Source: Macrostomum lignano
Lineage: Eukaryota
Length of the DNA stretch: 64,000 bases
Assembly: GCA_002269645.1 (NCBI GenBank)
Contig: NIVC01000757.1
Location: 385,127-449,126, forward strand
Direction: 5' to 3'
In this document: positions 1 to 64,000 of the stretch, piece by piece
Position numbering within the stretch: position 1 is the stretch's first letter
Layout of the letters: every line of letters begins with the position of its first letter
Position numbers and translations under genes: made by a program
Notes under the pieces: model-generated
Seen by the model: only the letters and a program-made list of their open reading frames with translations
Database searches by the model: none
What the model was told of the DNA's origin: nothing

Positions 1-121
1 GTTTTCATAGTGTGCTGCTGGGGGTTGGCGCAGACACGTAACGAGGTTGGAGTGCAATATCGGGCACAACAACAAAATACGCGACCCCGCATGCACACAG
101 TCACGGTTAGAGCAGGGCGCG

Positions 122-660
122 TCAGATGGCGCGCCGCAGAGCCTGGGAGCGAACATTAAAGTCCGCTCCGTTGGCAGTGTCGGGCGCCCCAGCGTCGCAC
201 AGCAGGCAGTCCACGTATCGACGGTTTCGGGCCTGACCCCGCCTGAACGGGCCCTGCAAGGTGAGCAGCAGGACGTCCTGAACAGGTTGGGGGCAGTTGC
301 CCTCGGCCCGGATCACGTGACCCGCCAGTTGAAGTCGCCGCCGGCGCAGAATGATGGACGGGCGCTGCAGCTTGGCCCGATCGTACAGGGCCTCGGTCCC
401 GACGCTCTCGTCAACTCGAAAGGCCGCACGGAGCAGCCCTGAGTGCGCTGAGTCCAGCTGCCGCTCTAGCGTAGCCGTCAGCGTCCACGTTTCGGCGTTG
501 TAGAGCAGGACGGTTTCGACCACCGCCTGCCACAGCCGAGCCCTCTGGCGGTCGGGCAGCGCTTCGGACTGGAGGACGGCTCGGATCGAACGAAAGGCCG
601 CCCAGGCAAGTCTTCTGCGCCGCCGGAGGTCCTCTTCCACCGTGGGGCACCAGACCGTTA
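122..660 (-). mobile_element. Non-LTR retrotransposon (RTE-like) reverse transcriptase C-terminal fragment
   Basis: ORF 122..751 contains RRRLAWAAF...RARLWQAVVETVLLYNAETWTLT...RRRRLQLAGHVIR, the typical post-RT region of RTE-clade LINEs. The RT core is absent (5'-truncated). Confidence 0.8.
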
Positions 661-1567
661 AATGTACGTCAACATGTAGACACATGCAAACACTGAAAAA
701 TTCAAGACATGAAATGCATCCAATTTTATTTGCTATCAAATTCCAGAGCATTTTTCATAAAAACTTATTGATTTGCCTTACGCGCAATCGTAACCCATCA
801 CGGAACGGGTAGCCCAACAGGGCAAGTTGGCCGTAATTACCTTTATTTATTGGTAAGGCAGTCTTGTTTAAACAATCAGATATTTTGTTACAAAGTATAA
901 GTTGCACTATTAGTCTACTAACTTATGAAAGTAAGACTGCATGCCCTGTGCTTGGATGAAAAACCCAATATTGCAGTCCGCAATCACTTCATCAATACTT
1001 AGTTACCAGTATGCATAATTAAAATCGGTATTCGGAGAACGGAGTATTAATTTTGTGTGTCACTTACTGGTTTAGGTTGCAATTCAATATTGTGCTAAGT
1101 ATAAGAAGCCGACTTTGCGATAGAGGTAAGGTACTGTAAAAGTTATCGATAAGCCTAAAGATTTTAACATCCCGATGATGCGATATGGAGAAAATAAATT
1201 TATTTGATTCGTGTCACATTTTACGTGCCAGTTTTCTGGATTGAACCTCTACATTTATTAATCAGAATGAGCGCACTTTTTTAATCTGTCTTGTGCGTGA
1301 ATTGGAATAAAGTCCCATTCAGACATCTGCTCCTGTTCCAGATTCACTAGTCTAGGACTCCATGATGAAGCTCTCCTAATAGGCTGCTTGGCTTCGAGCA
1401 GGCTCAGGTTGATTGAGATTGGCTACAGCTTGCACGGGGGCGTCTCGCAGAACTCAGTGTACATATATGAGCCAGCATCTCAGAAGAAGATCCGCATCTT
1501 GCAGGTATAGAAATAGAGTTGTTAAAATATAAAACTGCAGTTTTCCTTCATTTCATAGCGGTAGGAA

Positions 1568-3070
1568 ATGTCCGGGAAGAACAATCATTCAATAGAGCTG
1601 GTGGTCATCATGACCTGCGGCATTGACAACGAGACCGCTGATGCCAATTCTACCAACAGCAGCTTAGATGCAAAAGTTGGCAATGCACCGCCGTCTTTCA
1701 TCATGATTTATACGGCTGGCCTAATGATGCTGGCGGCTCTGAACATCGTCACAAACTTTTGCAGTTTGCTTCTGTTTCACCGGATTCTCACACGCTGCCA
1801 GATGCAGCTGGTGCACCTGCTGCAGGGACTGTGCTCAGCGGAGGTGGCCTTCAATGCCAGTCAGCTCATCTATCAGACATTTATCTGGACCTACGGCCTG
1901 AGTCAACAGGAAATGGCTTCGCTGCAGGTAGGCCTCGCAAAATTGTATTGTTCTGCTGTTGCTGAAGGAAGTAGTACAGCCAGCAAATTTGGCTGACTGT
2001 GGGACAGAAGTGTTTCCTCTTTACAAAGAGCTACTCGGAAATGACGTCGCTATTCCAGATCTTTTCCCAGTATTTTAAAACAAGCTTGAAGCCACACAAC
2101 ATCACCATAGAAACATACGGAGCACATCTTCCTGATTAGCTCGTAAATGGAAAAATTAAAAAACTGAAAGCTAAAATTGGTCATCGGAGGGAAAACAAGC
2201 ATAATTGGGCATTTACAAATCCTACAGGGTAAATGAATAATTAATGAACTTAACAACGTCGCCAAACGCCCACAGGACGGCAAAATCATTGCTGGTGCAT
2301 TCTGGGCCGCTCTGTTCCTCAGCCAAGGCTTCCTCAGCCTAAGAAACTGGTCGGTGGCCTTTCTATCTTTCGCCCGCTACCAGAAGATTCATTATCCGCA
2401 CATTTCGCCAAGTCTGCTCGCTGTCCGTGGCGCCGTCACTTGGCACTGCATCTTGCTGCCAGTCTGCCTGTGCGTGAGTCTGCCGAAAATGTTGCAGTAC
2501 AACGTCGTTGTGTGCTCAGACACTCTCCGGCTGAGTCAGCAGGCCACTTGGCTGAATGACTATAAAACTATTAAACGCATCCTGGTGACTGCCAGCTACT
2601 TGGTGTCCACGCTGCTGCCGGTGTTGCTGGTGACGCTGAGCAACATCCGGGTGGTCCTCTTCCTGCGCCGGCGCCGCCAGCAGTTCAACGCCTCTAGGCC
2701 CGGTGTCAACAGTGCTCTCTGCCGGAATCGGACGGCCGACCGGCTGCTGCTGGTGCTCACGCTTGTGTTTCTCATCTGCGAGATGCCCGCAAGCTTTGCT
2801 GGACTGCTGGGAAGCTCGCTACCCAATCAGGCCGCCCGTCACCTGGTCCACGTGGCGCACCTGGCCACAATGCTGGACTCCAGTCTGAATCTGGCTATCT
2901 ACCTGCTGTCGCACAAGGTCCAATGCTTCACTATCTGTAAGTCAAAGCAGCCATCGGATATTCGCACTCCGATTAACGACGGCAACGAGGATGTGGCCGC
3001 GGAAGATTTTGAACTGCAAGCTCTGCAGGCTGAGCCAGAAGGCGGCACAGATGAAAGAAACAATGTTTGA
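1568..3070 (+). CDS. Rhodopsin-class (class A) GPCR, peptide/FMRFamide-receptor-like orphan; 2 exons (~1568-1927, ~2276-3070)
   Basis: N-glycosylated N-terminus and about seven hydrophobic segments across ORFs 1568..1996 and 2354..3070. Donor CAG|GTAGG near 1927 and acceptor CCACAG| near 2275 join in frame. RNW...ARY at TM3 (DRY-like), FLICEMP in TM6 and DSSLNLAIY in TM7. Confidence 0.8.
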
Positions 3071-4624
3071 GCTTTTTCATTGCTATCTTACACTAATTTA
3101 ACTAATGCTACACAATCAATTGGGTAATAGAGTCGGATCACACGACATTCTGTGCGCTCTTCGAATTGTGGGTCTGATCTTCAGGCCCAAACACGTTCAA
3201 GAGCCTTCTTCAAGTAAACTTTTGACAGGAGTCAAGCTTTTAAAATTATTGATGTCGTTGGTGTCATGGATGATGCATATTTTCCTTGGGCTTTTACCCT
3301 GAAAACTGTCCAAAGCTATTTTACATGATCATACAAATGCATATACAGCGTCAATATAGTACACTGTTTAGTACACTTTATGCTCGAATAATAGCAGAGC
3401 AATAGTCGCCTGGATTGCATGGCAACCGTGTTTTATAGCTGCTGCTTCTTAATTTCATAGTGTTGCTTTAAGTTGCGTAGATGCAGTCTGTACTTGCTTT
3501 GTTGTAAATATTTTATCCTACTCCAGTTTCAATGCTTTTCCTGTTAATTTGGCTTGCAGGTGTTCCGTGTTGATACTCACAAATGAGTTTTTGCTTTGCA
3601 CCTGATATTTTATGCAGTTCCCTCTTGAAAGTTTATGTTCCCAGGCATAATATCCCACGAGTACTTTTCCTAAACATCCTAAAATATCTTGACCTATCTA
3701 TAATTTCGAACTCCATACATGAAAGGAGTTGAAATTTTTTTATTGGCTCCCTAAAGGCGATTCCATAAACAACAGTTTCATAGAGATTTTCTCTTATTTC
3801 GAATAAATATTTACGTCAGCCGAGCAGAAAACAAGTCTATATATTCATTCTAAGACCAGTTAATCCCTGCTAGCCGAAGAGTATTTCATTTTAAAGTACA
3901 GGTAGCAACTGGACAACTCATTAAAAATTCAGGTATACGGATGTGTCCCTACACGGCTATATACGACTTGTTTATTTGCACGAAAAAATCAATCGCCCTT
4001 GCTCATATTTGTGGCCCTAATTATGTGTGGAATGAATCAACGTGTCTGAAGGCCGCACCGCATACGCTTGTGGTTTCTAAGTTGAAAGGCAAGATGAAAG
4101 GCCTAATTAAGAAATCTGTTTTTTATTTTGATTATCATCCCCTCAATTCCTTGAAATTCAACTTCAAAATGGACGAGTTAACCGTGACAATGGGCTAATT
4201 CAACTCGACGTGTGCCTGTGTCGCAACCACGGTTCGGGCACAGGGAGCGTTCTTCATCTTTCGTTTCAGGCTGTTTCCGGAAGCTGAATTGAGGTTTAAT
4301 CTCTGGAGGAATTTGACTTATGATAGAGCGGCTTTTCCCTGTCATTAACTCCATCTCTGTACCTGCAACTGTCAATGCAGCCGTGCGTAACTTGATTAAT
4401 ATAGCTTTTGGCAGCCCATTTGGGCCTACGCGCATTGAATTTAATCCAAGATACGTTTGCCAATGTAATGAAGCTTTTGTCTATGGCAGCAAGGCTGGCA
4501 CAGCAGCATTTAATTTGGTCCAACAAGCATCAAATTGGTCCACAGCTTCATTTAAAATTGCTGCGGAGGAGCAAGATCAGCCCCAGAATTGTAGACCATA
4601 TGCTAGGCTTTTGAACAAATGCCA

Positions 4625-4910
4625 GAGGTGAACACCCAAAGGACATTTCAAGGTTGCTGAATGTACTCGTAAAAGAAAATATGGTTTGCAGCATCCATCA
4701 GCGCGTTGAAACTCTGCTGTCAGAGATTGTCTGCGAAAGGGTGGCAATCGCCAAGGCAAGTTGCTCGAGAGCCTCAGGTCCAACTGCTACTCGATGCAGT
4801 TGAGACGAACCCTTTGTTGACGTTGCAGAAAATGCAACAGAAGTTGAAGGAACAGTTCCAGCTGGTTATCAGATTTGGACTATCAGCAGAGCTCTGGAAA
4901 AGCGACTGAA
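4625..4910 (+). mobile_element. Possible degenerate Tc1/IS630-like transposase HTH remnant
   Basis: LLDAVETNPLLTLQKMQQKLKEQFQL resembles the second HTH of IS630/Tc1-type transposases. The region is frame-disrupted and no DDE domain is seen. Confidence 0.3.
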
Positions 4911-4946
4911 AATTGTTGGTAGAGAGCCATATGTTAATTTTTTATT

Positions 4947-5155
4947 CTACGTAAATTTGCACGTGTCTTTTTGTGCCTAAAAACCATTAAAATAGCACAC
5001 AGCTCGGCTTTTTGGTTTTTTAAGTCTATTTTATCATTCTTAGCTGACGGTGTAACAATATGTGTAGTAGAAATGATAAAATAGATTCATAAAACCAAAC
5101 ATCAGAGCTGTGCAATGCATTTTTATGATTTTTAGGCACAGGATATTTACGTAAG
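4947..5155. mobile_element. MITE-like element with imperfect terminal inverted repeats; part of a dispersed repeat family
   Basis: CTACGTAAAT...TGTGCCTAAAAACCAT...CACAGCTC on the left mirrors GAGCTGTG...ATGATTTTTAGGCACA...ATTTACGTAAG on the right. Homologous sequence lies at ~48150-48340. The adjacent 5160-5400 block recurs inverted at ~40890-41110 and ~47940-48150. Confidence 0.6.
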
Positions 5156-6814
5156 ATAAAAATTTAACATCGAATCTTAATTTTCTGAACGAAAAGCTTT
5201 ATAAATATCGATAGAGCAATGAGACAGGCACAATGAATCAAAATATGAACACTGGATCTGCCTCCTATCAAAAGCAATAAAAAAATTTTGTGCTGAGAAA
5301 ATGATAAGTTCCTACCTCCGTAGTGTATTTTTACGGAAAAAACTGCCCTCAAAAATGTTCCAAGAAACGAGGTTTCCCGTCCTCCTACTTAAGTCGTCCT
5401 TGTACTGAGCCCGCTGAATGATTCAATGATTCTTTCTGCCATAGACTGCGAATTCTCGATTAAAAATTAAAAGGTGATCGGATTTTATATTACTCTAAGC
5501 AGGTACATGCACCTCTGTGATAAACTGCCATAAATACAAACTATAGATGTCATGATCGCAATAACTGTTTGAGATATTGATATTTTACTAAAGCTGCTCA
5601 ACGTAAAAAGAGCCGGTTACCGTTACGTCTTTACATTGCACGGGGTTAGGTGGCCACCAGTGCATCAAATACTTCAACACAATTGTCATTATAATGACAT
5701 TCAGCGATGCCAACACATGAGAAGCGATTCACTTTGAGATGCAACGGTTGTAAAGCAACCCATCATGGTTCTGAATTATCTCCAGATGAAGTAGTCAAAA
5801 CAGATCTCTGAGAGTTACGTATAGCAGGCTTTACATAGTAGTTAGTGTCAAGTAACAACGTCCATTAGAAAGTCATGTAAGGTACCAGCTGCTCAGCTAA
5901 GAAAGAGAATATTCTGTGTAGACTTGAGTCTACTAAGTCAGCAGAGAGGCTATACTTACCTTGTCAGAAAAAGCTGTTATAGATTCTATCAGAAGTTTGA
6001 AGTTCGTTCTAAAAACAGTTTTTTCAAGATTCGACCAGTTCTGAAAACGCTGTTGAATTTGAAGACGAGGTTTATAGCGGAGGACCCTGCTCTAAGCCAG
6101 TAAAACAAAGGGTGTTGAGGAGGTCTCAGTACTCTTTGCAGTTAACGATCGAGCGAGACATTTTCCCACGCTGTACGCTCATTGTTCAACGGCTCGAAAT
6201 CATTATTTTCCAGCCTAAATTCATGAGAAAATGTGTGTTTGGCTCAGTGCCTCATTGAATAGAAACTTGATACCCGACATTGAAGTTATCAGAGAGGCAT
6301 AGAGGCATTTTATTTACGATTTTAAAACACATTTAACGACAGATTCGGGATCTCTTCAAGCGCCACAGAAACAGTTGAAAACTACTGCTGAGATAGGCGG
6401 AACGTAGTTGCATTGCAAGTGGCCTACATAAATTAGCACTTTTTTTCTGCCGTTTCACGTAATGCAAACACGTGTGTAGCGCACGACGCGGAAGTTCTAG
6501 GCTTGCAAGGTGCCATTGGTGCATGCACCTGTGCCCCATTATAAGAAGCTACACGTCTAACTGAAGGTGAAATAAACATTATAAGCATTGCAACAAACTG
6601 TTGACCCGATATTAAATTTTTTTGTCCCTTTCAAGAGTGCGTAAAATTGCAAAGTGAGCAGGCTTGATCTCACCTTTAATGTATTTGCAAACATCAGAGA
6701 GAGCATAAAGAACGCAAATATTCTAAATATAGGTATAATTCCTAAAGTTACAAGCCAATATGACAATAATTGTACAATAAAAACTTTGCCGCTGAGAGTA
6801 GAATAGGATCTCGG

Positions 6815-7420
6815 AGGCGGGCCCAGCAACTGAGGATCTGGGAGGCTGGCCCAGCAACTGAGGATCTGGGAGGCTGGCCCAGCAACTGAGCATCTGGGAG
6901 GCTGGCCCAGCAACTGAGCATCTGGGAGGCTGGCCCAGCAACTGAGCATCTGGGAGGCTGGCCCAGCAACTGAGCATCTGGGAGGCTGGCCCAGCAACTG
7001 AGCATCTGGGAGGCTGGCCCTGCAACTGAGCATCTGGGAGGCTGGCCCAGCAACTGAGGATCTGGGAGGCTGGCCCAGCAACTGAGCATCGGGGAGGCTG
7101 GCCCAGCAACTGGGGATCTGGGAGGCTGGTCCAGCAACTGACACTCTGGAAGGCTGGTCCAGCAACTGAGGATCTGGGAGGCTGGCCCAGCAACTGAGCA
7201 TCTGGGAGGGCTGGCCCAGCAACTGGGGATCTGGGAGGCTGGTCCAGCAACTGGGGATCTGGGAGGCTGGTCCAGCAACTGAGGATCTGGGAGGCTGGCC
7301 CAGCAACTGAGCATCTGGGAGGCTGGCCCAGCAACTAGGGATCTGGGAGGCTGGCCCAGCAACTGGGAATCTGGGAGGCTGGCCCAGCAACTGAGGATCT
7401 GGGAGGCTGGCCTAGCAACC
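6815..7420. repeat. Minisatellite, 28-bp unit (GGATCTGGGAGGCTGGCCCAGCAACTGA), ~21 copies
   Basis: Read directly; period 28 (6834 to 6862). Confidence 0.95.
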
Positions 7421-7746
7421 GAGGCTGCAGTAACGCAGTTTGAGGATTTCAAAGCCGAACGTGAGGATATGGGATTAGTGAGAGTCAGGGGGAAGGAAAT
7501 TCTACAGTTGGGAATTTGCAAAAGTGCACAAAGAATCGTTAGAGGAAAGTTTAAAAAATTCTTCATTAAGACGGTCGCCATGAGTAAACAAATAAGAAAG
7601 AAAAAATTAAAAAACTTGGACGCAAAAAGGACTATCCGATTGTAGAGTAAACAGAACAGTGCTCAGATACGGACGATATCCACCTACAGTAGCAATCGAA
7701 TGTGTTTTACTACCTTCCAGTCAATTATTAGGTTGGCAGGAACGAG

Positions 7747-10700
7747 TTACTCAGCCTCAAAGAACTCCAACAGAGTCTGTAGATCGTAGTTCTGCAGGCA
7801 TTGCATCAAAGCTGAGACTCTGGACTTCACATTCTGGCCTTGAAATTTGAACTTGTCAATGTAGAGATCCGTGATCATGCCTGCGGTGCATTGGATAGGA
7901 TGCTGAATTAGTGCATGTCATGGGCGTATCAGAGTACTGTTTAGTCGCATTGCCGCTAGTATAGCCGCTCAGATGATTGAGTAGACACTAGCGATGATTG
8001 AGTAGACACTAGAGATGATTGAGTAGACACTAGAGATGTTTGAGTAGACACTAAAGATGATTGAGTAGACACTAGAGATGATTGAGTAGACACTAGAGAT
8101 GATTGAGTAGACACTAGAGATGATTGAGTAGACACTAGAGATGATTGAGTAGACACTAGAGACGTTTGAGTAGATACTAAAGATGATTGAGTAGACGCGT
8201 AAAAGGATTAAAAGATTATGTAGGTATGAAAAACAGATTGGGTAGAAAGTATATCGTAAAGATTGAGCAGACGCATGATAAGATTGAGCAGACGCATGAT
8301 AAGATTGAGCAGACGCATGATAAGATTGAGCAGACGCATGATAAGATTGAGCAGACGCATGATAAGATTGAGTAGACGCATGATAAGATTGAGTAGACGC
8401 ATGATAAGATTGAGTAGACGCATGATAAGATTGAGTAGACGCATGATAAGATTGAGTAGACATTGAAACGTACCGTAGAGTCTCTCCAGGTGAGCTGGCT
8501 GCCTTTTGAACAGCCTCTGAAGCTCGTCGGCCTCCAGGAGGATCTGCTGAAACTCTTCGGATAGAAACTCGGCAGACTGCTCGCTGAGCATGAGCTCGCG
8601 AAGCGGCTCGATTAGGGCCACCCGCTTGGCCAGGTGTAAAAGCGACTCAAGTTTTGGAGCAATTAATCTAATTGTATGACTGACTGACTGGTCATTTACC
8701 TGCGAAAGAAAAAAATTTGAGAATCACATCTTCTCTGACTGAGGAGCAATTTAATTAACCCTTATTTTTTGTTCAAGAGCAATAAAACAAGTCCCTTTTA
8801 GGGCCATTCTAGCAGTCATAGACGCATGCGGGTGCAACCATAGACACATAAGTGCAGCCATAGACACACAAGTGCAACCATAGACACATAAGTGCAGCCA
8901 TAGACACACAAGTGCAGCCATAGACACACAAGTGCAGCCATAGACACACAAGTGCAGCCATAGACACACAAGTGCAGCCATAGACACACAAGTGCAGCCA
9001 TAGACACACAAGTGCAACCATAGACACATAAGTGCAGCCATAGACACACAAGTGCAGCCATAGACACATGAAGTGCAGCCATAGACACACAAGTGCAGCC
9101 ATAGACACATGAAGTGCAGCCATAGACACACAAGTGCAGCCAAAGACACATAAGTGCAGCCATAGACACACAAGTGCAGCCATAGACACATGAAGTGCAG
9201 CCAAATACACACAAGTGCAGCCAAAGACACACAAGTGCAGCCATAGACACACAAGTGCAGCCATAGACACACAAGTGCAGCCATAGACACATAAGTGCAG
9301 CCATAGACACATAAGTGCAGCCATAGACACACAAGTGCAGCCATAGACACATGAAGTGCAGCCAAATACACACAAGTGCAGCCAAAGACACACAAGTGCA
9401 GCCATAGACACACAAGTGCAGCCATAGACACATAAGTGCAGCCATAGACACATAAGTGCAGCCATAGACACATAAGTGCAGCCATAGACACACAAGTGCA
9501 GCCATAGACACACAAGTGCAGCCATAGACACATAAGTGCAGCCATAGACACACAAGTGCAGCCATAGACACACAAGTGCAGCCATAGACACATAAGTGCA
9601 GCCATAGACACACAAGTGCAGCCATAGACACACAAGTGCAGCCATAGACACATGAAGTGCAGCCATAGACACACAAGTGCAGCCATAGACACATGAAGTG
9701 CAGCCATAGACACACAAGTGCAGCCAAAGACACATAAGTGCAGCCATAGACACACAAGTGCAGCCATAGACACATGAAGTGCAGCCATAAACACATAAGT
9801 GCAGCCATAGACACATAAGTGCAGCCATAGACACACAAGTGCAGCCATAGACACATGAAGTGCAGCCATAGACACACAAGTGCAGCCATAGACACATGAA
9901 GTGCAGCCATAGACACACAAGTGCAGCCAAAGACACATAAGTGCAGCCATAGACACACAAGTGCAGCCATAGACACATGAAGTGCAGCCATAAACACATA
10001 AGTGCAGCCATAGACACATAAGTGCAGCCATAGAACATAAGTGCAGCCATAGACGGTATGGTGCTCCAAAGCAACTCAGCCGTTTTTCTTGCCTATTTAC
10101 TTAAAAGATTTTTCAAGCTTTGAAATTCTCTAGCGACGACATCATAAACGTTTACTTGTATGCCGCCTTAAAATTGAGTGAAAAATGTTTTAACGATAAA
10201 CAAATTCACTAACAAAAAACTCACTTCGTATCCAATTTGCAGCGCAATTTTTCTCTTTGTTGCCTCTTTGCTAAGGCACTCCTTAATAATGGAGATTGTG
10301 GACAGATTGTCGGACCGGAACACTGCTTCGCCTTTCTTGTACCTGGCTTCGAACTGCGTGCCCAGGAAGGTGTTCTCAAACACGAGCCAACCGGCCTCGT
10401 CGGCTGGCGCTTTCTCTGGCACCTCGCCAACTAGAAAAGCAACCCAGTGATGAATTTCAGCCAGAGAGAAGGCCCCAGTGAGAGTCAGACTATTCAGCGG
10501 TCGGCTCTCATCAAGTTCGTGGGCTCGTCTGTGCAGCGACAGCGGCTTGATGTGATAGGCCAGCAACTGGCAGACCTTTGGCTGCAGTCTGGGCGTCACG
10601 TAAGCCATGAGAGTACCGTAGTGACCTTCGATTGTGCGCACTTTGATTTCCAGTCTGGTTGTGTTGGCCTGACACCTGGTTGCGAATTGTGGGGGTGGCG

Positions 10701-13700
10701 TATGTTTTAGCTGAAGTTTTTGAGTGATTTGAGCAACTTGAACCCTGACTGCAGGTACAGTATCCTGTGTACTGACTGAACTCTATGTACAGTGTTTTGT
10801 GTACTAAAAATTAACTATATGTACAGTGTTTTGTGTACTAAAAATGAACTCTATGTACAGTGTTTTGTGTACTAAAAATGAACTCTATGTACAGTGTTGT
10901 GTGTACTAAAAATGAACTCTATGTACAGTGTTTTGTGTACTAAAAATGAACTCTATGTACAGTGTTGTGTGTACTAAAAATGAACTCTATGTACAGTGTT
11001 TTGTGTACTAAAAATGAACTCTATGTACAGTGTTTTGTGTACTAAAAATGAACTCTATGTACAGTGTTTTGTGTACTAAAAATGAACTCTATGTACAGTG
11101 TTTTGTGTACCAAAAATGAACTCTATGTACAGTGTTTTGTGTACTAAAAATGAACTCTATGTACAGTGTTTTGTGTAGTGCTTACTAGATTAGTTCTGTG
11201 TACTATTCTGTGCATTCGTCGGTGTACTAATTGACTGCATACCATCAGAGTATCATCAAAACTATATTTGTTTTAAAACAAATTCCAACTCTGAGTTTTT
11301 ACAAGCAAACCCAACAAGAAACGAGCTTTGATGAAAATTGGTTTGATGTCATCAAAAACCATCTCGCAGACCAAATGACTTACTGAGCATTATATTGAAA
11401 TTTTCATGCGGCCAGCCTTTTGATTTGCCAGGATGCAAGAAAAGCAATATTGGAAAATGCTGAATATGTCAACTCTCATCCAACCTCAGCTGATTGCATG
11501 GCTTCTGTCTTTGATGTAGAGATCTCCAAATACGGTACAAAGTAAACGACTATAAGTAGTAACGTAGTAGCTGGAACAGCTAAGCGAGGCTACATCTCTG
11601 AGGAAATAAATACCGTTCGGTAAGCCCTTGTTCGAGCCTTTGTTATTTGGGTTTATTGAGAGCGATTTTATTGCCGGCCGTTACTGATCAGTTGATTTAT
11701 GAGTTCATTGAATTTGAGGCCTCCCATTTTCCTAAGGGATTGGATAGGATCTGCGGACCGATTCCGATACCCTTAGAGGATTATCGATTTGATTGATTTT
11801 GTTATCCTAGATTAACCGATAGGAGCACACGACTCCGATTCCGTTAGTTCTAGAAGAAGACGCCCTTTCTGGAGGACCTCGTATTGTTATAGAAGTTGAT
11901 TTTGTTATTAGGGCACATCGCTGACATTGTACTCGAGTCGACTCGATTTCTGCACTCGAGGAACACTGCGACGTCGATTTAAATGATACGCTCTAACTTT
12001 CGGCCGATTTTAGAAATCAAGAAGACTACTCAGAAGAAAGAAGCTTCAAGGAGACGAGCTCTACAGACGCGCGCTACAAAGAAGAGGAGCCCGCAACAGT
12101 AAGTGATCACTGACTTTGTTCCCAGGCTTAAGTGCCTGGAAGTGGGAATTTTCGAGTGACTGATCACCACTCGATCAAACTCTTCATTGAGAAGCGATTT
12201 GCTACTGTTTATTGTAGCTTCAAGTTTTGAGAATCTTGAGGGAGAGCGGAGAGGCAGATTCAAGGATCTTGATGGAGAGTGGAGAGCCAGATTCAAGGAT
12301 CTTGGTGGAGAGCGGAGAGCCAGATTCAATGATCTTGGTGGAGAGCGGAGAGCCAGATTCAAGGGTCTTGAGGGAGAGCGGAGAGACAGATTTAAGGATC
12401 TTGAGGGAGAGCGGAGGGGCAGATTCAAGGATCTTGGTGGAGAGCGGAGAGCCAGATTCAATGATCTTGGTGGAGAGCGGAGAGCCAGATTCAAGGGTCT
12501 TGAGGGAGAGCGGAGAGACAGATTTAAGGATCTTGAGGGAGAGCGGAGGGGCAGATTCAAGGATCTTGGTGGAGAGCGGAGAGCCAGATTCAAGGGTCTT
12601 GAGGGAGAGCGGAGAGACAGATTTAAGGATCTTGAGGGAGAGCGGAGAGGCTGAATCAAGGACCTTGAGGGACAATGGAGAGGCAGAACGTAGGACTAAA
12701 AAAGGATGACGCTCACCTGTAAGTGGCCAGCAGGTGATTTCCTTCGTCAGGATTGACAGCGCTGAGACTGACCACGGCGGAGTTCTTTTCGGTGTCCATG
12801 ATGTCCACCGGCACGTCCGACTGCAACAGCAGATTGTCGATGGGCGCCTGACACTCGATAGTCAAGGTGTACGCTGCGTCCACTGGCGTCAGGATGAAAC
12901 GGTCGTTGATGTCGAAGAGAGGCACCGAGGACACTGCGTTGCCTTTGGTTGACATCGTCTGGTATTTGTCACGCTCCTTCTCCACCCTCTGCTGCAGCTG
13001 CCCGATCTCCTCTCTGTTGAAGTTTAAAAAATGATTATGGACTTAATTGGCATTGACACAATGAAATATGAATATGCTAGCTGCCCCTAAACTACGACGT
13101 AATGTAGAAATGGAGCTGTGACCCTTACTGCACAAGCAGTATTGTACATAGTCGTTATAGATGCACCGCACAATTGGCGGTAGGTTTCTTAAAAAAACAA
13201 CAACAAAATAACCCCATAATAGGGTCTGATACACGTAGCAGCGTTACAGAGGCACCTCTGGGCTAGAGCGAGAACAGAAAAATCTGGGCCTCGACGTTAA
13301 GGCCCCAACTCCCAATGATGCCGGACCTGCTGGTTTCCGCCAACATGGCGGAGTACCGCGACACGAAAGCTGCCGTGTCAACAACAACGGACGGCTTATC
13401 GGACTTTTTCGAGGCGCTTGTCCTGGATGATTTCATACATATAAAAATGTATTATATTCATAAATTTTTAACAAGGTCAAATTTTATTGAGAATTAAAGT
13501 ACAAATGGCCATTTTTATGAGAAGCCACTCAATTCCATTTCTTGCTGCGGATCGGCTATGCTCGCGTCCTTTCCAACCTATTTAAAAATGCTCAATTATA
13601 GTCATCGGGAGAACTACCTGAGTCCGTCCAGCTTCCCATCGCCAGCTCCCGCAGAGCTCGTGGCCACTCCAGCCGCATCTGCACCAGTTGAGCTCTCCAG

Positions 13701-15274
13701 CACGGCGCGCGTCAAACCGAAAATCCAGCCTAGATTGAATGGTTTTCAAGTGTACTTTTATTTGCTTCCCTGTACTTAATCAGTGCACTTTTACAAGAAA
13801 AATAAATGTGGCATGTGTTAATTAAAGTATCTCTAGGAGTTATGAATAGAAATTTAGTTTTTGCTGATTAAAGTAGTGACTCAAATTTGCTTTTTTAATA
13901 CCGGGTGCTAATCAGCTTATGGTTTGCATTGCTTTTTAGAAAAAAGAAAGGACTCGATTTTTTTATGGATTTTCTCTTAGTGGGCGTAGATTAAAAAACT
14001 TTATTCTGGGTACGGAGTTTTAGCAAACTGCATATATATACTTATAGCTTCCATTAAGAAGGCATTAGTAGACAAATTCAATCTGGCAATATACGAGTAT
14101 ATACAATACATAGCTGTCTATGGCACGATATAAATTTAGTTTCCATTAAGAAGGCATTATTCTATGGCCTACCAGAGCCTACAATCCTTGATTGTCCAAG
14201 GAACGCCATTATTCCAGGCTTCCAACGCGCATTTCAACCATAGACAAAACAGTTTATTTAACAGAAGTGACGATAAATACACTAGGCAATTGAGAATATG
14301 CTCGTACATACATGTAAATATAAAATATGCGTATAACCTGGCCCTGCCTTAGAAAACAAATCCATTAAAGAGTCTTTAGTCTAGGAAAATCAGTCTATGG
14401 TCAACCGTATACCCTCTAACTCTTCCCTTTTGTCTTTCTATCCAAGCTCTAAAATTGTCTATGGTCAATCCTTTGAGACAATTCTAAGCGGTACGCAATG
14501 AAAACATCTACGCGGTACGGAATGATCGGTACGCAATGATCGCGGGACTCGTTTAGGCCATAGAATAATGGTAGATTGTGTAGTATGCATTAGCCTTGAA
14601 TAATGATCGCTGTCACGAGTGGCGAAGCCACTCAACGTTTAAGCCACTCATACACCACTCATTGTGTCATGCTGTACGCTCATTATTCCACGCTTAGGGA
14701 TCATTATTTTAGGCTTCTAAAAATACATTCATGAGACAATGTGTTTGTGTATATGGTTTTGTCATAGACAATGATAAATTTTAGTCACTCGTGGCTTCGC
14801 CACTCGTGAAAATTTTATCATTGTCTACCTCCAAAACCATATACACAATCTATCATTAGAGGACAAATTCAATCTATAAGAGGATATATATTGCCAGGAC
14901 AGCTATAGACAGCTTCGTTCACGCACAAATTTTCAAAATGCGAGCGTATGTTGCACTTTTGCAGAATAAAAGCCGATTATAGTCTATGGTTAAAAGATAG
15001 AAAACAAAAAACAATTATTTAGAGTGTGACAACTCTTTTGGCCATAGACATCCACAGTGGTCTGGCTGACTGACTTTGTGCTTTGCCAGTTTCGTATATA
15101 CCAAGGACAACTTAATAGTTAATAGTTAATAGTTAAGAGTTATTAAGTTGTCCTTGGTATATAAGTTATATATATAAGTTACATATATATAAGTTATATA
15201 TATATAAGTTATATAATATAATATAATATATAATATAATATAATATAATATAATATAATATAATATATATATAT

Positions 15275-15310
<36 letters not shown>

Positions 15311-18300
15311 AATATATATATAATATAATATAATAATATAATATAATATAATATAATATATAAGTTATATATATAAGTTATTTAGTTGTCCTTGGTATAT
15401 CCGTATATACCAAGGACAACTTAATAACTCTTAACTACGACGTACACACACAAACCCACAGACAAATCATTTTTAGTATATGGACTAGCAATCTACGCCC
15501 CCCCCGCTGGGGAGGAACAAAGAAAGGAATAAATTTATTTTAATAAACTACATGTACATGTAGGTTTTGACCTTGTAAATTCTCTATTTTTAGTTTCCAA
15601 AAGAAATGACATTTAAAGCAAAAAAGATTCAGCCCTTGTGAGCTTTTAGATCAGTATCCCCTTGTGAGCTTTTGCATCAAAGCCTCCCTTTAAGCCATGG
15701 CTGAACCCTAATTCTCCCTTTGATCTACCTGCTTGACCTACCAACAACTTCTAATTGGCCCTTGGCATCTCAGCAACCCCCCATTAGCCACAGCATTTCA
15801 GCGATTCACCCCGTAAGACTTGACATCTCAGCTCATTTGAGCTAATAAACTTTTGCATCAGACTTGGTAATAAGACATATTTGACCCGCCCATTTGCAAG
15901 AGGAACTCCTGAAGTCTCCGAAAGCCTTAACAAGAAATTGCATATAAGAAGCAACATTGATATTGACTTGTGCATAGGATAAAAAACATTCATCAGTGAA
16001 TCGTAGGTACGACTAGCAGTCTGTGATTTCTCGTAATACTGGATCAATGAACAAACATATATCAATGATCTGGACAAATCCAGCGCACTATATATAGAAT
16101 TTTTTCCATTAGTATTTAACAACAGATTTTAGACGAAAGTCTGCAAGTAGGATTGGATTGGCCGCCTGCATGGCCTATTTTTTCTCTGAATATTTGATTT
16201 TTTATTCTCGGTGAAAAGCACATTCGTATGACAGACTCCGGCCCTCTAATCCTCCTCATAAATTGAAAGGCGCAGAGCAGGCAATGCTGTTTCTATTTTT
16301 ACTTTGTATAGCAGTCTGTCATGAGCATGAGCACTGAAGTCACATGTTTTCAAATATTCAATGAGTCCCTCAGAAAAATTTTGATTTTTTATTTATGTTC
16401 GACTATGCAGATTGTCATGTCAGTCCTCAGTTCCAAGTAGTCAGTCAGTCAGTCAGTCAGTCAGTCAGTCAGTCAGTCAGTCAGTCAGTCAGTCAGTCAG
16501 TCAGTCAGTCAGTCAGTCAGTCAGTCAGTCAGTCAGTCAGTTAGTCAGTCAGTCAGTCAGTCAGTCAGTCAGTCAGTCAGTCAGTCAGTCAGTTAGTCAG
16601 TCAGTCAGTCAGTCAGTCAGTCAGTCAGTCAGTCAGTCAGTCAGTGCGTCAGTCAGTCAGTCAGTCAGTCAGTCAGTCAGTCAGTCAGTCAGTCAGTCAG
16701 TCAGTCAGTCAGTCAGTCAGTCAGTCAGTCAGTCAGTCAGTCAGTCAGTCAGTCAGTCAGTCAGTCAGTCAGTCAGTCAGTCAGTCAGTCAGTCAGTCAG
16801 TCAGTCAGTCAGTCAGTCAGTCAGTCAGTCAGTCAGTCAGTCAGTCAGTCAGTCAGTCAGTCAGTCAGTCAGTCAGTCAGTCAGTCAGTCAGTCAGTCAG
16901 TCAGTCAGTCAGTCAGTCAGTCAGTCAGTCAGTCAGTCAGTCAGTCAGTCAGTATGCATCAGGCAGACCAACAATTCCCAAACAGTAAGCATTAAAACAA
17001 ACCTCCATAGGTTGAGCAGACGATTTCGTCGTACGATTTTTCGTTCACGACTCCAACGGCCATCGCTGTGATTGTCTCGTTGCAGTTCTGTTTGGAGGGT
17101 TGATAGGAGGCGGAAAAATTTCGTGCCTAGTAATTTTTTGTCCATTAAAATTGCGCATAAAAGAAAAGCGAAGGCGGAGACAAGCAGCTGTTACAAATTC
17201 ATTGAGTTACGTTCGGGAACCTCAAATTTTCTTCAATTACTAAATTAGGAAATCAGAAAAGTTTTCGTGGCATTGCAAGCTACAACATCTGTTCGTGTTG
17301 ATCGGTGTTGAGACATCTGCCTTCCAATTTTTTTCTATAAGCACTAATCAATATGCGCTGGCGCATTTCTGTAAAAAGGTGACAGATTCATCGGGGGAGG
17401 ATCTTAAGGGGGCAAAGGAAGTGCAGATTCAGAGGAGTTTATCGAGGGGGAGGATGCTGAGAGGTTTCTTCTGCTGTCAATCCTCCAATTCCAGTTTTGC
17501 ATCAAAAAAGAGTTTTTCTATAGCTCATCTAAATGATATTTGTCGCGAGTCTTCTACCCAAAGTACACCATGACGACCTAAAAAAGTGCAAACTAGTACA
17601 ACTCACGTAGGACCAGCGCAGCACAGGTTTATCGTGAATGTCATAGGCGTAGACCTCCACGCTGCCATCCTCCCTGGCAACAATCAGGTCCAGCATGCCG
17701 TCTCCGGTGATGTCGTAGCTGTCTATGGCGGTGATTCCTGCCGAGCTCAGGTCGCTGTTGAACACCCACTCGAGCTCGGGGTCGGAGCCGCAGAGGCGCA
17801 GCAGACCAAGGGACCCGTCTTCGGTTCCAAATAGAACTTCGTCGCCATTCTCGCCGCCGTTGTTGTTGTAGAGAGCCAGGACAAGTGGAGAGCCGGGTAG
17901 GGACACCTCCAGTGTGATCTGGCAGTTCTGCGAGGGCAAGGGTCGGCAAACTTAGTCGGCAATAGGGATGAGGAGATAAAATGTGAGATAATGGAGGAGA
18001 TGAGAGGGGAGAGGATTGCTATTTTGACGTTTCGAATGACCTGAGAACCAGATAGACTGCGATCCAGGCCAGAAGCGAGCAATGGGGATCAAATCCTCAT
18101 GATTTCTATTGGAATGGGATCAAATCCTCATGATTTGTATTGGAATGGGGATCAAATCCTCATGATTTGTATTGGAATGGGATCAAATCCTCATGATTTG
18201 TATTGGAATGGGATCAAATCCTCATGATTTCTATTGGAATTGGATCAAATCCTCATGATTTGTATTGGAATGGGATCAAATCCTCATGATTTCTATTGGA

Positions 18301-21007
18301 ATGGGGATCAAATCCTCATGATTTCTATTGGAATTGGATCAAATCCTCATGATTTGTATTGGAATGGGATCAAATCCTCATGATTTCTATTGGAATGGGG
18401 ATCAAATCCTAATGATTTGTATTGGAATGGGGATCAAATCCTAATGATTTGTATTGGAATGGGATCAAATCCTCATGATTTCTATTGGAATTGGATCAAA
18501 TCCTCATGATTTGTATTGGAATGGGATCAAATCCTCATGATTTCTATTGGAATGGGGATCAAATCCTAATGATTTGTATTGGAATGGGGATCAAATCCTA
18601 ATGATTTGTATTGGAATGGGGATCAAATCCTCATGATTTCTATTGGAATGGGGATCAAATCCTAATGATTTGTATTGGAATGGGGATCAAATCCTCATGA
18701 TTTGTATTGGAATGGGATCAAATCCTCATGATTTCTATTGGAATGGGGATCAAATCCTAATGATTTGTATTGGAATGGGGATCAAATCCTAATGATTTGT
18801 ATTGGAATGGGATCAAATCCTCATGATTTCTATTGGAATGGGGATCAAATCCTAATGATTTGTATTGGAATGGGGATCAAATCCTCATGATTTGTATTGG
18901 AATGGGATCAAATCCTCATGATTTCTATTGGAATGGGGATCAAATCCTCATGATTTCTATTGGAATTGGATCAAATCCTCATGATTTGTATTGGAATGGG
19001 GATCAAATCCTCATAATTTCTACTGGAATTGGATCAAATCCTCATGATTTGTATTGGAATGGGGATCAAATCCTCATGATTTCTATTGGAATTGGATCAA
19101 ATCCTCACGATTTCTATTGGAATGGGGATCAAATCCTCATGATTTGTATTGGAATGGGGATCAAATCCTCACGATTTCTATTGGAATGGGATCAAATCCT
19201 CATGATTTCTATTGGAATTGGATCAAATCCTCATGATTTCTATTGGAATTGGATCAAATCCTCACGATTTCTATTGGAATGGGGATCAAATCCTCATGAT
19301 TTCTATTGGAATTGGATCAAATCCTCACGATTTCTATTGGAATGGGGATCAAATCCTCATGATTTGTATTGGAATTGGATCAAATCCTCATGATTTCTAT
19401 TGGAATTGGATCAAATCCTCACGATTTCTATTGGAATGGGGATCAAATCCTCATGATTTCTATTGGAATTGGATCAAATCCTCACGATTTCTATTGGAAT
19501 GGGGATCAAATCCTCATGATTTCTATTGGAATTGGATCAAATCCTCATGATTTCTATTGGAATTGGATCAAATCCTCACGATTTCTATTGGAATGGGGAT
19601 CAAATCCTCATGATTTCTATTGGAATTGGATCAAATCCTCACGATTTCTATTGGAATGGGGATCAAATCCTCATGATTTGTATTGGAATGGGGATCAAAT
19701 CCTCACGATTTCTATTGGAATGGGGATCAAATCCTCATGATTTGTATTGGAATGGGGATCAAATCCTCATGATTTCTATTGGAATGGGGATCAAATCCTC
19801 ACGATTTCTATTGGAATGGGGATCAAATCCTCATGATTTGTATTGGAATGGGGATCAAATCCTCACGATTTCTATTGGAATGGGATCAAATCCTCATGAT
19901 TTCTATTGGAATGGGGATCAACTCATTGTGTTTCTTCGATATGTATGTACCAATGTTTTTAATGCAGAGAGTCACAAAGATCTTATGGGTAATAAATATT
20001 CAAATCTGATTCACAAGCCCGTAAGCCGATGCGAGGCTGCAGCTGTACCAACCTCTACAATTTTAACGCTGCGATCTTTGCAAGCCAGAACAGGAAGTTT
20101 TGTGCTCGGCAGGACCAAGATATCATTGATCACTTCAGGACAGAGCAGATAGCCCTGATCTTTCAAGTCCTTGAAGTGCGAAAACGAGGTATTTCCAGCC
20201 ACGTATAGGTCGGACAGATTGCTGATTGCTCTAGAAATAAAAATGCGCGATTTTTTGCGTTAGTAATACTCTAACTACTCTACTAGTAGTAGAAAGAATG
20301 ACAATTAAAAACATAAAAATCTTACATTGAGCGAATATTCTCGGTCATATTAGTGTCAAACTGGACGAATTGCTTGCCATTCCGTGAGAATCCGCGGATC
20401 TCTGAGCCGGAGGCTACAAAGATTCGATCCCGGGACTGACCATCCTTGCCGGCCAGATCAACTCGGGTGATTTGTTTGCTCAGGGGCTGGCTGAAGACCG
20501 ACTTTAAAGTTTATTTGCGGGAAGATATTTAAACGAACATGGTGATGAAAGTTGAAAATTCTTTCGAGAACTACTCATTTATTATATTGAGTGGGTAATT
20601 GACTAATAGTATGATGATTCTGCTAATTAATTTAAAAATGTAACTCCTTCAATCCTTACCTTTGGCTCGTTTGATTTTAGTGAGTAAATGCTGAGAGCTC
20701 CATTTCTGTCACCAATGCAAACCTGAATACATCAAATAAAAGTCGTTATTAATTGTTATTATTATTATGTCAGATGCATTACTATAGATTTTCCAAAGTG
20801 AAAGCAAGATAACAATCTTACTTTTTGAAGACCATCAGAACCTGGTGGCAGAAGTTTCATGCAATTCCTTGTCGTTACTCCAACCTAAAATAAAAACAAA
20901 GTGTATTCCAATGTGTTGGAATTTATTTTATATACTACTATGAATCATAAAAAAGTTTTAAAATTGCTGACCTGAAGATAGTCCAATCTTGAAAAGTTTA
21001 TGTCCAT
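7747..21007 (-). CDS. BBS7: Bardet-Biedl syndrome 7 protein (BBSome subunit), 12 exons
   Basis: Exons joined by GT-AG boundaries give a protein colinear with vertebrate BBS7: [12 protein letters not shown] (21007-20972), [13 protein letters not shown] (20884-20822), VCIGDRNG (20722-20660), [20 protein letters not shown] (~20500-20326), [13 protein letters not shown] (~20230-20050), [26 protein letters not shown] (~17940-17607), [13 protein letters not shown] (~17090-17004), GWIFGLT (~13730-13618), [19 protein letters not shown]...LLATYR (~13012-12718), [20 protein letters not shown]...KEATKRKI (~10675-10222), [12 protein letters not shown] (8699-8474) and [14 protein letters not shown]...FFEAE* (~7880-7747). 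Confidence 0.95.
7965..8462. repeat. Two adjacent 21-bp minisatellites (GATGATTGAGTAGACACTAGA x~10; GATTGAGYAGACGCATGATAA x~10) in the last BBS7 intron
   Basis: Read directly; the two units share the core GATTGAGTAGAC. Confidence 0.95.
8818..10052. repeat. Minisatellite, 20/21-bp unit (AGTGCAGCCATAGACACACA), ~60 copies
   Basis: Read directly. The long ORFs called over it are repeat artefacts. Confidence 0.95.
10760..11178. repeat. Minisatellite, 34-bp unit (AAAAATGAACTCTATGTACAGTGTTTTGTGTACT), ~12 copies
   Basis: Read directly; period 34. Confidence 0.95.
11570..11752. repeat. Dispersed ~185-bp repeat (second copy at 37891-38076)
   Basis: Both copies share GCTAAGCGAGGCTACATCTCTGAGG, TTATTGCCGGCCGTTA and GGGATTGGATAGGATCT in the same orientation. 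Confidence 0.8.
12225..12690. repeat. Minisatellite, 33-bp unit (GGAGAGCGGAGAGCCAGATTCAAGGATCTTGGT), ~14 copies
   Basis: Read directly; 11-codon periodicity keeps several frames open. Confidence 0.9.
15090..15487. mobile_element. Helitron/Helentron-like non-autonomous element with internal AT microsatellite
   Basis: The motif TATATACCAAGGACAACT occurs several times in both orientations around a (TA/TAA)n tract. The right end reads CACAGACAAATCATTTTTAGTATATGGACTAG, a CTAG terminus. Confidence 0.4.
16439..16953. repeat. (TCAG)n microsatellite, ~128 units
   Basis: Read directly. Confidence 0.98.
18083..19925. repeat. Minisatellite, 31/32-bp unit (GGGGATCAAATCCTCATGATTTCTATTGGAAT), ~58 copies
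   Basis: Read directly; lies in BBS7 intron 5. Confidence 0.95.
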
Positions 21008-22641
21008 CATCTTGTTGCTTTATACTGATTGTTGGCAGCTGGAATTTTTATGAATGGTATTTCTAAACATAACACATTCCAATGTTTTAGCAACATTAGC
21101 ATAATGTTTTTGGATAAAAAGCATCCCTGATACTTCAGAGCTATTTAAAATTAATTACACTTAATTAATAAATTTCGAAATATTTTTTTCATTTTTATTT
21201 ATGACTAAATTACAAAAGATTTTTAAAAAATATATTTAAAAATATTGATACACTTAAAATTACTACACAGCCCAGTTTTATTAACTCCTGAAGGAATTCT
21301 GATAATTCTATAAACTTTTATTTGATACACTCCAGATATTTTAGCTTAGTGTATATTTAAAAATATAGTTTATGCCTTGGAAAGAATTAAGGGTTAAAAA
21401 GGGAAAGGGAAAGTTAAATCATTAAATACTTCCAATCCATGCATTTATTTAATTTGTTATCAGTTATCGACTATAGTTACTATATTTAAGTTTTCTTTCC
21501 TTAATTCAATTTCAAGCTTTCATTTAATATTAAGACAGCGTGCTGCAGATTGCAGAAAACAGAAACATAACTGCATTATACATTCGCTATTAACTCCTGA
21601 AGTGATAGTCAAATGGTTCCTCACATCAGCAAAACTGTAAAATTTTGCTTGACTGTTTACCTGACTGTTTGACTGACGGGCAGACAGGTTAATAAAAATT
21701 ATTGTAATATTGCACTGTACTGGAATTGATTAGTGATTACTGATAGATCATATGATCTAATATTATAAACTGATATTTTTCTTTAAGATTTAATCAAAAA
21801 TGTAAGAATTAAAAAATACACTTCGTGCCTCTGATGTAAACATCATGCAGTAAAACAATAAAAAGTGAAAATAATAACCAAAACAAACTACATAAAACTT
21901 TAACAAACATTTAGAAGTTATGAATTTTTACTTTTTTTACTTTTATTTCAATACAAATCTTATTACAACTTAAAATGATAATGCACACTACTCGAGGTTT
22001 ATATCAAACCGAAGCATTAAGTTTTTATACTTTGCAGCTCCAAGGTTACTCTGATCTACAGAGACGAGATATTAAAATATTTATTCTTCAACTCAAGTGA
22101 TATTAGCCCTGCTAGCTGGCCATTATATTTACTTCGATAACTGTAGTGCACGTGTTCATGCACAACGAGACTTGGGCAGGCCAGAGACTTTCTTCACCGA
22201 AAATTATTAGATTGAATCTACCTTCGACTTCGTAGCAGTAACAATCCATATAATCAAAATGGTTTTTCGGTAAGTATCTATCTACAGGTATGGGATCGAT
22301 TTCAGAAAATCTATACTGCAAAAACCATGAGTCAATATTGGTCCCTCCATGATTATTTTTATTGAAAACTCGCTGCAATTATTGTATTTGTATATCAAAC
22401 AAAATCGGAGGTTTCTATGAAGCTACACTTAAATTTTGAACTTGATTCGTGGATATAATGTGCACGTATACTGATTTCGTCTAATAACTTGAAGAGAATT
22501 AAAAACAGAAACAGTAAGATTTTTTTAATTTTTTTATTATCTGGGCAAAAACGAATATGACTTAAATACGACAACAGATCTCGATCTTTGAGACAGACAA
22601 TTAATTAGTAATATCAAAACTCGGACACAGAGTTCCTAGCT

Positions 22642-27805
<5,164 letters not shown>

Positions 27806-28104
27806 ATATAAATATCATCAGGGGATCTGTTAAGGCTGAGTTGCCACGCGGGATAGACAACAACCTTAACGCAGCCAATTGGCAACAAGGGCACTAGGAA
27901 TAGATTATGGACACACTGAGTGAGTGCGATTTTTGCCAACTATTATAGGCTCGTACTCAACTTTAACTAATTTTGAGGCTACGAGTACTTCTAGAAACAG
28001 GTTCGTTTCTTCCTAATAACGTTTCTAAAACGCAATTGGTTTAAATTTTTTTCAGTTTAAACGTTTTTATTACACTTCAGAGTCTATACCAGTTAGAAAA
28101 TAAA

Positions 28105-28390
28105 ACTGTATGGTCTCACACGACTGAATGGTCGGGGGTTCGATTCTCGACCCACTCGGAACAATTTTTGTTCTTGAGCACGACACGTAATTCTCTGCAT
28201 TGCTTCAGTTCACCCCAGCTGTAAAATGGGTGCCAGCATTAGCTGGGTAACTGAGGTTGTGTGTGGCGACCCCCCAGTCCTTGGACTGAACAGCCGTACG
28301 CAGCCTTCAGATGCGCCGCGCAAAAGCTGCGGCTGAGCTGTCGGTTGCACATCTGGCCATTAGGGAAGGTGTAATTAATTACTTTATTAT
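28105..28390 (+). mobile_element. tRNA-derived SINE; other copies at ~31615-31860 (-), ~39020-39250 (-, partial) and ~42840-42910 (-, head only)
   Basis: B-box GGTTCGATTCTCGAC, central domain CTTGAGCANGACAC...CTCTGCATTGCTTCAGTTCAC...CAGCTGTAA and a shared 3' region are found in several copies; AT-rich tail. Confidence 0.75.
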
Positions 28391-29334
28391 TATTGTTATT
28401 ATGTAACAAAAACACCCAATTGGATGTGGAATCGAACCCAAGTTAATTGGCTACACAAGCGTCAGAAGATGTCACCACTCAGCTAGTCTGTTGCATGCCT
28501 GCAAATAAATATGAAAACTGACTCTAATACTCTGAAGTATGAGCGTATAAAGTTGTTTTGCTTGCACTTGAAACACCGCATCCATAAACTACCACATCCT
28601 ACGCTCGTAAAAGTTTTACAACTTCGACATGCTTGAGGGTAGATTAGGTTTCATTTTAATATCCTGTCGTTGTTGAATCAGTACTGCCATTATTTTTTTG
28701 CAAGTGAACTTGTCGCTTTGAAATAAAATGTCTCTTTTGTCTAACAGTTATGCTTATGTCTAAAAGTGAATTCTCATGTCCAACATGTCCAAGAGGTAAA
28801 ATTAATTCTTTTCTAACGCCAAAAGGATACATATGATTCGCAGTTGCTCAAATACTTGTAAAGTCATTTAAAACTGTTTAAAACCGTTTAAGGTTTTTCA
28901 AGTTTCTCCAAGTTTTTTCTCTGAATTCACCAAGCGTTGGATTGTTACCTACTAACAGGGAACGTGAACTGGGCTTAGATCGACAAAAATTCACCCTACC
29001 TGCCTGCCCGACAGGTTGGAGAACTGCCAGCTCGGGTCCGGCCGATGCCACGGTATCGATCGACTCAGTCAAGTGGCTTGTGAGCAGTGACTGCTCTGGA
29101 AAGCTGTGAGTTCGCTTGTGCCGCCTCCAGCTGAGCGACTTCAGTCCCATCCTCGCTCCAAGATGCTTCATCAGTAGGCCCAGCAGCTCTTTTGATATAC
29201 TCGCACGACGACAACAGCCTTACAGCAGTTCCCTTCATAAAATTTATTCTGACTGATTTCACAAATCGTCTTTAAATGGGAGATCAGCTCAACATCCTCA
29301 TTTTTGTTACCTCTAGAGGTTTTGAACATAGAGA

Positions 29335-29607
29335 GTGCAACAGCTAACCTCCTCCCCCTTGCCCACATTGCCACATGGACCAAAAGTTTTGCACATGCCA
29401 TCGGTGATTCAGCACATTGAACAGGCCGTCAAAGTCTCTCCAGACATGAACCCCATCGAGCGTGTCTGCAACTTCATAAAGCGAAGAGTTCAGCAGGGTG
29501 CAGTCGCGACAGGCGGTTCTGAATGCCTGCTGGCAGAAGCTGCTCCAAGAGTCCATCAACCAGCTGTTGATCATGACGATGCCACGACGAGTGACGGTAC
29601 ATTTTGA
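29335..29607 (+). mobile_element. Degenerate Tc1/mariner transposase C-terminal fragment
   Basis: SPDMNPIERVCNFIKRRV matches the Tc1 SPDLNPIE.W..K motif. Confidence 0.65.
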
Positions 29608-30225
29608 GTGCATATGCAGGCATTGAGACGATGAGTTAATTATTACGTTTAGTTTGGGTAATTTTCTATGTCAAACGATTACGATTGAAAGCTAAAATGA
29701 AACACGCAATGCTTCATTAGCTTTTATTTTATTTACGTTAAATTGTGTAAGTGATCGCGAAACAACAAATTAAATGGAGCTTTGGTTGGTAGAGTAGTGT
29801 GTACGAACAAGCTATTACGTGTAAGTATGCAAATATAAATAAACATTGTGCAGCCAAATAGTTGAAGTTTTAAGCTAGACTTTTGGTAGGTTAAACTTTT
29901 TACTTAGGGCCTCAGCTCAGTGTATAAAACAAAGTAAAAGCTAGTAAAGATACATAAGGTTATCAGTTCTATTTTTATCAATATTTCTTTGACTCACTAT
30001 CACGTACATGTAGAGGCGCAGCTTCAAATAGTGAGGCGCTCAGTTAGCGACGTGCAGTCGATATGAACTACCAGCTTAAGCCCATAATTAGTCTCCAGGT
30101 AGGATACTATAAAAGTGCCTAAAGGACCTGCTAAGTTGCTTTCTGGCAACAATGCACTTTGTCACTTTTTAAAGCTGTGACAGTATGCGGAAGAGTTTCA
30201 GGTAATCGACATCCGGGTGCCGCTG

Positions 30226-30561
30226 CTACTCCTGCAGCTCGTACACGGAGTTGAACAACTTGCCGCCGCACATCTCATCATCGTTGCCCAGGCAACGCGT
30301 CTGGCAGCTGTCGGCGGATTCGCCGTGGGCTCCGAATGAATTGCCGCACCAGCAAGAGCTGCCCTCCTGCAGGCCGAGGTATTTCTTTTTCCACTTTTGG
30401 CACCGCTGGGCGCAAAGGCCAACGTCCATTTTTTCGTCGTAGCCAGCGAAGGTGGGCAAGTCTCGCATATCGCTGTTGTCAATGAAGCAGCCCTTGAGGT
30501 AGGACGCTGGCGCCTTATCACCTGTGTGCGAGGTTGTATAAGATGCTTTGTGGTTAACCAA
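30226..30561 (-). CDS. WSC (carbohydrate-binding) domain exon
   Basis: YLKGCF.D...M...CAQRC...YLGLQEGSSCWCGN...C...C.GN..EMCGG...SVY has the WSC cysteine pattern. The rest of the gene is not resolved. Confidence 0.85.
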   Translation of the reverse strand: MVNHKASYTTSHTGDKAPASYLKGCFIDNSDMRDLPTFAGYDEKMDVGLCAQRCQKWKKKYLGLQEGSSCWCGNSFGAHGESADSCQTRCLGNDDEMCGGKLFNSVYELQE

Positions 30562-32434
30562 GTTAACAGGGTTTGTCTCAGTGAGATTCGTGCACGAAGA
30601 CTGACAACCAACCCTGTCGGCTTTGATTTGGGACAGCTACTTGAGCAACCAAGTCAGCGTTGCGTATACCAGAGAGTCGCCAAAAATGTTCTAATTGAGT
30701 GCAAACCAGTTAGTTCATCGACTAGTCCTGATTCCTGTCTACGAGTCAAGAAAAAATGCAAGACTCCTTAGACTTACGAATCGGACTTCTTCAAGTTTAT
30801 GCTGATAAATTAGTTGCAGTTTTGATGGAATCCTAATTTTGTCTCAATACGGGTTTCGGATGGTGTTGCTTTCAAATTTGAGCTTCATTTTTTTGATAGC
30901 TTCAATCTAAGTATATGTAGCTTAAAACCAACCACTGGGGCATGGGGGTTTTATGGTGGAGAGATTCTTCATGGGGGTTGATTTTATCGACATAAACTTG
31001 AATAGAGGTATAGAGACCCATTTAAGATTGTGTTGATAAATTCCAGACTGGGGGGGGGGGTTGACCCAACCAAAAAGGTCAATGAGCAAAGGCGAATCCT
31101 TTATGAGATTTATCTCATCGACATGGTGATTTCTTAACATTTCTTAACATTTCTGACGGATTCTTTTCGGAGTACTACTAATGTTCAGTACCACATGCAT
31201 CAACAGTGCAGAACACCGATGTAACAACATTTTACAAACCCAAAAAAGTTCTTTCATATGCAAAACAAATAGTATTAAGCTTCATCTACTCACCAGTGAC
31301 GCTTTTAAACTTAGCTTTAATCTTGTCTTTTATTATTTTAAATGGATTTGCGCAGCCTTCGGACGCAGGTAAGGAAGTCAGCAGGACCAGCACGGATAGA
31401 AGCAGGCAGCTAAGAAATCTTGCTCTGCTCGATGCCATAGTCACTGTTGCTTGTTGTAACACCTAGTAAAATATAGCTACGGTGGCCAAATAGCACTGAA
31501 GTTAATTGTTAGGAAAAAGTTTGAGTTGAAACGATATGTAATGGACCATAGACTAAAGTTAACTGCATTTACCGAATGTACCCATGGGGCTCTTAAAATA
31601 GAACTTAAATGGAAGCATACTTCGGGATGTGCAACCGACAGCTCAGCCGCAGCTATTGCGCGGCGCATCTGAAGGCTTGGAACGGCTGTTCAGTCCAGGG
31701 ACTGAGGGGTCGCCACACACACCTTCAATTACAGCTGGTGTGAACTGAAGCAATGCAGAGTTAAGTGTCTTGCTCAAGGACATAATTTGTTCCGAGTTGG
31801 TCGAGAATCGAACCCCCGACCTTGCATTCGCGACACTCTAACGACTAGGCTACAACCCGCTTTAAAAATGTGTGCTTATGTTTGACCAAACAAGTATCAG
31901 GCCCTCCAGAAAGTTCTTGTGCTTTTTAACGAACTATCACTGTTGTCTGCTCCTTTATATAGTTACTTTCAAAGTTAATTGCAGCAAGCAATTTCATTTG
32001 AGCAATTTTGCAGCTGTTAAATTAAAAAAACTTATGATATTACATTTATTTTTATTTTTATATTCCTTTGTCAACATTGCTGCTTTAAGTAGTGCGGAGC
32101 GCAAATATCATAAAATCAGTTGTGCCGCGTGCTGTAGCTCGTATAACTGTCGGAATAGATCAAAAGAAACGATACGGAGTTATCAATGGGCAAAAATGAA
32201 TTATGACTAAATTTTAACTTACAACAGTTCCCAAATATACGCCAAATTTGCAGCCTGTTCGTTGGAATTCAAACTAAAACGATGTCTAAACAGTCTTGTA
32301 AAATATCTATAAGAAACATATACGATACTTAGATGTACGATAGATCTGAGGAGAATATTCAAACGAAAATTCCTTATTGTTTAGAAGGAATTTTTATTGC
32401 AGAATGATTAAAAATTAGAGATGATTATTCGAAC

Positions 32435-35400
32435 TAAACATCGGTGCATCAAACAAACATCGGTACATCAAAAAAAAATTGGTACATAAATAAACATCGG
32501 TAGATCAATAAACATCGGTACATCATTAAACATCAGAGCACAAAATAAACATCGGAGCACAAAATAAACATCGGAGCACAAAATAAACATCGGTACACAA
32601 AATAAACGTCGGTACATAAAATAAACATCGGTACATAAAATAAACATCGGTACATAAAATAAACATCGGTACATCATTAAACATCGGTACATCATTAAAC
32701 ATCGGTACATCACTAAACATCGTTACATAAAATAAACATCGGTACATCAACTAAACATCGGAGCACAAAATAAACATCGGTACGTCATAAAAATCGGTAC
32801 ATAAAACAAACATCGGTACATCAATTAACATCGCTACATAAAATAAACATCGGTACATCAATGAACATCGGTACATAAAGTAAGCATCGGTACATAAAAT
32901 GAACATCGGTACATCAATTAACATCGCTACATAAAATAAACATCGGTACATAAATAAACATCGGTAGCTCAATAAACATCGGTACATCAATTAACATCGC
33001 TACATAAAGTAAGCATCGGTACATCAATGAAAATCGGTACATAAAATAAACATCGGTACATAAAATAAACATCGGTACATAAATAAACATCGGTACATAA
33101 AGTAAGCATCGGTACATCAATGAAAATCGGTACATAAAATAAACATCGGTACATAAAATAAACATCGGTACATAAATAAACATCGGTACATCAATAAACA
33201 TCGGTACATCAACTAAAAATCGGTACATAAAACAAACATCGGTACATCAATTAACATCGGTACATAAAGTAAGCATCGGTACATAAAATGAACATCGGTA
33301 CATCAATTAACATCGCTACATAAAATAAACATCGGTACATCAATGAACATCGCTACATAAAATAAACATCGGTACATCAATGAACATCGGTACATAAAGT
33401 AAGCATCGGTACATAAAATGAACATCGGTACATCAATTAACATCGCTACATAAAATAAACATCGGTACATCAATAAACATCGGTACATCAACTAAAAATC
33501 GGTACATAAAACAAACATCGGTACATCAATTAACATCGCTACATAAAATAAACATCGGTACATCAATGAACATCAGTACATAAAGTAAGCATCGGTACAT
33601 AAAATGAACATCGGTACATCAATTAACATCGCTACATAAAATAAAAATCGGTACATCAATGAACATCGGTACATAAAGTAAGCATCGGTACATAAAATGA
33701 ACATCGGTACATCAATTAACATCGCTACATAAAATAAACATCGGTACATCAATGAACATCGGCACATAAAGTAAGCATCGGTACATAAAATGAACATCGG
33801 TACATCAATTAACATCGCTACATAAAATAAACATCGGTACATAAAATAAGCATCGGTACATAAAAATAACATCGTTACACAAAATTAACATCAGTACATA
33901 AAATAAACATCGGTACATAAAATGAACATCGGTACATAAAATAAACATCGGTACATAAAATAAAGATCGGTACATAAAATAAACATCGGTACATAAAAGA
34001 AACATCAGTACATAAAATAAACATCGGTACATATAATAAAGATCGGTACATAAAATAAAGATCGGTACATAAAATAAAGATCGGTACATAAAATAAACGT
34101 CGGTACATAAAATAAACATCGGTACATAAAATAAACATCGGTACATAAAATAAACATCGGTACATAAATAAACATCGGTACATCATTAAACATCGGTACA
34201 TCACTAAACATCGTTACATAAAATAAACATCGGTACATCAACTAAACATCGGAGCACAAAATAAACATCGGTACGTCATAAAAATCGGTACATAAAACAA
34301 ACATCGGTACATCAATTAACATCGCTACATAAAATAAACATCGGTACATCAATGAACATCGGTACATAAAGTAAGCATCGGTACATAAAATGAACATCGG
34401 TACATCAATTAACATCGCTACATAAAATAAACATCGGTACATAAATAAACATCGGTAGCTCAATAAACATCGGTACATCAATTAACATCGCTACATAAAG
34501 TAAGCATCGGTACATCAATGAAAATCGGTACATAAAATAAACATCGGTACATAAAATAAACATCGGTACATAAATAAACATCGGTACATAAAGTAAGCAT
34601 CGGTACATCAATGAAAATCGGTACATAAAATAAACATCGGTACATAAAATAAACATCGGCACATAAATAAACATCGGTACATCAATAAACATCGGTACAT
34701 CAATAAACATCGGTACATCAACTAAAAATCAGTACATAAAACAAACATCGGTACATCAATTAACATCGGTACATAAAATAAACATCGGTACATCAATGAA
34801 CATCGGTACATAAAGTAAGCATCGGTACATAAAATGAACATCGGTACATCAATTAACATCGCTACATAAAATAAACATCGGTACATCAATGAACATCGGT
34901 ACATAAAGTAAGCATCGGTACATAAAATGAACATCGGTACATCAATTAACATCGCTACATAAAATAAACATCGGTACATCAATGAACATCGGTACATAAA
35001 GTAAGCATCGGTACATAAAATGAACATCGGTACATCAATTAACATCGCTACATAAAATAAACATCGGTACATCAATGAACATCGGTACATAAAGTAAGCA
35101 TCGGTACATAAAATGAACATCGGTACATCAATTAACATCGCTACATAAAATAAACATCGGTACATCAATAAACATCGGTACATCAACTAAAAATCGGTAC
35201 ATAAAACAAACATCGGTACATCAATTAACATCGCTACATAAAATAAACATCGGTACATCAATGAACATCGGTACATAAAGTAAGCATCGGTACATAAAAT
35301 GAACATCGGTACATCAATTAACATCGCTACATAAAATAAAAATCGGTACATCAATGAACATCGGTACATAAAGTAAGCATCGGTACATAAAATGAACATC

Positions 35401-35940
35401 GGTACATCAATTAACATCGCTACATAAAATAAACATCGGTACATCAATGAACATCGGCACATAAAGTAAGCATCGGTACATAAAATGAACATCGGTACAT
35501 CAATTAACATCGCTACATAAAATAAACATCGGTACATAAAATAAGCATCGGTACATAAAAATAACATCGTTACACAAAATTAACATCAGTACATAAAATA
35601 AACATCGGTACATAAAATGAACATCGGTACATAAAATAAACATCGGTACATAAAATAAAGATCGGTACATAAAATAAACATCGGTACATAAAAGAAACAT
35701 CAGTACATAAAAGAAACATCAGTACATAAAATAAACATCGGTACATAAAATAAACATCGGTACATAAAATAAATATCGGTACATAAAATAAAGATCGGTA
35801 CATAAAATAAGCATCGGTACACAAAATAAACATCGGTACATAAAATAAAGATCGGTACATAAAATAAAGATCGGTACATAAAATAAACATCGGTACATAC
35901 AGTAAAAATCGGTAAATCAAACAAACATCGGTACATCATA
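32435..35940. repeat. 3.5-kb AT-rich satellite, 18/19-bp monomer (AAACATCGGTACATAAAAT), with higher-order structure
   Basis: Read directly; 93-bp pentamer units and a block duplicated with a 1491-bp offset. Confidence 0.95.
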
Positions 35941-36083
35941 ATCATGCAACGGTGTACCTCTAAACACACAAAGCTGCGAATACATCAGCGAAATGGAGAG
36001 TTTTCTACTTTCTTTTCAATACTTGTAAACAAATAAGTATTGTCGCCTATCGAACAAATCCCAATTGAAGGTGCCGCATTTTC

Positions 36084-37421
36084 TCAAACTAGCGCGTGTC
36101 CATAGGCGAGGAACTCGCACAGGCTGAACGGCTCGGGCCGCCTACTTGCAATTCGAACTCGGCTACCGACGGCCTGAAAAATTGTTATTAAATTAGGCGG
36201 CTTGTGGCTACGGAAATGATTATGCCCTATGGAGTGGTTGCAAATCCGACTAAAGTCAGTGGGTTCGACTCTCAAACTACAGTGCGTACATGCCTGTGCG
36301 TCTGCGTACGTCAACGAAATAGGAATAACTACGTCTTGCCGAATCACTGGATTTGGGCCGACTGTAGTCCGAATTCATGACTCAGTCCATAGGTTCCCTG
36401 CCACTAAGTGTTTCTTAGACTCATTTTATCCTCCAAGATACCTGATCATTGATGATTTTTGATACGAGTTAAAACAAAAGTTTCTGTGAAACCAGCATGG
36501 ATTTCAGAATATCGGGATGCCACATACGCAACGATGAAACCGCGCTATAGCCTGGAAGGACAGTCTACTTTACGCTGAATATGCATGAACGTTTCGTCAT
36601 GCAGTGTAATTCCTCTCTCACCTGACAGTTCAATATCTGGTAGGCGAACGTAACGGTGTTGTCAACTCTGGCGCACTCCTCGCCGTCCACCAGTACGGTG
36701 AAATTGTTCAGCCGTTCGCCGCAGCAGTCCTGCCGGTTTTGAACTCGGATTAGCGTAATGCGCGACACCTGAGCCAGGGAGGCCTCCCACCAGTCCTTAT
36801 CGCCCGTTAAGTAAGCAGTCAGGGTGCAGGAGTTGCTGGCGAACTGCTGATTGAGATTGCCGTCGATGGCCCGGGAGCAGACTGCTCCGCTAGCTGTGGA
36901 GCTCTGCTCACACCCGGATATGGGCAGCTGGATTATTTCATCTGACACGGAATGGGAGTTCGTTAAAATAAAAATTAGCGAATTTGAGAGCAGAAAATTT
37001 TAATGATTTTTTACTGGGACTAAAATAGTCTAAAATTGATTCAAACACTCTGTTCGGGGACGAAGTGGCTGTGAAGCTATACGAGTACGCGCTTACCACC
37101 GAAGATGCTGGAGTAAATGTTCCCAGGTGTAAAAATATTTATCCAGTCTTTCCGTCGGAAGAATGATGACGCATTAAAAAGTGAACAAGTCGTTTTGTCA
37201 GTTTGGTAATAGAAGCCAAAGCACAGATCGGGTCTGGAGCGACATTGCATTGAGCATCGGAGCGGGTCGGTAGCAGATGGAATCGTATGGTAGGGCAGCG
37301 GCGCGACCAAACTGCTTGCGTTGGCGAGGCTGAAAGTGCGCCTGCTCTGACAATCGTTGGCTTGGTTCACTGCGGCGAAGGCTACCAGCAGGAGCAGACG
37401 ATACAAGAGGCAGCCTGGCAT
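36084..37421 (-). CDS. Secreted PAN/Apple + F-type lectin (fucolectin/FTP) protein, copy 1; 3 exons
   Basis: Signal peptide MPGCLLYRLLLLVAFAAVNQA; PAN pattern C...C...CFGFYY...CSLF; FTP motifs CSRAIDGN...CTLT...WWEASL...NRQDCCGERL; last exon ...FSLCEFLAYG* ends at 36084. Confidence 0.85.
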
Positions 37422-38089
37422 AGTGTTTTGAGGAGTTTTGAGCAATGTGCAGACACCCAAACTGGAAACTGATTTAGGGGCAGGATTTTCAGTCCTCTTC
37501 AATCCCCTACAGCCTCACTCCAAACAGTTTTGAGTAATAAGAAACAGCTATTTTAATTGGCTAGCTGAAAACTCATCGAGGGGTCGCCAGACTAGCAAAG
37601 CCTGGTTGGGATGGAATATTGACTAATTAATGAAGGTTGGGCAGCTGCTGTGTAGTCTACTGCGGTAACAATTGTTTTAATCATAAAAATACAGGAAGAA
37701 ATTGCAGTATTGCAGTTATTTTTATTAAGGGTTTGGTGACGCGCTTTTTAGCTATTTAAATGTTATTTGTGTACATGTGTGACGTCTCTTACTGACGAGT
37801 AGTGAGAAATGAATCTTGCTTGAAACGCTGGGAAACTAGTAACCGAGCTGAAACCTCAGACTCGGAGCAGCCTCCAAAGATCTTAAGCTTGCTGGAGCAG
37901 CTAAGCGAGGCTACATCTCTGAGGGAGACGTAAACCAATTTGTAAGCTTTTGTCGAAGTCTTTGTTATTTGATTATTGAGAGCTGTGTTATTGCCGGCCG
38001 TTATAGTTCAATTGATTTTAATTAAGTTATTGAACTTGAGGCCTCCCTATTCCTAATAAGGGATTGGATAGGATCTTACGCCCAACAAA

Positions 38090-38565
38090 CTGGCAGACAA
38101 TCCAGCGTCTTTCAGAACGAAGTCCTTGCCATCAGCTCCGGTGCAGCTGAGCTCCACTGCAGGGACTTCAAAGACAGAAGAATTTTCTTCGACTCTGACA
38201 GCCAGGCCGCCTTGCAGGCCCTGTGTCACACCACTGCGAACTCCCGAACAGTTCACAACTGTATTGGGCAGCTCAACAAGCTGGCTCGGAGGAACACCGT
38301 CCGGCTCACGTGGATCCCAGGGCACGCCGGTTTCAAAGGTAACGAGCTCGCTGACTCCCTCGCTAAGACAGGTAGCTCCAGCTCGATCCTTGGCCCCGTG
38401 CCTCTGGCCCCCATCCCCGCCACGGTCATTAATCGTCAGATTAACGACTGGGCGGACATCCTGCATCTGCGCAGATGGGATGGCATTTCCAACTGCTGCC
38501 AATCCCGTGCGGCAGTGCCCAACCCGTCCCTCAAGCTGCGGAGAATCCTTTTGAACCAAGGCTAA
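38090..38565 (+). mobile_element. Non-LTR retrotransposon RNase H fragment
   Basis: VFQNEVLAI...DSDSQAALQAL...LTWIPGHAGFKGNELADSLAK are RNase H motifs of the LINE type; truncated on both sides. Confidence 0.85.
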
Positions 38566-38879
38566 GCAGCTAAGTCAAGTAAGTCAAGTGCACTACGGCT
38601 GTTTTGCAATTGTTTACATGCAATCACAGAACTTAAGTAAGTTCTGTGCATGCAATTAACTAAATTGGTGCATGTAAATGCACTATATGTTAGCGTTTAG
38701 AAGGTCAGAAGGGTTCAAAACAGCAACACAAAGAGTGAATTTAGAGAGAATATAAAGAATTATATTGAAACTGCAACAAAAATACTCTCCAAAAATCACT
38801 GTCGGAATTAAAAGTACAGCTACAGGTGTTTAGAACACAGATGCACAACACTTTATGTGCAATCGCAGTACAATTGTTT

Positions 38880-38930
<51 letters not shown>

Positions 38931-39020
38931 CATAATAATCATAATCATAATCATAATAACAGTATTAATAATATTAGTAATAATATTAATAGTAGTAATA
39001 ATAATATTAATAATAATAAT
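38880..39020. repeat. (AAT)n microsatellite
   Basis: Read directly. Confidence 0.95.
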
Positions 39021-39402
39021 TGATTACAGCTGACCCTTTGGGGACGTACGTCTGTTCAGTCCATGGACTGGGGGGTCGCCACACACATCCTCAATTACCG
39101 CAGCTAATGCTGAAATCCATTTTACAGCTGGTTGAACTGAAGCAATGCAGAGTTAAGTGTCTTGCTCGAAGACACAGATTTTTCCTTTGGGATCGGGAAT
39201 CGAACCCGCGAACTTCAAGTCATAAGTGTGATGCTCTAACCTCGGTGCAATCGTTTTATAATGAATAAATATACTCGTTTAAGTTTATTTTTAGTTGAGT
39301 ATTCTTAAAGAGAATCTTAATCAATTCATATTGTTTTTAATGTAATATTTTTAAGAGAAGTACTTCAGTAGCTTTAGCTGTTTTAGTTGTAAACTGCCTT
39401 CC

Positions 39403-40676
39403 CTAGTCGCCAAGCAGGATATTGTAGACCTGGAATTCGCAAATGGTTAGCGGTGTGGACGCAAGCAGATTGGTAATCTTCAGCCTCTGTCCAAAACCCT
39501 GGCACATGAAGCTTCCAACAGAGAATGGTACCGAGAAAGTTAACGTGTTGCATTCGACATCGTCCAGTAGCAGAGTGAAGCTGTTGAGTCTATTGCTGCA
39601 GCAATCCAGCCTATTGTAGATTGTCACGAACGAAATGACCGATGCGCTTGGTAGCACGGCTTCCCACCAGGAGTTGGTGGCCAGTTCAGTGTGGGTGCAG
39701 CTGTCAGCCTGAAAATGTTGATCTCTGTCTCCATCGATTGCTCTCTCGCATGTTTTGCCCGAGTAAACGCTGCTTTGTTTGCACGACAAGATTGGCAGCT
39801 GGATAGCATCTAAAATGTTTAGTAAGTTAGTAACGCAGCCAGATTGGTACTCTTGGTTTTTTAGTTGCAAGTGAAAAATCTTGATATTTCAACGTTCATC
39901 TTGTCCTGGTTAGCCCCTTAGTAGGCAACTAAAATTTCTGAAAACAAATAAAGGCAGTTTTCTCCACTAAATAAAAAAGCTAGACCGGAAATCTTAAGTT
40001 TCAAGAAAAATTTGCTTTCTTGAGCATTGTTAAGCAATTTGACGATCATTATTCACATTTTTAATGCAGAACAATCCACTACTACAAACAATGCATTGTC
40101 TGTAGGATCGTCAAACAGAAAAACAATGCAAAGAATCAGCGGTCCCAGTGCGTGACAACGATTGTCTGGCGAGCGCCGGTAGGCAATAGATATCGCCGCT
40201 ATGGCAATAGAAGGTGAAGTTCACTTCCTGTTTAATTGTAGTTGGAACTTCGGAAATGCCTTTTGAAGCGGCTATCGGTTTCTAACAAAATATGCAATAT
40301 TAGTCCTTTTACTTTAGCCTTCCATGGTTAGCTACAATATAATATTCACAATTCTCAATCCCTTACCAAAAGTACGAGTGCGGACGCTACACTGGCCACA
40401 GCTCAGCCAAGATTGTTTCATGACGAAGGCCGGCATGTCAAACAGTCGGCAGAGTCGCAGTTTGAGGTAGAAACCAAAGCAAGCCGCTTTACTTCGGCAA
40501 TGCAAAGAGCACTGCAAGTCGTCTGGGGCAGGCAAAGCCAAAAACTCAACGGGAGCTTTGCTTGAACCCTCGATTGCGGTTGTAAACTTAAAACTACCTG
40601 GGCAGGTGGCAGAAGCAGATGTAAAAGCTATAATAGCAACGGACCAGAGAAGAGCGCACGAGTAAACATGCCGCAT
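39403..40676 (-). CDS. Secreted PAN/Apple + F-type lectin protein, copy 2
   Basis: Signal peptide plus PAN exon (40676-~40365: CSLHCRSKAACFGFY...CRLF) and FTP exon (CERAIDGD...DSCTHTE...WWEAVL...NRLDCCSNRL...LTICEFQVY*), including the canonical H and R..R fucose-binding residues. Confidence 0.85.
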
Positions 40677-41456
40677 GTCTCAGCTAACGGTAGATTCAAA
40701 ATGGTGTGTAAAAATACGAAAAAGCAGAGCATATTTCCGTCAATTGTGTATATTTTTATACGTGACTTGCTGGCGTTGGGCTGAAAATCTACCTAATTAG
40801 CTGGGAAAACTCATAGAGCAGATTCAGCCAATGGTATTAAGCAGGTCACCCACAACACACAGGGTTAATACAAAGGACTACTTAAGTAGGATGAGAAATA
40901 GGAAGCAGGTTTTACCGAAAAATACATCACGGAGAATGGAGGTTTTCGTTTCTCAGGGCAAAAATGGTTATTGCTTTTGATAGGAGGCAAACTCGACCCG
41001 ATCTTTTGATATGTCATGCCATTCTTATAGCTCTATTGTTATTGATAGAGATTTTTGTGTCAAAATTAGGATTCTATTATAGGATTCTAATTCTATTTCA
41101 CAATCTCGAATGGACAATCTGTGCAAAGATTGTTCAATGCGAATATCAATCGGGCTATAAGAAAATCAAAACATATAAAAGATAAACGTTGGGCCTCGTA
41201 TTTTCCTGTCCTTCTGCTTGAGTTTGCACTTTAATAGACGGAACATTATAATGCAAAATAAAGACACATGATAATATTTCTTCAGCTTTAGCTAAAATAA
41301 TCATAAGTTTCTGTTATTGTTGCAAGAAATGGTTGATGAAATCTGTTACAAATTTGTTTGAATTCATTAAAAACGACTACATCAGTGAGCTAATTTCATC
41401 TTTGGAAACTCGAATCCTGTGAATTCGCAGATTCGTAGCCCTAACATGTGAAGTTT

Positions 41457-41745
41457 TCAATCGAAAATGGTGAGCTGAGGATCACTCGGTTGCACTCGAA
41501 ACCGTCTAGCTGAAGTAAGAACTGCATGGTTGAGCCCTTCAACGCAGTAGATCTGTCTGTTGTACATGTACTCGTAGATGGTGACGATCGAGACGAGAGC
41601 TGCTTTGGGCAGCTCAGCTTCCCGCCACTCGTTCACAACATAGCCAGTGTGGGAGCAGGGCTCGCTTAAAAAGTTACGGTTGGTGTCTCCATCGAGGGCT
41701 TTTTGGCACACTCGGTTAGCAACGGTTGAACTCTGTACATTTCAA
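41457..41745 (-). pseudogene. Degenerate F-type lectin domain (third copy)
   Basis: CQKALDGD...CSHT...EWREAEL...YNRQIYCVEGLN; the motif is eroded and the frame breaks. Confidence 0.6.
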
Positions 41746-44700
41746 TACGTGCAGACTCGAAACCGCTGGAATTCCACATAAAATCGAGTAATTTTATATG
41801 TCTATAACTAAATAAACAGGCGTATCTCCGACCCACTAAAAGGTAGCCAGGAATGCATGGAGAAGTGCTTTTTTGAAGCCATGAAGCGTAACAACTGCCT
41901 TGTGAGTTAGAAATACTTTTTTCTAAAAAGCCTCTAAAGCCTCAAGGCTGAAGTCTCGAAAAGGCTTTTTGAAAGAGTATAAAAAAGTAAAGACACTTCT
42001 CAAAATGAATTGCCGATCAGCGCATTGTTTTCATTGTGTCGCTTTTTTTGCGAGGCTGGTTCTGAGCGAAATAATCGTTTTACTAAACGCTTGCCTGAAC
42101 TTGCTTTTCAAGAGCTGACACTTCGATTCAGTAGCAAAATTTGACTGCTTTGCGAAAGCTCCATGCTATTTTTTCATTCAGCTTTTGTCAACGGAAGCAA
42201 TTAACAATAGCTCCCTTTTGTCGCTCGTATTTTGCATTCACGAGTATGCGCTTTGAGCTTCTTTGAGTTGTCGACTACGTAGAATTAGACACAAAACAGC
42301 GACAGTGAAGTAAAATGTACGAGAGCCAAATATGGCTAATGTTTTAATTTTCGGGAAACAAGGCCATCTTTTGGTAAGTATGAAATTCGCTTTTCAAATA
42401 GCGTGCAGGAATGTAGGACTGACATTTACGCATAATAAAACTGGATGATATATGCGTTATAAAATTCGACAGATTTTAGTCATTGATATATGCTGAGTAA
42501 TGCTTTGTTCTCTGTTAGGGCCATGGAAAAAAGTCCTTCATTCTTTCCTCCATGGTTAGGGCTTGAAGAAGTGGGGACTAAAATAAAATACAAAATTTGA
42601 AGCCAAAAGCTACGTAAATTCCTCATGTCGACCTTGGAAAGTTGTTAGGAGAAGTTATTTCTAGGGCCTCGTCGTCAGAAAATTGATTCTGCGTTTCAAC
42701 AGCAATTCAAGTAGCTAGTCATGGAATAAACGTCAATTAAAGGTCGGTTAGAGAGTTTGATAGAATCGTTTGGAGACAATCATAACATGTGGAACGGAGC
42801 TCTTTTGAAATTCGATGGTGCACAAGTGGACAAATTTTTCAAAGTGGGTCGAGAATCGAACCTCGACCTTTCAGTAGAGAGTCCGACGCTCTAACCACTA
42901 GGCTACAACCCTTAAGGAAAATAAAATCCTTATACCTGAAATTCGCAAGTTATAACCGGTTCTACCTGCAGATTGACTAATCTCACTCTTGCCGTAGCCG
43001 GGACAACTGATAATTTCCCCTAACGATTTTTCCTGCATAGCATTTTTTCCCTAACTCTTAGTAAATCGTAATAAAGAGATTCAGGGGGACATTGCAGCAT
43101 AGCATATAGCTCACCGATTTTCCCTAGATACATATAGAAATTAAAACTCAATTCGAGCCGCTGCTTTCACGGTGGTTGCCTTCTGCGCATCGCTCTTCCC
43201 GCCAATGATGCTCCTAAGTTTGATTTGTGTTAAATTTACTATTATAAGCTTAATAACTCGCCTCCGGAATAACTAATTCAGATCAAAGTTTCGCGGAAAA
43301 GACTTTCTCCGTAGAACTGTTGTTGTTTACTGTTAAGTTATTTGCAGAAAATTAAAAGAAGATGTTGTGACAGTGCAACGTGATTTAGTTGCATGATGAC
43401 TCATTGAATAGTTTGCTTTGACATCTATTGAGAAGTTATTGCACAATCAGTGTTCAGTTTAACGTGCCAATGTTAGCTAACGATTGAAAAATGTACATCG
43501 TGCATGCTTTGACTATAAATATATTGAGCGAGACCCAAGTGTATCCAACTAACTGAATTAAATCAATTAACTAAAAACACAATAGAAGAACCTTTTACGA
43601 GTATCTCATCTCGCCCGAAACAAAAAATATTCATTAAGCTATAAATAAAATGTCGATTCTTTTAGTTTTTTACTATCTTAATTTACTAGTTTAATAAATA
43701 AATTACACAAATCGCGAATATAGAGTCCCATTGTCGTAAAATTGTCGGACGCAATCTGTTTAAAGTCGTTTTCAACTTCAACTATAGTATTAAGTTCTTT
43801 CTATATATGCTCTGGGAATTTTATCGGCTCTTCAAACATTTGTTGTTGAAAAACAACTATAAATTGATGTACTTCAGAACTGTATTATTCAAAAGCTACA
43901 GGTAGAGTCTTGAAGCAGAATTTTATTCCTAGCATAACTTGCTGGCGCGTAGTTTTTCAGTAAAGCGGCCCACTTGACCACTCAGCTGGAATTGCTTTTA
44001 GCTACAATTTTGCTTTCAGCAATGTCTCTGCAAGTAGATACTTGTAGATACATTTCTCCCTAATGCATGTTCCCGAAAATCTAAATTGGTAGCAGAGTTT
44101 ATCTAGTCGCCTAAGAGTAAAGGATTGGAGCAGGTTTCTGGGAGCTCCTGGTCTAAAATTAATGGATTGATCATCAATTGATGGATCTCATACTCTCAGA
44201 CCAGCAATATGATTACACTCAACGATATCGTTCTAGTCCTCCAGAGCAAGTTAAATACGAGCGTATCTATAACAGTCCAACATTTTATATCATTCATTTT
44301 TGCTAAAGCTTCAGACTGAACAACTATACCTTGATGGTAGCTTGAAATATATGCTTTTTGTTTTCAGCATTTTTTCATAAAAAGGTCGCACCAATTGTCA
44401 GGCTTGATATTTCTACGAAAGTAGTCTAGCTGTTTAAAAAAATTACCAGCAGTTATACGGTAACTGTGCATTCAAGTTGTCTGAGTAGTTAGGTCATTCT
44501 GCAATACCTCGTAGCACTCACTTTATAGTCGTTTTAGTTCAAATGTTGCTTACTATATGCTGCATATTCTAGTATTCTACTATAATACAATATGACCTTC
44601 TAAAATTCCAAATTTTCGAAAAGTGCTTGTGCAACAAAAGTCTGAGCAACTGGGTTAGTTAGGTGTTAGAATTTTTGTTTGCAAGAATTATTGTGGATAA

Positions 44701-45064
44701 GAGACTGAAATCTGGTAAAAATGATTTGTAGACACTTGGAGAATGTTCACGGAAACCAACTAGTGAAAGCTGGGGAACGCTGGTTTCAGGTGTTGGAGTT
44801 CAGTTTTATTATTTTCACTGGATTGAGGAGTTTTGGAACAATATAAAAACCCGCTAAAGTTAGCATAGAGTTAAGCCAAGTGAGCAGGTTATGTTTTAGG
44901 AAAGAGGATTTGAAACGGGTAAGACGACTTGAATAAAAACTTGCAAAAATACAAGCTCTTTTGCGTCAGTTCCAAAATCCCACGTGCGGACGAAATTTAT
45001 CAGATAGTGACATTGAGAAGTGATTTACGAAATTGGCAGGGTACATACATGCATGAAAAAGAAA

Positions 45065-45477
45065 TATTGGTTTTTGCGAGCTATCTCAGCCAAGGAGCAA
45101 GCAAAATCATCCATCCCATAGATTTCAATACGACGAAGGAGGTGGTTTGAACCATAGACTATCACGTTTTTTCAACCAAACTCATCCAACGGGCGAGCAA
45201 TCTCAGCCATAGCTTGTCTGCCCATTCATTTCCTCTTCCCTTCTTTCTTTCCTCCTCCTCCGATGGCTCAGTTGAGACAAACATCCTCTTATATACGAAC
45301 CAATTAGATTTTTCGCTTAATAAACAAGCTATGGCTGAGATTGCTCGCCCGTTGGATGAGTTTGGTTGAAAAAACGTGATAGTCTATGGTTCAAACCACC
45401 TCCTTCGTCGTATTGAAATCTATGGGATGGATGAGTTTGCTTGCTCCTTGGCTGAGATAGCTCGCAAAAACCAATAC
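45065..45477. mobile_element. Foldback/MITE: ~153-bp near-perfect inverted arms around a ~106-bp spacer
   Basis: 45065-45217 is the reverse complement of 45324-45477 with about one difference by eye. Confidence 0.8.
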
Positions 45478-46517
45478 TTCCTAATATTTGCCAATCCATG
45501 TTTGCTTGTACGGTTTCATTTTTCTCATCCCACCAGATAGGAGTCCGGAAGTCGGGAATGATGATAACTTGTCTCTGGTGATAAAGTTGCGTTAATGAAT
45601 GTATGTTTTGAGCTGGTTTATGCTATTGGCTTTGCGATGCCTTACATGTACGTATATGTACTCGAAGCTTTATTTTATACATTAATGATGGTGCTATTTA
45701 AGGTTCATTGATGTTATTCAAGGTTCATTGATGTTATTCAAGGTTCATTAATGTTATTCAAGGTTCATTGGTTGATCGTTGGGCCATAGAAAGCAGGCCA
45801 CTAACAGCTGCCAAAACTCTGACTCCATCTAGAGAAAAACACCCAGAACTTCTCACTCACTGCAGATCGACAGCATCGAGTGCAATCGCGTGAACCTAGC
45901 TGACAGCTCCATTCTCTACTTCAAATTTCAACTTTACCTGCTACAAATACGGCAGCCGAGTGAGAGCTGCCATGTTGAAGTGGAAGGTATCTCACTTTTT
46001 GCAAGCTCATAGCCCACGAGTTGCAATTATTAAAAGAATAACCACAACAACAACTAATTCTGCAGCAAATATATTGAATAAAAATCGTTGCATCAAACAA
46101 ACAGGTCTATGCAACCAGGCCCTGTAGTTTTACCTCAAGATGCTGCTTAAACATTCGATAGAGAGCTCATTACGAGTACCTGGAAACACTGGATACTGCA
46201 TATATTTTTATCTAATTATCAGTTCAAAACACTTATTGGGTTTGGTCACTCTCTAGAATAGATATATTATAAACCTGTCGGATCAGTCCGTCAATTAGAA
46301 GGCTGAAGAACTCCATCCAGGTCCCTTCGTTGCGCAAAAGGAATAGAATTCACTTGAATTCTGTCAGTTTTGTCAACTTGAGGCTCTAGACTAGGGTGGA
46401 CCTCATCATTCAAAGTTGACTGGCCCGGCCAGTTACCGATCGCAGTGGGTTTGATTTGAAGCTGTACTTCGGGCTTCATTTCGGTGCTTCAGTTGAAATC
46501 CCTTGGCGTTTTGACCA

Positions 46518-46660
46518 AGAGAATCATTATATATTAACTAAGAATCATTATATATTAACTGAGAATCATTATATATTCTCTGAGAATCATTATATATTCT
46601 CTGAGAATCATTATATATTCTCTGAGAATCATGATATATTCTCTGAGAATCATTATAGAT
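46518..46660. repeat. 21-bp palindromic minisatellite (GAGAATCATTATATATTCTCT), ~6 copies
   Basis: Read directly. Confidence 0.85.
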
Positions 46661-49600
46661 TCTATGTTAATTTTCTGCATTATATTTAGTGCAGCGGTAG
46701 TCCGAGGCCAATATTTTTGCTGCTTTCGATCCGATTCGTTTTTCTTTCTCTCGCCGATCTTTTCTCACCACTTTTCCGCCATCCATGAATTTTTACTTGC
46801 ATAGTGGAGTTTCACAAGCCCTAATATTCACAATGCATAAGTTAAGAATCTAGTTTCACAACGCCTAACTTCACAACACCTTTTAAAATCACCAAAACGT
46901 CAAGCATCGACTTTAACATTCGTTAAAAATATCAACTCGCAACTGAACTATGGAAAATGACTACTGTTATACGAGCGTAACAGTTATTTACCAATGTTCC
47001 CTTGGTAACCGTTAGTTTTTTTATTTTCTTGTCTCTTAACAATAGATCTTTAAAAGTTTGTAGCGCTTCCAGAATTTTGATTCAACATTCGAAATAGAAG
47101 ACAAAAGAAGCTTTTTTTCAGTAAGCTTTTTTTGTGAGTAGATCGAACAAGACCATAAAAAAAGCCTATATTTCGTTGAAACCGGTGCTGCCTTATTTTT
47201 TTATAAGAACATATTGATAAATAGAAAATATTACAATAGAGTTGCCATACGGTTACAATGATTTAAAGTTAAATCATAACCCATACGAGCATCTTGACGA
47301 ACTAATATAAATATGGTGCGAATATAAATATTACACAAGCCACATTACATCCATCGGAGCAAGATGACAGGTGTTAAAAAGTTAGCTTAAGCAGTTTGAA
47401 TTGGTATAGCGCTCGGGATGCGATGCAAGCAATGAACTTTTTCATTCTGCGAGTTCCTGCTTTGTTGTTCGGAGTGGATCGAAAAAGCTGAATTAAAAAA
47501 AGTTTCTTAAACGAGACAAGTTTCAAAAGCGGAAACGCTGCGGTGTTAATCTTGTGTTGTTTTGCCTCTGGGCGTTTTAGTTCAGGTTGAAGACTATTCT
47601 AGATACTATCTCTAGAGTACTGCTGATTTAGCTGATTGCATAAACTTATACTCAAATATAGGTTTGCTAAATTCACGAAGTAAAAAATTAATCCGATACT
47701 TATGACTTAAGGATGTGTCAGTGTTAGCTAGCACTACTTTTGATTCACCGAAACGGGTCAAGCTTTAATCAAAATGTTCCTTTCTTTTGACGATGCAGTA
47801 TGTCCCAATTGTCTTTTCCAAAAAGGATTCTCGCCGAACTACTAGACTGTTCCCTTCTCACCAAACCCCTCGTTCTCACCTTCGATATGGGAGTTTTTAA
47901 ATCCTACTGTCACGTCAAGGACTCCTCAAGTAGAGGGACGGGAAATCTCGTTTCTTGGAAAATTTTAGAAGGCAGTTTTTCCGAAAAATACACTACGGAG
48001 ATAGGAAGTTTTCATTTTCAGGACAACAATTGTTTTTGCCTTCGATAGGAGGCAGACCCAGTGTTCATCTTTTGATATGTTGTGCCTTTCTTATTGCTCT
48101 ATCGATGTTCATAAAGCTTTTCATTCAAAAAATTAGGATTCTGTTAATTTTTTTTTCCATGTACCTAAAAACCATAAAACGCATTGCACGGCTCGATTTA
48201 TTGTCTTTATTAATCTATTTTATCATTTCAATTACACATATTAACATTGTTATATACAGTCAGCTAAGAATGATAAAGCAGACCCATAAAACCGATGAGC
48301 TGAGCCGTCCATTTTAATGGCTTTTGGGCACAGGATATATACAAATGTACATCTTCTCGTCCCGTCCTTCCACTTGAGGAGTCCTTGAGTAACGTTCTCA
48401 TACTCACGGCCCTGTCGTCTACTGGGCAAAAAAACTTTTACTCCTATTCTCGTCTATTAGTATACTATTAAATATTTGCCATGTTGTTTGCGCCGATCCT
48501 TTTATTCTCGAAAAAAAGTTCTACAGTTTGAGGAAATAATGGAGATTATATCGACTTTACTCAGTTTCATTTGTGTTGGAGGCTAGTGGGGGCATACAAT
48601 TCTTTATCGTACTGTGCATGCGAATTTTTAGATTAATGTCTATGTTTCCTGTGTTGAGGAAAGCGGCCTAGAAAACATACAGTTCAGATGGAAACTAGGA
48701 ATAGACGGGCTACTGATAGCACGGTTGCAAAGCCGGAAAGTACCGTCGTCTCACATTGTCATCGTCTTTTTCGTGTTTGTGTCGTGCAATAGCTACATTC
48801 TGCAGAGACTATAGTCTATACACATGTATTTATTATTTGTGATGTAAATTGACATTAGAGCGTCAGTCAAGACCAAAATTACATACTGATTTAGGTGCAG
48901 TATTTTACACGCCGTGTAGATAGACGCAAAATAAATACGAACAAAATTTGCATTTCGGCTGTTTGCTTGCAGTTTTTTAAATATAGGCAACACTGCAAAC
49001 GACAATGGGATGGGCAAACATAGATACAGAATTGTATTTGTTCTTGGAGCTTTTTATACCCTTCAAAATTTCCACAGTATCCGGTCGTATCGTAGCATTA
49101 TATGAAAGTATAAGGGAAGACCGATTTGAGAGCCGAATAAGCGCGCTTGATATTAAAGTAACATGCAAATATAAGTATTAAATATTATGATTCAGTGATA
49201 ACAGTCACAAAGTTTTCACTGGAAATTTTATGTAATCCAGAAAAGAACAGGAAAATAGAGAGACGGTAATTAAAAAAATGAGATCCATTTTTAACCAATA
49301 AAAAATAAACAAAATCGATTGTTACAGAAAAAATGAAACCCAGCATTAATATTTTTTCATTCTTCTTCATCTTCAATCTTCTTTTCGTCTTGAGGAAACT
49401 GATTTTAAGTTTTTGCGAGTATAATGCGAAAGCTGATAAGTTCAAAATAAATTTATGGAGCCAAAATGAGAGGTTGATGAGAGATTCATGTTTATTATAT
49501 CAAACTTGGATTTTTTGTCATGCAGCCTTGGCCATTTCAACCAAACGCTTACGAGCTTCAAACGGCAACGCTAGCCAGCCAACCAACCGCAAAGGAAAAA

Positions 49601-50243
49601 CAGGCAACAGCAAAAATGTTGACAAGATTTGAAGACAACTCCGGGCCGGTTGATGGGAGTGGACTGTCCGTCCAAGTAACTTCAGGTTCCTCCGAGGCTG
49701 TAATAGCAGTAAAGTCCGATTTTAAATGGCTGTAAATTGCGCATCAAGAATCTTAATTGCTACACTTTGCGACACAAGTTGTCCAAATAATATGAGTGAA
49801 TGGGAGGGATGGGCCTTCACTGGTACAATAACACAGCGATAACTTTTGGGGGAATGGCTTGCCTTCCTGATTCTCAGACGTGAGCAACGACATCTGGCAT
49901 GTCTGGGTCTTTCTCAAGCGTAGAAGCCATCGGGAGAATTCAGAGACACTCTTGACAGAACCTTTTTTAGGAGTACATCGATCTGCAACCGCCTTATCTT
50001 GCATGCGCGGTGGAAATATCATGGCTCGTACTATTCAATAGGTGGTAGTAAATATTCAAGCTCCTAACCGATGTCTGCTTACTATCTACTGAAACTATTT
50101 CTGAGAAACTTTTCCTCTCCCCAGTTTTACACCATTCTGTGGCTGTGGCTGTGGTGTCGGCTGCTTCACTGTTATGTGTTTGAGTGTAAATGAAGTGATC
50201 TGTGTTGCTAATACTTTGTATAAAACTTAGTAGAAACTATTCA

Positions 50244-50636
50244 TTATTCACCATTATATAGGCGGAAGTGGATCAGAAAGCCCGTTGATTCTGAATAACT
50301 GTCCGATTTAAAGTGCATCCGAACGTCGACAGCTGGCTCGAGTGTCCTATTGATGCTGATCGTATTCCAGTCGAGTGCAACATGGAAGGTGCGGCGTCCT
50401 GGACCGGAGGCAGCGGCTGCAGTCAGCCACATGCTGTCCCCTTTGGCAAGCGATATGTTCAGGAGGGTCACGTCGGTTGTGAGGTCTGGAATCTGTGGAA
50501 GTTGCCACTCGCACGTCATGTTCGATGAGTAAAGCATGCCACCAGCTCGACCCTGATGACTGGGGATCACTCCCGATGTGTTTGACGCATCCAGAAACTG
50601 GATCGAACCGCATGAGCCGTTGTGCGCTAAAAGCAC
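50244..50636 (-). CDS. CUB-domain exon of a probable membrane-anchored extracellular protein
   Basis: CGS...SGVI.S...YSSNMTCEWQL...HFKSDSYSESTGFLIHF. A likely terminal exon with a Ser/Thr/Pro linker and hydrophobic tail lies at ~49732-49558. Confidence 0.8.
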   Translation of the reverse strand: MLLAHNGSCGSIQFLDASNTSGVIPSHQGRAGGMLYSSNMTCEWQLPQIPDLTTDVTLLNISLAKGDSMWLTAAAASGPGRRTFHVALDWNTISINRTLEPAVDVRMHFKSDSYSESTGFLIHFRLYNGE

Positions 50637-50886
50637 GAGTGGGTATTGAATACAGTATTAATTTTTTATTGAAAAATTAAAAGCTCAGAAACTTGAAAAC
50701 AGCAGAGATGGACTATCCAACAATTTAAGTAGATGCTTGAATTTTATGTTACCGTGATTTTCACGGAGACTTAGGAATGCTTTATTTGCCTGGGACGACA
50801 CAACAAATTTGCATAACTTTCCCAGAGTCCTTACACAAATCGTTAAATTATAATGGCTTCTGCTTTTCGGATACTGGATACTCGTG

Positions 50887-51158
50887 AGTAGTATAGAAAA
50901 AGACGCTTCTAGACCCAGAGCACTTTTTTAATGACCGTTTTAAGGGTCTAGAGGGGGGACACGGGGGGGTAAATAAAAAAACACATCTAAACACCCTTAA
51001 CACATCTAATCACCCATAATCACCCCTAACAATAAAAATCACATCCCAACACATCCAAACACTCCCCAACACCCCCCTCGCGTCCCCCCTCTTAAGACCT
51101 TACAAACGGTCATTAAAATAAGGTCTGATCTAGAAGCGTCTTTTTCTATACTACTACT
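50887..51158. repeat. Polinton terminus folded as an imperfect ~85-bp inverted repeat around a G-free spacer
   Basis: AGTAGTATAGAAAAAGACGCTTCTAGA (50887-50913) is exactly reverse-complemented at 51129-51155, and similarity continues for ~60 bp more. Confidence 0.9.
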
Positions 51159-51212
51159 CTATAACCCCTTGCCCGCGCCGCAGGCGCGAAGGGTCTTTTT
51201 CTGTTACTAAAA

Positions 51213-51527
51213 ATGACCCGAGTTTACACCTTTTCTGTTAGTGATACTTTTGAGACTGTTGCTAAAAATGCAGAGATAATAAAACAACATATTTTGAATG
51301 GAATAGTTGATGAAGTTTATTTAAAATATGACGACAAGCACGACCTAAAACTTTATCCATTAGAGCTAGATGAGATGTATGATTTAGAACAAGAGGGTGA
51401 GTTAATATTTCAACTTGGAGATTATTTAAATTCGGATGATTGGGAGGTTAGATCAACAGATTCCGAATCAACAAATAGTTCATATGAAACCAGTGAATCA
51501 GAGAATGAAAGTGAAATTTTTATGTGA
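51213..51527 (+). CDS. Polinton hypothetical acidic protein (104 aa)
   Basis: Open ORF with TAAAAATG start context; no recognisable motif. Confidence 0.6.
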   Translation: MTRVYTFSVSDTFETVAKNAEIIKQHILNGIVDEVYLKYDDKHDLKLYPLELDEMYDLEQEGELIFQLGDYLNSDDWEVRSTDSESTNSSYETSESENESEIFM

Positions 51528-51543
51528 AAAAAATATTTAAAAA

Positions 51544-51798
51544 ATGAACTATTATTCTATAACAGAAACGACATTTATTGTGAAAAATATATATAAAAAA
51601 ATGAAGGTAAATCGAACCCATGGTTCGCGTGCTTTGCACGATTACTCCTACATCGGAAATGTGCCGATTAATGAACTTAATGAAAATTTAAGTTTGATAA
51701 CAGTTGAACAAATGTCAATAATAATATTAGTAACAATTATTGTAATAATATTGTTTTTGTTTGTTATAAAAAATTTACTACCATGTTGTCTTAAGTAA
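51544..51798 (+). CDS. Polinton small membrane protein (84 aa, C-terminal TM helix) carrying an in-frame 30-bp hairpin insertion
   Basis: Hydrophobic IIILVTIIVIILFLFVI segment and A-rich start context. Confidence 0.55.
   Translation: MNYYSITETTFIVKNIYKKMKVNRTHGSRALHDYSYIGNVPINELNENLSLITVEQMSIIILVTIIVIILFLFVIKNLLPCCLK
51613..51640. mobile_element. 28-bp double-hairpin mini-element (copies at 51613-51640, 53113-53140, 57782-57809, 63325-63351)
   Basis: Consensus CGAACC-nnn-GGTTCG-CGNNC-nnn-GNNCG; three copies flanked by AT on both sides; compensatory changes in stem 2. Confidence 0.8.
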
Positions 51799-51808
51799 CT
51801 GATCGAAC

Positions 51809-53416
51809 TTAGTTTGCAGATAATATCTGATTCTCATAAAAAGAACCCAATATTTCTTCACCATCCTTATCAGCAATTATATAGGTTGTAGGATTTGTAT
51901 TTAAAACTTTACTGATGGTAAATTTCTCACTTATCTTCCAATATCCTTTTCTTCCCTTTTCAAACTTATCTTTCCATTTATAGATATAAACAGAATCACC
52001 AACTTTAAAACCTTTAGTTTTCTTTTTTTCAAATTCTCCAAAAGTAACCTTAACATTTTCAGGTTTGTTATAAGCTTGTTGAGGAGTCATCTTTATAGCT
52101 GAATGATATGAATTGTTATAATCTTTCACTACGTCTGGTAATATTTTTACCCACTTTTGGTTACCATTAAGACTAAACTGAAACCATAATTTCTTACCTA
52201 AAGTTCGATTAAATCTTTCTATTAATGCGTTTTTACTCTCTCCATAAATAGAATAAATTTTATTAATATACTCCCCATTCGCGTCTTTTTTCCTTTCTTT
52301 TCCTTTTTCAAAATGATACAATTTATACATATGAGGATTGTAAAATTCTTTTCCTTCATCAACACACAATCTTTCGCTTTTTTCTCCAAGATTTCTAAAA
52401 GCAGCAGCAACCTCCTCTCCTTTTTTGGATTTTAAAGGAACAGCCCACGCGTATCGAGTAAAACCATCTAGTATGGTTAAGATATATTTATATCCTCTTT
52501 CATTTGGCATCGACATTAAATCAGCATACCAAATTTCATTCTTTTTGAAGGTCATGATTTTTCTATAAAATTTAGGTTTTCGGTATTCTTTATGAAGAAC
52601 CTTTGCCTCATCAAAACTTAGCCCACTACCACTTAATAACAAACACTCAACACAATTATTTCCATGTTGGTTGTAATTAATTCCCAAACCAAATTTAACT
52701 TTAGACTGCAAAATCTTTTTAACCATCCATCTAGTTAATTTTTGACCTACCGATAATCCCTGTAGGTTATCTAATCCTTGAATCATTTTTCTATCGGCTT
52801 CATGTTTTAATCTTAATGCTTCCTCGGGTGAGTTCTTATCAGCATCTCTGTATGCTAAGTCATGATAATATGCTAACCAGTCAATACCATTTATTGGAAT
52901 TGAATCAGATTTTGGAGTGTCATCAGGATTTAATCTCAAATCTAAGCGAGTGCCGGGTAGTTTACCCTCAATCTTTCGAATGAGGCTGGAGCACACCTTA
53001 AGCGGCGATAATTACCGCCCATCTCCGTCTGCTCTCTGAACCTTCTCCTTATATTTAAAATACTTAGGAGCTTGGCTGCGCATTGCCACCATGTCTTCAA
53101 GCTTTTTACCATCGAACCATAGGTTCGCGTGCAAAGCACGATTGGGAAGAGGAGTTACCTCTGTTCCTTCAAAAGATTTCTCAATTGAAGTGGTACTTGA
53201 AGCTGTATGACGGGTTTCACGCAATTTGGAGATGTCGCCACAAATAGTGACTAGCAAGGACATTGCCTTCCTCACTCAGGCCACGGGTTAACCTGTGAAG
53301 TTCATTGATGGTAGGTGTAGTTCCCCTGTATATTTACCAGTAGTAAAGATTGGTGGTAAGCTTGTTAATCCTTTTTGAACATCTAACAATCCTCCTTCAA
53401 ACACTATTTGGTTCAT
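51809..53416 (-). CDS. Phospholipase A2 (parvovirus-like, PLA2X)-integrase fusion, ~424 aa, split by a group I intron (exon 1 53416-53291, exon 2 52957-51809)
   Basis: Spliced protein: MNQIVFEGGLLDVQKG...GELHLPSMNFTG|PGTRLDLRL...PINGIDWLAYYHDLAY...HEADRKMI (PLA2 Ca-loop and HDxxY), then rve core WYADLM...ILDGFTRYAWAVPLK...LCVDEGKEF...IERFNRTL, then the Polinton C-terminal FKVGD...FEKG...W...GSFYENQI. Confidence 0.9.
52958..53290 (-). ncRNA. Group I self-splicing intron, IC1-like, 333 nt, no internal ORF
   Basis: Folded by hand. P1 with U.G at the 5' splice site (ACAGGU/GCCUG); P3 CAUCUCC/GGAGAUG; P4 UGCGUG/UGCGCA; P5abc with A-rich bulge and GAAA loop; P6a/b with CCUAAG...UAAGG receptor; P7 G-A(bulge)-GAGCA/UGCUCC after AAGGUUCA and UAAGGUG; P8 GGCGGUAAUUAUCGCC; P9 with GAAA loop; P9.0 AG/CU. 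Removing it restores the frame and the conserved GPGT motif. Confidence 0.92.
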
Positions 53417-53966
53417 TTTTAATAGCCTTAAAAATACATGAAAGCACCAATTGTTTTGCAAACTCTTCAATGGTTGGTTGTTTAACTTTTTTATAGTTAT
53501 TATCTACGCTAGTTAAGTATCTTTTATTTGTCCAATGTTCAGACTTTTTCATCTGATCTTCATCTTTGTAACTAAACGAAGAAGCGGGAATGAAATGATC
53601 AATATCTAAATTTCCAGTATAATCTTTTGAAACATAATATTTTCTTGTGAAATTTAACCAATCAAAAAAGAATTCTTTTGTGCAATCAAGATATGAGATA
53701 TAGTCCTTGTCATTAAAATTTTTCAACGCCCAATTTATTCTATTTCTAATTAAAACAATATGTTTGTAATTATCATCATTGTGATACTTGTTTTTTCTAT
53801 ATTCATTAAATTTATCTTTATTGTTTTTCATCCAAATAGTAGATGAGGTATTATGACAAGATCGACAATCATTTCTAAATTTTTTTGAATCATTTCTCCA
53901 AAAATAAAATTCTTTCGTCATTGGTTTTTCTTGTTTACACTTAATACAAATCTTTTTAGGTTCCAT
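53397..53966 (-). CDS. Free-standing HNH endonuclease with N-terminal zinc ribbon (NCLDV/phage homing-endonuclease type)
   Basis: CIKC...CRSC; basic helical linker; YLDCTKEFF..WL; LDIDHFIPASSF...HWTN..YL...DN..K. The stop codon overlaps the PLA2-integrase ATG region by 20 nt. Confidence 0.8.
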   Translation of the reverse strand: MEPKKICIKCKQEKPMTKEFYFWRNDSKKFRNDCRSCHNTSSTIWMKNNKDKFNEYRKNKYHNDDNYKHIVLIRNRINWALKNFNDKDYISYLDCTKEFFFDWLNFTRKYYVSKDYTGNLDIDHFIPASSFSYKDEDQMKKSEHWTNKRYLTSVDNNYKKVKQPTIEEFAKQLVLSCIFKAIKNEPNSV

Positions 53967-53993
53967 TTTATAAAAAATAAATTTAACAATTAA

Positions 53994-54665
53994 TTAAACT
54001 CCAGTATGTCCAGCAGCTTTCGCAGCAGCTAAAACAAGTTTTCGCGGTGTTTTAAATCCATCACCAACAGCTGGTTTGTTATTTATAGAATTAACAATCC
54101 ATTTATACAAGCTGGTATTTTTAACAGCTCCTCCTAACGCATCATAAAAAATTCTAGCACTTATTAATTCATCCCTAGTATATAAATCAGGGTTAAACTT
54201 TACCCTAGGGTTCATAACAATATTATATGCTCCACCCAATTCTGTATATAGTTCATTCCGATTTTTATCAACTCCACCAATTCGATAATTATTATTACCT
54301 AAATCTGTAACAGCAATACTAGTTGGTGCAGGTCTCGGATATTGTTCAACTCCACCCCTAATCTCTTCACGTCTAATTTCTGCAACTCTAAATATTGCTT
54401 GATCAGTCTCATAAGTAGGCGGCTCATCTAAAAGTTCATCCTCTTTTGGCTCAGTATTTTTAGCAATTTTTTCCAGAAGATCTTTATCTGTTTTTTCTAG
54501 TTCACTAATTTTCCCAGTAATAGGCTTAACAAAAGGAGCAGCAAATCTTTCACCAGCTAATTGTATTCCTAACTTTCTTTTTTGTAAATTTCTAACAAAA
54601 TCAGAATATCTTTGCTTCTCTTTATAAATCGCTAACTCTCCATCAACGTCCATAAATTGACTCAT
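53994..54665 (-). CDS. Polinton hypothetical protein (223 aa)
   Basis: Intact ORF divergent from the capsid gene; coiled-coil-like N-terminus with FVKPIT. Confidence 0.7.
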   Translation of the reverse strand: MSQFMDVDGELAIYKEKQRYSDFVRNLQKRKLGIQLAGERFAAPFVKPITGKISELEKTDKDLLEKIAKNTEPKEDELLDEPPTYETDQAIFRVAEIRREEIRGGVEQYPRPAPTSIAVTDLGNNNYRIGGVDKNRNELYTELGGAYNIVMNPRVKFNPDLYTRDELISARIFYDALGGAVKNTSLYKWIVNSINNKPAVGDGFKTPRKLVLAAAKAAGHTGV

Positions 54666-54699
54666 TTTTTAACATAAAAAACTTTTTTAACTTAAAAAA
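54665..54699. promoter_or_regulatory. Putative bidirectional promoter/initiator between divergent genes
   Basis: The spacer is two copies of TTTTTTAACWTAAAAAA, each self-complementary, running directly into the CAT on one side and the ATG on the other. Confidence 0.5.
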
Positions 54700-56171
54700 A
54701 TGGCTGAAACAAAAACTATGTGGAGTGATAAATTTCATTTCAAAAAGCACCGACAGTATATTAATGAGGTCAGAGCAAGAGATTTAAATTATACCCTACC
54801 AACAAGTGATAATTCAAATAACTTTACTACTGGAACGGTAACTTTTGACATCGGCGCAACCAACACTATATTGGATATGAAAAATGCATTTTTCCGTGTT
54901 AGATGGTTGTATACTAGAAATGATGGAACTGCTCTTGCAGCCGGAGATATCGCAGATCGATCCGGAATAATAATAGAAAATGATTGGTTTTATAAATGTT
55001 TTTCCCAAGCTCAACTAACTGTTAATGGTGCTGAGGTTGAGACATCATCAAACCCCGCAGAGATTAATGGAGTTTTGAAACATTTAAATTATACTTATTT
55101 ATCAAAACAAGTTGGTGATAATGTTGGGTGGATGCCGGATAAAGGTAACGGTCAAGCAGTAGTTTTCCCTAATGTACAAAACGCAGCCGGTGCAGATACT
55201 GCAGCGCTAATTGTTTACCTTAATACAAACATAGTTCCAGTTGTAACCACTATGACTAATACAAAAGATATTAATACTGGTTTTATAGATCGTCAGAATA
55301 AATTCCCAGTCGCGGTTTTAACCACAGCAACAGCATATGAGCAGGACTTTTCAATCTTTCCACTATTTGGGTTTTTCTCACCAAATCGGGTATGGAAAGG
55401 ATTAAAATTTGGGATACAGTTGCAAATATCTGGTGGATATCAGCCTAGGATACTTTATGGAACCTCAATTTCAACCGATATAGCAGTTCGTATAGATTCA
55501 ATTCAATTAGTCGTACCAACTATTGAGGTAACAGCCCCACTTTTAAAACACATCGATAATCAGTTAACGCATGATCAGGAAATATTTTATTTGAATCGTC
55601 GACATTTTATGCGAACCATTAATAATAACCAGGATTCATTCCAGTGGCAAATACTGACATCAAAACGTCGGGTGAGATATATTTTTGTTTGGTTTAAGAT
55701 AACAAATAGAAGGAGTAAAAGAGCAAATGGGGATTTATATTGGCTTCAATCCGGTGCCATAGCAGAACAAGCAGCCACCGCAACAGACAATGCGGCTGCA
55801 GCTATTAACGAGTTTAATGTTCAGAATATCCGCCTGCAGGTTGATGATCAATATTATCCGGTTAAAGACCCCTAAATTTAAATATAGCAAATAATAATGT
55901 TAATGATTTTATAAAATATTATCAAGATTATGCTAAAAATGAAGCGTATGCCGTCCCTCAGTACACACCCACAGAGTTTCTAAACATTCATCCAGTGGTT
56001 GTTTATGATCTAACGGCACAGAAAGAAAACGTAGCCAATATTGGACTTAATTATATGTTAGAGATTAATAAAACTGGTAATCAGGCACTTGACGCCCACG
56101 TATTGTTTCTAGAGGAATATATGTCAATTGCTAAAGCTGATGGCACGATTGTTCGGGACGCCCCGCTGTAA
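54700..56171 (+). CDS. Major capsid protein (double jelly-roll, hexon-like); one frameshift at ~55868
   Basis: F.I...N..LDMKNAF...FSQAQL.VNG.EVE; DQYYP then, in the -1 frame, PLNL...YYQDY...EF....PVVVYDL..Q.E...AHVLF. Confidence 0.8.
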
Positions 56172-56220
56172 GCGGCGCAGGTCTCCGACCGTCGCGCCTA
56201 TTTAAATTATTTCTTTAAAA

Positions 56221-56981
56221 ATGGTAAAGGCAAAACACGATAAGATATTTCCAAATGATCCTTTTCTTTGTTTAGTAATCGGAGGATCAGGTAAAGGAAA
56301 AACACACTTTGTTTACGATTTATTAACAACAGATGGAATGTTAGACTATAATAATTTAATAATTTATACTAATAAACCTAGAATAAAATATTATGAATTT
56401 CTTAAACATGGATTAAAAAACAAATTAAAAAAAGATGTCTTGTTTAGAATGTTAAGAGCATATGAGCAATATGAGGATGATGACGAACCGCGATTTAACT
56501 CGATGACATTGAGGATTTATGTAAAACAATGGCACAACAGCCAGAAAACATCACCGAACGAGCTCCAACTGTTAGAGTATCAACCCGATTAGCCTATGAT
56601 CAAATTCCAAAACATGATAAAACACTAATTATTTTTGATGATTGTATTAATGACGGTGATCAAGAATTGCAAAAGGAAATTTTTGTTAGTGGTAGAGGAG
56701 ATGGAATTGGAGCTTTTTATCTAACACAGTCCTTTAGAGAATTAGAATCGATTATAAAAAAGAATGCAAGTTGTTGTGTAATGTTTGATTTAGATAATTA
56801 TGATTTACAAAATATTCACGCTAGATTTAATCCCGGGTTGGATGCAAAACCATTTAAAAGTATGTGTAAAAAAATTTGGGATGATAGCCAATACAAACAT
56901 ATTTATATCAATCCGAGGTTAGAAAGGAAAAATCGAATCTTAAAAGATCTTATAAAAGAAGACGATGAGGAAGAAGAATAA
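56221..56981 (+). CDS. A32/FtsK-like genome packaging ATPase; frameshift at ~56495
   Basis: Walker A LVIGGSGKGKT; Walker B LIIFDDC; GR..GIGAFYLTQS...IIKKNA. Confidence 0.9.
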
Positions 56982-56996
56982 TTTCCCACTATAAAA

Positions 56997-57780
56997 ATGA
57001 CTACAAATTTAGATACTATAAAACAATTGGTAGATCGAACTAATTCAAAATTTAGTACAACATTACAGTTTATAATGACAACCAGCGAGCAACGGATTCA
57101 ATTGCGCGATCCATTACAACTTGATCAAAGCCTAAGTTATCAAATAGGTTTAATACTATTTTCGGTTTTTAACATGCCTCAATTAATTAATGCAACAAAT
57201 AATCAATTTAGATATTCTAAAGATTCCGGAGCCAATTGGACAACATTTAGCGTTAACCCAGGAGCGTATAGCTATACTGATTTGAATGCTTATATAGAAG
57301 GAGAATTAACAACTAATGGAGATTGGGTATCAGGCGCAATTGTTATAGGGTTGATTTACCGTCTGGCAGATTCACACTATCACTAGGATCCGGATATCAG
57401 GTTGATTTCACAATTGCAAATTCACTCAGAACCATACTTGGATTTAATTCCCGAATAGTTACCACATCAAGCACCGGAGATACAGTGGAAATATTGAGGG
57501 TGGAGTTAATACAATTAATATAACAACCGACATATCAAACGGTGGTTATATAACAGATAATAATGGAGTTTTGGTTCAACGTGGAATTATTTATTCAATC
57601 CCATTTCTTGCTGTTCCAATTGGAGAGAAAATGATTGTATCACCTCAAACCCCAATATATTACCCATTAAATCAATATAATGTTCAATCAATTTATATTA
57701 GGATTGTAGATGAAAGCGATAGATTAATAAGTTTTGGTGGGCAGTCAATAACAATAATTTTACGTATAAAACAGGTTTAG
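56997..57780 (+). CDS. Minor capsid protein (penton-like); two frameshifts
   Basis: L.DPLQL...YQIGL..F...N...NN.F.Y...W......GAY...DLN; LGF; IYSIP...VP.G.K.IVSP..PIYYP...I.IRI.D...I.F.G. Confidence 0.8.
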
Positions 57781-57824
57781 CCGAACCAAAGGTTCGAGGA
57801 CTTTGTCCGTTTCCTATAGTAAAA

Positions 57825-58004
57825 ATGGGTAATAATAATAATAATTTAATAAAAAAACAATCAGAAAAAGTTAAAAAAGCTGAAGATAATTACGAACTAG
57901 AACTAGCAAAATTAAGGCAGTTACAAGCTGATAAAATAAGAAAGGAATTGTTAAAACCCACACCTACGAAACTAACTAAAACCAAGAGTTTTTCAGGAAC
58001 ATAA
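57825..58004 (+). CDS. Small basic protein (59 aa, starts MG)
   Basis: Translated by hand; TAAAAATG start context; sits between penton and protease; below the ORF-track cutoff. Confidence 0.5.
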   Translation: MGNNNNNLIKKQSEKVKKAEDNYELELAKLRQLQADKIRKELLKPTPTKLTKTKSFSGT

Positions 58005-58005
58005 A

Positions 58006-58438
58006 ATGACCATGACGTGGGATGATTTTAAACAAAGATATGGAACGACACAACAAGCAATATCGAATTAACAAATTGGGCGAGGCAGTTAAAAATAAAA
58101 CCATTCAGATGTGTTATGCGGATGAGATAAAAGACTTACCAAATATGGATGTTTCATTGTTAATATTGAAACAACAAAAGAAAATGGTGTTCATTGGTCA
58201 GCAGTTTATTCAAAACCAAAACTTGTTTATTTTTTTGATTCATACGCGCTTCCTCCGTTACAGGAAATAAAAGACAAATTTAATCATACTAAAAATCGTT
58301 TATGTGGAGATCATCACGAACAATTTCAAACATTTGATAAAAGTTATTGCGGGCAGCGCGTTATATTTTTTATATAAAATTAATAACTCGAAGGAAAGAC
58401 CCGAAGACTTTAGGGGTATTTTAGACTCTATAAAATAG
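58006..58438 (+). CDS. Adenain-like cysteine protease (capsid maturation), frameshifted
   Basis: Reconstructed across frames: CFIVN...NGVHWSAVY...YFFDSY..PP...QFQ.FD.SYCGQ, giving the catalytic H, D, Q and C. Confidence 0.8.
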
Positions 58439-58447
58439 ACAGTAAAA

Positions 58448-60493
58448 ATGTTATTTTCTGGAACACCCTCATGGAACGGAACAACAAGTAGTGGTGGTGG
58501 TGGCACATCTGGTGGAATAAGTGTTACATTTGGAGATAATCGATATATTAATGAAGATGAAGGTTATAAAAAAAGTGAAGTTGATACTAAACTAAATTTA
58601 AAAAGAAATGTTGCAGATTCCTATACTAAAACTCAAATAGATGATTCACTAAATCTGAAACGGAACGTAGCCGATTCCTATACCAAAACCGAAGTTGATA
58701 ATTCATTAAATTTAAAACGCAATACAGCCGATTCTTATACCAAAACAGAGTTGATAATTCATTAAATTTAAAAGAGATATAACGATTCTTATACCAAAAC
58801 CGAAGTTGATAATTCATTAAATTTGAAACGGAACGTAGCCGATTCTTATACCAAAACCGAAGTTGATAATGGATTAAATTTAAAAAGAGATGTAACTGAT
58901 TCTTATTCTCGAACTGATTCTGATTCACGTTATGTTCAAACCACCGCAACCGGAAACCTAGATATGAGCAACAACCGAATTATAAATGTTTCAATTACAA
59001 CTAGTGATTCAGTGGTTGATAAGAACTATGTCGATAATCAAGTTGCCACTCGTAGTGGTAATATTAATATGAATAATTTTAAATTAACAAATTTATTATT
59101 TGGAACAGAGAACGCAGACTCGATAACTCTAGGCCAAGTAAACGAGCGAGCTAATGCAACCGACGCCGATATTTTTACCACGCCGCTTACATCAAATACT
59201 TCAAATCCTGATGTTGTTCTTACAGCATCTGAAAATGGCAACACAGCTTTTCGAGTTGGAGATGGAAGCCTTGCGACACAATGGTCACCAAATACCGGAA
59301 CCACAACCAATATGGAAATTCAATTTGAATTTTTAGGTTATAATAGAAGAATATTTGAATTAAGAATTACAGGCAGTGAAACAATTGAGATACCCTCGGG
59401 GTGGTCGGTTCGCGCAAAAAATGTTGCTACCGATTCATGGACGACATTAACTACGTCGGGATCACCAGTTCAAGCAACATCATTTGCTCTATCTAATTTA
59501 ACGACTAATTTTTGGAAATATTATAGCGTATTCTTCCCAACTGGTGGTACCGGTACACAACCTATCGAGGTTCGTCAAATACAATTATTTGAACACCGTG
59601 TTGAAATTCAAGATCTTAATTGGCCAACTCAAATACTTTCTGCAGTTCCGCGAGCGTACGTAGATCAGCTAGCTACTCCAACATCAAATGGTAGAATGTC
59701 TGGAAGCGATAAAAATAAATTGGATGGAATACCTGCTATTGATGCGGCCTTGTTCGAACCAGTAATTTGCAATTGGTCTGGATATCAAAATCCAACAACC
59801 GCCGGAGATATATATCCAGTCGGTTCTTTAATTAGCGATGCTTCTTATATCGATTATCAAAACGGCGCTAGAATTACTCGTGAAACTTCTGGAGTAAGTG
59901 GTGCTTTACAATTCAATTTCACACATTTTCAAAATATATCTGCGTCTTTCTTTTTCCGAGTTGCTAATTCTACAGGAGATGGTGCAGATGCGGTTTGGTT
60001 TTATGCATACTGTCACGAACGTCCAACATCGGAATTTGGAACTGGATTATCAACCGACGCCGGGCTGATAGTGTTTGCTAGTGAGTGGACTGATAGGTTT
60101 GGAGTTGTTTGGAGTAATAAAAAATCAGACGGATCTACGGTTCGTAACGATGTTAGTAGTGATGCGGATCAAACTGTAGCCTATGCTAATATTGATAACG
60201 GTGATTGGCATTTATTTGAAGTTAATATTTTAAATCAAAGGGTTTGGTACCGATTACAGTCATACAATGTTGCTGGTGATTCTTTTACCCTCATTGGACA
60301 GAACGTTTTCACATATGATAGTGGAACTTGGGGAACTTTAGATAAATCTGGAACCCTTATGGGTTTTGGTGCTCGAACTGGTGGAGCGGATGCTGCACAT
60401 TTTATTCGTGGTGCAGTTGTATGTGGTAGTACGTCGTTTGGTTATGTTTTTCCCTCTACTGCTTATTTGGAAAAACCTCCTACTCAAATATAA
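58448..60493 (+). CDS. Fibre/receptor-binding-like protein: 19-aa repeats, fibre-stalk motifs, discoidin-like domain, C-terminal legume-lectin-like domain
   Basis: ORFs 58448.. and 58823.. are in the same frame, with three 1-bp losses in repeat 4. YTKTEVDNSLNLKRNVADS x6; NMNNFKLTNL..GT...D...LGQV; ATPTSNGRMSGSDKNKLDGI; GDGADAVWF...GDWH...GFGARTGG...H.I. Confidence 0.7.
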
Positions 60494-60524
60494 AATATTT
60501 ATATATAAAATATTTCTATATAAA

Positions 60525-60851
60525 ATGGCTTTTAGTAGAACTCCATCGATGCGGCAAAATAATGTTATTATTCCTATTCCTAAACAAGAATCAAATATAA
60601 AAACATTCAAATCTCATACCAAATTTTTATTTAGTACTGTAAATGTTCAGGATAATAAGAAGCTTCAAGAATTAATTAAGTTATTAAAAAATCATATTAT
60701 ACTTCAAGAGTTTTGGAAAATAGGATTTAAATGGGAGAAAAAAGAAAGAATAACTCCAATACAATACCTATTGAGCTCGGGACAAATCCCCAAAGAGCGT
60801 GGGGAATTCATTTTGGTGCTATTAAAAATAGACGAGAATGTCGGTATCTGA
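60525..60851 (+). CDS. Polinton hypothetical protein (108 aa)
   Basis: ATG in TAAAATG context at 60525, within ORF 60366..60851. Confidence 0.5.
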   Translation: MAFSRTPSMRQNNVIIPIPKQESNIKTFKSHTKFLFSTVNVQDNKKLQELIKLLKNHIILQEFWKIGFKWEKKERITPIQYLLSSGQIPKERGEFILVLLKIDENVGI

Positions 60852-61505
60852 AGCAGATAAATGGGAACGCGACCGGTTCAACCAACGTAAAGGTCAGATG
60901 TTAAGTAATGTTGATCGAATAAATTATGATTATGATTTATATGCTAAAAAAGTAAGAAGAGTTTCAAACCATATAAGAAATATGGATTTTTCAATATTGG
61001 ATTTGGAAGCTTATCAATGTTATGTGTAATCGTTTTAGGTATTTTACAATCTATTCCAACTCTTAATTTATCTCAATTATTTTTAGGTATTTCAATTGGC
61101 TCAATATCAGGTTTTGAATTGATCAGGAACTTATCAATACTTTTAGCAATTAAATTATATCTTAAAAAAAGAAAGGAAAAATATAAATCATTAAGAGATG
61201 TTGCAAGCAATATAAAAATCAATTATATTTATATGTGCAAAAAATATTGGATGACGGAGAGATAACGATTCATGAATTATCAACCGCGGTTGAATTATAT
61301 GAAAAATATTTAAAAGATAGAAATAGAATTTTAGATGTTGAAACTTTTACCGATATGGAATTAAAAGAATTACGTTGGACAAACCCAAAGCTCCACCTAT
61401 AGAAACATTAGGTATTTACGAACCTGAAACTATTGCTACTGGGGCACAAAGCCCACGGTCAGGAAGTGCTGTAGAACTTAGTTGTTTAATTTTTTAATGC
61501 ATATG

Positions 61506-61967
61506 TTATATATTCTTCCCAAAGTGGTAACTCTCTTCTGATCTAGGTTTAAATTTTTTATCAATACATAAAAATTCCAATGACTTTTTCAATAACATTT
61601 CGTTAGGTATGTTACCTATCCTTATAAACTTTGTATTCTCTCGAATAAGAAAATTGAAATAATATCCAACTAAAATTAAAATCCTTTCAGAGTCTTTCGA
61701 ACTTAATCCCTTTCCTTTATTTAAATGGAAAAAGTTATTATATAAATAAACATTATTTCCGGGAATTAAAATTGGATCAGAAATGTCTCTTGTAAGATTT
61801 CTTAAAATTGTGTTTTTAAAATAGTAATATGAGTTTTCAATCTTTTTTGTTTTTTCAAATTGATATATTTTAGAACATGAATAACACATATGATATATAT
61901 CTCCGTTTGCTGTTTGCCCTCTGTGCATAGTCACATTACATTTATTACAAACATAAATGTCTTTCAT
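61506..61967 (-). CDS. Polinton hypothetical zinc-ribbon protein (153 aa)
   Basis: CNKC...CYSC at the N-terminus; divergent from the next ORF with a 26-bp spacer. Confidence 0.65.
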   Translation of the reverse strand: MKDIYVCNKCNVTMHRGQTANGDIYHMCYSCSKIYQFEKTKKIENSYYYFKNTILRNLTRDISDPILIPGNNVYLYNNFFHLNKGKGLSSKDSERILILVGYYFNFLIRENTKFIRIGNIPNEMLLKKSLEFLCIDKKFKPRSEESYHFGKNI

Positions 61968-61993
61968 TTTTTTGTTATTTTTTTAGATTAAAA

Positions 61994-62287
61994 ATGGAGA
62001 GCTGGTTCAAAACCGATTCTAATGTGATTAATTATCTCACACCCAATATGTTGGAGAATAAAGAATATAATATTATATGTTTGAGACAGGTTAAATTTAT
62101 TGGGCTTCAATCAATATTTTTACAATTAGATGGGCAAAAAATTTTATGTCTAAGCGGAGATGATGTTAAAAATTTTCCTGTTTTAGTTATTAATAAACCT
62201 AAAGCGTTTGTTATGAAATACTGCAACGAGGGTGGATTGCAATTTAAACTAAAACAAAAAATAATAAAAAGAGTGATAGGACTGTAA
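61994..62287 (+). CDS. Polinton hypothetical protein (97 aa)
   Basis: Intact ORF with TAAAAATG start. Confidence 0.6.
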   Translation: MESWFKTDSNVINYLTPNMLENKEYNIICLRQVKFIGLQSIFLQLDGQKILCLSGDDVKNFPVLVINKPKAFVMKYCNEGGLQFKLKQKIIKRVIGL

Positions 62288-62726
62288 AATTGGCGGCTGT
62301 TTGGGAGGATGACCGAATAAGTTTAAATTTTTTATAAGAAAATGGAGACGATAAAAATCCTTATCACTAAAGAGCGTGAACTTAATGATATTAATAAAAA
62401 AATAAATATAATTATATCTCAGAAATATCATGAGTATGGGGACGATATGTTTCCCATCCGATATGATAGATAAAAGAAAACGTTTTTACAAGCAATTTTA
62501 TGCTGAAATAGTAATTGAAATTGAAATAGATAGTTGGTTAGAAAAATAAAAAAACTTAGGAAAAAAATAAAGGATTGTTTAAGTTACCCTGCCGACTGTG
62601 AGGATAATTGGTGCTCAATAATATATGAAATTGAAGTTAATGATTTGCTCAAACAATTACATGCTTTAGTTTTTTTCAGTAATTTTTCTGTTAATCTCTT
62701 CCAGTTATTCAAGACTTTTTCCTTAT

Positions 62727-64000
62727 TTAATTTTTTATATCTTTTTCATATTCTAGAAATGTATTATATTCACAATCACATTCGGATTCACAATCACAAT
62801 CGTAATAATAATTATTTATTGCCTCTTTGTATTCATTATATTTACTTATTATATCTTCTTTTTGTTTTTTATCTTTTATCATATTTTTTATCTCTTCTTT
62901 TAAACCATATGGATATGTTTTAATTTTATCATCTAAATATCTTTTATCATCAAATGGACTTAATGTTTTTTTATCTGTCTCGATGACAAACATCTGATGC
63001 TTATCTGAATTTAATCGATATTGTGGAGCATGATAATTTTCAATTGTATTAAGGTAATCTAAAAGTACGTTTTTATAATCATCAAATGTTATCTTTTTTA
63101 CTGCTGCTCTTGATACCCTTTTATTTTTTTTACCTCTCCCTCCTGTCCTAAAACTTAAATGCATAGCATTTTGATCTTATTGCTATAAACTCGGTTATGA
63201 TTTTGCTATTTAATTCATCTTTCATTTTAAGTACAACTTTTTATTTTGATTCGATTTTAAGGATGGTTATCCGGATAGTCGAGGTCCAATGTATCCTTAA
63301 TTTTTTCCATATCTTTATAGACATCGAACTTTGGTTCGCGGGCTTTGCCCGATCCTCTGTTTCAACCTTAAATACCAAACTGTCGGTGTCTGCATATATT
63401 GGATAGTTATCTGGCCATGTTTTATTTATAACATCATAATAATATTCATACATTACTAGCTTTGCAAATCTAAAACAACCATTCCAATAAATATTGGTTT
63501 AAGAAATTTTGTTGTTTTATTTCTCATATGAATACCCATAAAGTTATCATCAAATTTTATAAAGTCTTTAAAGTTAGGTTTTGAGAAATATTTCTTTGCT
63601 TTATCAATATCCTTTTCTAAATGGAATTGGGTTCTATCTCTAATATTTTCAACCGTTTTTCCATAAAAAGCATTATTCATTAATTTCCAATAATCTTTCT
63701 CAAAATTTGTTTTTGACATCTGTCTCTGATTTGAATTAAAGTCAATATATTTAGCTAACCAATCTTCCTCAATAAACGATATTGTTCGATGTACTTTAGA
63801 CACTTTTAATCCCTGTTTTCATAAAATTGTAGAAGCTTATAATGCACTACATAGTTTTTTTATCATGTAAATTTAATATTAATTTTTTTGTTGCTAGATG
63901 TTTTGCATTATCTGCTTTAAGATAATCTTTTGTGTTTGTGATAAATCATCTTCATTAACTGAACAATGCTCTGGAGCTAAAGGATATTTATATGTTTTTG
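62727..64000 (-). CDS. polB: Protein-primed family B DNA polymerase, C-terminal part (frameshifted, 5' part outside window)
   Basis: YPLAPE; KLILNLHDK; motif B YWKLMNNAFYGKT; KPIFIG..VLDL; motif C YADTDS; terminal KTLSPFDDKRY. Confidence 0.92.

Follow-up and report, generated by a model that had tools for sequence, protein, structure and literature searches.

The Polinton at one end of a 64-kb stretch of Macrostomum lignano DNA (hereafter the window) carries several copies of a 28-nt double hairpin, which raises the question of whether these copies are a mobile element in their own right or a signal that serves the Polinton. The host element has the Polinton/Maverick set of terminal inverted repeats, pPolB, rve integrase and A32 ATPase; its jelly-roll capsid and protease genes are assigned by size, order and earlier labels, and the capsid ORF has no family match. 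Its left terminal inverted repeat (50887..51195, strand not applicable) is found again, inverted, at the far end of other copies. A PLA2-like and integrase ORF follows on the minus strand (51809..52996; Pfam rve E 1.8e-7, PLA2-like E 0.02), and contains three unit sites in other copies.

A pattern search and a pairing check confirmed the four window copies reported in a preliminary description, which turn out to be members of a far larger family. All four are on the plus strand. Unit A (51613-51640; 51611..51642 with an AT on each side) is 28 nt long and lies in frame in ORF 51544-51798; unit B (53113-53140; 53111..53142 with an AT on each side) lies inside a group I intron of the PLA2-integrase gene. 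Both are perfect 6-3-6 plus 5-3-5 double hairpins. The intron, on the minus strand, is placed at 52967..53254 by the extent of its Rfam match, so its ends are approximate (RF00028, E 4.6e-12); its 55.5 bits against a gathering score of 50 indicate a match to the catalytic core above threshold, and B occupies the long insertion that follows the P5 stem. At the gathering score, RF00028 had no match in eight other loci. Unit C (63325-63351; 63323..63353 with flanks) is 27 nt long and lies antisense in PolB, just past motif C; like A and B, it has AT on both sides, as first reported. Unit D (57782-57809; 57780..57811 with flanks) lies directly 3' of the penton stop, with the outer pair of hairpin 2 mismatched and with GC and TT as flanks.

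Two further features had been missed. A half unit of the hairpin-2 type, with one mismatch (51804-51816, plus strand; from 51802 with the preceding AT), overlaps the end of the integrase ORF and is probably an old remnant; its perfect form is seen in 10 places. A lone hairpin-1-type motif (51174-51188, plus strand) lies at the inner end of the terminal inverted repeat and was found 37 times in the segments examined; at the equivalent position, a related Polinton family carries a full unit plus a third hairpin.

When we scanned the window with a 28-nt pattern, allowing up to two mismatches and taking the expectation from 100 shuffles, we obtained four matches against 0.00 expected. Three of them are A, B and D; the fourth, at 4222, is in host DNA and has an unpaired second stem. 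C escapes this pattern because it is 27 nt long. No unit in the host part of the window (1-50880) passed the pairing filter, in agreement with the absence originally claimed. The claim that insertion is codon-neutral fails at C, where the window's PolB frame is broken; of the 14 copies examined for this site, the other 13 have units of 28 nt. Because single-base frame breaks are numerous in the assembled window Polinton, the 27 nt of C may reflect an error, a point that speaks for assembly artefact or chance as the source of the units. Across the genome, however, a first pattern gave 244 matches against 9 for its control and a wider pattern gave 478 against 27, and both allele types, filled and empty, turn up again in short-read contigs from four runs of four different studies. 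Pattern-versus-control counts and short-read contigs together refute artefact or chance for the family as a whole, and we regard this explanation as extremely improbable.

Each of the 270 units examined, which form 57 site clusters, is carried by a Polinton, a Polinton derivative or a single satellite, and none (0/270) lies in host DNA. One perfect unit was also found in an unrelated Polinton-type metagenome contig. The units are about 60% GC in a Polinton of 30% GC, and the same 28-mer occurs at five site clusters. Since the copies are related and recombining, the number of sequences does not give the number of events. The shared order on the plus strand holds for the window copy only; in other copies units point either way, with respect to genes and within arrays.

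Empty alleles were found at 37 of the 57 site clusters and are shorter by 30 nt per unit. The empty-site alleles sought in the preliminary description exist for all four window copies. The A site (31) has 7 filled and 14 clean empty alleles (6 AT, 8 AC), with both filled and empty short-read contigs; the B site (18) has 9 filled and 18 clean empty alleles, and the exon motifs lie 333-334 nt apart in five copies and 300-304 nt apart in five others. At the C site (6), 14 copies are filled and 1 is empty, and the D site (4) is filled in 14 copies, in several variants, with an empty form in other samples; for D, empty alleles exist but a clean +30 difference is not given. Outgroup PolBs have an exact 10-residue gap at C in 14 of 14 cases. 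These data show that the insertions are the derived state. Positions are not fixed among relatives, many of the 57 site clusters being private. We observed presence or absence at many unrelated sites, a fixed unit length and exchange of modules between units, including hairpin-2 swaps at 12 site clusters, and mobility of the unit is well supported.

We then weighed the possibility that the unit is a useful Polinton cis-signal (a terminator, processing site, origin or packaging signal) that spread through its benefit. Many sites lie at gene ends or starts, units or half units provide the stop codons at PolB and integrase ends in some copies, and the hairpin-1 motif of the terminal repeat's inner end is close to fixation. 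The sites are, however, polymorphic, often private, in both orientations, and found within PolB, integrase, ATPase and an intron. Units are tolerated in open PolB frames, insertion occurs in frame in conserved proteins, and ten amino acids are often added to a gene without breaking its frame. Moreover, none of the 45 mapped sites falls in the bodies of the capsid, penton, fibre, ORF223 or nuclease genes, which hold 41% of AT sites (these regions were chosen post hoc); clustering at gene ends is the residue expected of purifying selection. The cis-signal reading is thereby weakened for the dispersed copies and is improbable overall, although the terminal-repeat hairpin may still be such a signal. 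The original proposal of an ultra-small Polinton parasite, ten codons long and tolerated in ORFs, is instead supported by the empty alleles, the absence from host DNA and the unfixed positions. The map of tolerated and avoided sites amounts to a natural insertion scan of Polinton proteins.

Does the unit act as DNA or as RNA? Both stems covary strongly among the 107 distinct 28-mers: pairs 4-12, 18-26 and 19-25 are Watson-Crick in 103, 103 and 102 of them, with mutual information of 1.46, 1.36 and 1.07 against shuffle maxima of 0.16, 0.12 and 0.15. Selection acts on both stems. Stem 2 changes are compensatory, as noted earlier; hairpin 1 also varies and covaries, contrary to the earlier picture. 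The two strands are predicted to fold equally well (-7.8 and -7.9 kcal/mol), and the loops, which come as reverse-complement pairs, are GNA or its complement in 58 and 43 of the 107 variants; GNA triloops are a DNA feature. Certain C and G positions are invariant, and a C-T mismatch is kept in 23 of the 107. End-to-end inversion is limited to CG..CG (ATCG..CGAT with flanks), a terminal repeat of at most 2-4 bp. An RNA route, by reverse transcription, by a group I ribozyme or by removal of the unit as a tiny intron, has been proposed for Allomyces elements and yeast GC42 (accessible parts of PMC2800124 and PMC4478555), and two unit sites do lie in a group I intron, namely B and one in the intron of a related family. 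Against this route, the unit ends lack splice signals, a unit removed by splicing would have no need of strict frame keeping, the two strands fold in the same way with 3-nt loops, and reverse transcription by a host enzyme should have left copies in host DNA. We consider it very improbable.

The junctions are informative as to how the unit enters DNA. Tandem arrays have AT at 25 of 25 unit junctions, although 24 of the 25 neighbor pairs are unlike variants and 5 are in opposite orientation, and 185 of the 270 units have AT..AT flanks. The proposed 28-bp unit with a 2-bp duplication fits AT targets; at non-AT targets the AT is brought by the unit. At site 39, two different units occur as AT..AA, the nearest empties having AA and the same next four bases; AC targets at site 33 became AC..AT, AT..AC and AT..AT; and a TT target at site 12 became TT..AT. 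The element partly brings its own AT, and non-AT targets yield XY..AT or AT..XY junctions. Exceptions are AC..AC in 8 of 270 units and, at site D, GC..TT, AT..TT and AC..TT. The sites are biased towards CG-AT-CG: empty targets have G at -3 in 12/37 and C at +3 in 13/37, against a background of about 18%, and the new bases of filled alleles include G at -3 at 5/7 sites and C at +3 at 4/5; flank conversion towards the donor context was observed.

Such conversion could arise with no dedicated enzyme, if PolB switched templates at AT micro-homologies, copied the unit from another genome copy and dropped off once the new strand folded; quasi-palindrome correction would then give compensatory changes and loop flips. 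Template switching explains confinement to co-replicating genomes, loop flips, half units, the hairpin-2 swaps and flank conversion towards the donor. It predicts variable lengths, yet 267 of the 270 units are 28 nt (partly a consequence of the detection rule), every array junction is exactly AT and even the non-coding intron site differs by about +30. In addition, the invariant C and G and the retained mismatch suggest recognition by a protein over symmetry alone. We judge switching by PolB quite unlikely.

We propose instead, giving it an even chance, that the unit is a 30-nt non-coding, non-autonomous mobile DNA moved by a Polinton Endo VII-type nuclease and copied during Polinton replication. 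The mobile unit would be the 28-nt double hairpin plus an AT coupling dinucleotide. Protein-primed strand displacement would expose single strands in which the unit may fold, as DNA, into a two-arm junction; a Polinton-encoded beta-beta-alpha-metal Endo VII-type nuclease, either the free ORF or the PolB domain, would cut CG-AT-CG-like junctions and relaxed AT-like targets, leaving 2-nt AT ends. These self-complementary ends could join or copy the unit in, in either orientation; at an imperfect target both junctions would be heteroduplex and would segregate as XY..AT or AT..XY. The unit would spread by copying among replicating Polinton-type genomes and then be inherited with integrated copies, and at ten codons it would survive in loops and gene ends and be purged from structural gene bodies.

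Among possible movers, the Polinton integrase is unlikely; duplications of 5-6 bp would be expected of it. We infer that Endo VII-type nucleases are the best candidates, with a Rep_trans-like nickase as the rival. Such an enzyme is available in cis, since the Polinton has both a free-standing Endo VII/HNH-type ORF next to the intron (53397..53966, minus strand; phrog_1035 endonuclease VII, E 9e-7) and an Endonuclease VII domain in its type of protein-primed PolB (3' part at 62727..64000, minus strand, continuing past the window; PF02945 at 28 bits in a natural PolB copy, against a cut-off of 23.6). The free nuclease is 49-99% identical among other copies and keeps its D-H motif in the 16 of 18 matches that show the motif region. 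According to the accessible text of PMC10956419, T4 Endo VII makes its nicks, most of them 3' of T, at Y-junctions, bulges and mismatches, and that of PMC6083498 lists homing and restriction endonucleases among Endo VII-motif proteins but gives no 2-nt overhang for Endo VII-type enzymes. The domain is not diagnostic, because it is common in PolBs that lack the unit: the translated unit pattern was found in none of the 120 type-1 relatives. The free nuclease, which lies beside an ORF-less intron as with F-CphI, may serve intron homing alone, and a 28-bp duplex fragment would be a short ligation substrate.

The rival nickase comes from a foldback satellite (L131/L132), the only non-Polinton carrier found, which has a unit in frame. 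On this model a Rep_trans-like tyrosine nickase encoded by the satellite would excise the single-stranded unit as a 30-nt dumbbell circle with a CG-AT-CG junction and transfer it beside an AT-like target on either strand, the unit being a miniature origin mimic; IS200/IS605 and Helitrons provide the model mechanism. A closed 30-nt circle is predicted to retain both hairpins (mean -3.9 kcal/mol), and single-strand transfer without duplication would naturally yield XY..AT and AT..XY. In an alignment of 28 relatives, the satellite's 1004-aa ORF keeps D80, D86, R130-K132-Y134-K136 and R181-E183 invariant. Its structural model is confident (pLDDT 83), with TBP as the best fold (Z 8.3, rmsd 2.3, 79 aligned, such Z being common) and, among viral structures, inovirus G2P at rank 4 (E 5.7e-3). 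Rep_trans proteins have the fold of TBP, a tyrosine in a YxxK motif and origins that form hairpins (accessible part of PMC13107129). Among the invariant residues of the satellite protein, D80, D86 and E183 are candidates for the three acidic metal ligands of a Rep_trans enzyme. However, the satellite protein has no Pfam, PHROG or PDB sequence match and no Foldseek PDB match with E < 0.001, its motif is YNK (Y134-x-K136, two residues apart) rather than YxxK, it is encoded at only two genomic loci, one of them decayed, and its unit may merely mark the satellite as a target. We therefore hold excision by this nickase to be unlikely. The larger claim, dumbbell-circle transposition between families and in Polintons of more than one animal, as a third tier in the series host, Polinton, satellite and mini-element, is rather unlikely; if true, it would describe about the smallest enzyme-mobilized transposable element and extend to animals the Rep_trans family, which PMC13107129, in the part accessible, describes from bacteria, with a sister family in archaea.

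By whichever route it moves, the 30-base unit is among the smallest mobile elements seen, and animal Polintons carry a mobilome of their own: a group I intron, a free nuclease and a mini-element. Exchange of this mobilome between Polinton families implies co-replication outside the chromosome. A literature search, with most subscription papers beyond its reach, returned no description of such an element in Polintons.

Several known systems resemble it in part. IS200/IS605, REP-RAYT and Helitrons have hairpin-defined ends, single-strand chemistry, a short target word and no true duplication; the present element consists of two hairpins only, its candidate helpers are Endo VII-type or Rep_trans-like, and no HUH enzyme was found for it. 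Parvoviral T-shaped terminal hairpins share two short GC arms and 3-nt flipping loops, but they are fixed genome ends and the insertions here are dispersed; the likeness may be convergent. How the yeast mitochondrial GC clusters and the fungal double-hairpin elements (DHEs) move is a question decades old. It is left open in the accessible parts of PMC4478555 and PMC2800124, the former proposing intron endonucleases as movers of GC clusters. Here the replicon measures 18 kb and offers few candidate enzymes; together with dozens of paired filled and empty sites and junctions that follow a legible rule, this brings the question within reach of oligonucleotide assays.

Rickettsia palindromic elements (RPEs) and bacterial MITEs are likewise hairpins that sit in frame in conserved proteins and in RNA genes, near-neutrally; RPEs, as described in the accessible part of PMC2229807, are single long stem-loops of 105-146 bp with 12-bp terminal repeats in bacterial chromosomes, whereas our unit, at 28-30 nt, has two short hairpins and lacks the terminal inverted repeats of at least 7 bp and the length of ~100-200 bp that mark MITEs and RPEs. 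The likeness to GC clusters and DHEs is one of shared features. GC clusters (GC42 and others) are also short GC-rich palindromes in an AT-rich replicon, with presence/absence alleles, changes mainly in loops, merger and shuffling of units and co-conversion of flanks; their 2-nt flanking repeat is AG rather than AT, and they are mostly intergenic (PMC4478555, accessible part), whereas many of our units are in frame in genes. GC clusters are mitochondrial and the present unit resides in nuclear-integrated animal Polinton-type elements or a satellite (270/270), with a fixed 6-3-6/5-3-5 shape, 30 nt, fully covarying stems and a dinucleotide that it carries. DHEs of chytrid and Schizosaccharomyces mtDNA, as far as the accessible parts of PMC10085805 and PMC2800124 describe them, are likewise two adjacent GC-rich hairpins, dispersed, potentially mobile and also found inside structured RNA genes, but they have been described only from fungal mitogenomes and are mostly intergenic; those of Allomyces are reported to lack a flanking duplication (PMC2800124, same part). 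Here AT targets show an apparent 2-bp duplication, but at non-AT targets the AT comes with the unit. The unit thus behaves like the GC clusters of yeast and the DHEs of fungi, but within a DNA virus-like element of an animal.

The preliminary description had placed four copies of a 28-nt double hairpin in the window, and we found all four where it put them, against 0.00 matches per shuffled window. Copies A (51613-51640, in ORF 51544-51798) and B (53113-53140, in a group I intron) are perfect double hairpins with AT flanks. Copy C (63325-63351, antisense in PolB) is likewise a unit but measures 27 nt, and it stands at a break in the PolB frame of the window copy; copy D (57782-57809, directly 3' of the penton stop) is a unit with one outer mismatch and the flanks GC/TT. 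In the 764-Mb genome, the form first described gave 244 matches, against 9 for a reversed control. After more stem variants had appeared in a scan of fetched copies, we made a wider pattern, CGNNCCNNNGGNNCGCGNNCNNNGNNCG, which gave 478 matches against 27 for its control. Because class searches of the genome returned 244, 174 and 129 matches, we estimate the family total at roughly 500 units. A class ending GCGCGCCGAGCG is left out of all unit counts: it belongs to a distinct 9-kb foldback derivative, as its terminal repeat, and by manual count makes up 30 of the first 100 of the 478 matches. The pairing filter also removed three chance-like matches, which lie on C268 and C392.

We fetched 831 kb in 139 segments from 127 contigs, hand-chosen from the listed matches, among them 60 stretches that mostly surround isolated matches, a non-random sample of about half of the family. 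The flanks of 239 of the 270 units match the window's Polinton family; 15 units lie in a second family, which shows 66% identity across the integrase region, and 13 in Polinton derivatives or a second PolB type. Three match no other reference: one is a terminal-repeat copy whose class recurs on two other contigs, and the remaining two lie within the arms of the satellite, a foldback element. None of the 270 falls outside Polinton-type elements or the satellite, and thus none is in host DNA, just as the preliminary description had noted no copy in its 50 kb of host DNA. We hold it very probable that we are dealing with a mobile element restricted to such replicons.

The last 13 kb of the window cover the left portion of an 18-kb Polinton with a terminal repeat at 50887-51195 and genes for an rve integrase, an A32 ATPase and PolB, whose relatives include sequences with animal names. 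In several natural copies, PolB frames that contain one or two units remain open for 1,000-1,300 codons, as expected of an insertion tolerated in ORFs, and such frames occur in both PolB types. These types are unrelated and are found within one Polinton family (L119:2292-5702 (-) versus L047), one with an Endo VII domain that the other lacks, a situation also reported from nematode Polintons. Many single-base frame breaks mark window 50887-64000 and most other copies, and short-read contigs differ from it by single bases at several positions; part of these breaks may be assembly error. A fibre-like gene contains 57-nt tandem repeats (58565-58906) whose number varies among copies. In the host part of the window, one ORF is CUB-like (weak, E 0.097), which, with the animal names among PolB relatives, points to an animal host, and a minisatellite at 18121-19840 has a period of ~31-32 nt and a 6-bp hairpin.

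The first 747 kb contained 200 units, arranged in 175 arrays, which we grouped into 57 site clusters; a few of these clusters divide what is one site. We found that 37 of the 57 have empty alleles, 30 nt shorter per unit, as identified by fuzzy flank matching, with some empties distant. Each of the four window sites, A to D, also exists as an empty allele, as the proposed mobility predicted, and contigs of other samples hold site A both filled and empty and site D empty. The filled state at C is derived, because 14 of 14 outgroup PolBs show an exact 10-residue gap. The distance between the exon motifs of the intron is 333-334 nt in five copies and 300-304 nt in another five, indicating that the 30-nt step holds even where frame is irrelevant. 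Five site clusters share one 28-mer. Beside these results, the reading of the unit as a cis-signal appears very unlikely. The bodies of the capsid, penton, fibre, ORF223 and nuclease genes, picked after the map was seen, contain 0 of 45 mapped sites, though 41% of AT sites lie there, which we read as purifying selection. Copies of a second Polinton-related family, on C67, C219, C716 and 11 other contigs, are 98-100% identical in their flanks, a similarity that suggests a recent burst, and every examined copy has a unit at site B.

Among 107 distinct 28-mers, variable stem pairs are Watson-Crick in 102-104, with three or four pair types each, and their mutual information lies far above that of shuffles, although the 28-mers are related and hence not independent events. 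For pair 3-13, a common C-T variant lowers the number of paired 28-mers to 71. Types of hairpin 1 and hairpin 2 occur in free combination, and 12 site clusters hold more than one hairpin-2 stem at a single place. A hairpin-1 motif also stands at the inner end of the terminal repeat (51174-51188); at this place a related family (C1075, C273, C1391) has a complete unit and, in addition, a third hairpin. The hairpins at this place are either the element's source or an old insertion that became fixed. The window's motif at 51174-51188 recurs in the terminal repeats of L086-L089, ~9-kb non-coding Polinton derivatives that are almost fully palindromic and have AGTAGT ends. In some copies, the integrase or PolB frame ends at a stop codon that lies in a hairpin loop (window 51804-51816; L047 near 2283).

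The flanks are AT..AT in 185 of 270 units. Plain AT duplication fails at some sites, as does a plain 'T...A blunt insertion'. Where the empty allele lacks AT, the target word is kept at one junction and AT stands at the other: AA targets become AT..AA (with two different units), TT targets TT..AT, and AC targets AC..AT, AT..AC or AT..AT. Exceptions are AC..AC (8/270), site D, and site 3, where AT..AT occurs alongside 12 empties that lack AT. In the targets, G at -3 (12/37) and C at +3 (13/37) exceed the background of about 18%, pointing to the unit's own junction, CG-AT-CG, as the preferred word. New bases in filled alleles are G at -3 in 5/7 and C at +3 in 4/5, small numbers in which all five G changes are transitions. 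Closing-stem perfection was ruled out as the cause of G at -3, since +3 is often not complementary. Array junctions are exactly AT in 25 of 25, joining different variants in 24 and opposite orientations in 5; arrays thus grew by new insertion, not slippage. Copying by enzyme-free template switching strikes us as improbable. Together, these data demonstrate that Polinton-type DNA acquires, at new AT-like sites, copies of a fixed unit whose structure is under selection.

The unit would act as folded DNA, because both strands fold equally, with GNA-type loops on either strand, and because loops also appear as reverse-complement pairs. Contigs of four sequencing runs, three of them only presumed to be RNA, cover the whole element at even depth and so are uninformative on expression or splicing; no joint precisely removing A, B, C or the intron was among the rows listed. 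We give a route through RNA hardly any credence. In our favoured scheme, to which we assign about an even chance, an Endo VII-type nuclease would cut and joining would proceed via self-complementary AT ends. The Polinton has two Endo VII-type modules, a PolB domain and a free ORF beside the intron (53397-53966 (-)) that diverges fast and keeps its D-H motif; T4 Endo VII nicks Y-junctions, bulges and mismatches (PMC10956419). Against such a mover, the PolB domain is often present in the absence of any visible unit, and the free ORF fits collaborative intron homing of the F-CphI kind (PMC6083498). The group I intron itself (52967-53254 (-)) has no ORF, lies in a PLA2-integrase gene of an animal Polinton and adjoins this nuclease, the arrangement of collaborative homing; the second family, only 66% identical around the intron, has it too. 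An Rfam search of 8 other loci gave no match at gathering score.

The strongest rival, itself unlikely, is a putative Rep_trans-like nickase of the unit-carrying satellite L131/L132 (G000:C1500:206300-217000), a 12-kb foldback element that is flanked by tandem repeats, has a decayed copy on C578 and contains an ORF of 1004 aa whose core resembles Rep_trans. Invariant residues of its protein are D, D, R-K-Y-K and R-E, its model resembles a TBP fold, and an inovirus G2P is among its top viral structure matches, all at modest scores; it has no match at the sequence level and is encoded at only two loci of the genome. A protein atlas search with the ORF gave no usable match. The ORF has 32 relatives, some from insects, and the satellite is possibly an undescribed eukaryotic rolling-circle family.

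We also looked for units outside this genome. Of 120 metagenome matches listed, one pairs at all 11 positions; on a 524-nt contig of 37% GC, it has AT on either side, reads as ten residues inside an ORF and lies just upstream of a PLA2-type ORF like the Polinton's (11/26 identical). This copy, on one short contig and not from a survey, is a good lead for units beyond this genome. The other 119 lack full pairing and are nearly all GC-rich, and L204, from the same scan, is an unrelated repeat. Five matches of an IMG/VR pattern scan were all on 60-66% GC contigs and lacked the paired shape. A second scan gave 13 matches, one fully paired (L116:2001-2030), the lone copy on an AT-rich, phage-like contig with bacterial promoters; we judged this look-alike unconvincing and probably convergent. 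No relative of the Polinton capsid was found in IMG/VR. A translated-pattern scan of 303 proteins (225,030 residues) gave one strict match, P0154, 93% identical to the window's family and probably from the same species; relaxed matches stayed at shuffle level.

We conclude that the element is real and mobile and that its mover enzyme is an unproven candidate. It is apparently undescribed in Polintons: we found no description in the literature searched, although supplements of Polinton papers might contain such insertions without remark, and the available part of a report of HNH in pPolB2 mentions no hairpin, palindrome or stem-loop (10.1101/2023.08.22.554363). Since the replicon differs, the unit is not counted as a member of the yeast GC clusters, the fungal double-hairpin elements or the Rickettsia elements. 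It works like yeast GC clusters (PMC4478555) and fungal double-hairpin elements (PMC10085805, PMC2800124), and it has in-frame tolerance in common with the Rickettsia elements (PMC2229807).

Follow-up and report, generated by a model that had tools for sequence, protein, structure and literature searches.

A group I intron in the PLA2-integrase gene of a Polinton integrated in an animal nuclear genome

A 333-nt segment on the minus strand (53290-52958) of a 64,000-nt stretch of Macrostomum lignano DNA, hereafter the window, is a group I intron with IC1-type peripheral helices, and the element that carries it is a Polinton, integrated in multiple copies in the animal nuclear genome. The intron splits the invariant Gly|Pro of the PLA2 domain in a gene that fuses this domain to an integrase. 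We consider it likely that the intron is a functional, IC1-like ribozyme that came to the animal nucleus in the element, with putative guanosine-dependent splicing giving the fusion protein and nuclease-driven homing accounting for its spread. What is new here is that a protein gene in animal chromosomes holds a group I intron, that a Polinton carries it, that its last base is non-canonical, and that it comes with a restriction-like candidate for its homing enzyme and a site avoidance that can be tested. Feature positions are given in Table 1, and PMC numbers refer throughout to the parts of those papers cited here.

Table 1 Intron, gene, element and host features of the window
Feature	Position	Strand	Basis or remark
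Rhodopsin-type GPCR, host flank	2237-3070	+	
Host flank: BBS7 exons, WSC, F5/8, PAN, CUB-like exon 230 bp from element end	10168..50657	-	
Element left terminus, starts AGTAGT; inner inverted copy at 51129-51155	50887..51155	+	
Exon 2, 382 codons from P-G-T: remaining part of the PLA2-like domain, then rve integrase; ATG 52786 within	51809..52957	-	
Group I intron, IC1-like	52958..53290	-	RF00028; folds; covariation against family B; ends from homologs and P9.0
P9.0 (52987-52986 with 52960-52959), P9 with GAAA loop, terminal A52958	52958..52987	-	Folds
P7 (53034-53030 with 52993-52989); 3' strand of P3 and P8 in between	52989..53034	-	RF00028; covariation
P6a/P6b with near-canonical tetraloop receptor	53045..53071	-	Folds; covariation
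P4-P5-P5abc: A-rich bulge, GAAA L5b, P5c, optional 30-nt double hairpin	53076..53224	-	Folds; covariation
P2 and P2.1	53237..53276	-	Folds; family B nuclease ORF placed in P2.1 loop
P1, exon/guide helix	53277..53295	-	Splice-site pair U53291.G53281
Exon 1, 42 codons from ATG 53416, ends N-F-T-G: N-terminal half of PLA2-like domain	53291..53416	-	
Endonuclease VII-like (His-Me finger) ORF, 189 aa	53397..53966	-	phrog_1035, E 9e-7; overlaps exon 1 start by 20 nt
Virion module: major capsid-like, A32-like ATPase, penton-like, protease-like	54700..58377	+	Pox_A32 (weak); likeness to L222 and L223
B-family DNA polymerase, 3' part, several frames	62727..63818	-	YxDTDS motif; contig ends at 64000

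The Rfam covariance model RF00028 aligned over its full length (model positions 1-253) to 53300-52967 with 64.5 bits (E 9e-16) against a curated cut-off of 50 bits, confirming the group I class proposed in an earlier note on this DNA. The fold of the intron has a z-score of -4.2, and 0 of 100 shuffles were equally stable. The IC1 subgroup is marked by P2, P2.1, P5abc, a GAAA L5b and a receptor in P6a/b, and all of these, with the A-rich bulge of P5abc, are present. The P6 receptor is one base off the canonical 11-nt motif, which the intron of a second Polinton family (below) matches exactly. Since no P9.1 or P9.2 extension follows P9 in the window intron, we name the subgroup IC1-like only. 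P3 comprises 7 bp, P10 is imperfect (4 of 5 pairs), and the extra 30-nt double hairpin in P5 (53143-53112) is missing from intron copies of 298-303 nt. Helices P1 to P9.0 could all be placed as the earlier note had listed them; its 5-bp extension of P1 could not, as P1 consists of five exon pairs and only two intron pairs. All 44 loci compared share these five exon pairs without change, and the U.G pair is present in every one.

The second family (family B; the window belongs to family A) has an integrase about 60% identical to that of the window and, between the same two codons, carries an intron of 880 nt (88.9 bits). Ten two-sided compensatory changes separate the two introns: one each in P3, P4, P5a, P5b and P5c, two in the extra hairpin and three in P7. 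None of 50 pairs in P1, P3, P4, P5a-c and P7 is broken in family B (covariation set of 44 loci, with two skipped and two unaligned in the 3' part). No pairwise correspondence could be drawn between the families at P6b, at P8 or at the ends of P5 and P9, where lengths or pairings differ; the family B fold includes a P6b and a P8 of its own. The guanosine-binding pair of P7, G53034-C52989, is kept in both families, and all three P7 pairs that differ between them are compensated. Relative to the Rfam consensus two P7 pairs are changed, both compensated, so that of three compensated changes formerly claimed relative to Tetrahymena two stand on the consensus and the third depends on the Tetrahymena sequence. 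Both J8/7 and P7 of family A depart from the Rfam consensus, in copies that end in A and in G alike.

The gene interrupted by the intron is a PLA2-integrase fusion, because its intact homologs bear both PF08398 (PLA2-like) and PF00665. Exon 2 itself matches PF00665 at 31.9 bits (E 1.7e-7), just below the cut-off of 32.6, and homologs score above it. The name PLA2X, used previously, does not apply: PLA2 is fused here to rve, versus PLA2 with pX in PMC8502044. Among 120 homologs the start of exon 2 is matched in 79 and exon 1 as well in 59, 57 of which run across G|PGT free of gaps, the other two being weak partial matches. This junction confirms the intron coordinates and both splice sites, and, together with intron-less alleles of family B, it bears out the proposal that removal of the intron joins two frames in the PLA2 loop. 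Relatives of exon 2 in metagenomes amounted to one locus, which is intron-less; viral contigs gave 0 with a single query and two with an alignment.

An in-frame stop is the first codon of the intron. We give almost no credence to the view that the segment is spliceosomal or that it lies as a neutral insertion within a dead gene: a GT does lie 2 nt before the 5' end of the intron, but each of the five frame-keeping GT-AG pairs would alter the length of the protein (range -6 to +10 residues, with 0 absent), and the full-length RF00028 match and the covariation are those of a ribozyme. As the first intron codon stops translation, the homologs are contiguous and no GT-AG pair yields their junction, the sequences support a requirement for group I splicing in making the full PLA2-integrase protein. 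According to this model, the pre-mRNA would be transcribed with a first reading frame that stops at the intron, and splicing would gate the full-length protein because unspliced RNA ends at that codon; two guanosine-initiated steps would then give the complete fusion. The earlier assertion that integrase expression depends on splicing holds for the full fusion protein but is too strong for the rve core, because an internal ATG at 52786 opens 325 codons that include the whole core and might yield it from unspliced RNA.

Group I introns almost always terminate in G. In the window, the homolog junction and P9.0 alike set the 3' end at 52958, which is an A; this base is absent from the earlier description. 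Among the 47 scorable of 52 loci, the last intron base is A in 26 and G in five of family A, and G in all 16 of family B. A third-lineage intron, on the IMG/VR contig L222, also ends in G. Moving the 3' splice site to an upstream G was rejected, since the in-frame option adds three residues where 57 of 59 homologs have no insertion. The coral mitochondrial intron ND5-717 is, likewise, an animal protein-gene intron without a terminal G; its exons are still ligated in vivo, less efficiently, and >70% of precursors remain unspliced (PMC6545197). Unlike the intron described here it is mitochondrial, vertically inherited, has a giant P8 and lacks a mobile host. Given this precedent, the terminal A weakens the label canonical and leaves group I membership intact, and by analogy it probably slows the second step in the window's lineage.

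The terminal A and the altered J8/7 can also be read as signs that the intron, real as it is, no longer splices usefully in this lineage, with the integrase core made from ATG 52786 or by other copies and only terminal-G copies active. The 325-codon ORF holding the rve core and the split capsid, ATPase and polymerase frames of the window copy agree with such a loss, which we nonetheless regard as unlikely. The A is the majority form (by eye, 63 A and 17 G in family A and 20 G in family B, in the 100 junctions listed of 122 genome matches, thus 63 of 80 for family A), terminal-A copies span 84-100% likeness, the P7 changes are all compensated and ND5-717 sets a precedent (PMC6545197). Selection on parts that splicing alone supplies also argues against loss. 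In terminal-A copies, shared variants of exon 1 (n = 24) are 10 synonymous to 2 non-synonymous at 29:97 sites, and those of the 57 codons before the first exon-2 ATG (n = 18) are 17.5 to 6.5 at 38:133 sites. The corresponding pN/pS values are 0.25 for exon 1, 0.09 for the 57 codons and 0.13 for the remaining exon 2, in a set from which a 70% identity filter removed frameshifted copies and in which a few with 5' shifts stayed for exon 1. Exon 1 and the 57 codons hence look conserved by purifying selection, a signal that recombination with terminal-G or intron-less lineages could mimic, among copies that are non-independent (haplotype duplicates). Because these two parts are usable only after splicing, the terminal-A lineage probably still splices. 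No RNA data set was among the listed holders of the stretch. Contigs from four runs guessed to be RNA (which may be DNA, and from which rare forms are dropped) gave no joint across the intron within 52400-53900 and several pieces crossing the exon-intron borders, a result that weighs neither for nor against splicing.

The proposal that a Polinton in an animal nuclear genome hosts the intron is supported by target duplications, contigs with Wnt and the host flank. Wnt is an animal-specific family, and the assembly (764 Mb in 5269 contigs) contains 86 Wnt matches; contigs C952, C67 and C506 hold Wnt exons and the intron together. A COX1 search, made to place the host more closely within the animals, gave one match below threshold. 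The terminal motif of the element has 214 genome matches and a 35-nt motif of the intron has 117, versus 0 for the control in each case, the latter count being inflated by haplotype duplicates. Terminal inverted repeats (AG...CT) with exact 6-bp target duplications were found in three of the four complete sister elements whose ends were retrieved, among them C110 and C1530 (about 17.7 kb), both of which carry the intron; the contig stops within the window copy. An origin outside the animal chromosomes, in a protist symbiont, a food organism or a misassembly, would accord with the protist hosts of the known Polinton-like carriers of group I introns (PMC12220804), with the many copies near contig ends and with C904, the one complete element without a target duplication. 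We rate it very improbable, given the duplications in the other three, host flanks that differ between copies, Wnt on intron contigs, the host genes that adjoin the window copy, and the presence of the stretch in 20 listed runs from seven studies with one organism label (one of which may be the source of the assembly).

Within the window copy, each gene of the virion module is broken into two overlapping frames. The capsid, penton, ATPase and protease frames are assigned tentatively, from weak Pfam matches and from similarity to L222 and to L223, another Polinton; the protease-like frame further shows a putative protease motif. The capsid frame had no match among PDB sequences. The polymerase fragments match L223.

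The same insertion site is occupied in several states. Intron-less alleles of family B make up nine of the 15 loci retrieved out of 27 junction matches. None of the 27 bears family A codons, and family A therefore has no visible homing target in this assembly. The integrase of L222 is 35% identical to that of the window and is interrupted at the same site by the third intron (52.0 bits). The site is occupied more widely, as two proteins predicted from other assemblies (P0133 and P0004) read through a group I core straight into PGTRL; a region search with residues 1-70 of P0133 gave one match. RF00028 went unseen (0 hits) in a fast-filter Rfam scan of the whole window, and a seven-locus Rfam scan found three and missed L026 and L222, the latter being found when scanned alone. 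Introns of this class may go widely unnoticed, since fast scans pass over this one and gene predictions extend into it. Among 119 viral-contig loci with the P6/P7 motif, none lies in a PLA2-integrase gene, and their likeness is at the level of the core only; a scan with the splice-site motif gave five loci, of which only L227 (the contig of L222) is relevant.

A nuclease lies inside or just upstream of every intron allele examined, and three folds take this role: PD-(D/E)xK, EndoVII-like and GIY-YIG. In family B a 160-residue ORF occupies the P2.1-loop insertion at 20 of 20 intron loci and matches PF09553 (Eco47II) above cut-off. Its predicted structure (pLDDT 92.8) has EcoO109I as best fold match (E 7e-5) and AvaII at rank 7, with 13% identity to the solved enzymes, and D65, E76 and K78 are invariant in 14 sequences. 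No PDB sequence matched this protein, and I-Ssp6803I, a PD-(D/E)xK homing enzyme, is absent among the fold matches listed. The ORF shares fold and family with Eco47II, EcoO109I and AvaII and differs in its eukaryotic intron setting; based on the model, it is a candidate homing nuclease of the PD-(D/E)xK type with predicted cleavage activity. In family A, 11 of 30 loci have a free-standing nuclease, 66% identical to it, immediately upstream of exon 1. In the other 19, the window included, an endonuclease VII-like ORF fills that slot (a single-sequence model of the window's ORF, pLDDT 39, was set aside), and in L222 the slot holds a GIY-YIG ORF. None of the three nucleases occurs within 1.5 kb of the 15 junction-pattern loci without intron. 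Of 17 close homologs of the nuclease, nine continue into group I core sequence; its distant relatives (10 viral loci and one genome locus) gave no RF00028 match.

This distribution matches collaborative and classical homing (PMC11296320), which may operate alongside each other: the intron would spread among co-replicating Polintons by means of a nuclease that the intron itself encodes (family B) or that an adjacent ORF encodes (family A and L222). Alternatively, the constant company of a nuclease, the terminal A and the weak P10 could mean that splicing relies on proteins of the host or of the element, among which the adjacent nuclease might serve as a maturase, and that the intron is not self-splicing; nuclear group I introns that depend on the host exist (PMC3679873). 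We find this improbable. Because three unrelated folds share the slot, homing fits better than a dedicated maturase, and in the intron P5abc is complete and the receptor and the GAAA loops are present, as is typical of IC1 ribozymes that act autonomously.

In phages, collaborative homing pairs a free-standing nuclease with an adjacent ORF-less intron and has been proposed as the forerunner of embedded nucleases (Bonocora and Shub 2009 and Zeng 2009, cited in PMC11296320). Here both states occur with one nuclease family (66% identity); unlike the phage systems, they are found in a eukaryotic integrating virus, with three folds in the slot and with putative activity. At a single site in one genome, the stages proposed for the origin of mobile introns coexist: alleles without the intron, introns that lack an ORF and lie beside a nuclease, and introns that encode one. 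The same genome supplies one ribozyme in natural versions ending in A and in G, along with a candidate for a new type of homing nuclease in eukaryotes.

Group I introns in animal Polintons, or in nuclear protein genes of animals, went unreported in the literature we searched (thin on bioRxiv supplements and subscription papers), and none is described in the cited parts of adintovirus and coral polintovirus papers, a nematode Polinton preprint, PMC3943268 or one 2026 preprint. The earlier note's statement that it knew of no prior description stands for animal Polintons and has to be narrowed by introns of protist Polinton-like elements and by putative shark spintrons. Of the former, PMC12220804 (2025) counts 51 RF00028 matches among the Polinton-like viruses of three protists, Rhodomonas lacustris, Paulinella and Desmodesmus; the 32 of 51 table rows considered here are all Rhodomonas. 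These are, like ours, RF00028 introns (309-376 nt) of a protein gene in a nucleus-integrated, multi-copy Polinton-like element; unlike ours, they have protist hosts and interrupt a short gene, located upstream of that for the capsid, and not a PLA2-integrase. The section of PMC12220804 that treats them leaves nuclease, splice sites, terminal base and site avoidance outside its analysis. Nuclear group I introns are described as absent from animals save early-branching lineages and five sharks (PMC10964413), and the shark introns are putative rDNA ITS spintrons (PMC10964413, PMC8393795). The latter share with our case the claim of a group I intron in an animal nucleus and differ from it in lying in an rDNA spacer, putatively, with neither protein gene nor mobile element. 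Nuclear group I introns are otherwise assigned to the rRNA genes of microorganisms only, with characterised homing nucleases that are all of the His-Cys box type (PMC3679873). The window intron resembles the Tetrahymena-type IC1 introns of rDNA in its core, P2/P2.1, P5abc, receptor and P9.0, and the family B intron has, as they do, a nuclease ORF in a peripheral loop, but the gene is protein-coding, the host an animal and the nuclease PD-(D/E)xK. The presence of such a group I intron, in multiple copies, within a protein gene of animal chromosomes suggests that integrating DNA viruses offer ribozyme introns a route into animal nuclei, and natural material is now at hand for testing whether an mRNA can be freed of it by splicing in an animal nucleus.

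The enzyme family suggested a recognition site. The Eco47II site is given, "without certainty", as GGNCC and that of EcoO109I is RGGNCCY; AvaII cuts GGWCC. A Gly-Pro codon pair always reads GGNCCN, and at the insertion point this GGNCC is split by the intron. GGNCC was picked from the enzyme family before any counting. Under dinucleotide expectation the window element (13.1 kb) should contain 14.3 and contains one; under a stricter model the expectation is 6.7 (P 0.0095, rank 4 of 136). Intron-bearing family B has 0 versus 4.1 expected (rank 1 of 136) and L222 0 versus 2.8, and the three lineages sum to 1 versus 13.6 (Poisson about 2e-5). The host flank has 92 versus 64-81 expected, and L223, with five versus 4.6, is not depleted. 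In a 7.6-kb intron-less copy of family B the insertion site is the only GGNCC (4.4 expected). The ORFs of the window element contain no Gly-Pro in 3471 residues (6.3 expected) and four Pro-Gly. Synonymous resampling with the protein fixed gave a weak deficit (1 versus 4.3, P 0.074). A stretch of C1049 was discarded as a control, being mostly non-element with a GC content of 0.48.

Less surely than the points above, these counts suggest that the PD-(D/E)xK enzyme may cut a GGNCC-type site interrupted by the intron. A fuller reading, which we hold tentatively and lean against, is that the nuclease cuts this short site and that the elements would protect themselves, without methylation, by purging GGNCC; the one Gly-Pro site that cannot be purged would be broken by the intron and restored in RNA. 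A 5-bp cutter could then work as a homing enzyme, because rivals lacking the intron would contain its site only once, and the intron would be an immunity device; the whole system would be active in animal cells, with one lineage splicing with a terminal A. No methyltransferase was found in the stretches examined. The window copy and the visible part of L222 bear other nucleases, counter to this reading. Host DNA would also be attacked by an enzyme with a 5-bp site, unless that enzyme acts only in a lytic phase or in one compartment, or recognises a longer sequence. A restriction enzyme of a helper giant virus is an alternative source of the avoidance; related nucleases are present in giant-virus contigs.

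Group I core sequence has been annotated as protein by gene callers in other assemblies, and the resulting read-through predictions represent same-site introns in lineages 47–59% identical, together with intron-embedded nucleases. A motif scan located group I core sequence in 9 of the 17 nuclease homologs. Multiple group I-like cores also lie inside 5 kb of one contig in each of the viral contigs L100, L087 and L141, and in L087 they are accompanied by two relatives of the 189-residue endonuclease VII-like protein. An additional intron variant, apparently truncated and carrying a distinct P2.1 insertion, was observed at loci L045, L207 and L208; at L045 a complete family B gene lacking the intron follows 750 nt downstream of this variant.

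In four homologous predicted proteins (P0012, P0017, P0021 and P0027), the Gly-Pro of the insertion site is replaced by Gly-Ala, a change that would abolish the obligatory GGNCC. These homologs may be escape alleles.

In the window copy, the capsid-like, ATPase, penton-like, protease-like and polymerase frames (54700–63818) are each split, due to decay or long-read error. Unlike these frames, exon 1, exon 2 and the nuclease frame are all open. Each terminus of the element contains an inner inverted copy of its first 27 nt, positioned ~240 nt inward (left terminus, 50887–51155).

The P5-region double hairpin of the intron, 30 nt in length, is optional, being missing in intron copies of 298–303 nt. 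Its two hairpins were found again elsewhere in the element in swapped order, and the double hairpin is perhaps a small mobile palindrome. A different hairpin insertion, at 53410–53413, was seen in contigs assembled from sequencing runs.

Table. Host genes, hairpins and predicted proteins
Feature	Window position, locus or protein	Strand
Host BBS7 gene, introns filled with satellite	10168–17951	−
Lectin-like exons (WSC, F5/8, PAN)	30200–40700	
P5 double hairpin (optional, recurrent)	53143–53112; 51613–51640; loci L029, L209, L210	
Group I core read as protein	P0133, P0161, P0004, P0042, P0144–P0150, P0156, P0162	

In the host assembly (G000), identical Wnt exons occur on up to four contigs, indicating that the assembly holds several haplotypes and, therefore, that copy counts exceed the number of distinct insertions.

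Follow-up and report, generated by a model that had tools for sequence, protein, structure and literature searches.

In T7-like phages, free-standing nuclease genes adjoin resistant alleles that have no intron. Collaborative homing, in which such a nuclease and an intron act together, has been described for F-CphI and the psbA intron of cyanophage S-PM2 (accessible portions of PMC6083498 and PMC3984707). In the phage systems the nucleases cut intron-less alleles and repair co-converts the intron together with the nuclease (PMC6083498, PMC3984707 and PMC11296320, in the text available), and the pathway of Bonocora and Shub (2009), as described in the accessible parts of PMC3984707 and PMC11296320, leads from a free-standing nuclease to a mobile intron.

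Group I introns and HNH genes were reported from protist PLVs in 2025 and, in the portion of that report open to us, no mobility partner was identified (PMC12220804). An HNH domain lies inside the PolB of nematode Polintons (10.1101/2023.08.22.554363, available part), and the excerpts at hand of PMC11296320 invoke collaborative homing for helicase-nuclease pairs of entomopoxviruses and not for Polinton introns. The main text of PMC8502044, in the sections accessible, makes no mention of HNH, homing or endonuclease, and a 2013 review describes nuclear group I introns as confined to the rRNA genes of microbial eukaryotes (PMC3679873, in part). A literature search that left subscription journals and supplements, including the tables of PMC12220804, outside its scope brought up no account of animal Polintons with group I introns or homing.

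We describe here a Polinton copy lying at the end of a 64,000-nt stretch of DNA, referred to throughout as the window, together with its relatives in the genome of Macrostomum lignano. The best reading of these sequences is that one codon of a PLA2-integrase gene is a homing hot spot with exchangeable parts, and not the seat of a fixed pair of HNH nuclease and intron.

The PLA2-integrase locus of the window

Host genes fill the window up to about 50.9 kb, with exons that match the families 7tm_1 (E 3e-11), BBS7, WSC and F5/8 type C, and long tandem repeats lie between the BBS7 exons at 8208-17951. The 7tm_1 match, to the rhodopsin family of receptors, suggests an animal host. There follows the left part of a Polinton-type element, which runs past the contig end at 64000 and has its right end off the contig. 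The element gives family matches to the rve integrase (E 1e-7) and, weakly, to Pox_A32 (the A32 ATPase); the putative PolB and capsid genes, so labelled by their motifs, gave no family match. A 391-aa ORF, the ATPase and the PolB-like pieces (54700-56170, 56221-56981 and 62727-63719) are each split over more than one frame, through either decay or assembly error. An exon 2 search placed Polinton copies on more than 100 contigs, with secondary insertions in some, and for these reasons we regard the copies as chromosomal. The features of the locus are as follows.

50887..51158 (no strand): Polinton left end, with an AGTAGT start and a long inverted repeat found by eye, and a drop in GC
51809..52957 (minus strand): PLA2-integrase exon 2, the rest of the parvovirus-type PLA2 domain and the rve integrase
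52958..53290 (minus strand): group I intron A, 333 nt, without a nuclease ORF, with an empty P2.1 and a terminal A, not G
53012..53263 (minus strand): open frame across the ribozyme core of intron A, 83 aa, with an ATG start
53291..53416 (minus strand): PLA2-integrase exon 1, 42 codons, the first 20 nt overlapping the HNH gene
53397..53966 (minus strand): free-standing gene for a predicted zinc-ribbon and HNH (beta-beta-alpha-metal) endonuclease, 189 aa, intact, with no stop
53994..54665 (minus strand): upstream gene bounding the nuclease slot, 223 aa, of no known family

Exon 1 ends in the Gly codon GGT of a G-P-G motif, and intron A is inserted between the Gly and Pro codons of this motif in the PLA2 domain, its ends at 53290 and 52958 being set by three natural intron-less alleles. 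The PLA2 domain and the rve integrase form one frame of 423-424 aa in intron-less copies, and a natural uninterrupted allele matches PF08398 (E 7e-8) and PF00665 (E 7e-7). An integrase frame of 325 aa begins at an internal start codon of exon 2 (ATG at 52786), so that transposition might not need splicing.

Intron A exceeds the RF00028 gathering score, which is 50, with a match of 55.5 bits (E 4.6e-12) at 52967-53254; its folding z-score is -3.8. In the predicted fold the P1 helix pairs the exon end with the guide sequence, including a U.G pair at the 5' splice site, and the guanosine-binding pair in P7 appears intact. Among 82 intron-A copies (80 from family 1, defined below, together with C4341 and C3750) the 3' nucleotide is A in 53, G in 24 and unresolved in 5, and with an A in so many of them a good number may splice poorly. 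Among the loci surveyed (window 52958 and L001-L137), the terminal-A copies include a cluster 98-99% identical to the intron copy of the window. Copies with a changed penultimate base show no compensatory change in P9.0. Contigs from 4 of 24 public runs, the RNA status of which is guessed, cover the region and contain no exon-exon joint, a result that weighs neither for nor against splicing; further intron variants, with P2.1 sequences other than those read in the assembly, occur in contigs from these runs (loose ends at window positions 53248 and 53284).

The first-pass annotation of this DNA had described an intron with no ORF, which holds for nuclease ORFs but overlooks the 83-aa ATG frame at 53012-53263. 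This frame is probably not a gene. It resembles the read-through tail of P0003, a protein considered below (29 of 58 residues identical, or 50%), and may be the trace of a gene lost from P2.1 or a by-product of conserved RNA. Length variants of the P5 region (window 53111-53141 and the corresponding parts of other copies) differ mostly by 30 nt, steps which keep the frame open across the core.

The remaining structural observations of the same annotation stand. The 189-aa zinc-ribbon/HNH ORF is intact and, as we add here, has a full active-site motif; its overlap with the PLA2-integrase gene (ATG at 53416) measures 20 nt, and its stop lies 106 nt from the end of exon 1 and the splice site (about 105 nt had been given). 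The window does present a free-standing nuclease gene adjoining a gene whose group I intron encodes no nuclease. The N-terminal zinc ribbon has the form CxxC...CxxC (C7, C10, C34 and C37). In an alignment of 100 members of the HNH family, consisting of the window protein and 99 of the top 150 profile matches, no variation is seen at H124, N147, N156 and K159 and very little at D123, C34 and C37; the window protein has all of H124, N147, N156, K159 and D123, and carries Asp for a near-invariant Gly at position 94. Alleles at 55-93% identity retain the catalytic residues and, by our own count, 73 of 130 HNH rows are stop-free while covering at least 180 residues.

A profile built from six HNH alleles matched 14,432 proteins at E<=0.001, unlike a word-index search, which returned no match. 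The best PHROG match of the HNH protein is phrog_1035, endonuclease VII (E 9e-7), and a Pfam search with the window protein found none. Its predicted model (pLDDT 93.8) has strands at 120-124 and 148-152 and a helix at 153-159, and this predicted beta-beta-alpha unit, with the catalytic His, the preceding Asp and two downstream Asn, makes up the set of features by which we assign a protein to the HNH class. A Foldseek search of the model against the PDB gave nothing at E<=0.001, the top rows being Cas9 HNH domains, and with VIA-align the matches are weak, both to Hpy99I (best Z 5.3, rmsd 2.7 over 41 residues, covering residues 1-42) and to Cas9 HNH (Z 4.2, rmsd 4.3 over 76 residues). Judged by its motifs and its model, the product of 53397-53966 is an HNH-type nuclease that is predicted to cleave DNA.

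Occupants of the insertion codon and the upstream slot

A search with PLA2 exon 2 gave 437 candidates, of which we scored the 150 most similar to the window copy; 138 rows show at least 75% identity (family 1) and 12 show 69-71% (family 2). In family 1, 106 copies were read in DNA by motifs and 32 were scored by nuclease-to-exon-2 spacing; loci L174 and L176-L179 entered the last motif count only. The insertion codon carries an insert in 135 of the 138 family-1 copies scored: intron A in 80, intron B in 23 and an insert of uncertain type in 32, with none in 3, a number that may under-count intron-less alleles since candidates were ranked by likeness to the window copy. The spacing in the 32 copies so scored is 414-487 nt, against 113 nt in intron-less copies. 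One of the intron-A copies has the 3' half only and one is split by a transposon.

Several loci bear other insertions or rearrangements. Of the inserts within introns, one measures about 6.8 kb and has a 766-aa transposase-like ORF (L118:1000-7800), and another, of about 830 bp, is flanked by short terminal inverted repeats (L072:1140-1970). As candidates for a gene-carrying split intron we rejected C986, a transposase-bearing insert, L072, the insert with short terminal repeats, and C393, a 3' half alone with no 5' half within 10 kb upstream. In rearranged copies (L052 / L112:8563-9901 and L173:675-1900) a pX-like gene lies directly against either the 3' half of intron A or, where the PLA2 gene is missing, the HNH gene.

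The slot upstream of the PLA2-integrase gene is occupied in family 1 by the HNH gene in 98 copies, by a PD-(D/E)xK gene in 37 and by neither in 3, two of which have a 153-155-aa ORF beside an HNH remnant. This third occupant (L048:471-938, L074:1036-1497) is acidic and has no Pfam match (L048 tested); a portion of it is similar to the central part of the L042 upstream gene. The HNH gene is thus optional and not a universal core gene, as the annotation's co-spreading proposal had required: the slot lacks it in 40 of 138 family-1 copies, and none lies upstream in three copies of family 2.

Scoring presence and absence in this way did not reveal a one-to-one co-distribution of the HNH gene (98 of 138) with intron A. 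Among the 106 copies read, HNH is the nuclease in 59 of 78 nuclease-bearing copies with intron A, in 15 of 22 with intron B and in 3 of 3 with no intron, so that the first-pass proposal of a joint spread of HNH and intron finds no support in the form of a strict pairing. Nuclease type is independent of intron type: the ratio of HNH to PD-(D/E)xK is 59:19 in intron-A copies and 15:7 in intron-B copies (chi-square about 0.5, calculated by hand), counts which are not independent events, since near-identity is frequent among the copies and haplotype duplicates may be included. All four nuclease-by-intron combinations are present, and 132 of 138 copies combine a nuclease of either kind with an intron or an insert of intron size. 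One HNH allele of 54-58% identity is common to 12 of the 15 HNH-plus-intron-B copies, the other three having alleles 84-93% identical to the window HNH. Exon 1 of the window, beside an HNH gene, is the same as exon 1 of L031, beside a PD-(D/E)xK gene, and exon 1 alone is therefore unlikely to be the target of either nuclease.

Intron B occupies the same PLA2 codon with a core and guide sequence that differ from those of intron A (copies L072-L074 and L092-L111, for example L092:1660-2000). An Rfam scan of 20 loci missed it; RF00028 matches a short stretch with 31.9 bits (E 1.8e-6), and from this match, which lies below the gathering score, we class intron B as a group I intron. All 23 copies have a common 3' junction, at which no simple reading restores the usual motif, and the exon 2 codons of intron-B copies can pair with the guide region of intron B. 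Presumably intron A resembles subgroup IC1 and intron B subgroup IE.

The PD-(D/E)xK protein of the slot is Eco47II-like (below the Pfam cut-off, E 0.002). The same codon is occupied in family 2 by a related intron with a terminal G, whose P2.1 loop contains a PD-(D/E)xK ORF 67% identical (101 of 150 residues) to the free-standing protein; the finding gives strong support to the first-pass suggestion of homing at this site. At least 28 near-full-length copies of this intron-borne nuclease were present in the best 40 of 254 candidates scored, 17 rows being stop-free over at least 147 residues by our own count. The family-2 intron loci (L080:1186-2075 and L138-L165), with an intron of the classical mobile type, are polymorphic with intron-less alleles, and eight of nine family-2 loci fetched from the exon-2 search have no intron. 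Upstream of the gene, the three family-2 copies read have no HNH or other nuclease ORF. On the metagenome contig Ga0224502_10072777, a separate PLA2-integrase gene has an intron with a PD-(D/E)xK nuclease at the same codon, and seven of nine database homologues of the nuclease have a C-terminal extension, six of which read, by eye, like ribozyme core. Scans of viral_contigs with the PLA2-integrase, with P0003 and with the PD-(D/E)xK alignment detected no relatives.

Relatives of the HNH protein are also linked to introns. P0003, third among the best matches to the HNH profile, ends in a tail whose reading frame passes through a core resembling that of intron A, and appears to be an intron-encoded HNH protein. 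In IMGVR_UViG_3300033558_000171 an HNH protein with the same motifs lies inside a group I intron. In this locus (L169:1-2724) an apparent giant-virus capsid gene is interrupted by three or more group I-like introns, of which one contains an HNH of the family of the window HNH and another a GIY-YIG-like ORF, the capsid and GIY-YIG-like labels being putative assignments by motif. A DNA-pattern search yielded four viral loci, one of them with an Rfam intron, and none in metagenomes; in the Macrostomum lignano genome no HNH was found inside an intron among the 150 of 264 candidates scored in one search. Family 2, Ga0224502_10072777, P0003 and the viral-contig introns together indicate that both slot occupants come from families that live in group I introns.

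The three intron-less family-1 copies all carry the HNH gene, with an unbroken frame in L043 and L056 and one broken in a poly-A run in L042. At the insertion codon GGC is found in 9 of the 11 intron-less alleles read (all eight of family 2, and L056), whereas the intron-bearing alleles read have GGT; the near-identical intron-less copies L042 and L043 keep GGT. The intron-less alleles thus comprise two lineages with GGC and one with GGT. With GGC the U needed for the P1 wobble pair is lost, and the change may also block cutting; in L042 and L043, which have GGT, protection would have to come from the divergent exon 1.

Proposed homing and the alternative explanations

Taking these sequence patterns together, we think it somewhat probable that the PLA2 codon is a homing hot spot at which free-standing nucleases and introns are interchangeable and, by analogy with the phage systems, we lean towards the HNH enzyme cutting intron-less alleles, with repair co-converting intron and nuclease. 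The homing target would be the Gly|Pro-Gly codons of the Polinton PLA2 domain, and HNH, like PD-(D/E)xK, would nick or cut intron-less PLA2 alleles at or near the exon junction. Insertion of intron A or B would split the target site and so protect the element that carries it, and repair from a neighbouring or co-replicating Polinton would copy nuclease and intron together, while intron-less survivors would persist through sequence differences at the site. If any intron protects and either nuclease drives, recombination would have shuffled the pairs, leaving a loose partnership. Between the free-standing and the intron-borne nuclease, the direction of change may have been either way. With about 98% of sites filled, few targets are left within the genome, and an HNH gene that is intact despite such scarcity may mean that there is another target.

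A fuller version of the homing account is put forward more tentatively, and we hold it to be not quite probable: intron homing would be active in nuclear-integrated animal Polintons, two kinds of intron and two unrelated nucleases would contest one PLA2 codon, and one genome would hold all the stages side by side, a free-standing nuclease with a resistant allele, a nuclease adjoining an intron that has no ORF, and a nuclease borne within the intron, with most intron-A copies splicing with the terminal A.

The alternative that fares best is that the HNH gene homes without any intron, as a selfish gene that competes for the intergenic slot by cutting a flanking site in elements with another occupant; the introns would have spread earlier or separately by means of the PD-(D/E)xK nuclease, and the two parasites would lie close together through the use of the same conserved gene. 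The alternation of HNH, PD-(D/E)xK and the 153-155-aa ORF in one slot, the HNH genes beside intron-less alleles and the intact state of HNH where the intron site is nearly saturated all suit this account. We nevertheless consider it unlikely, as the alternative occupant, PD-(D/E)xK, is itself intron-encoded at the same codon, a close relative of HNH appears to lie inside a related intron, and exon 1 is common to HNH and PD-(D/E)xK copies.

It is distinctly improbable that the element has domesticated the nuclease, for instance so as to cut the DNA of rival elements or of co-infecting giant viruses, or to process the genome, with its position incidental. Retention of some nuclease in the slot by 135 of 138 family-1 copies would fit such a function, and the part of PMC12220804 available suggests packaging or interviral-competition roles for the HNH genes of protist PLVs; against this, two unrelated folds are interchangeable here, the three family-2 copies read have no upstream nuclease gene, and both nuclease families occur in group I introns.

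Very improbable, finally, is a relic, in which homing ended long ago or took place only in free viruses, HNH and intron are co-inherited, the terminal-A intron is decaying and the integrase is made from an internal start: the terminal A in 53 of 82 intron-A copies, the internal ATG that opens the integrase frame and the one divergent HNH allele common to 12 of 15 HNH-bearing intron-B copies agree with it, whereas catalytic residues are kept across divergent HNH alleles, all four nuclease-by-intron combinations exist, and a spliced anemone mitochondrial intron with a terminal A has been reported (PMC8146996, accessible portion).

Comparison with described systems

In what is apparently the nuclear genome of an animal, well over 100 intron copies interrupt a protein-coding gene, and candidate homing enzymes lie within or next to these introns. 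Should homing prove the right explanation, Polinton copies would recombine with each other as phages do, and the proposed route of mobile-intron formation could be studied in a single genome through a population of over 160 alleles. It would, further, supply two small candidate site-specific nucleases and a natural A/G polymorphism at the near-invariant terminal nucleotide of the ribozyme.

The introns of protist PLVs (PMC12220804, in the text accessible) resemble those described here: they match RF00028, are about 300-380 nt long and interrupt a protein-coding gene within an integrated element of Polinton type. Those introns belong to cryptophyte, rhizarian and chlorophyte hosts and lie in a short unannotated gene before the capsid gene, whereas here the PLA2-integrase gene is interrupted, the host is apparently an animal and nucleases are found in or beside the intron. 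The sea-anemone mitochondrial ND5-717 intron (available part of PMC8146996) is likewise a group I intron with a terminal A in an animal protein-coding gene; unlike it, intron A is nuclear or viral and is polymorphic for A and G. A parvovirus-type PLA2 domain in an animal Polinton is a feature in common with the PLA2X genes of adintoviruses, in which, according to the sections at hand of PMC8502044, the domain is fused to a pX-like domain; here it is fused to an integrase and interrupted by an intron.

As with F-CphI and S-PM2, the window has a free-standing gene for a putative beta-beta-alpha-metal nuclease beside a gene interrupted by a group I intron that lacks a nuclease. It differs in belonging to a eukaryotic endogenous virus and in the interchange of two nucleases and two introns. 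Despite its phrog_1035 match, the window HNH is without the CX2-4C..DHDH..CX2C arrangement given for F-CphI in the accessible part of PMC6083498, having DHFIP instead and cysteine pairs at the N-terminus only. The pathway of Bonocora and Shub has a parallel here, in that the same nuclease is found free-standing next to an intron that has no ORF and, at an identical insertion site, within an intron; unlike in that pathway, both states are found here within one eukaryotic genome, and the protein is an Eco47II-like member of the PD-(D/E)xK class.
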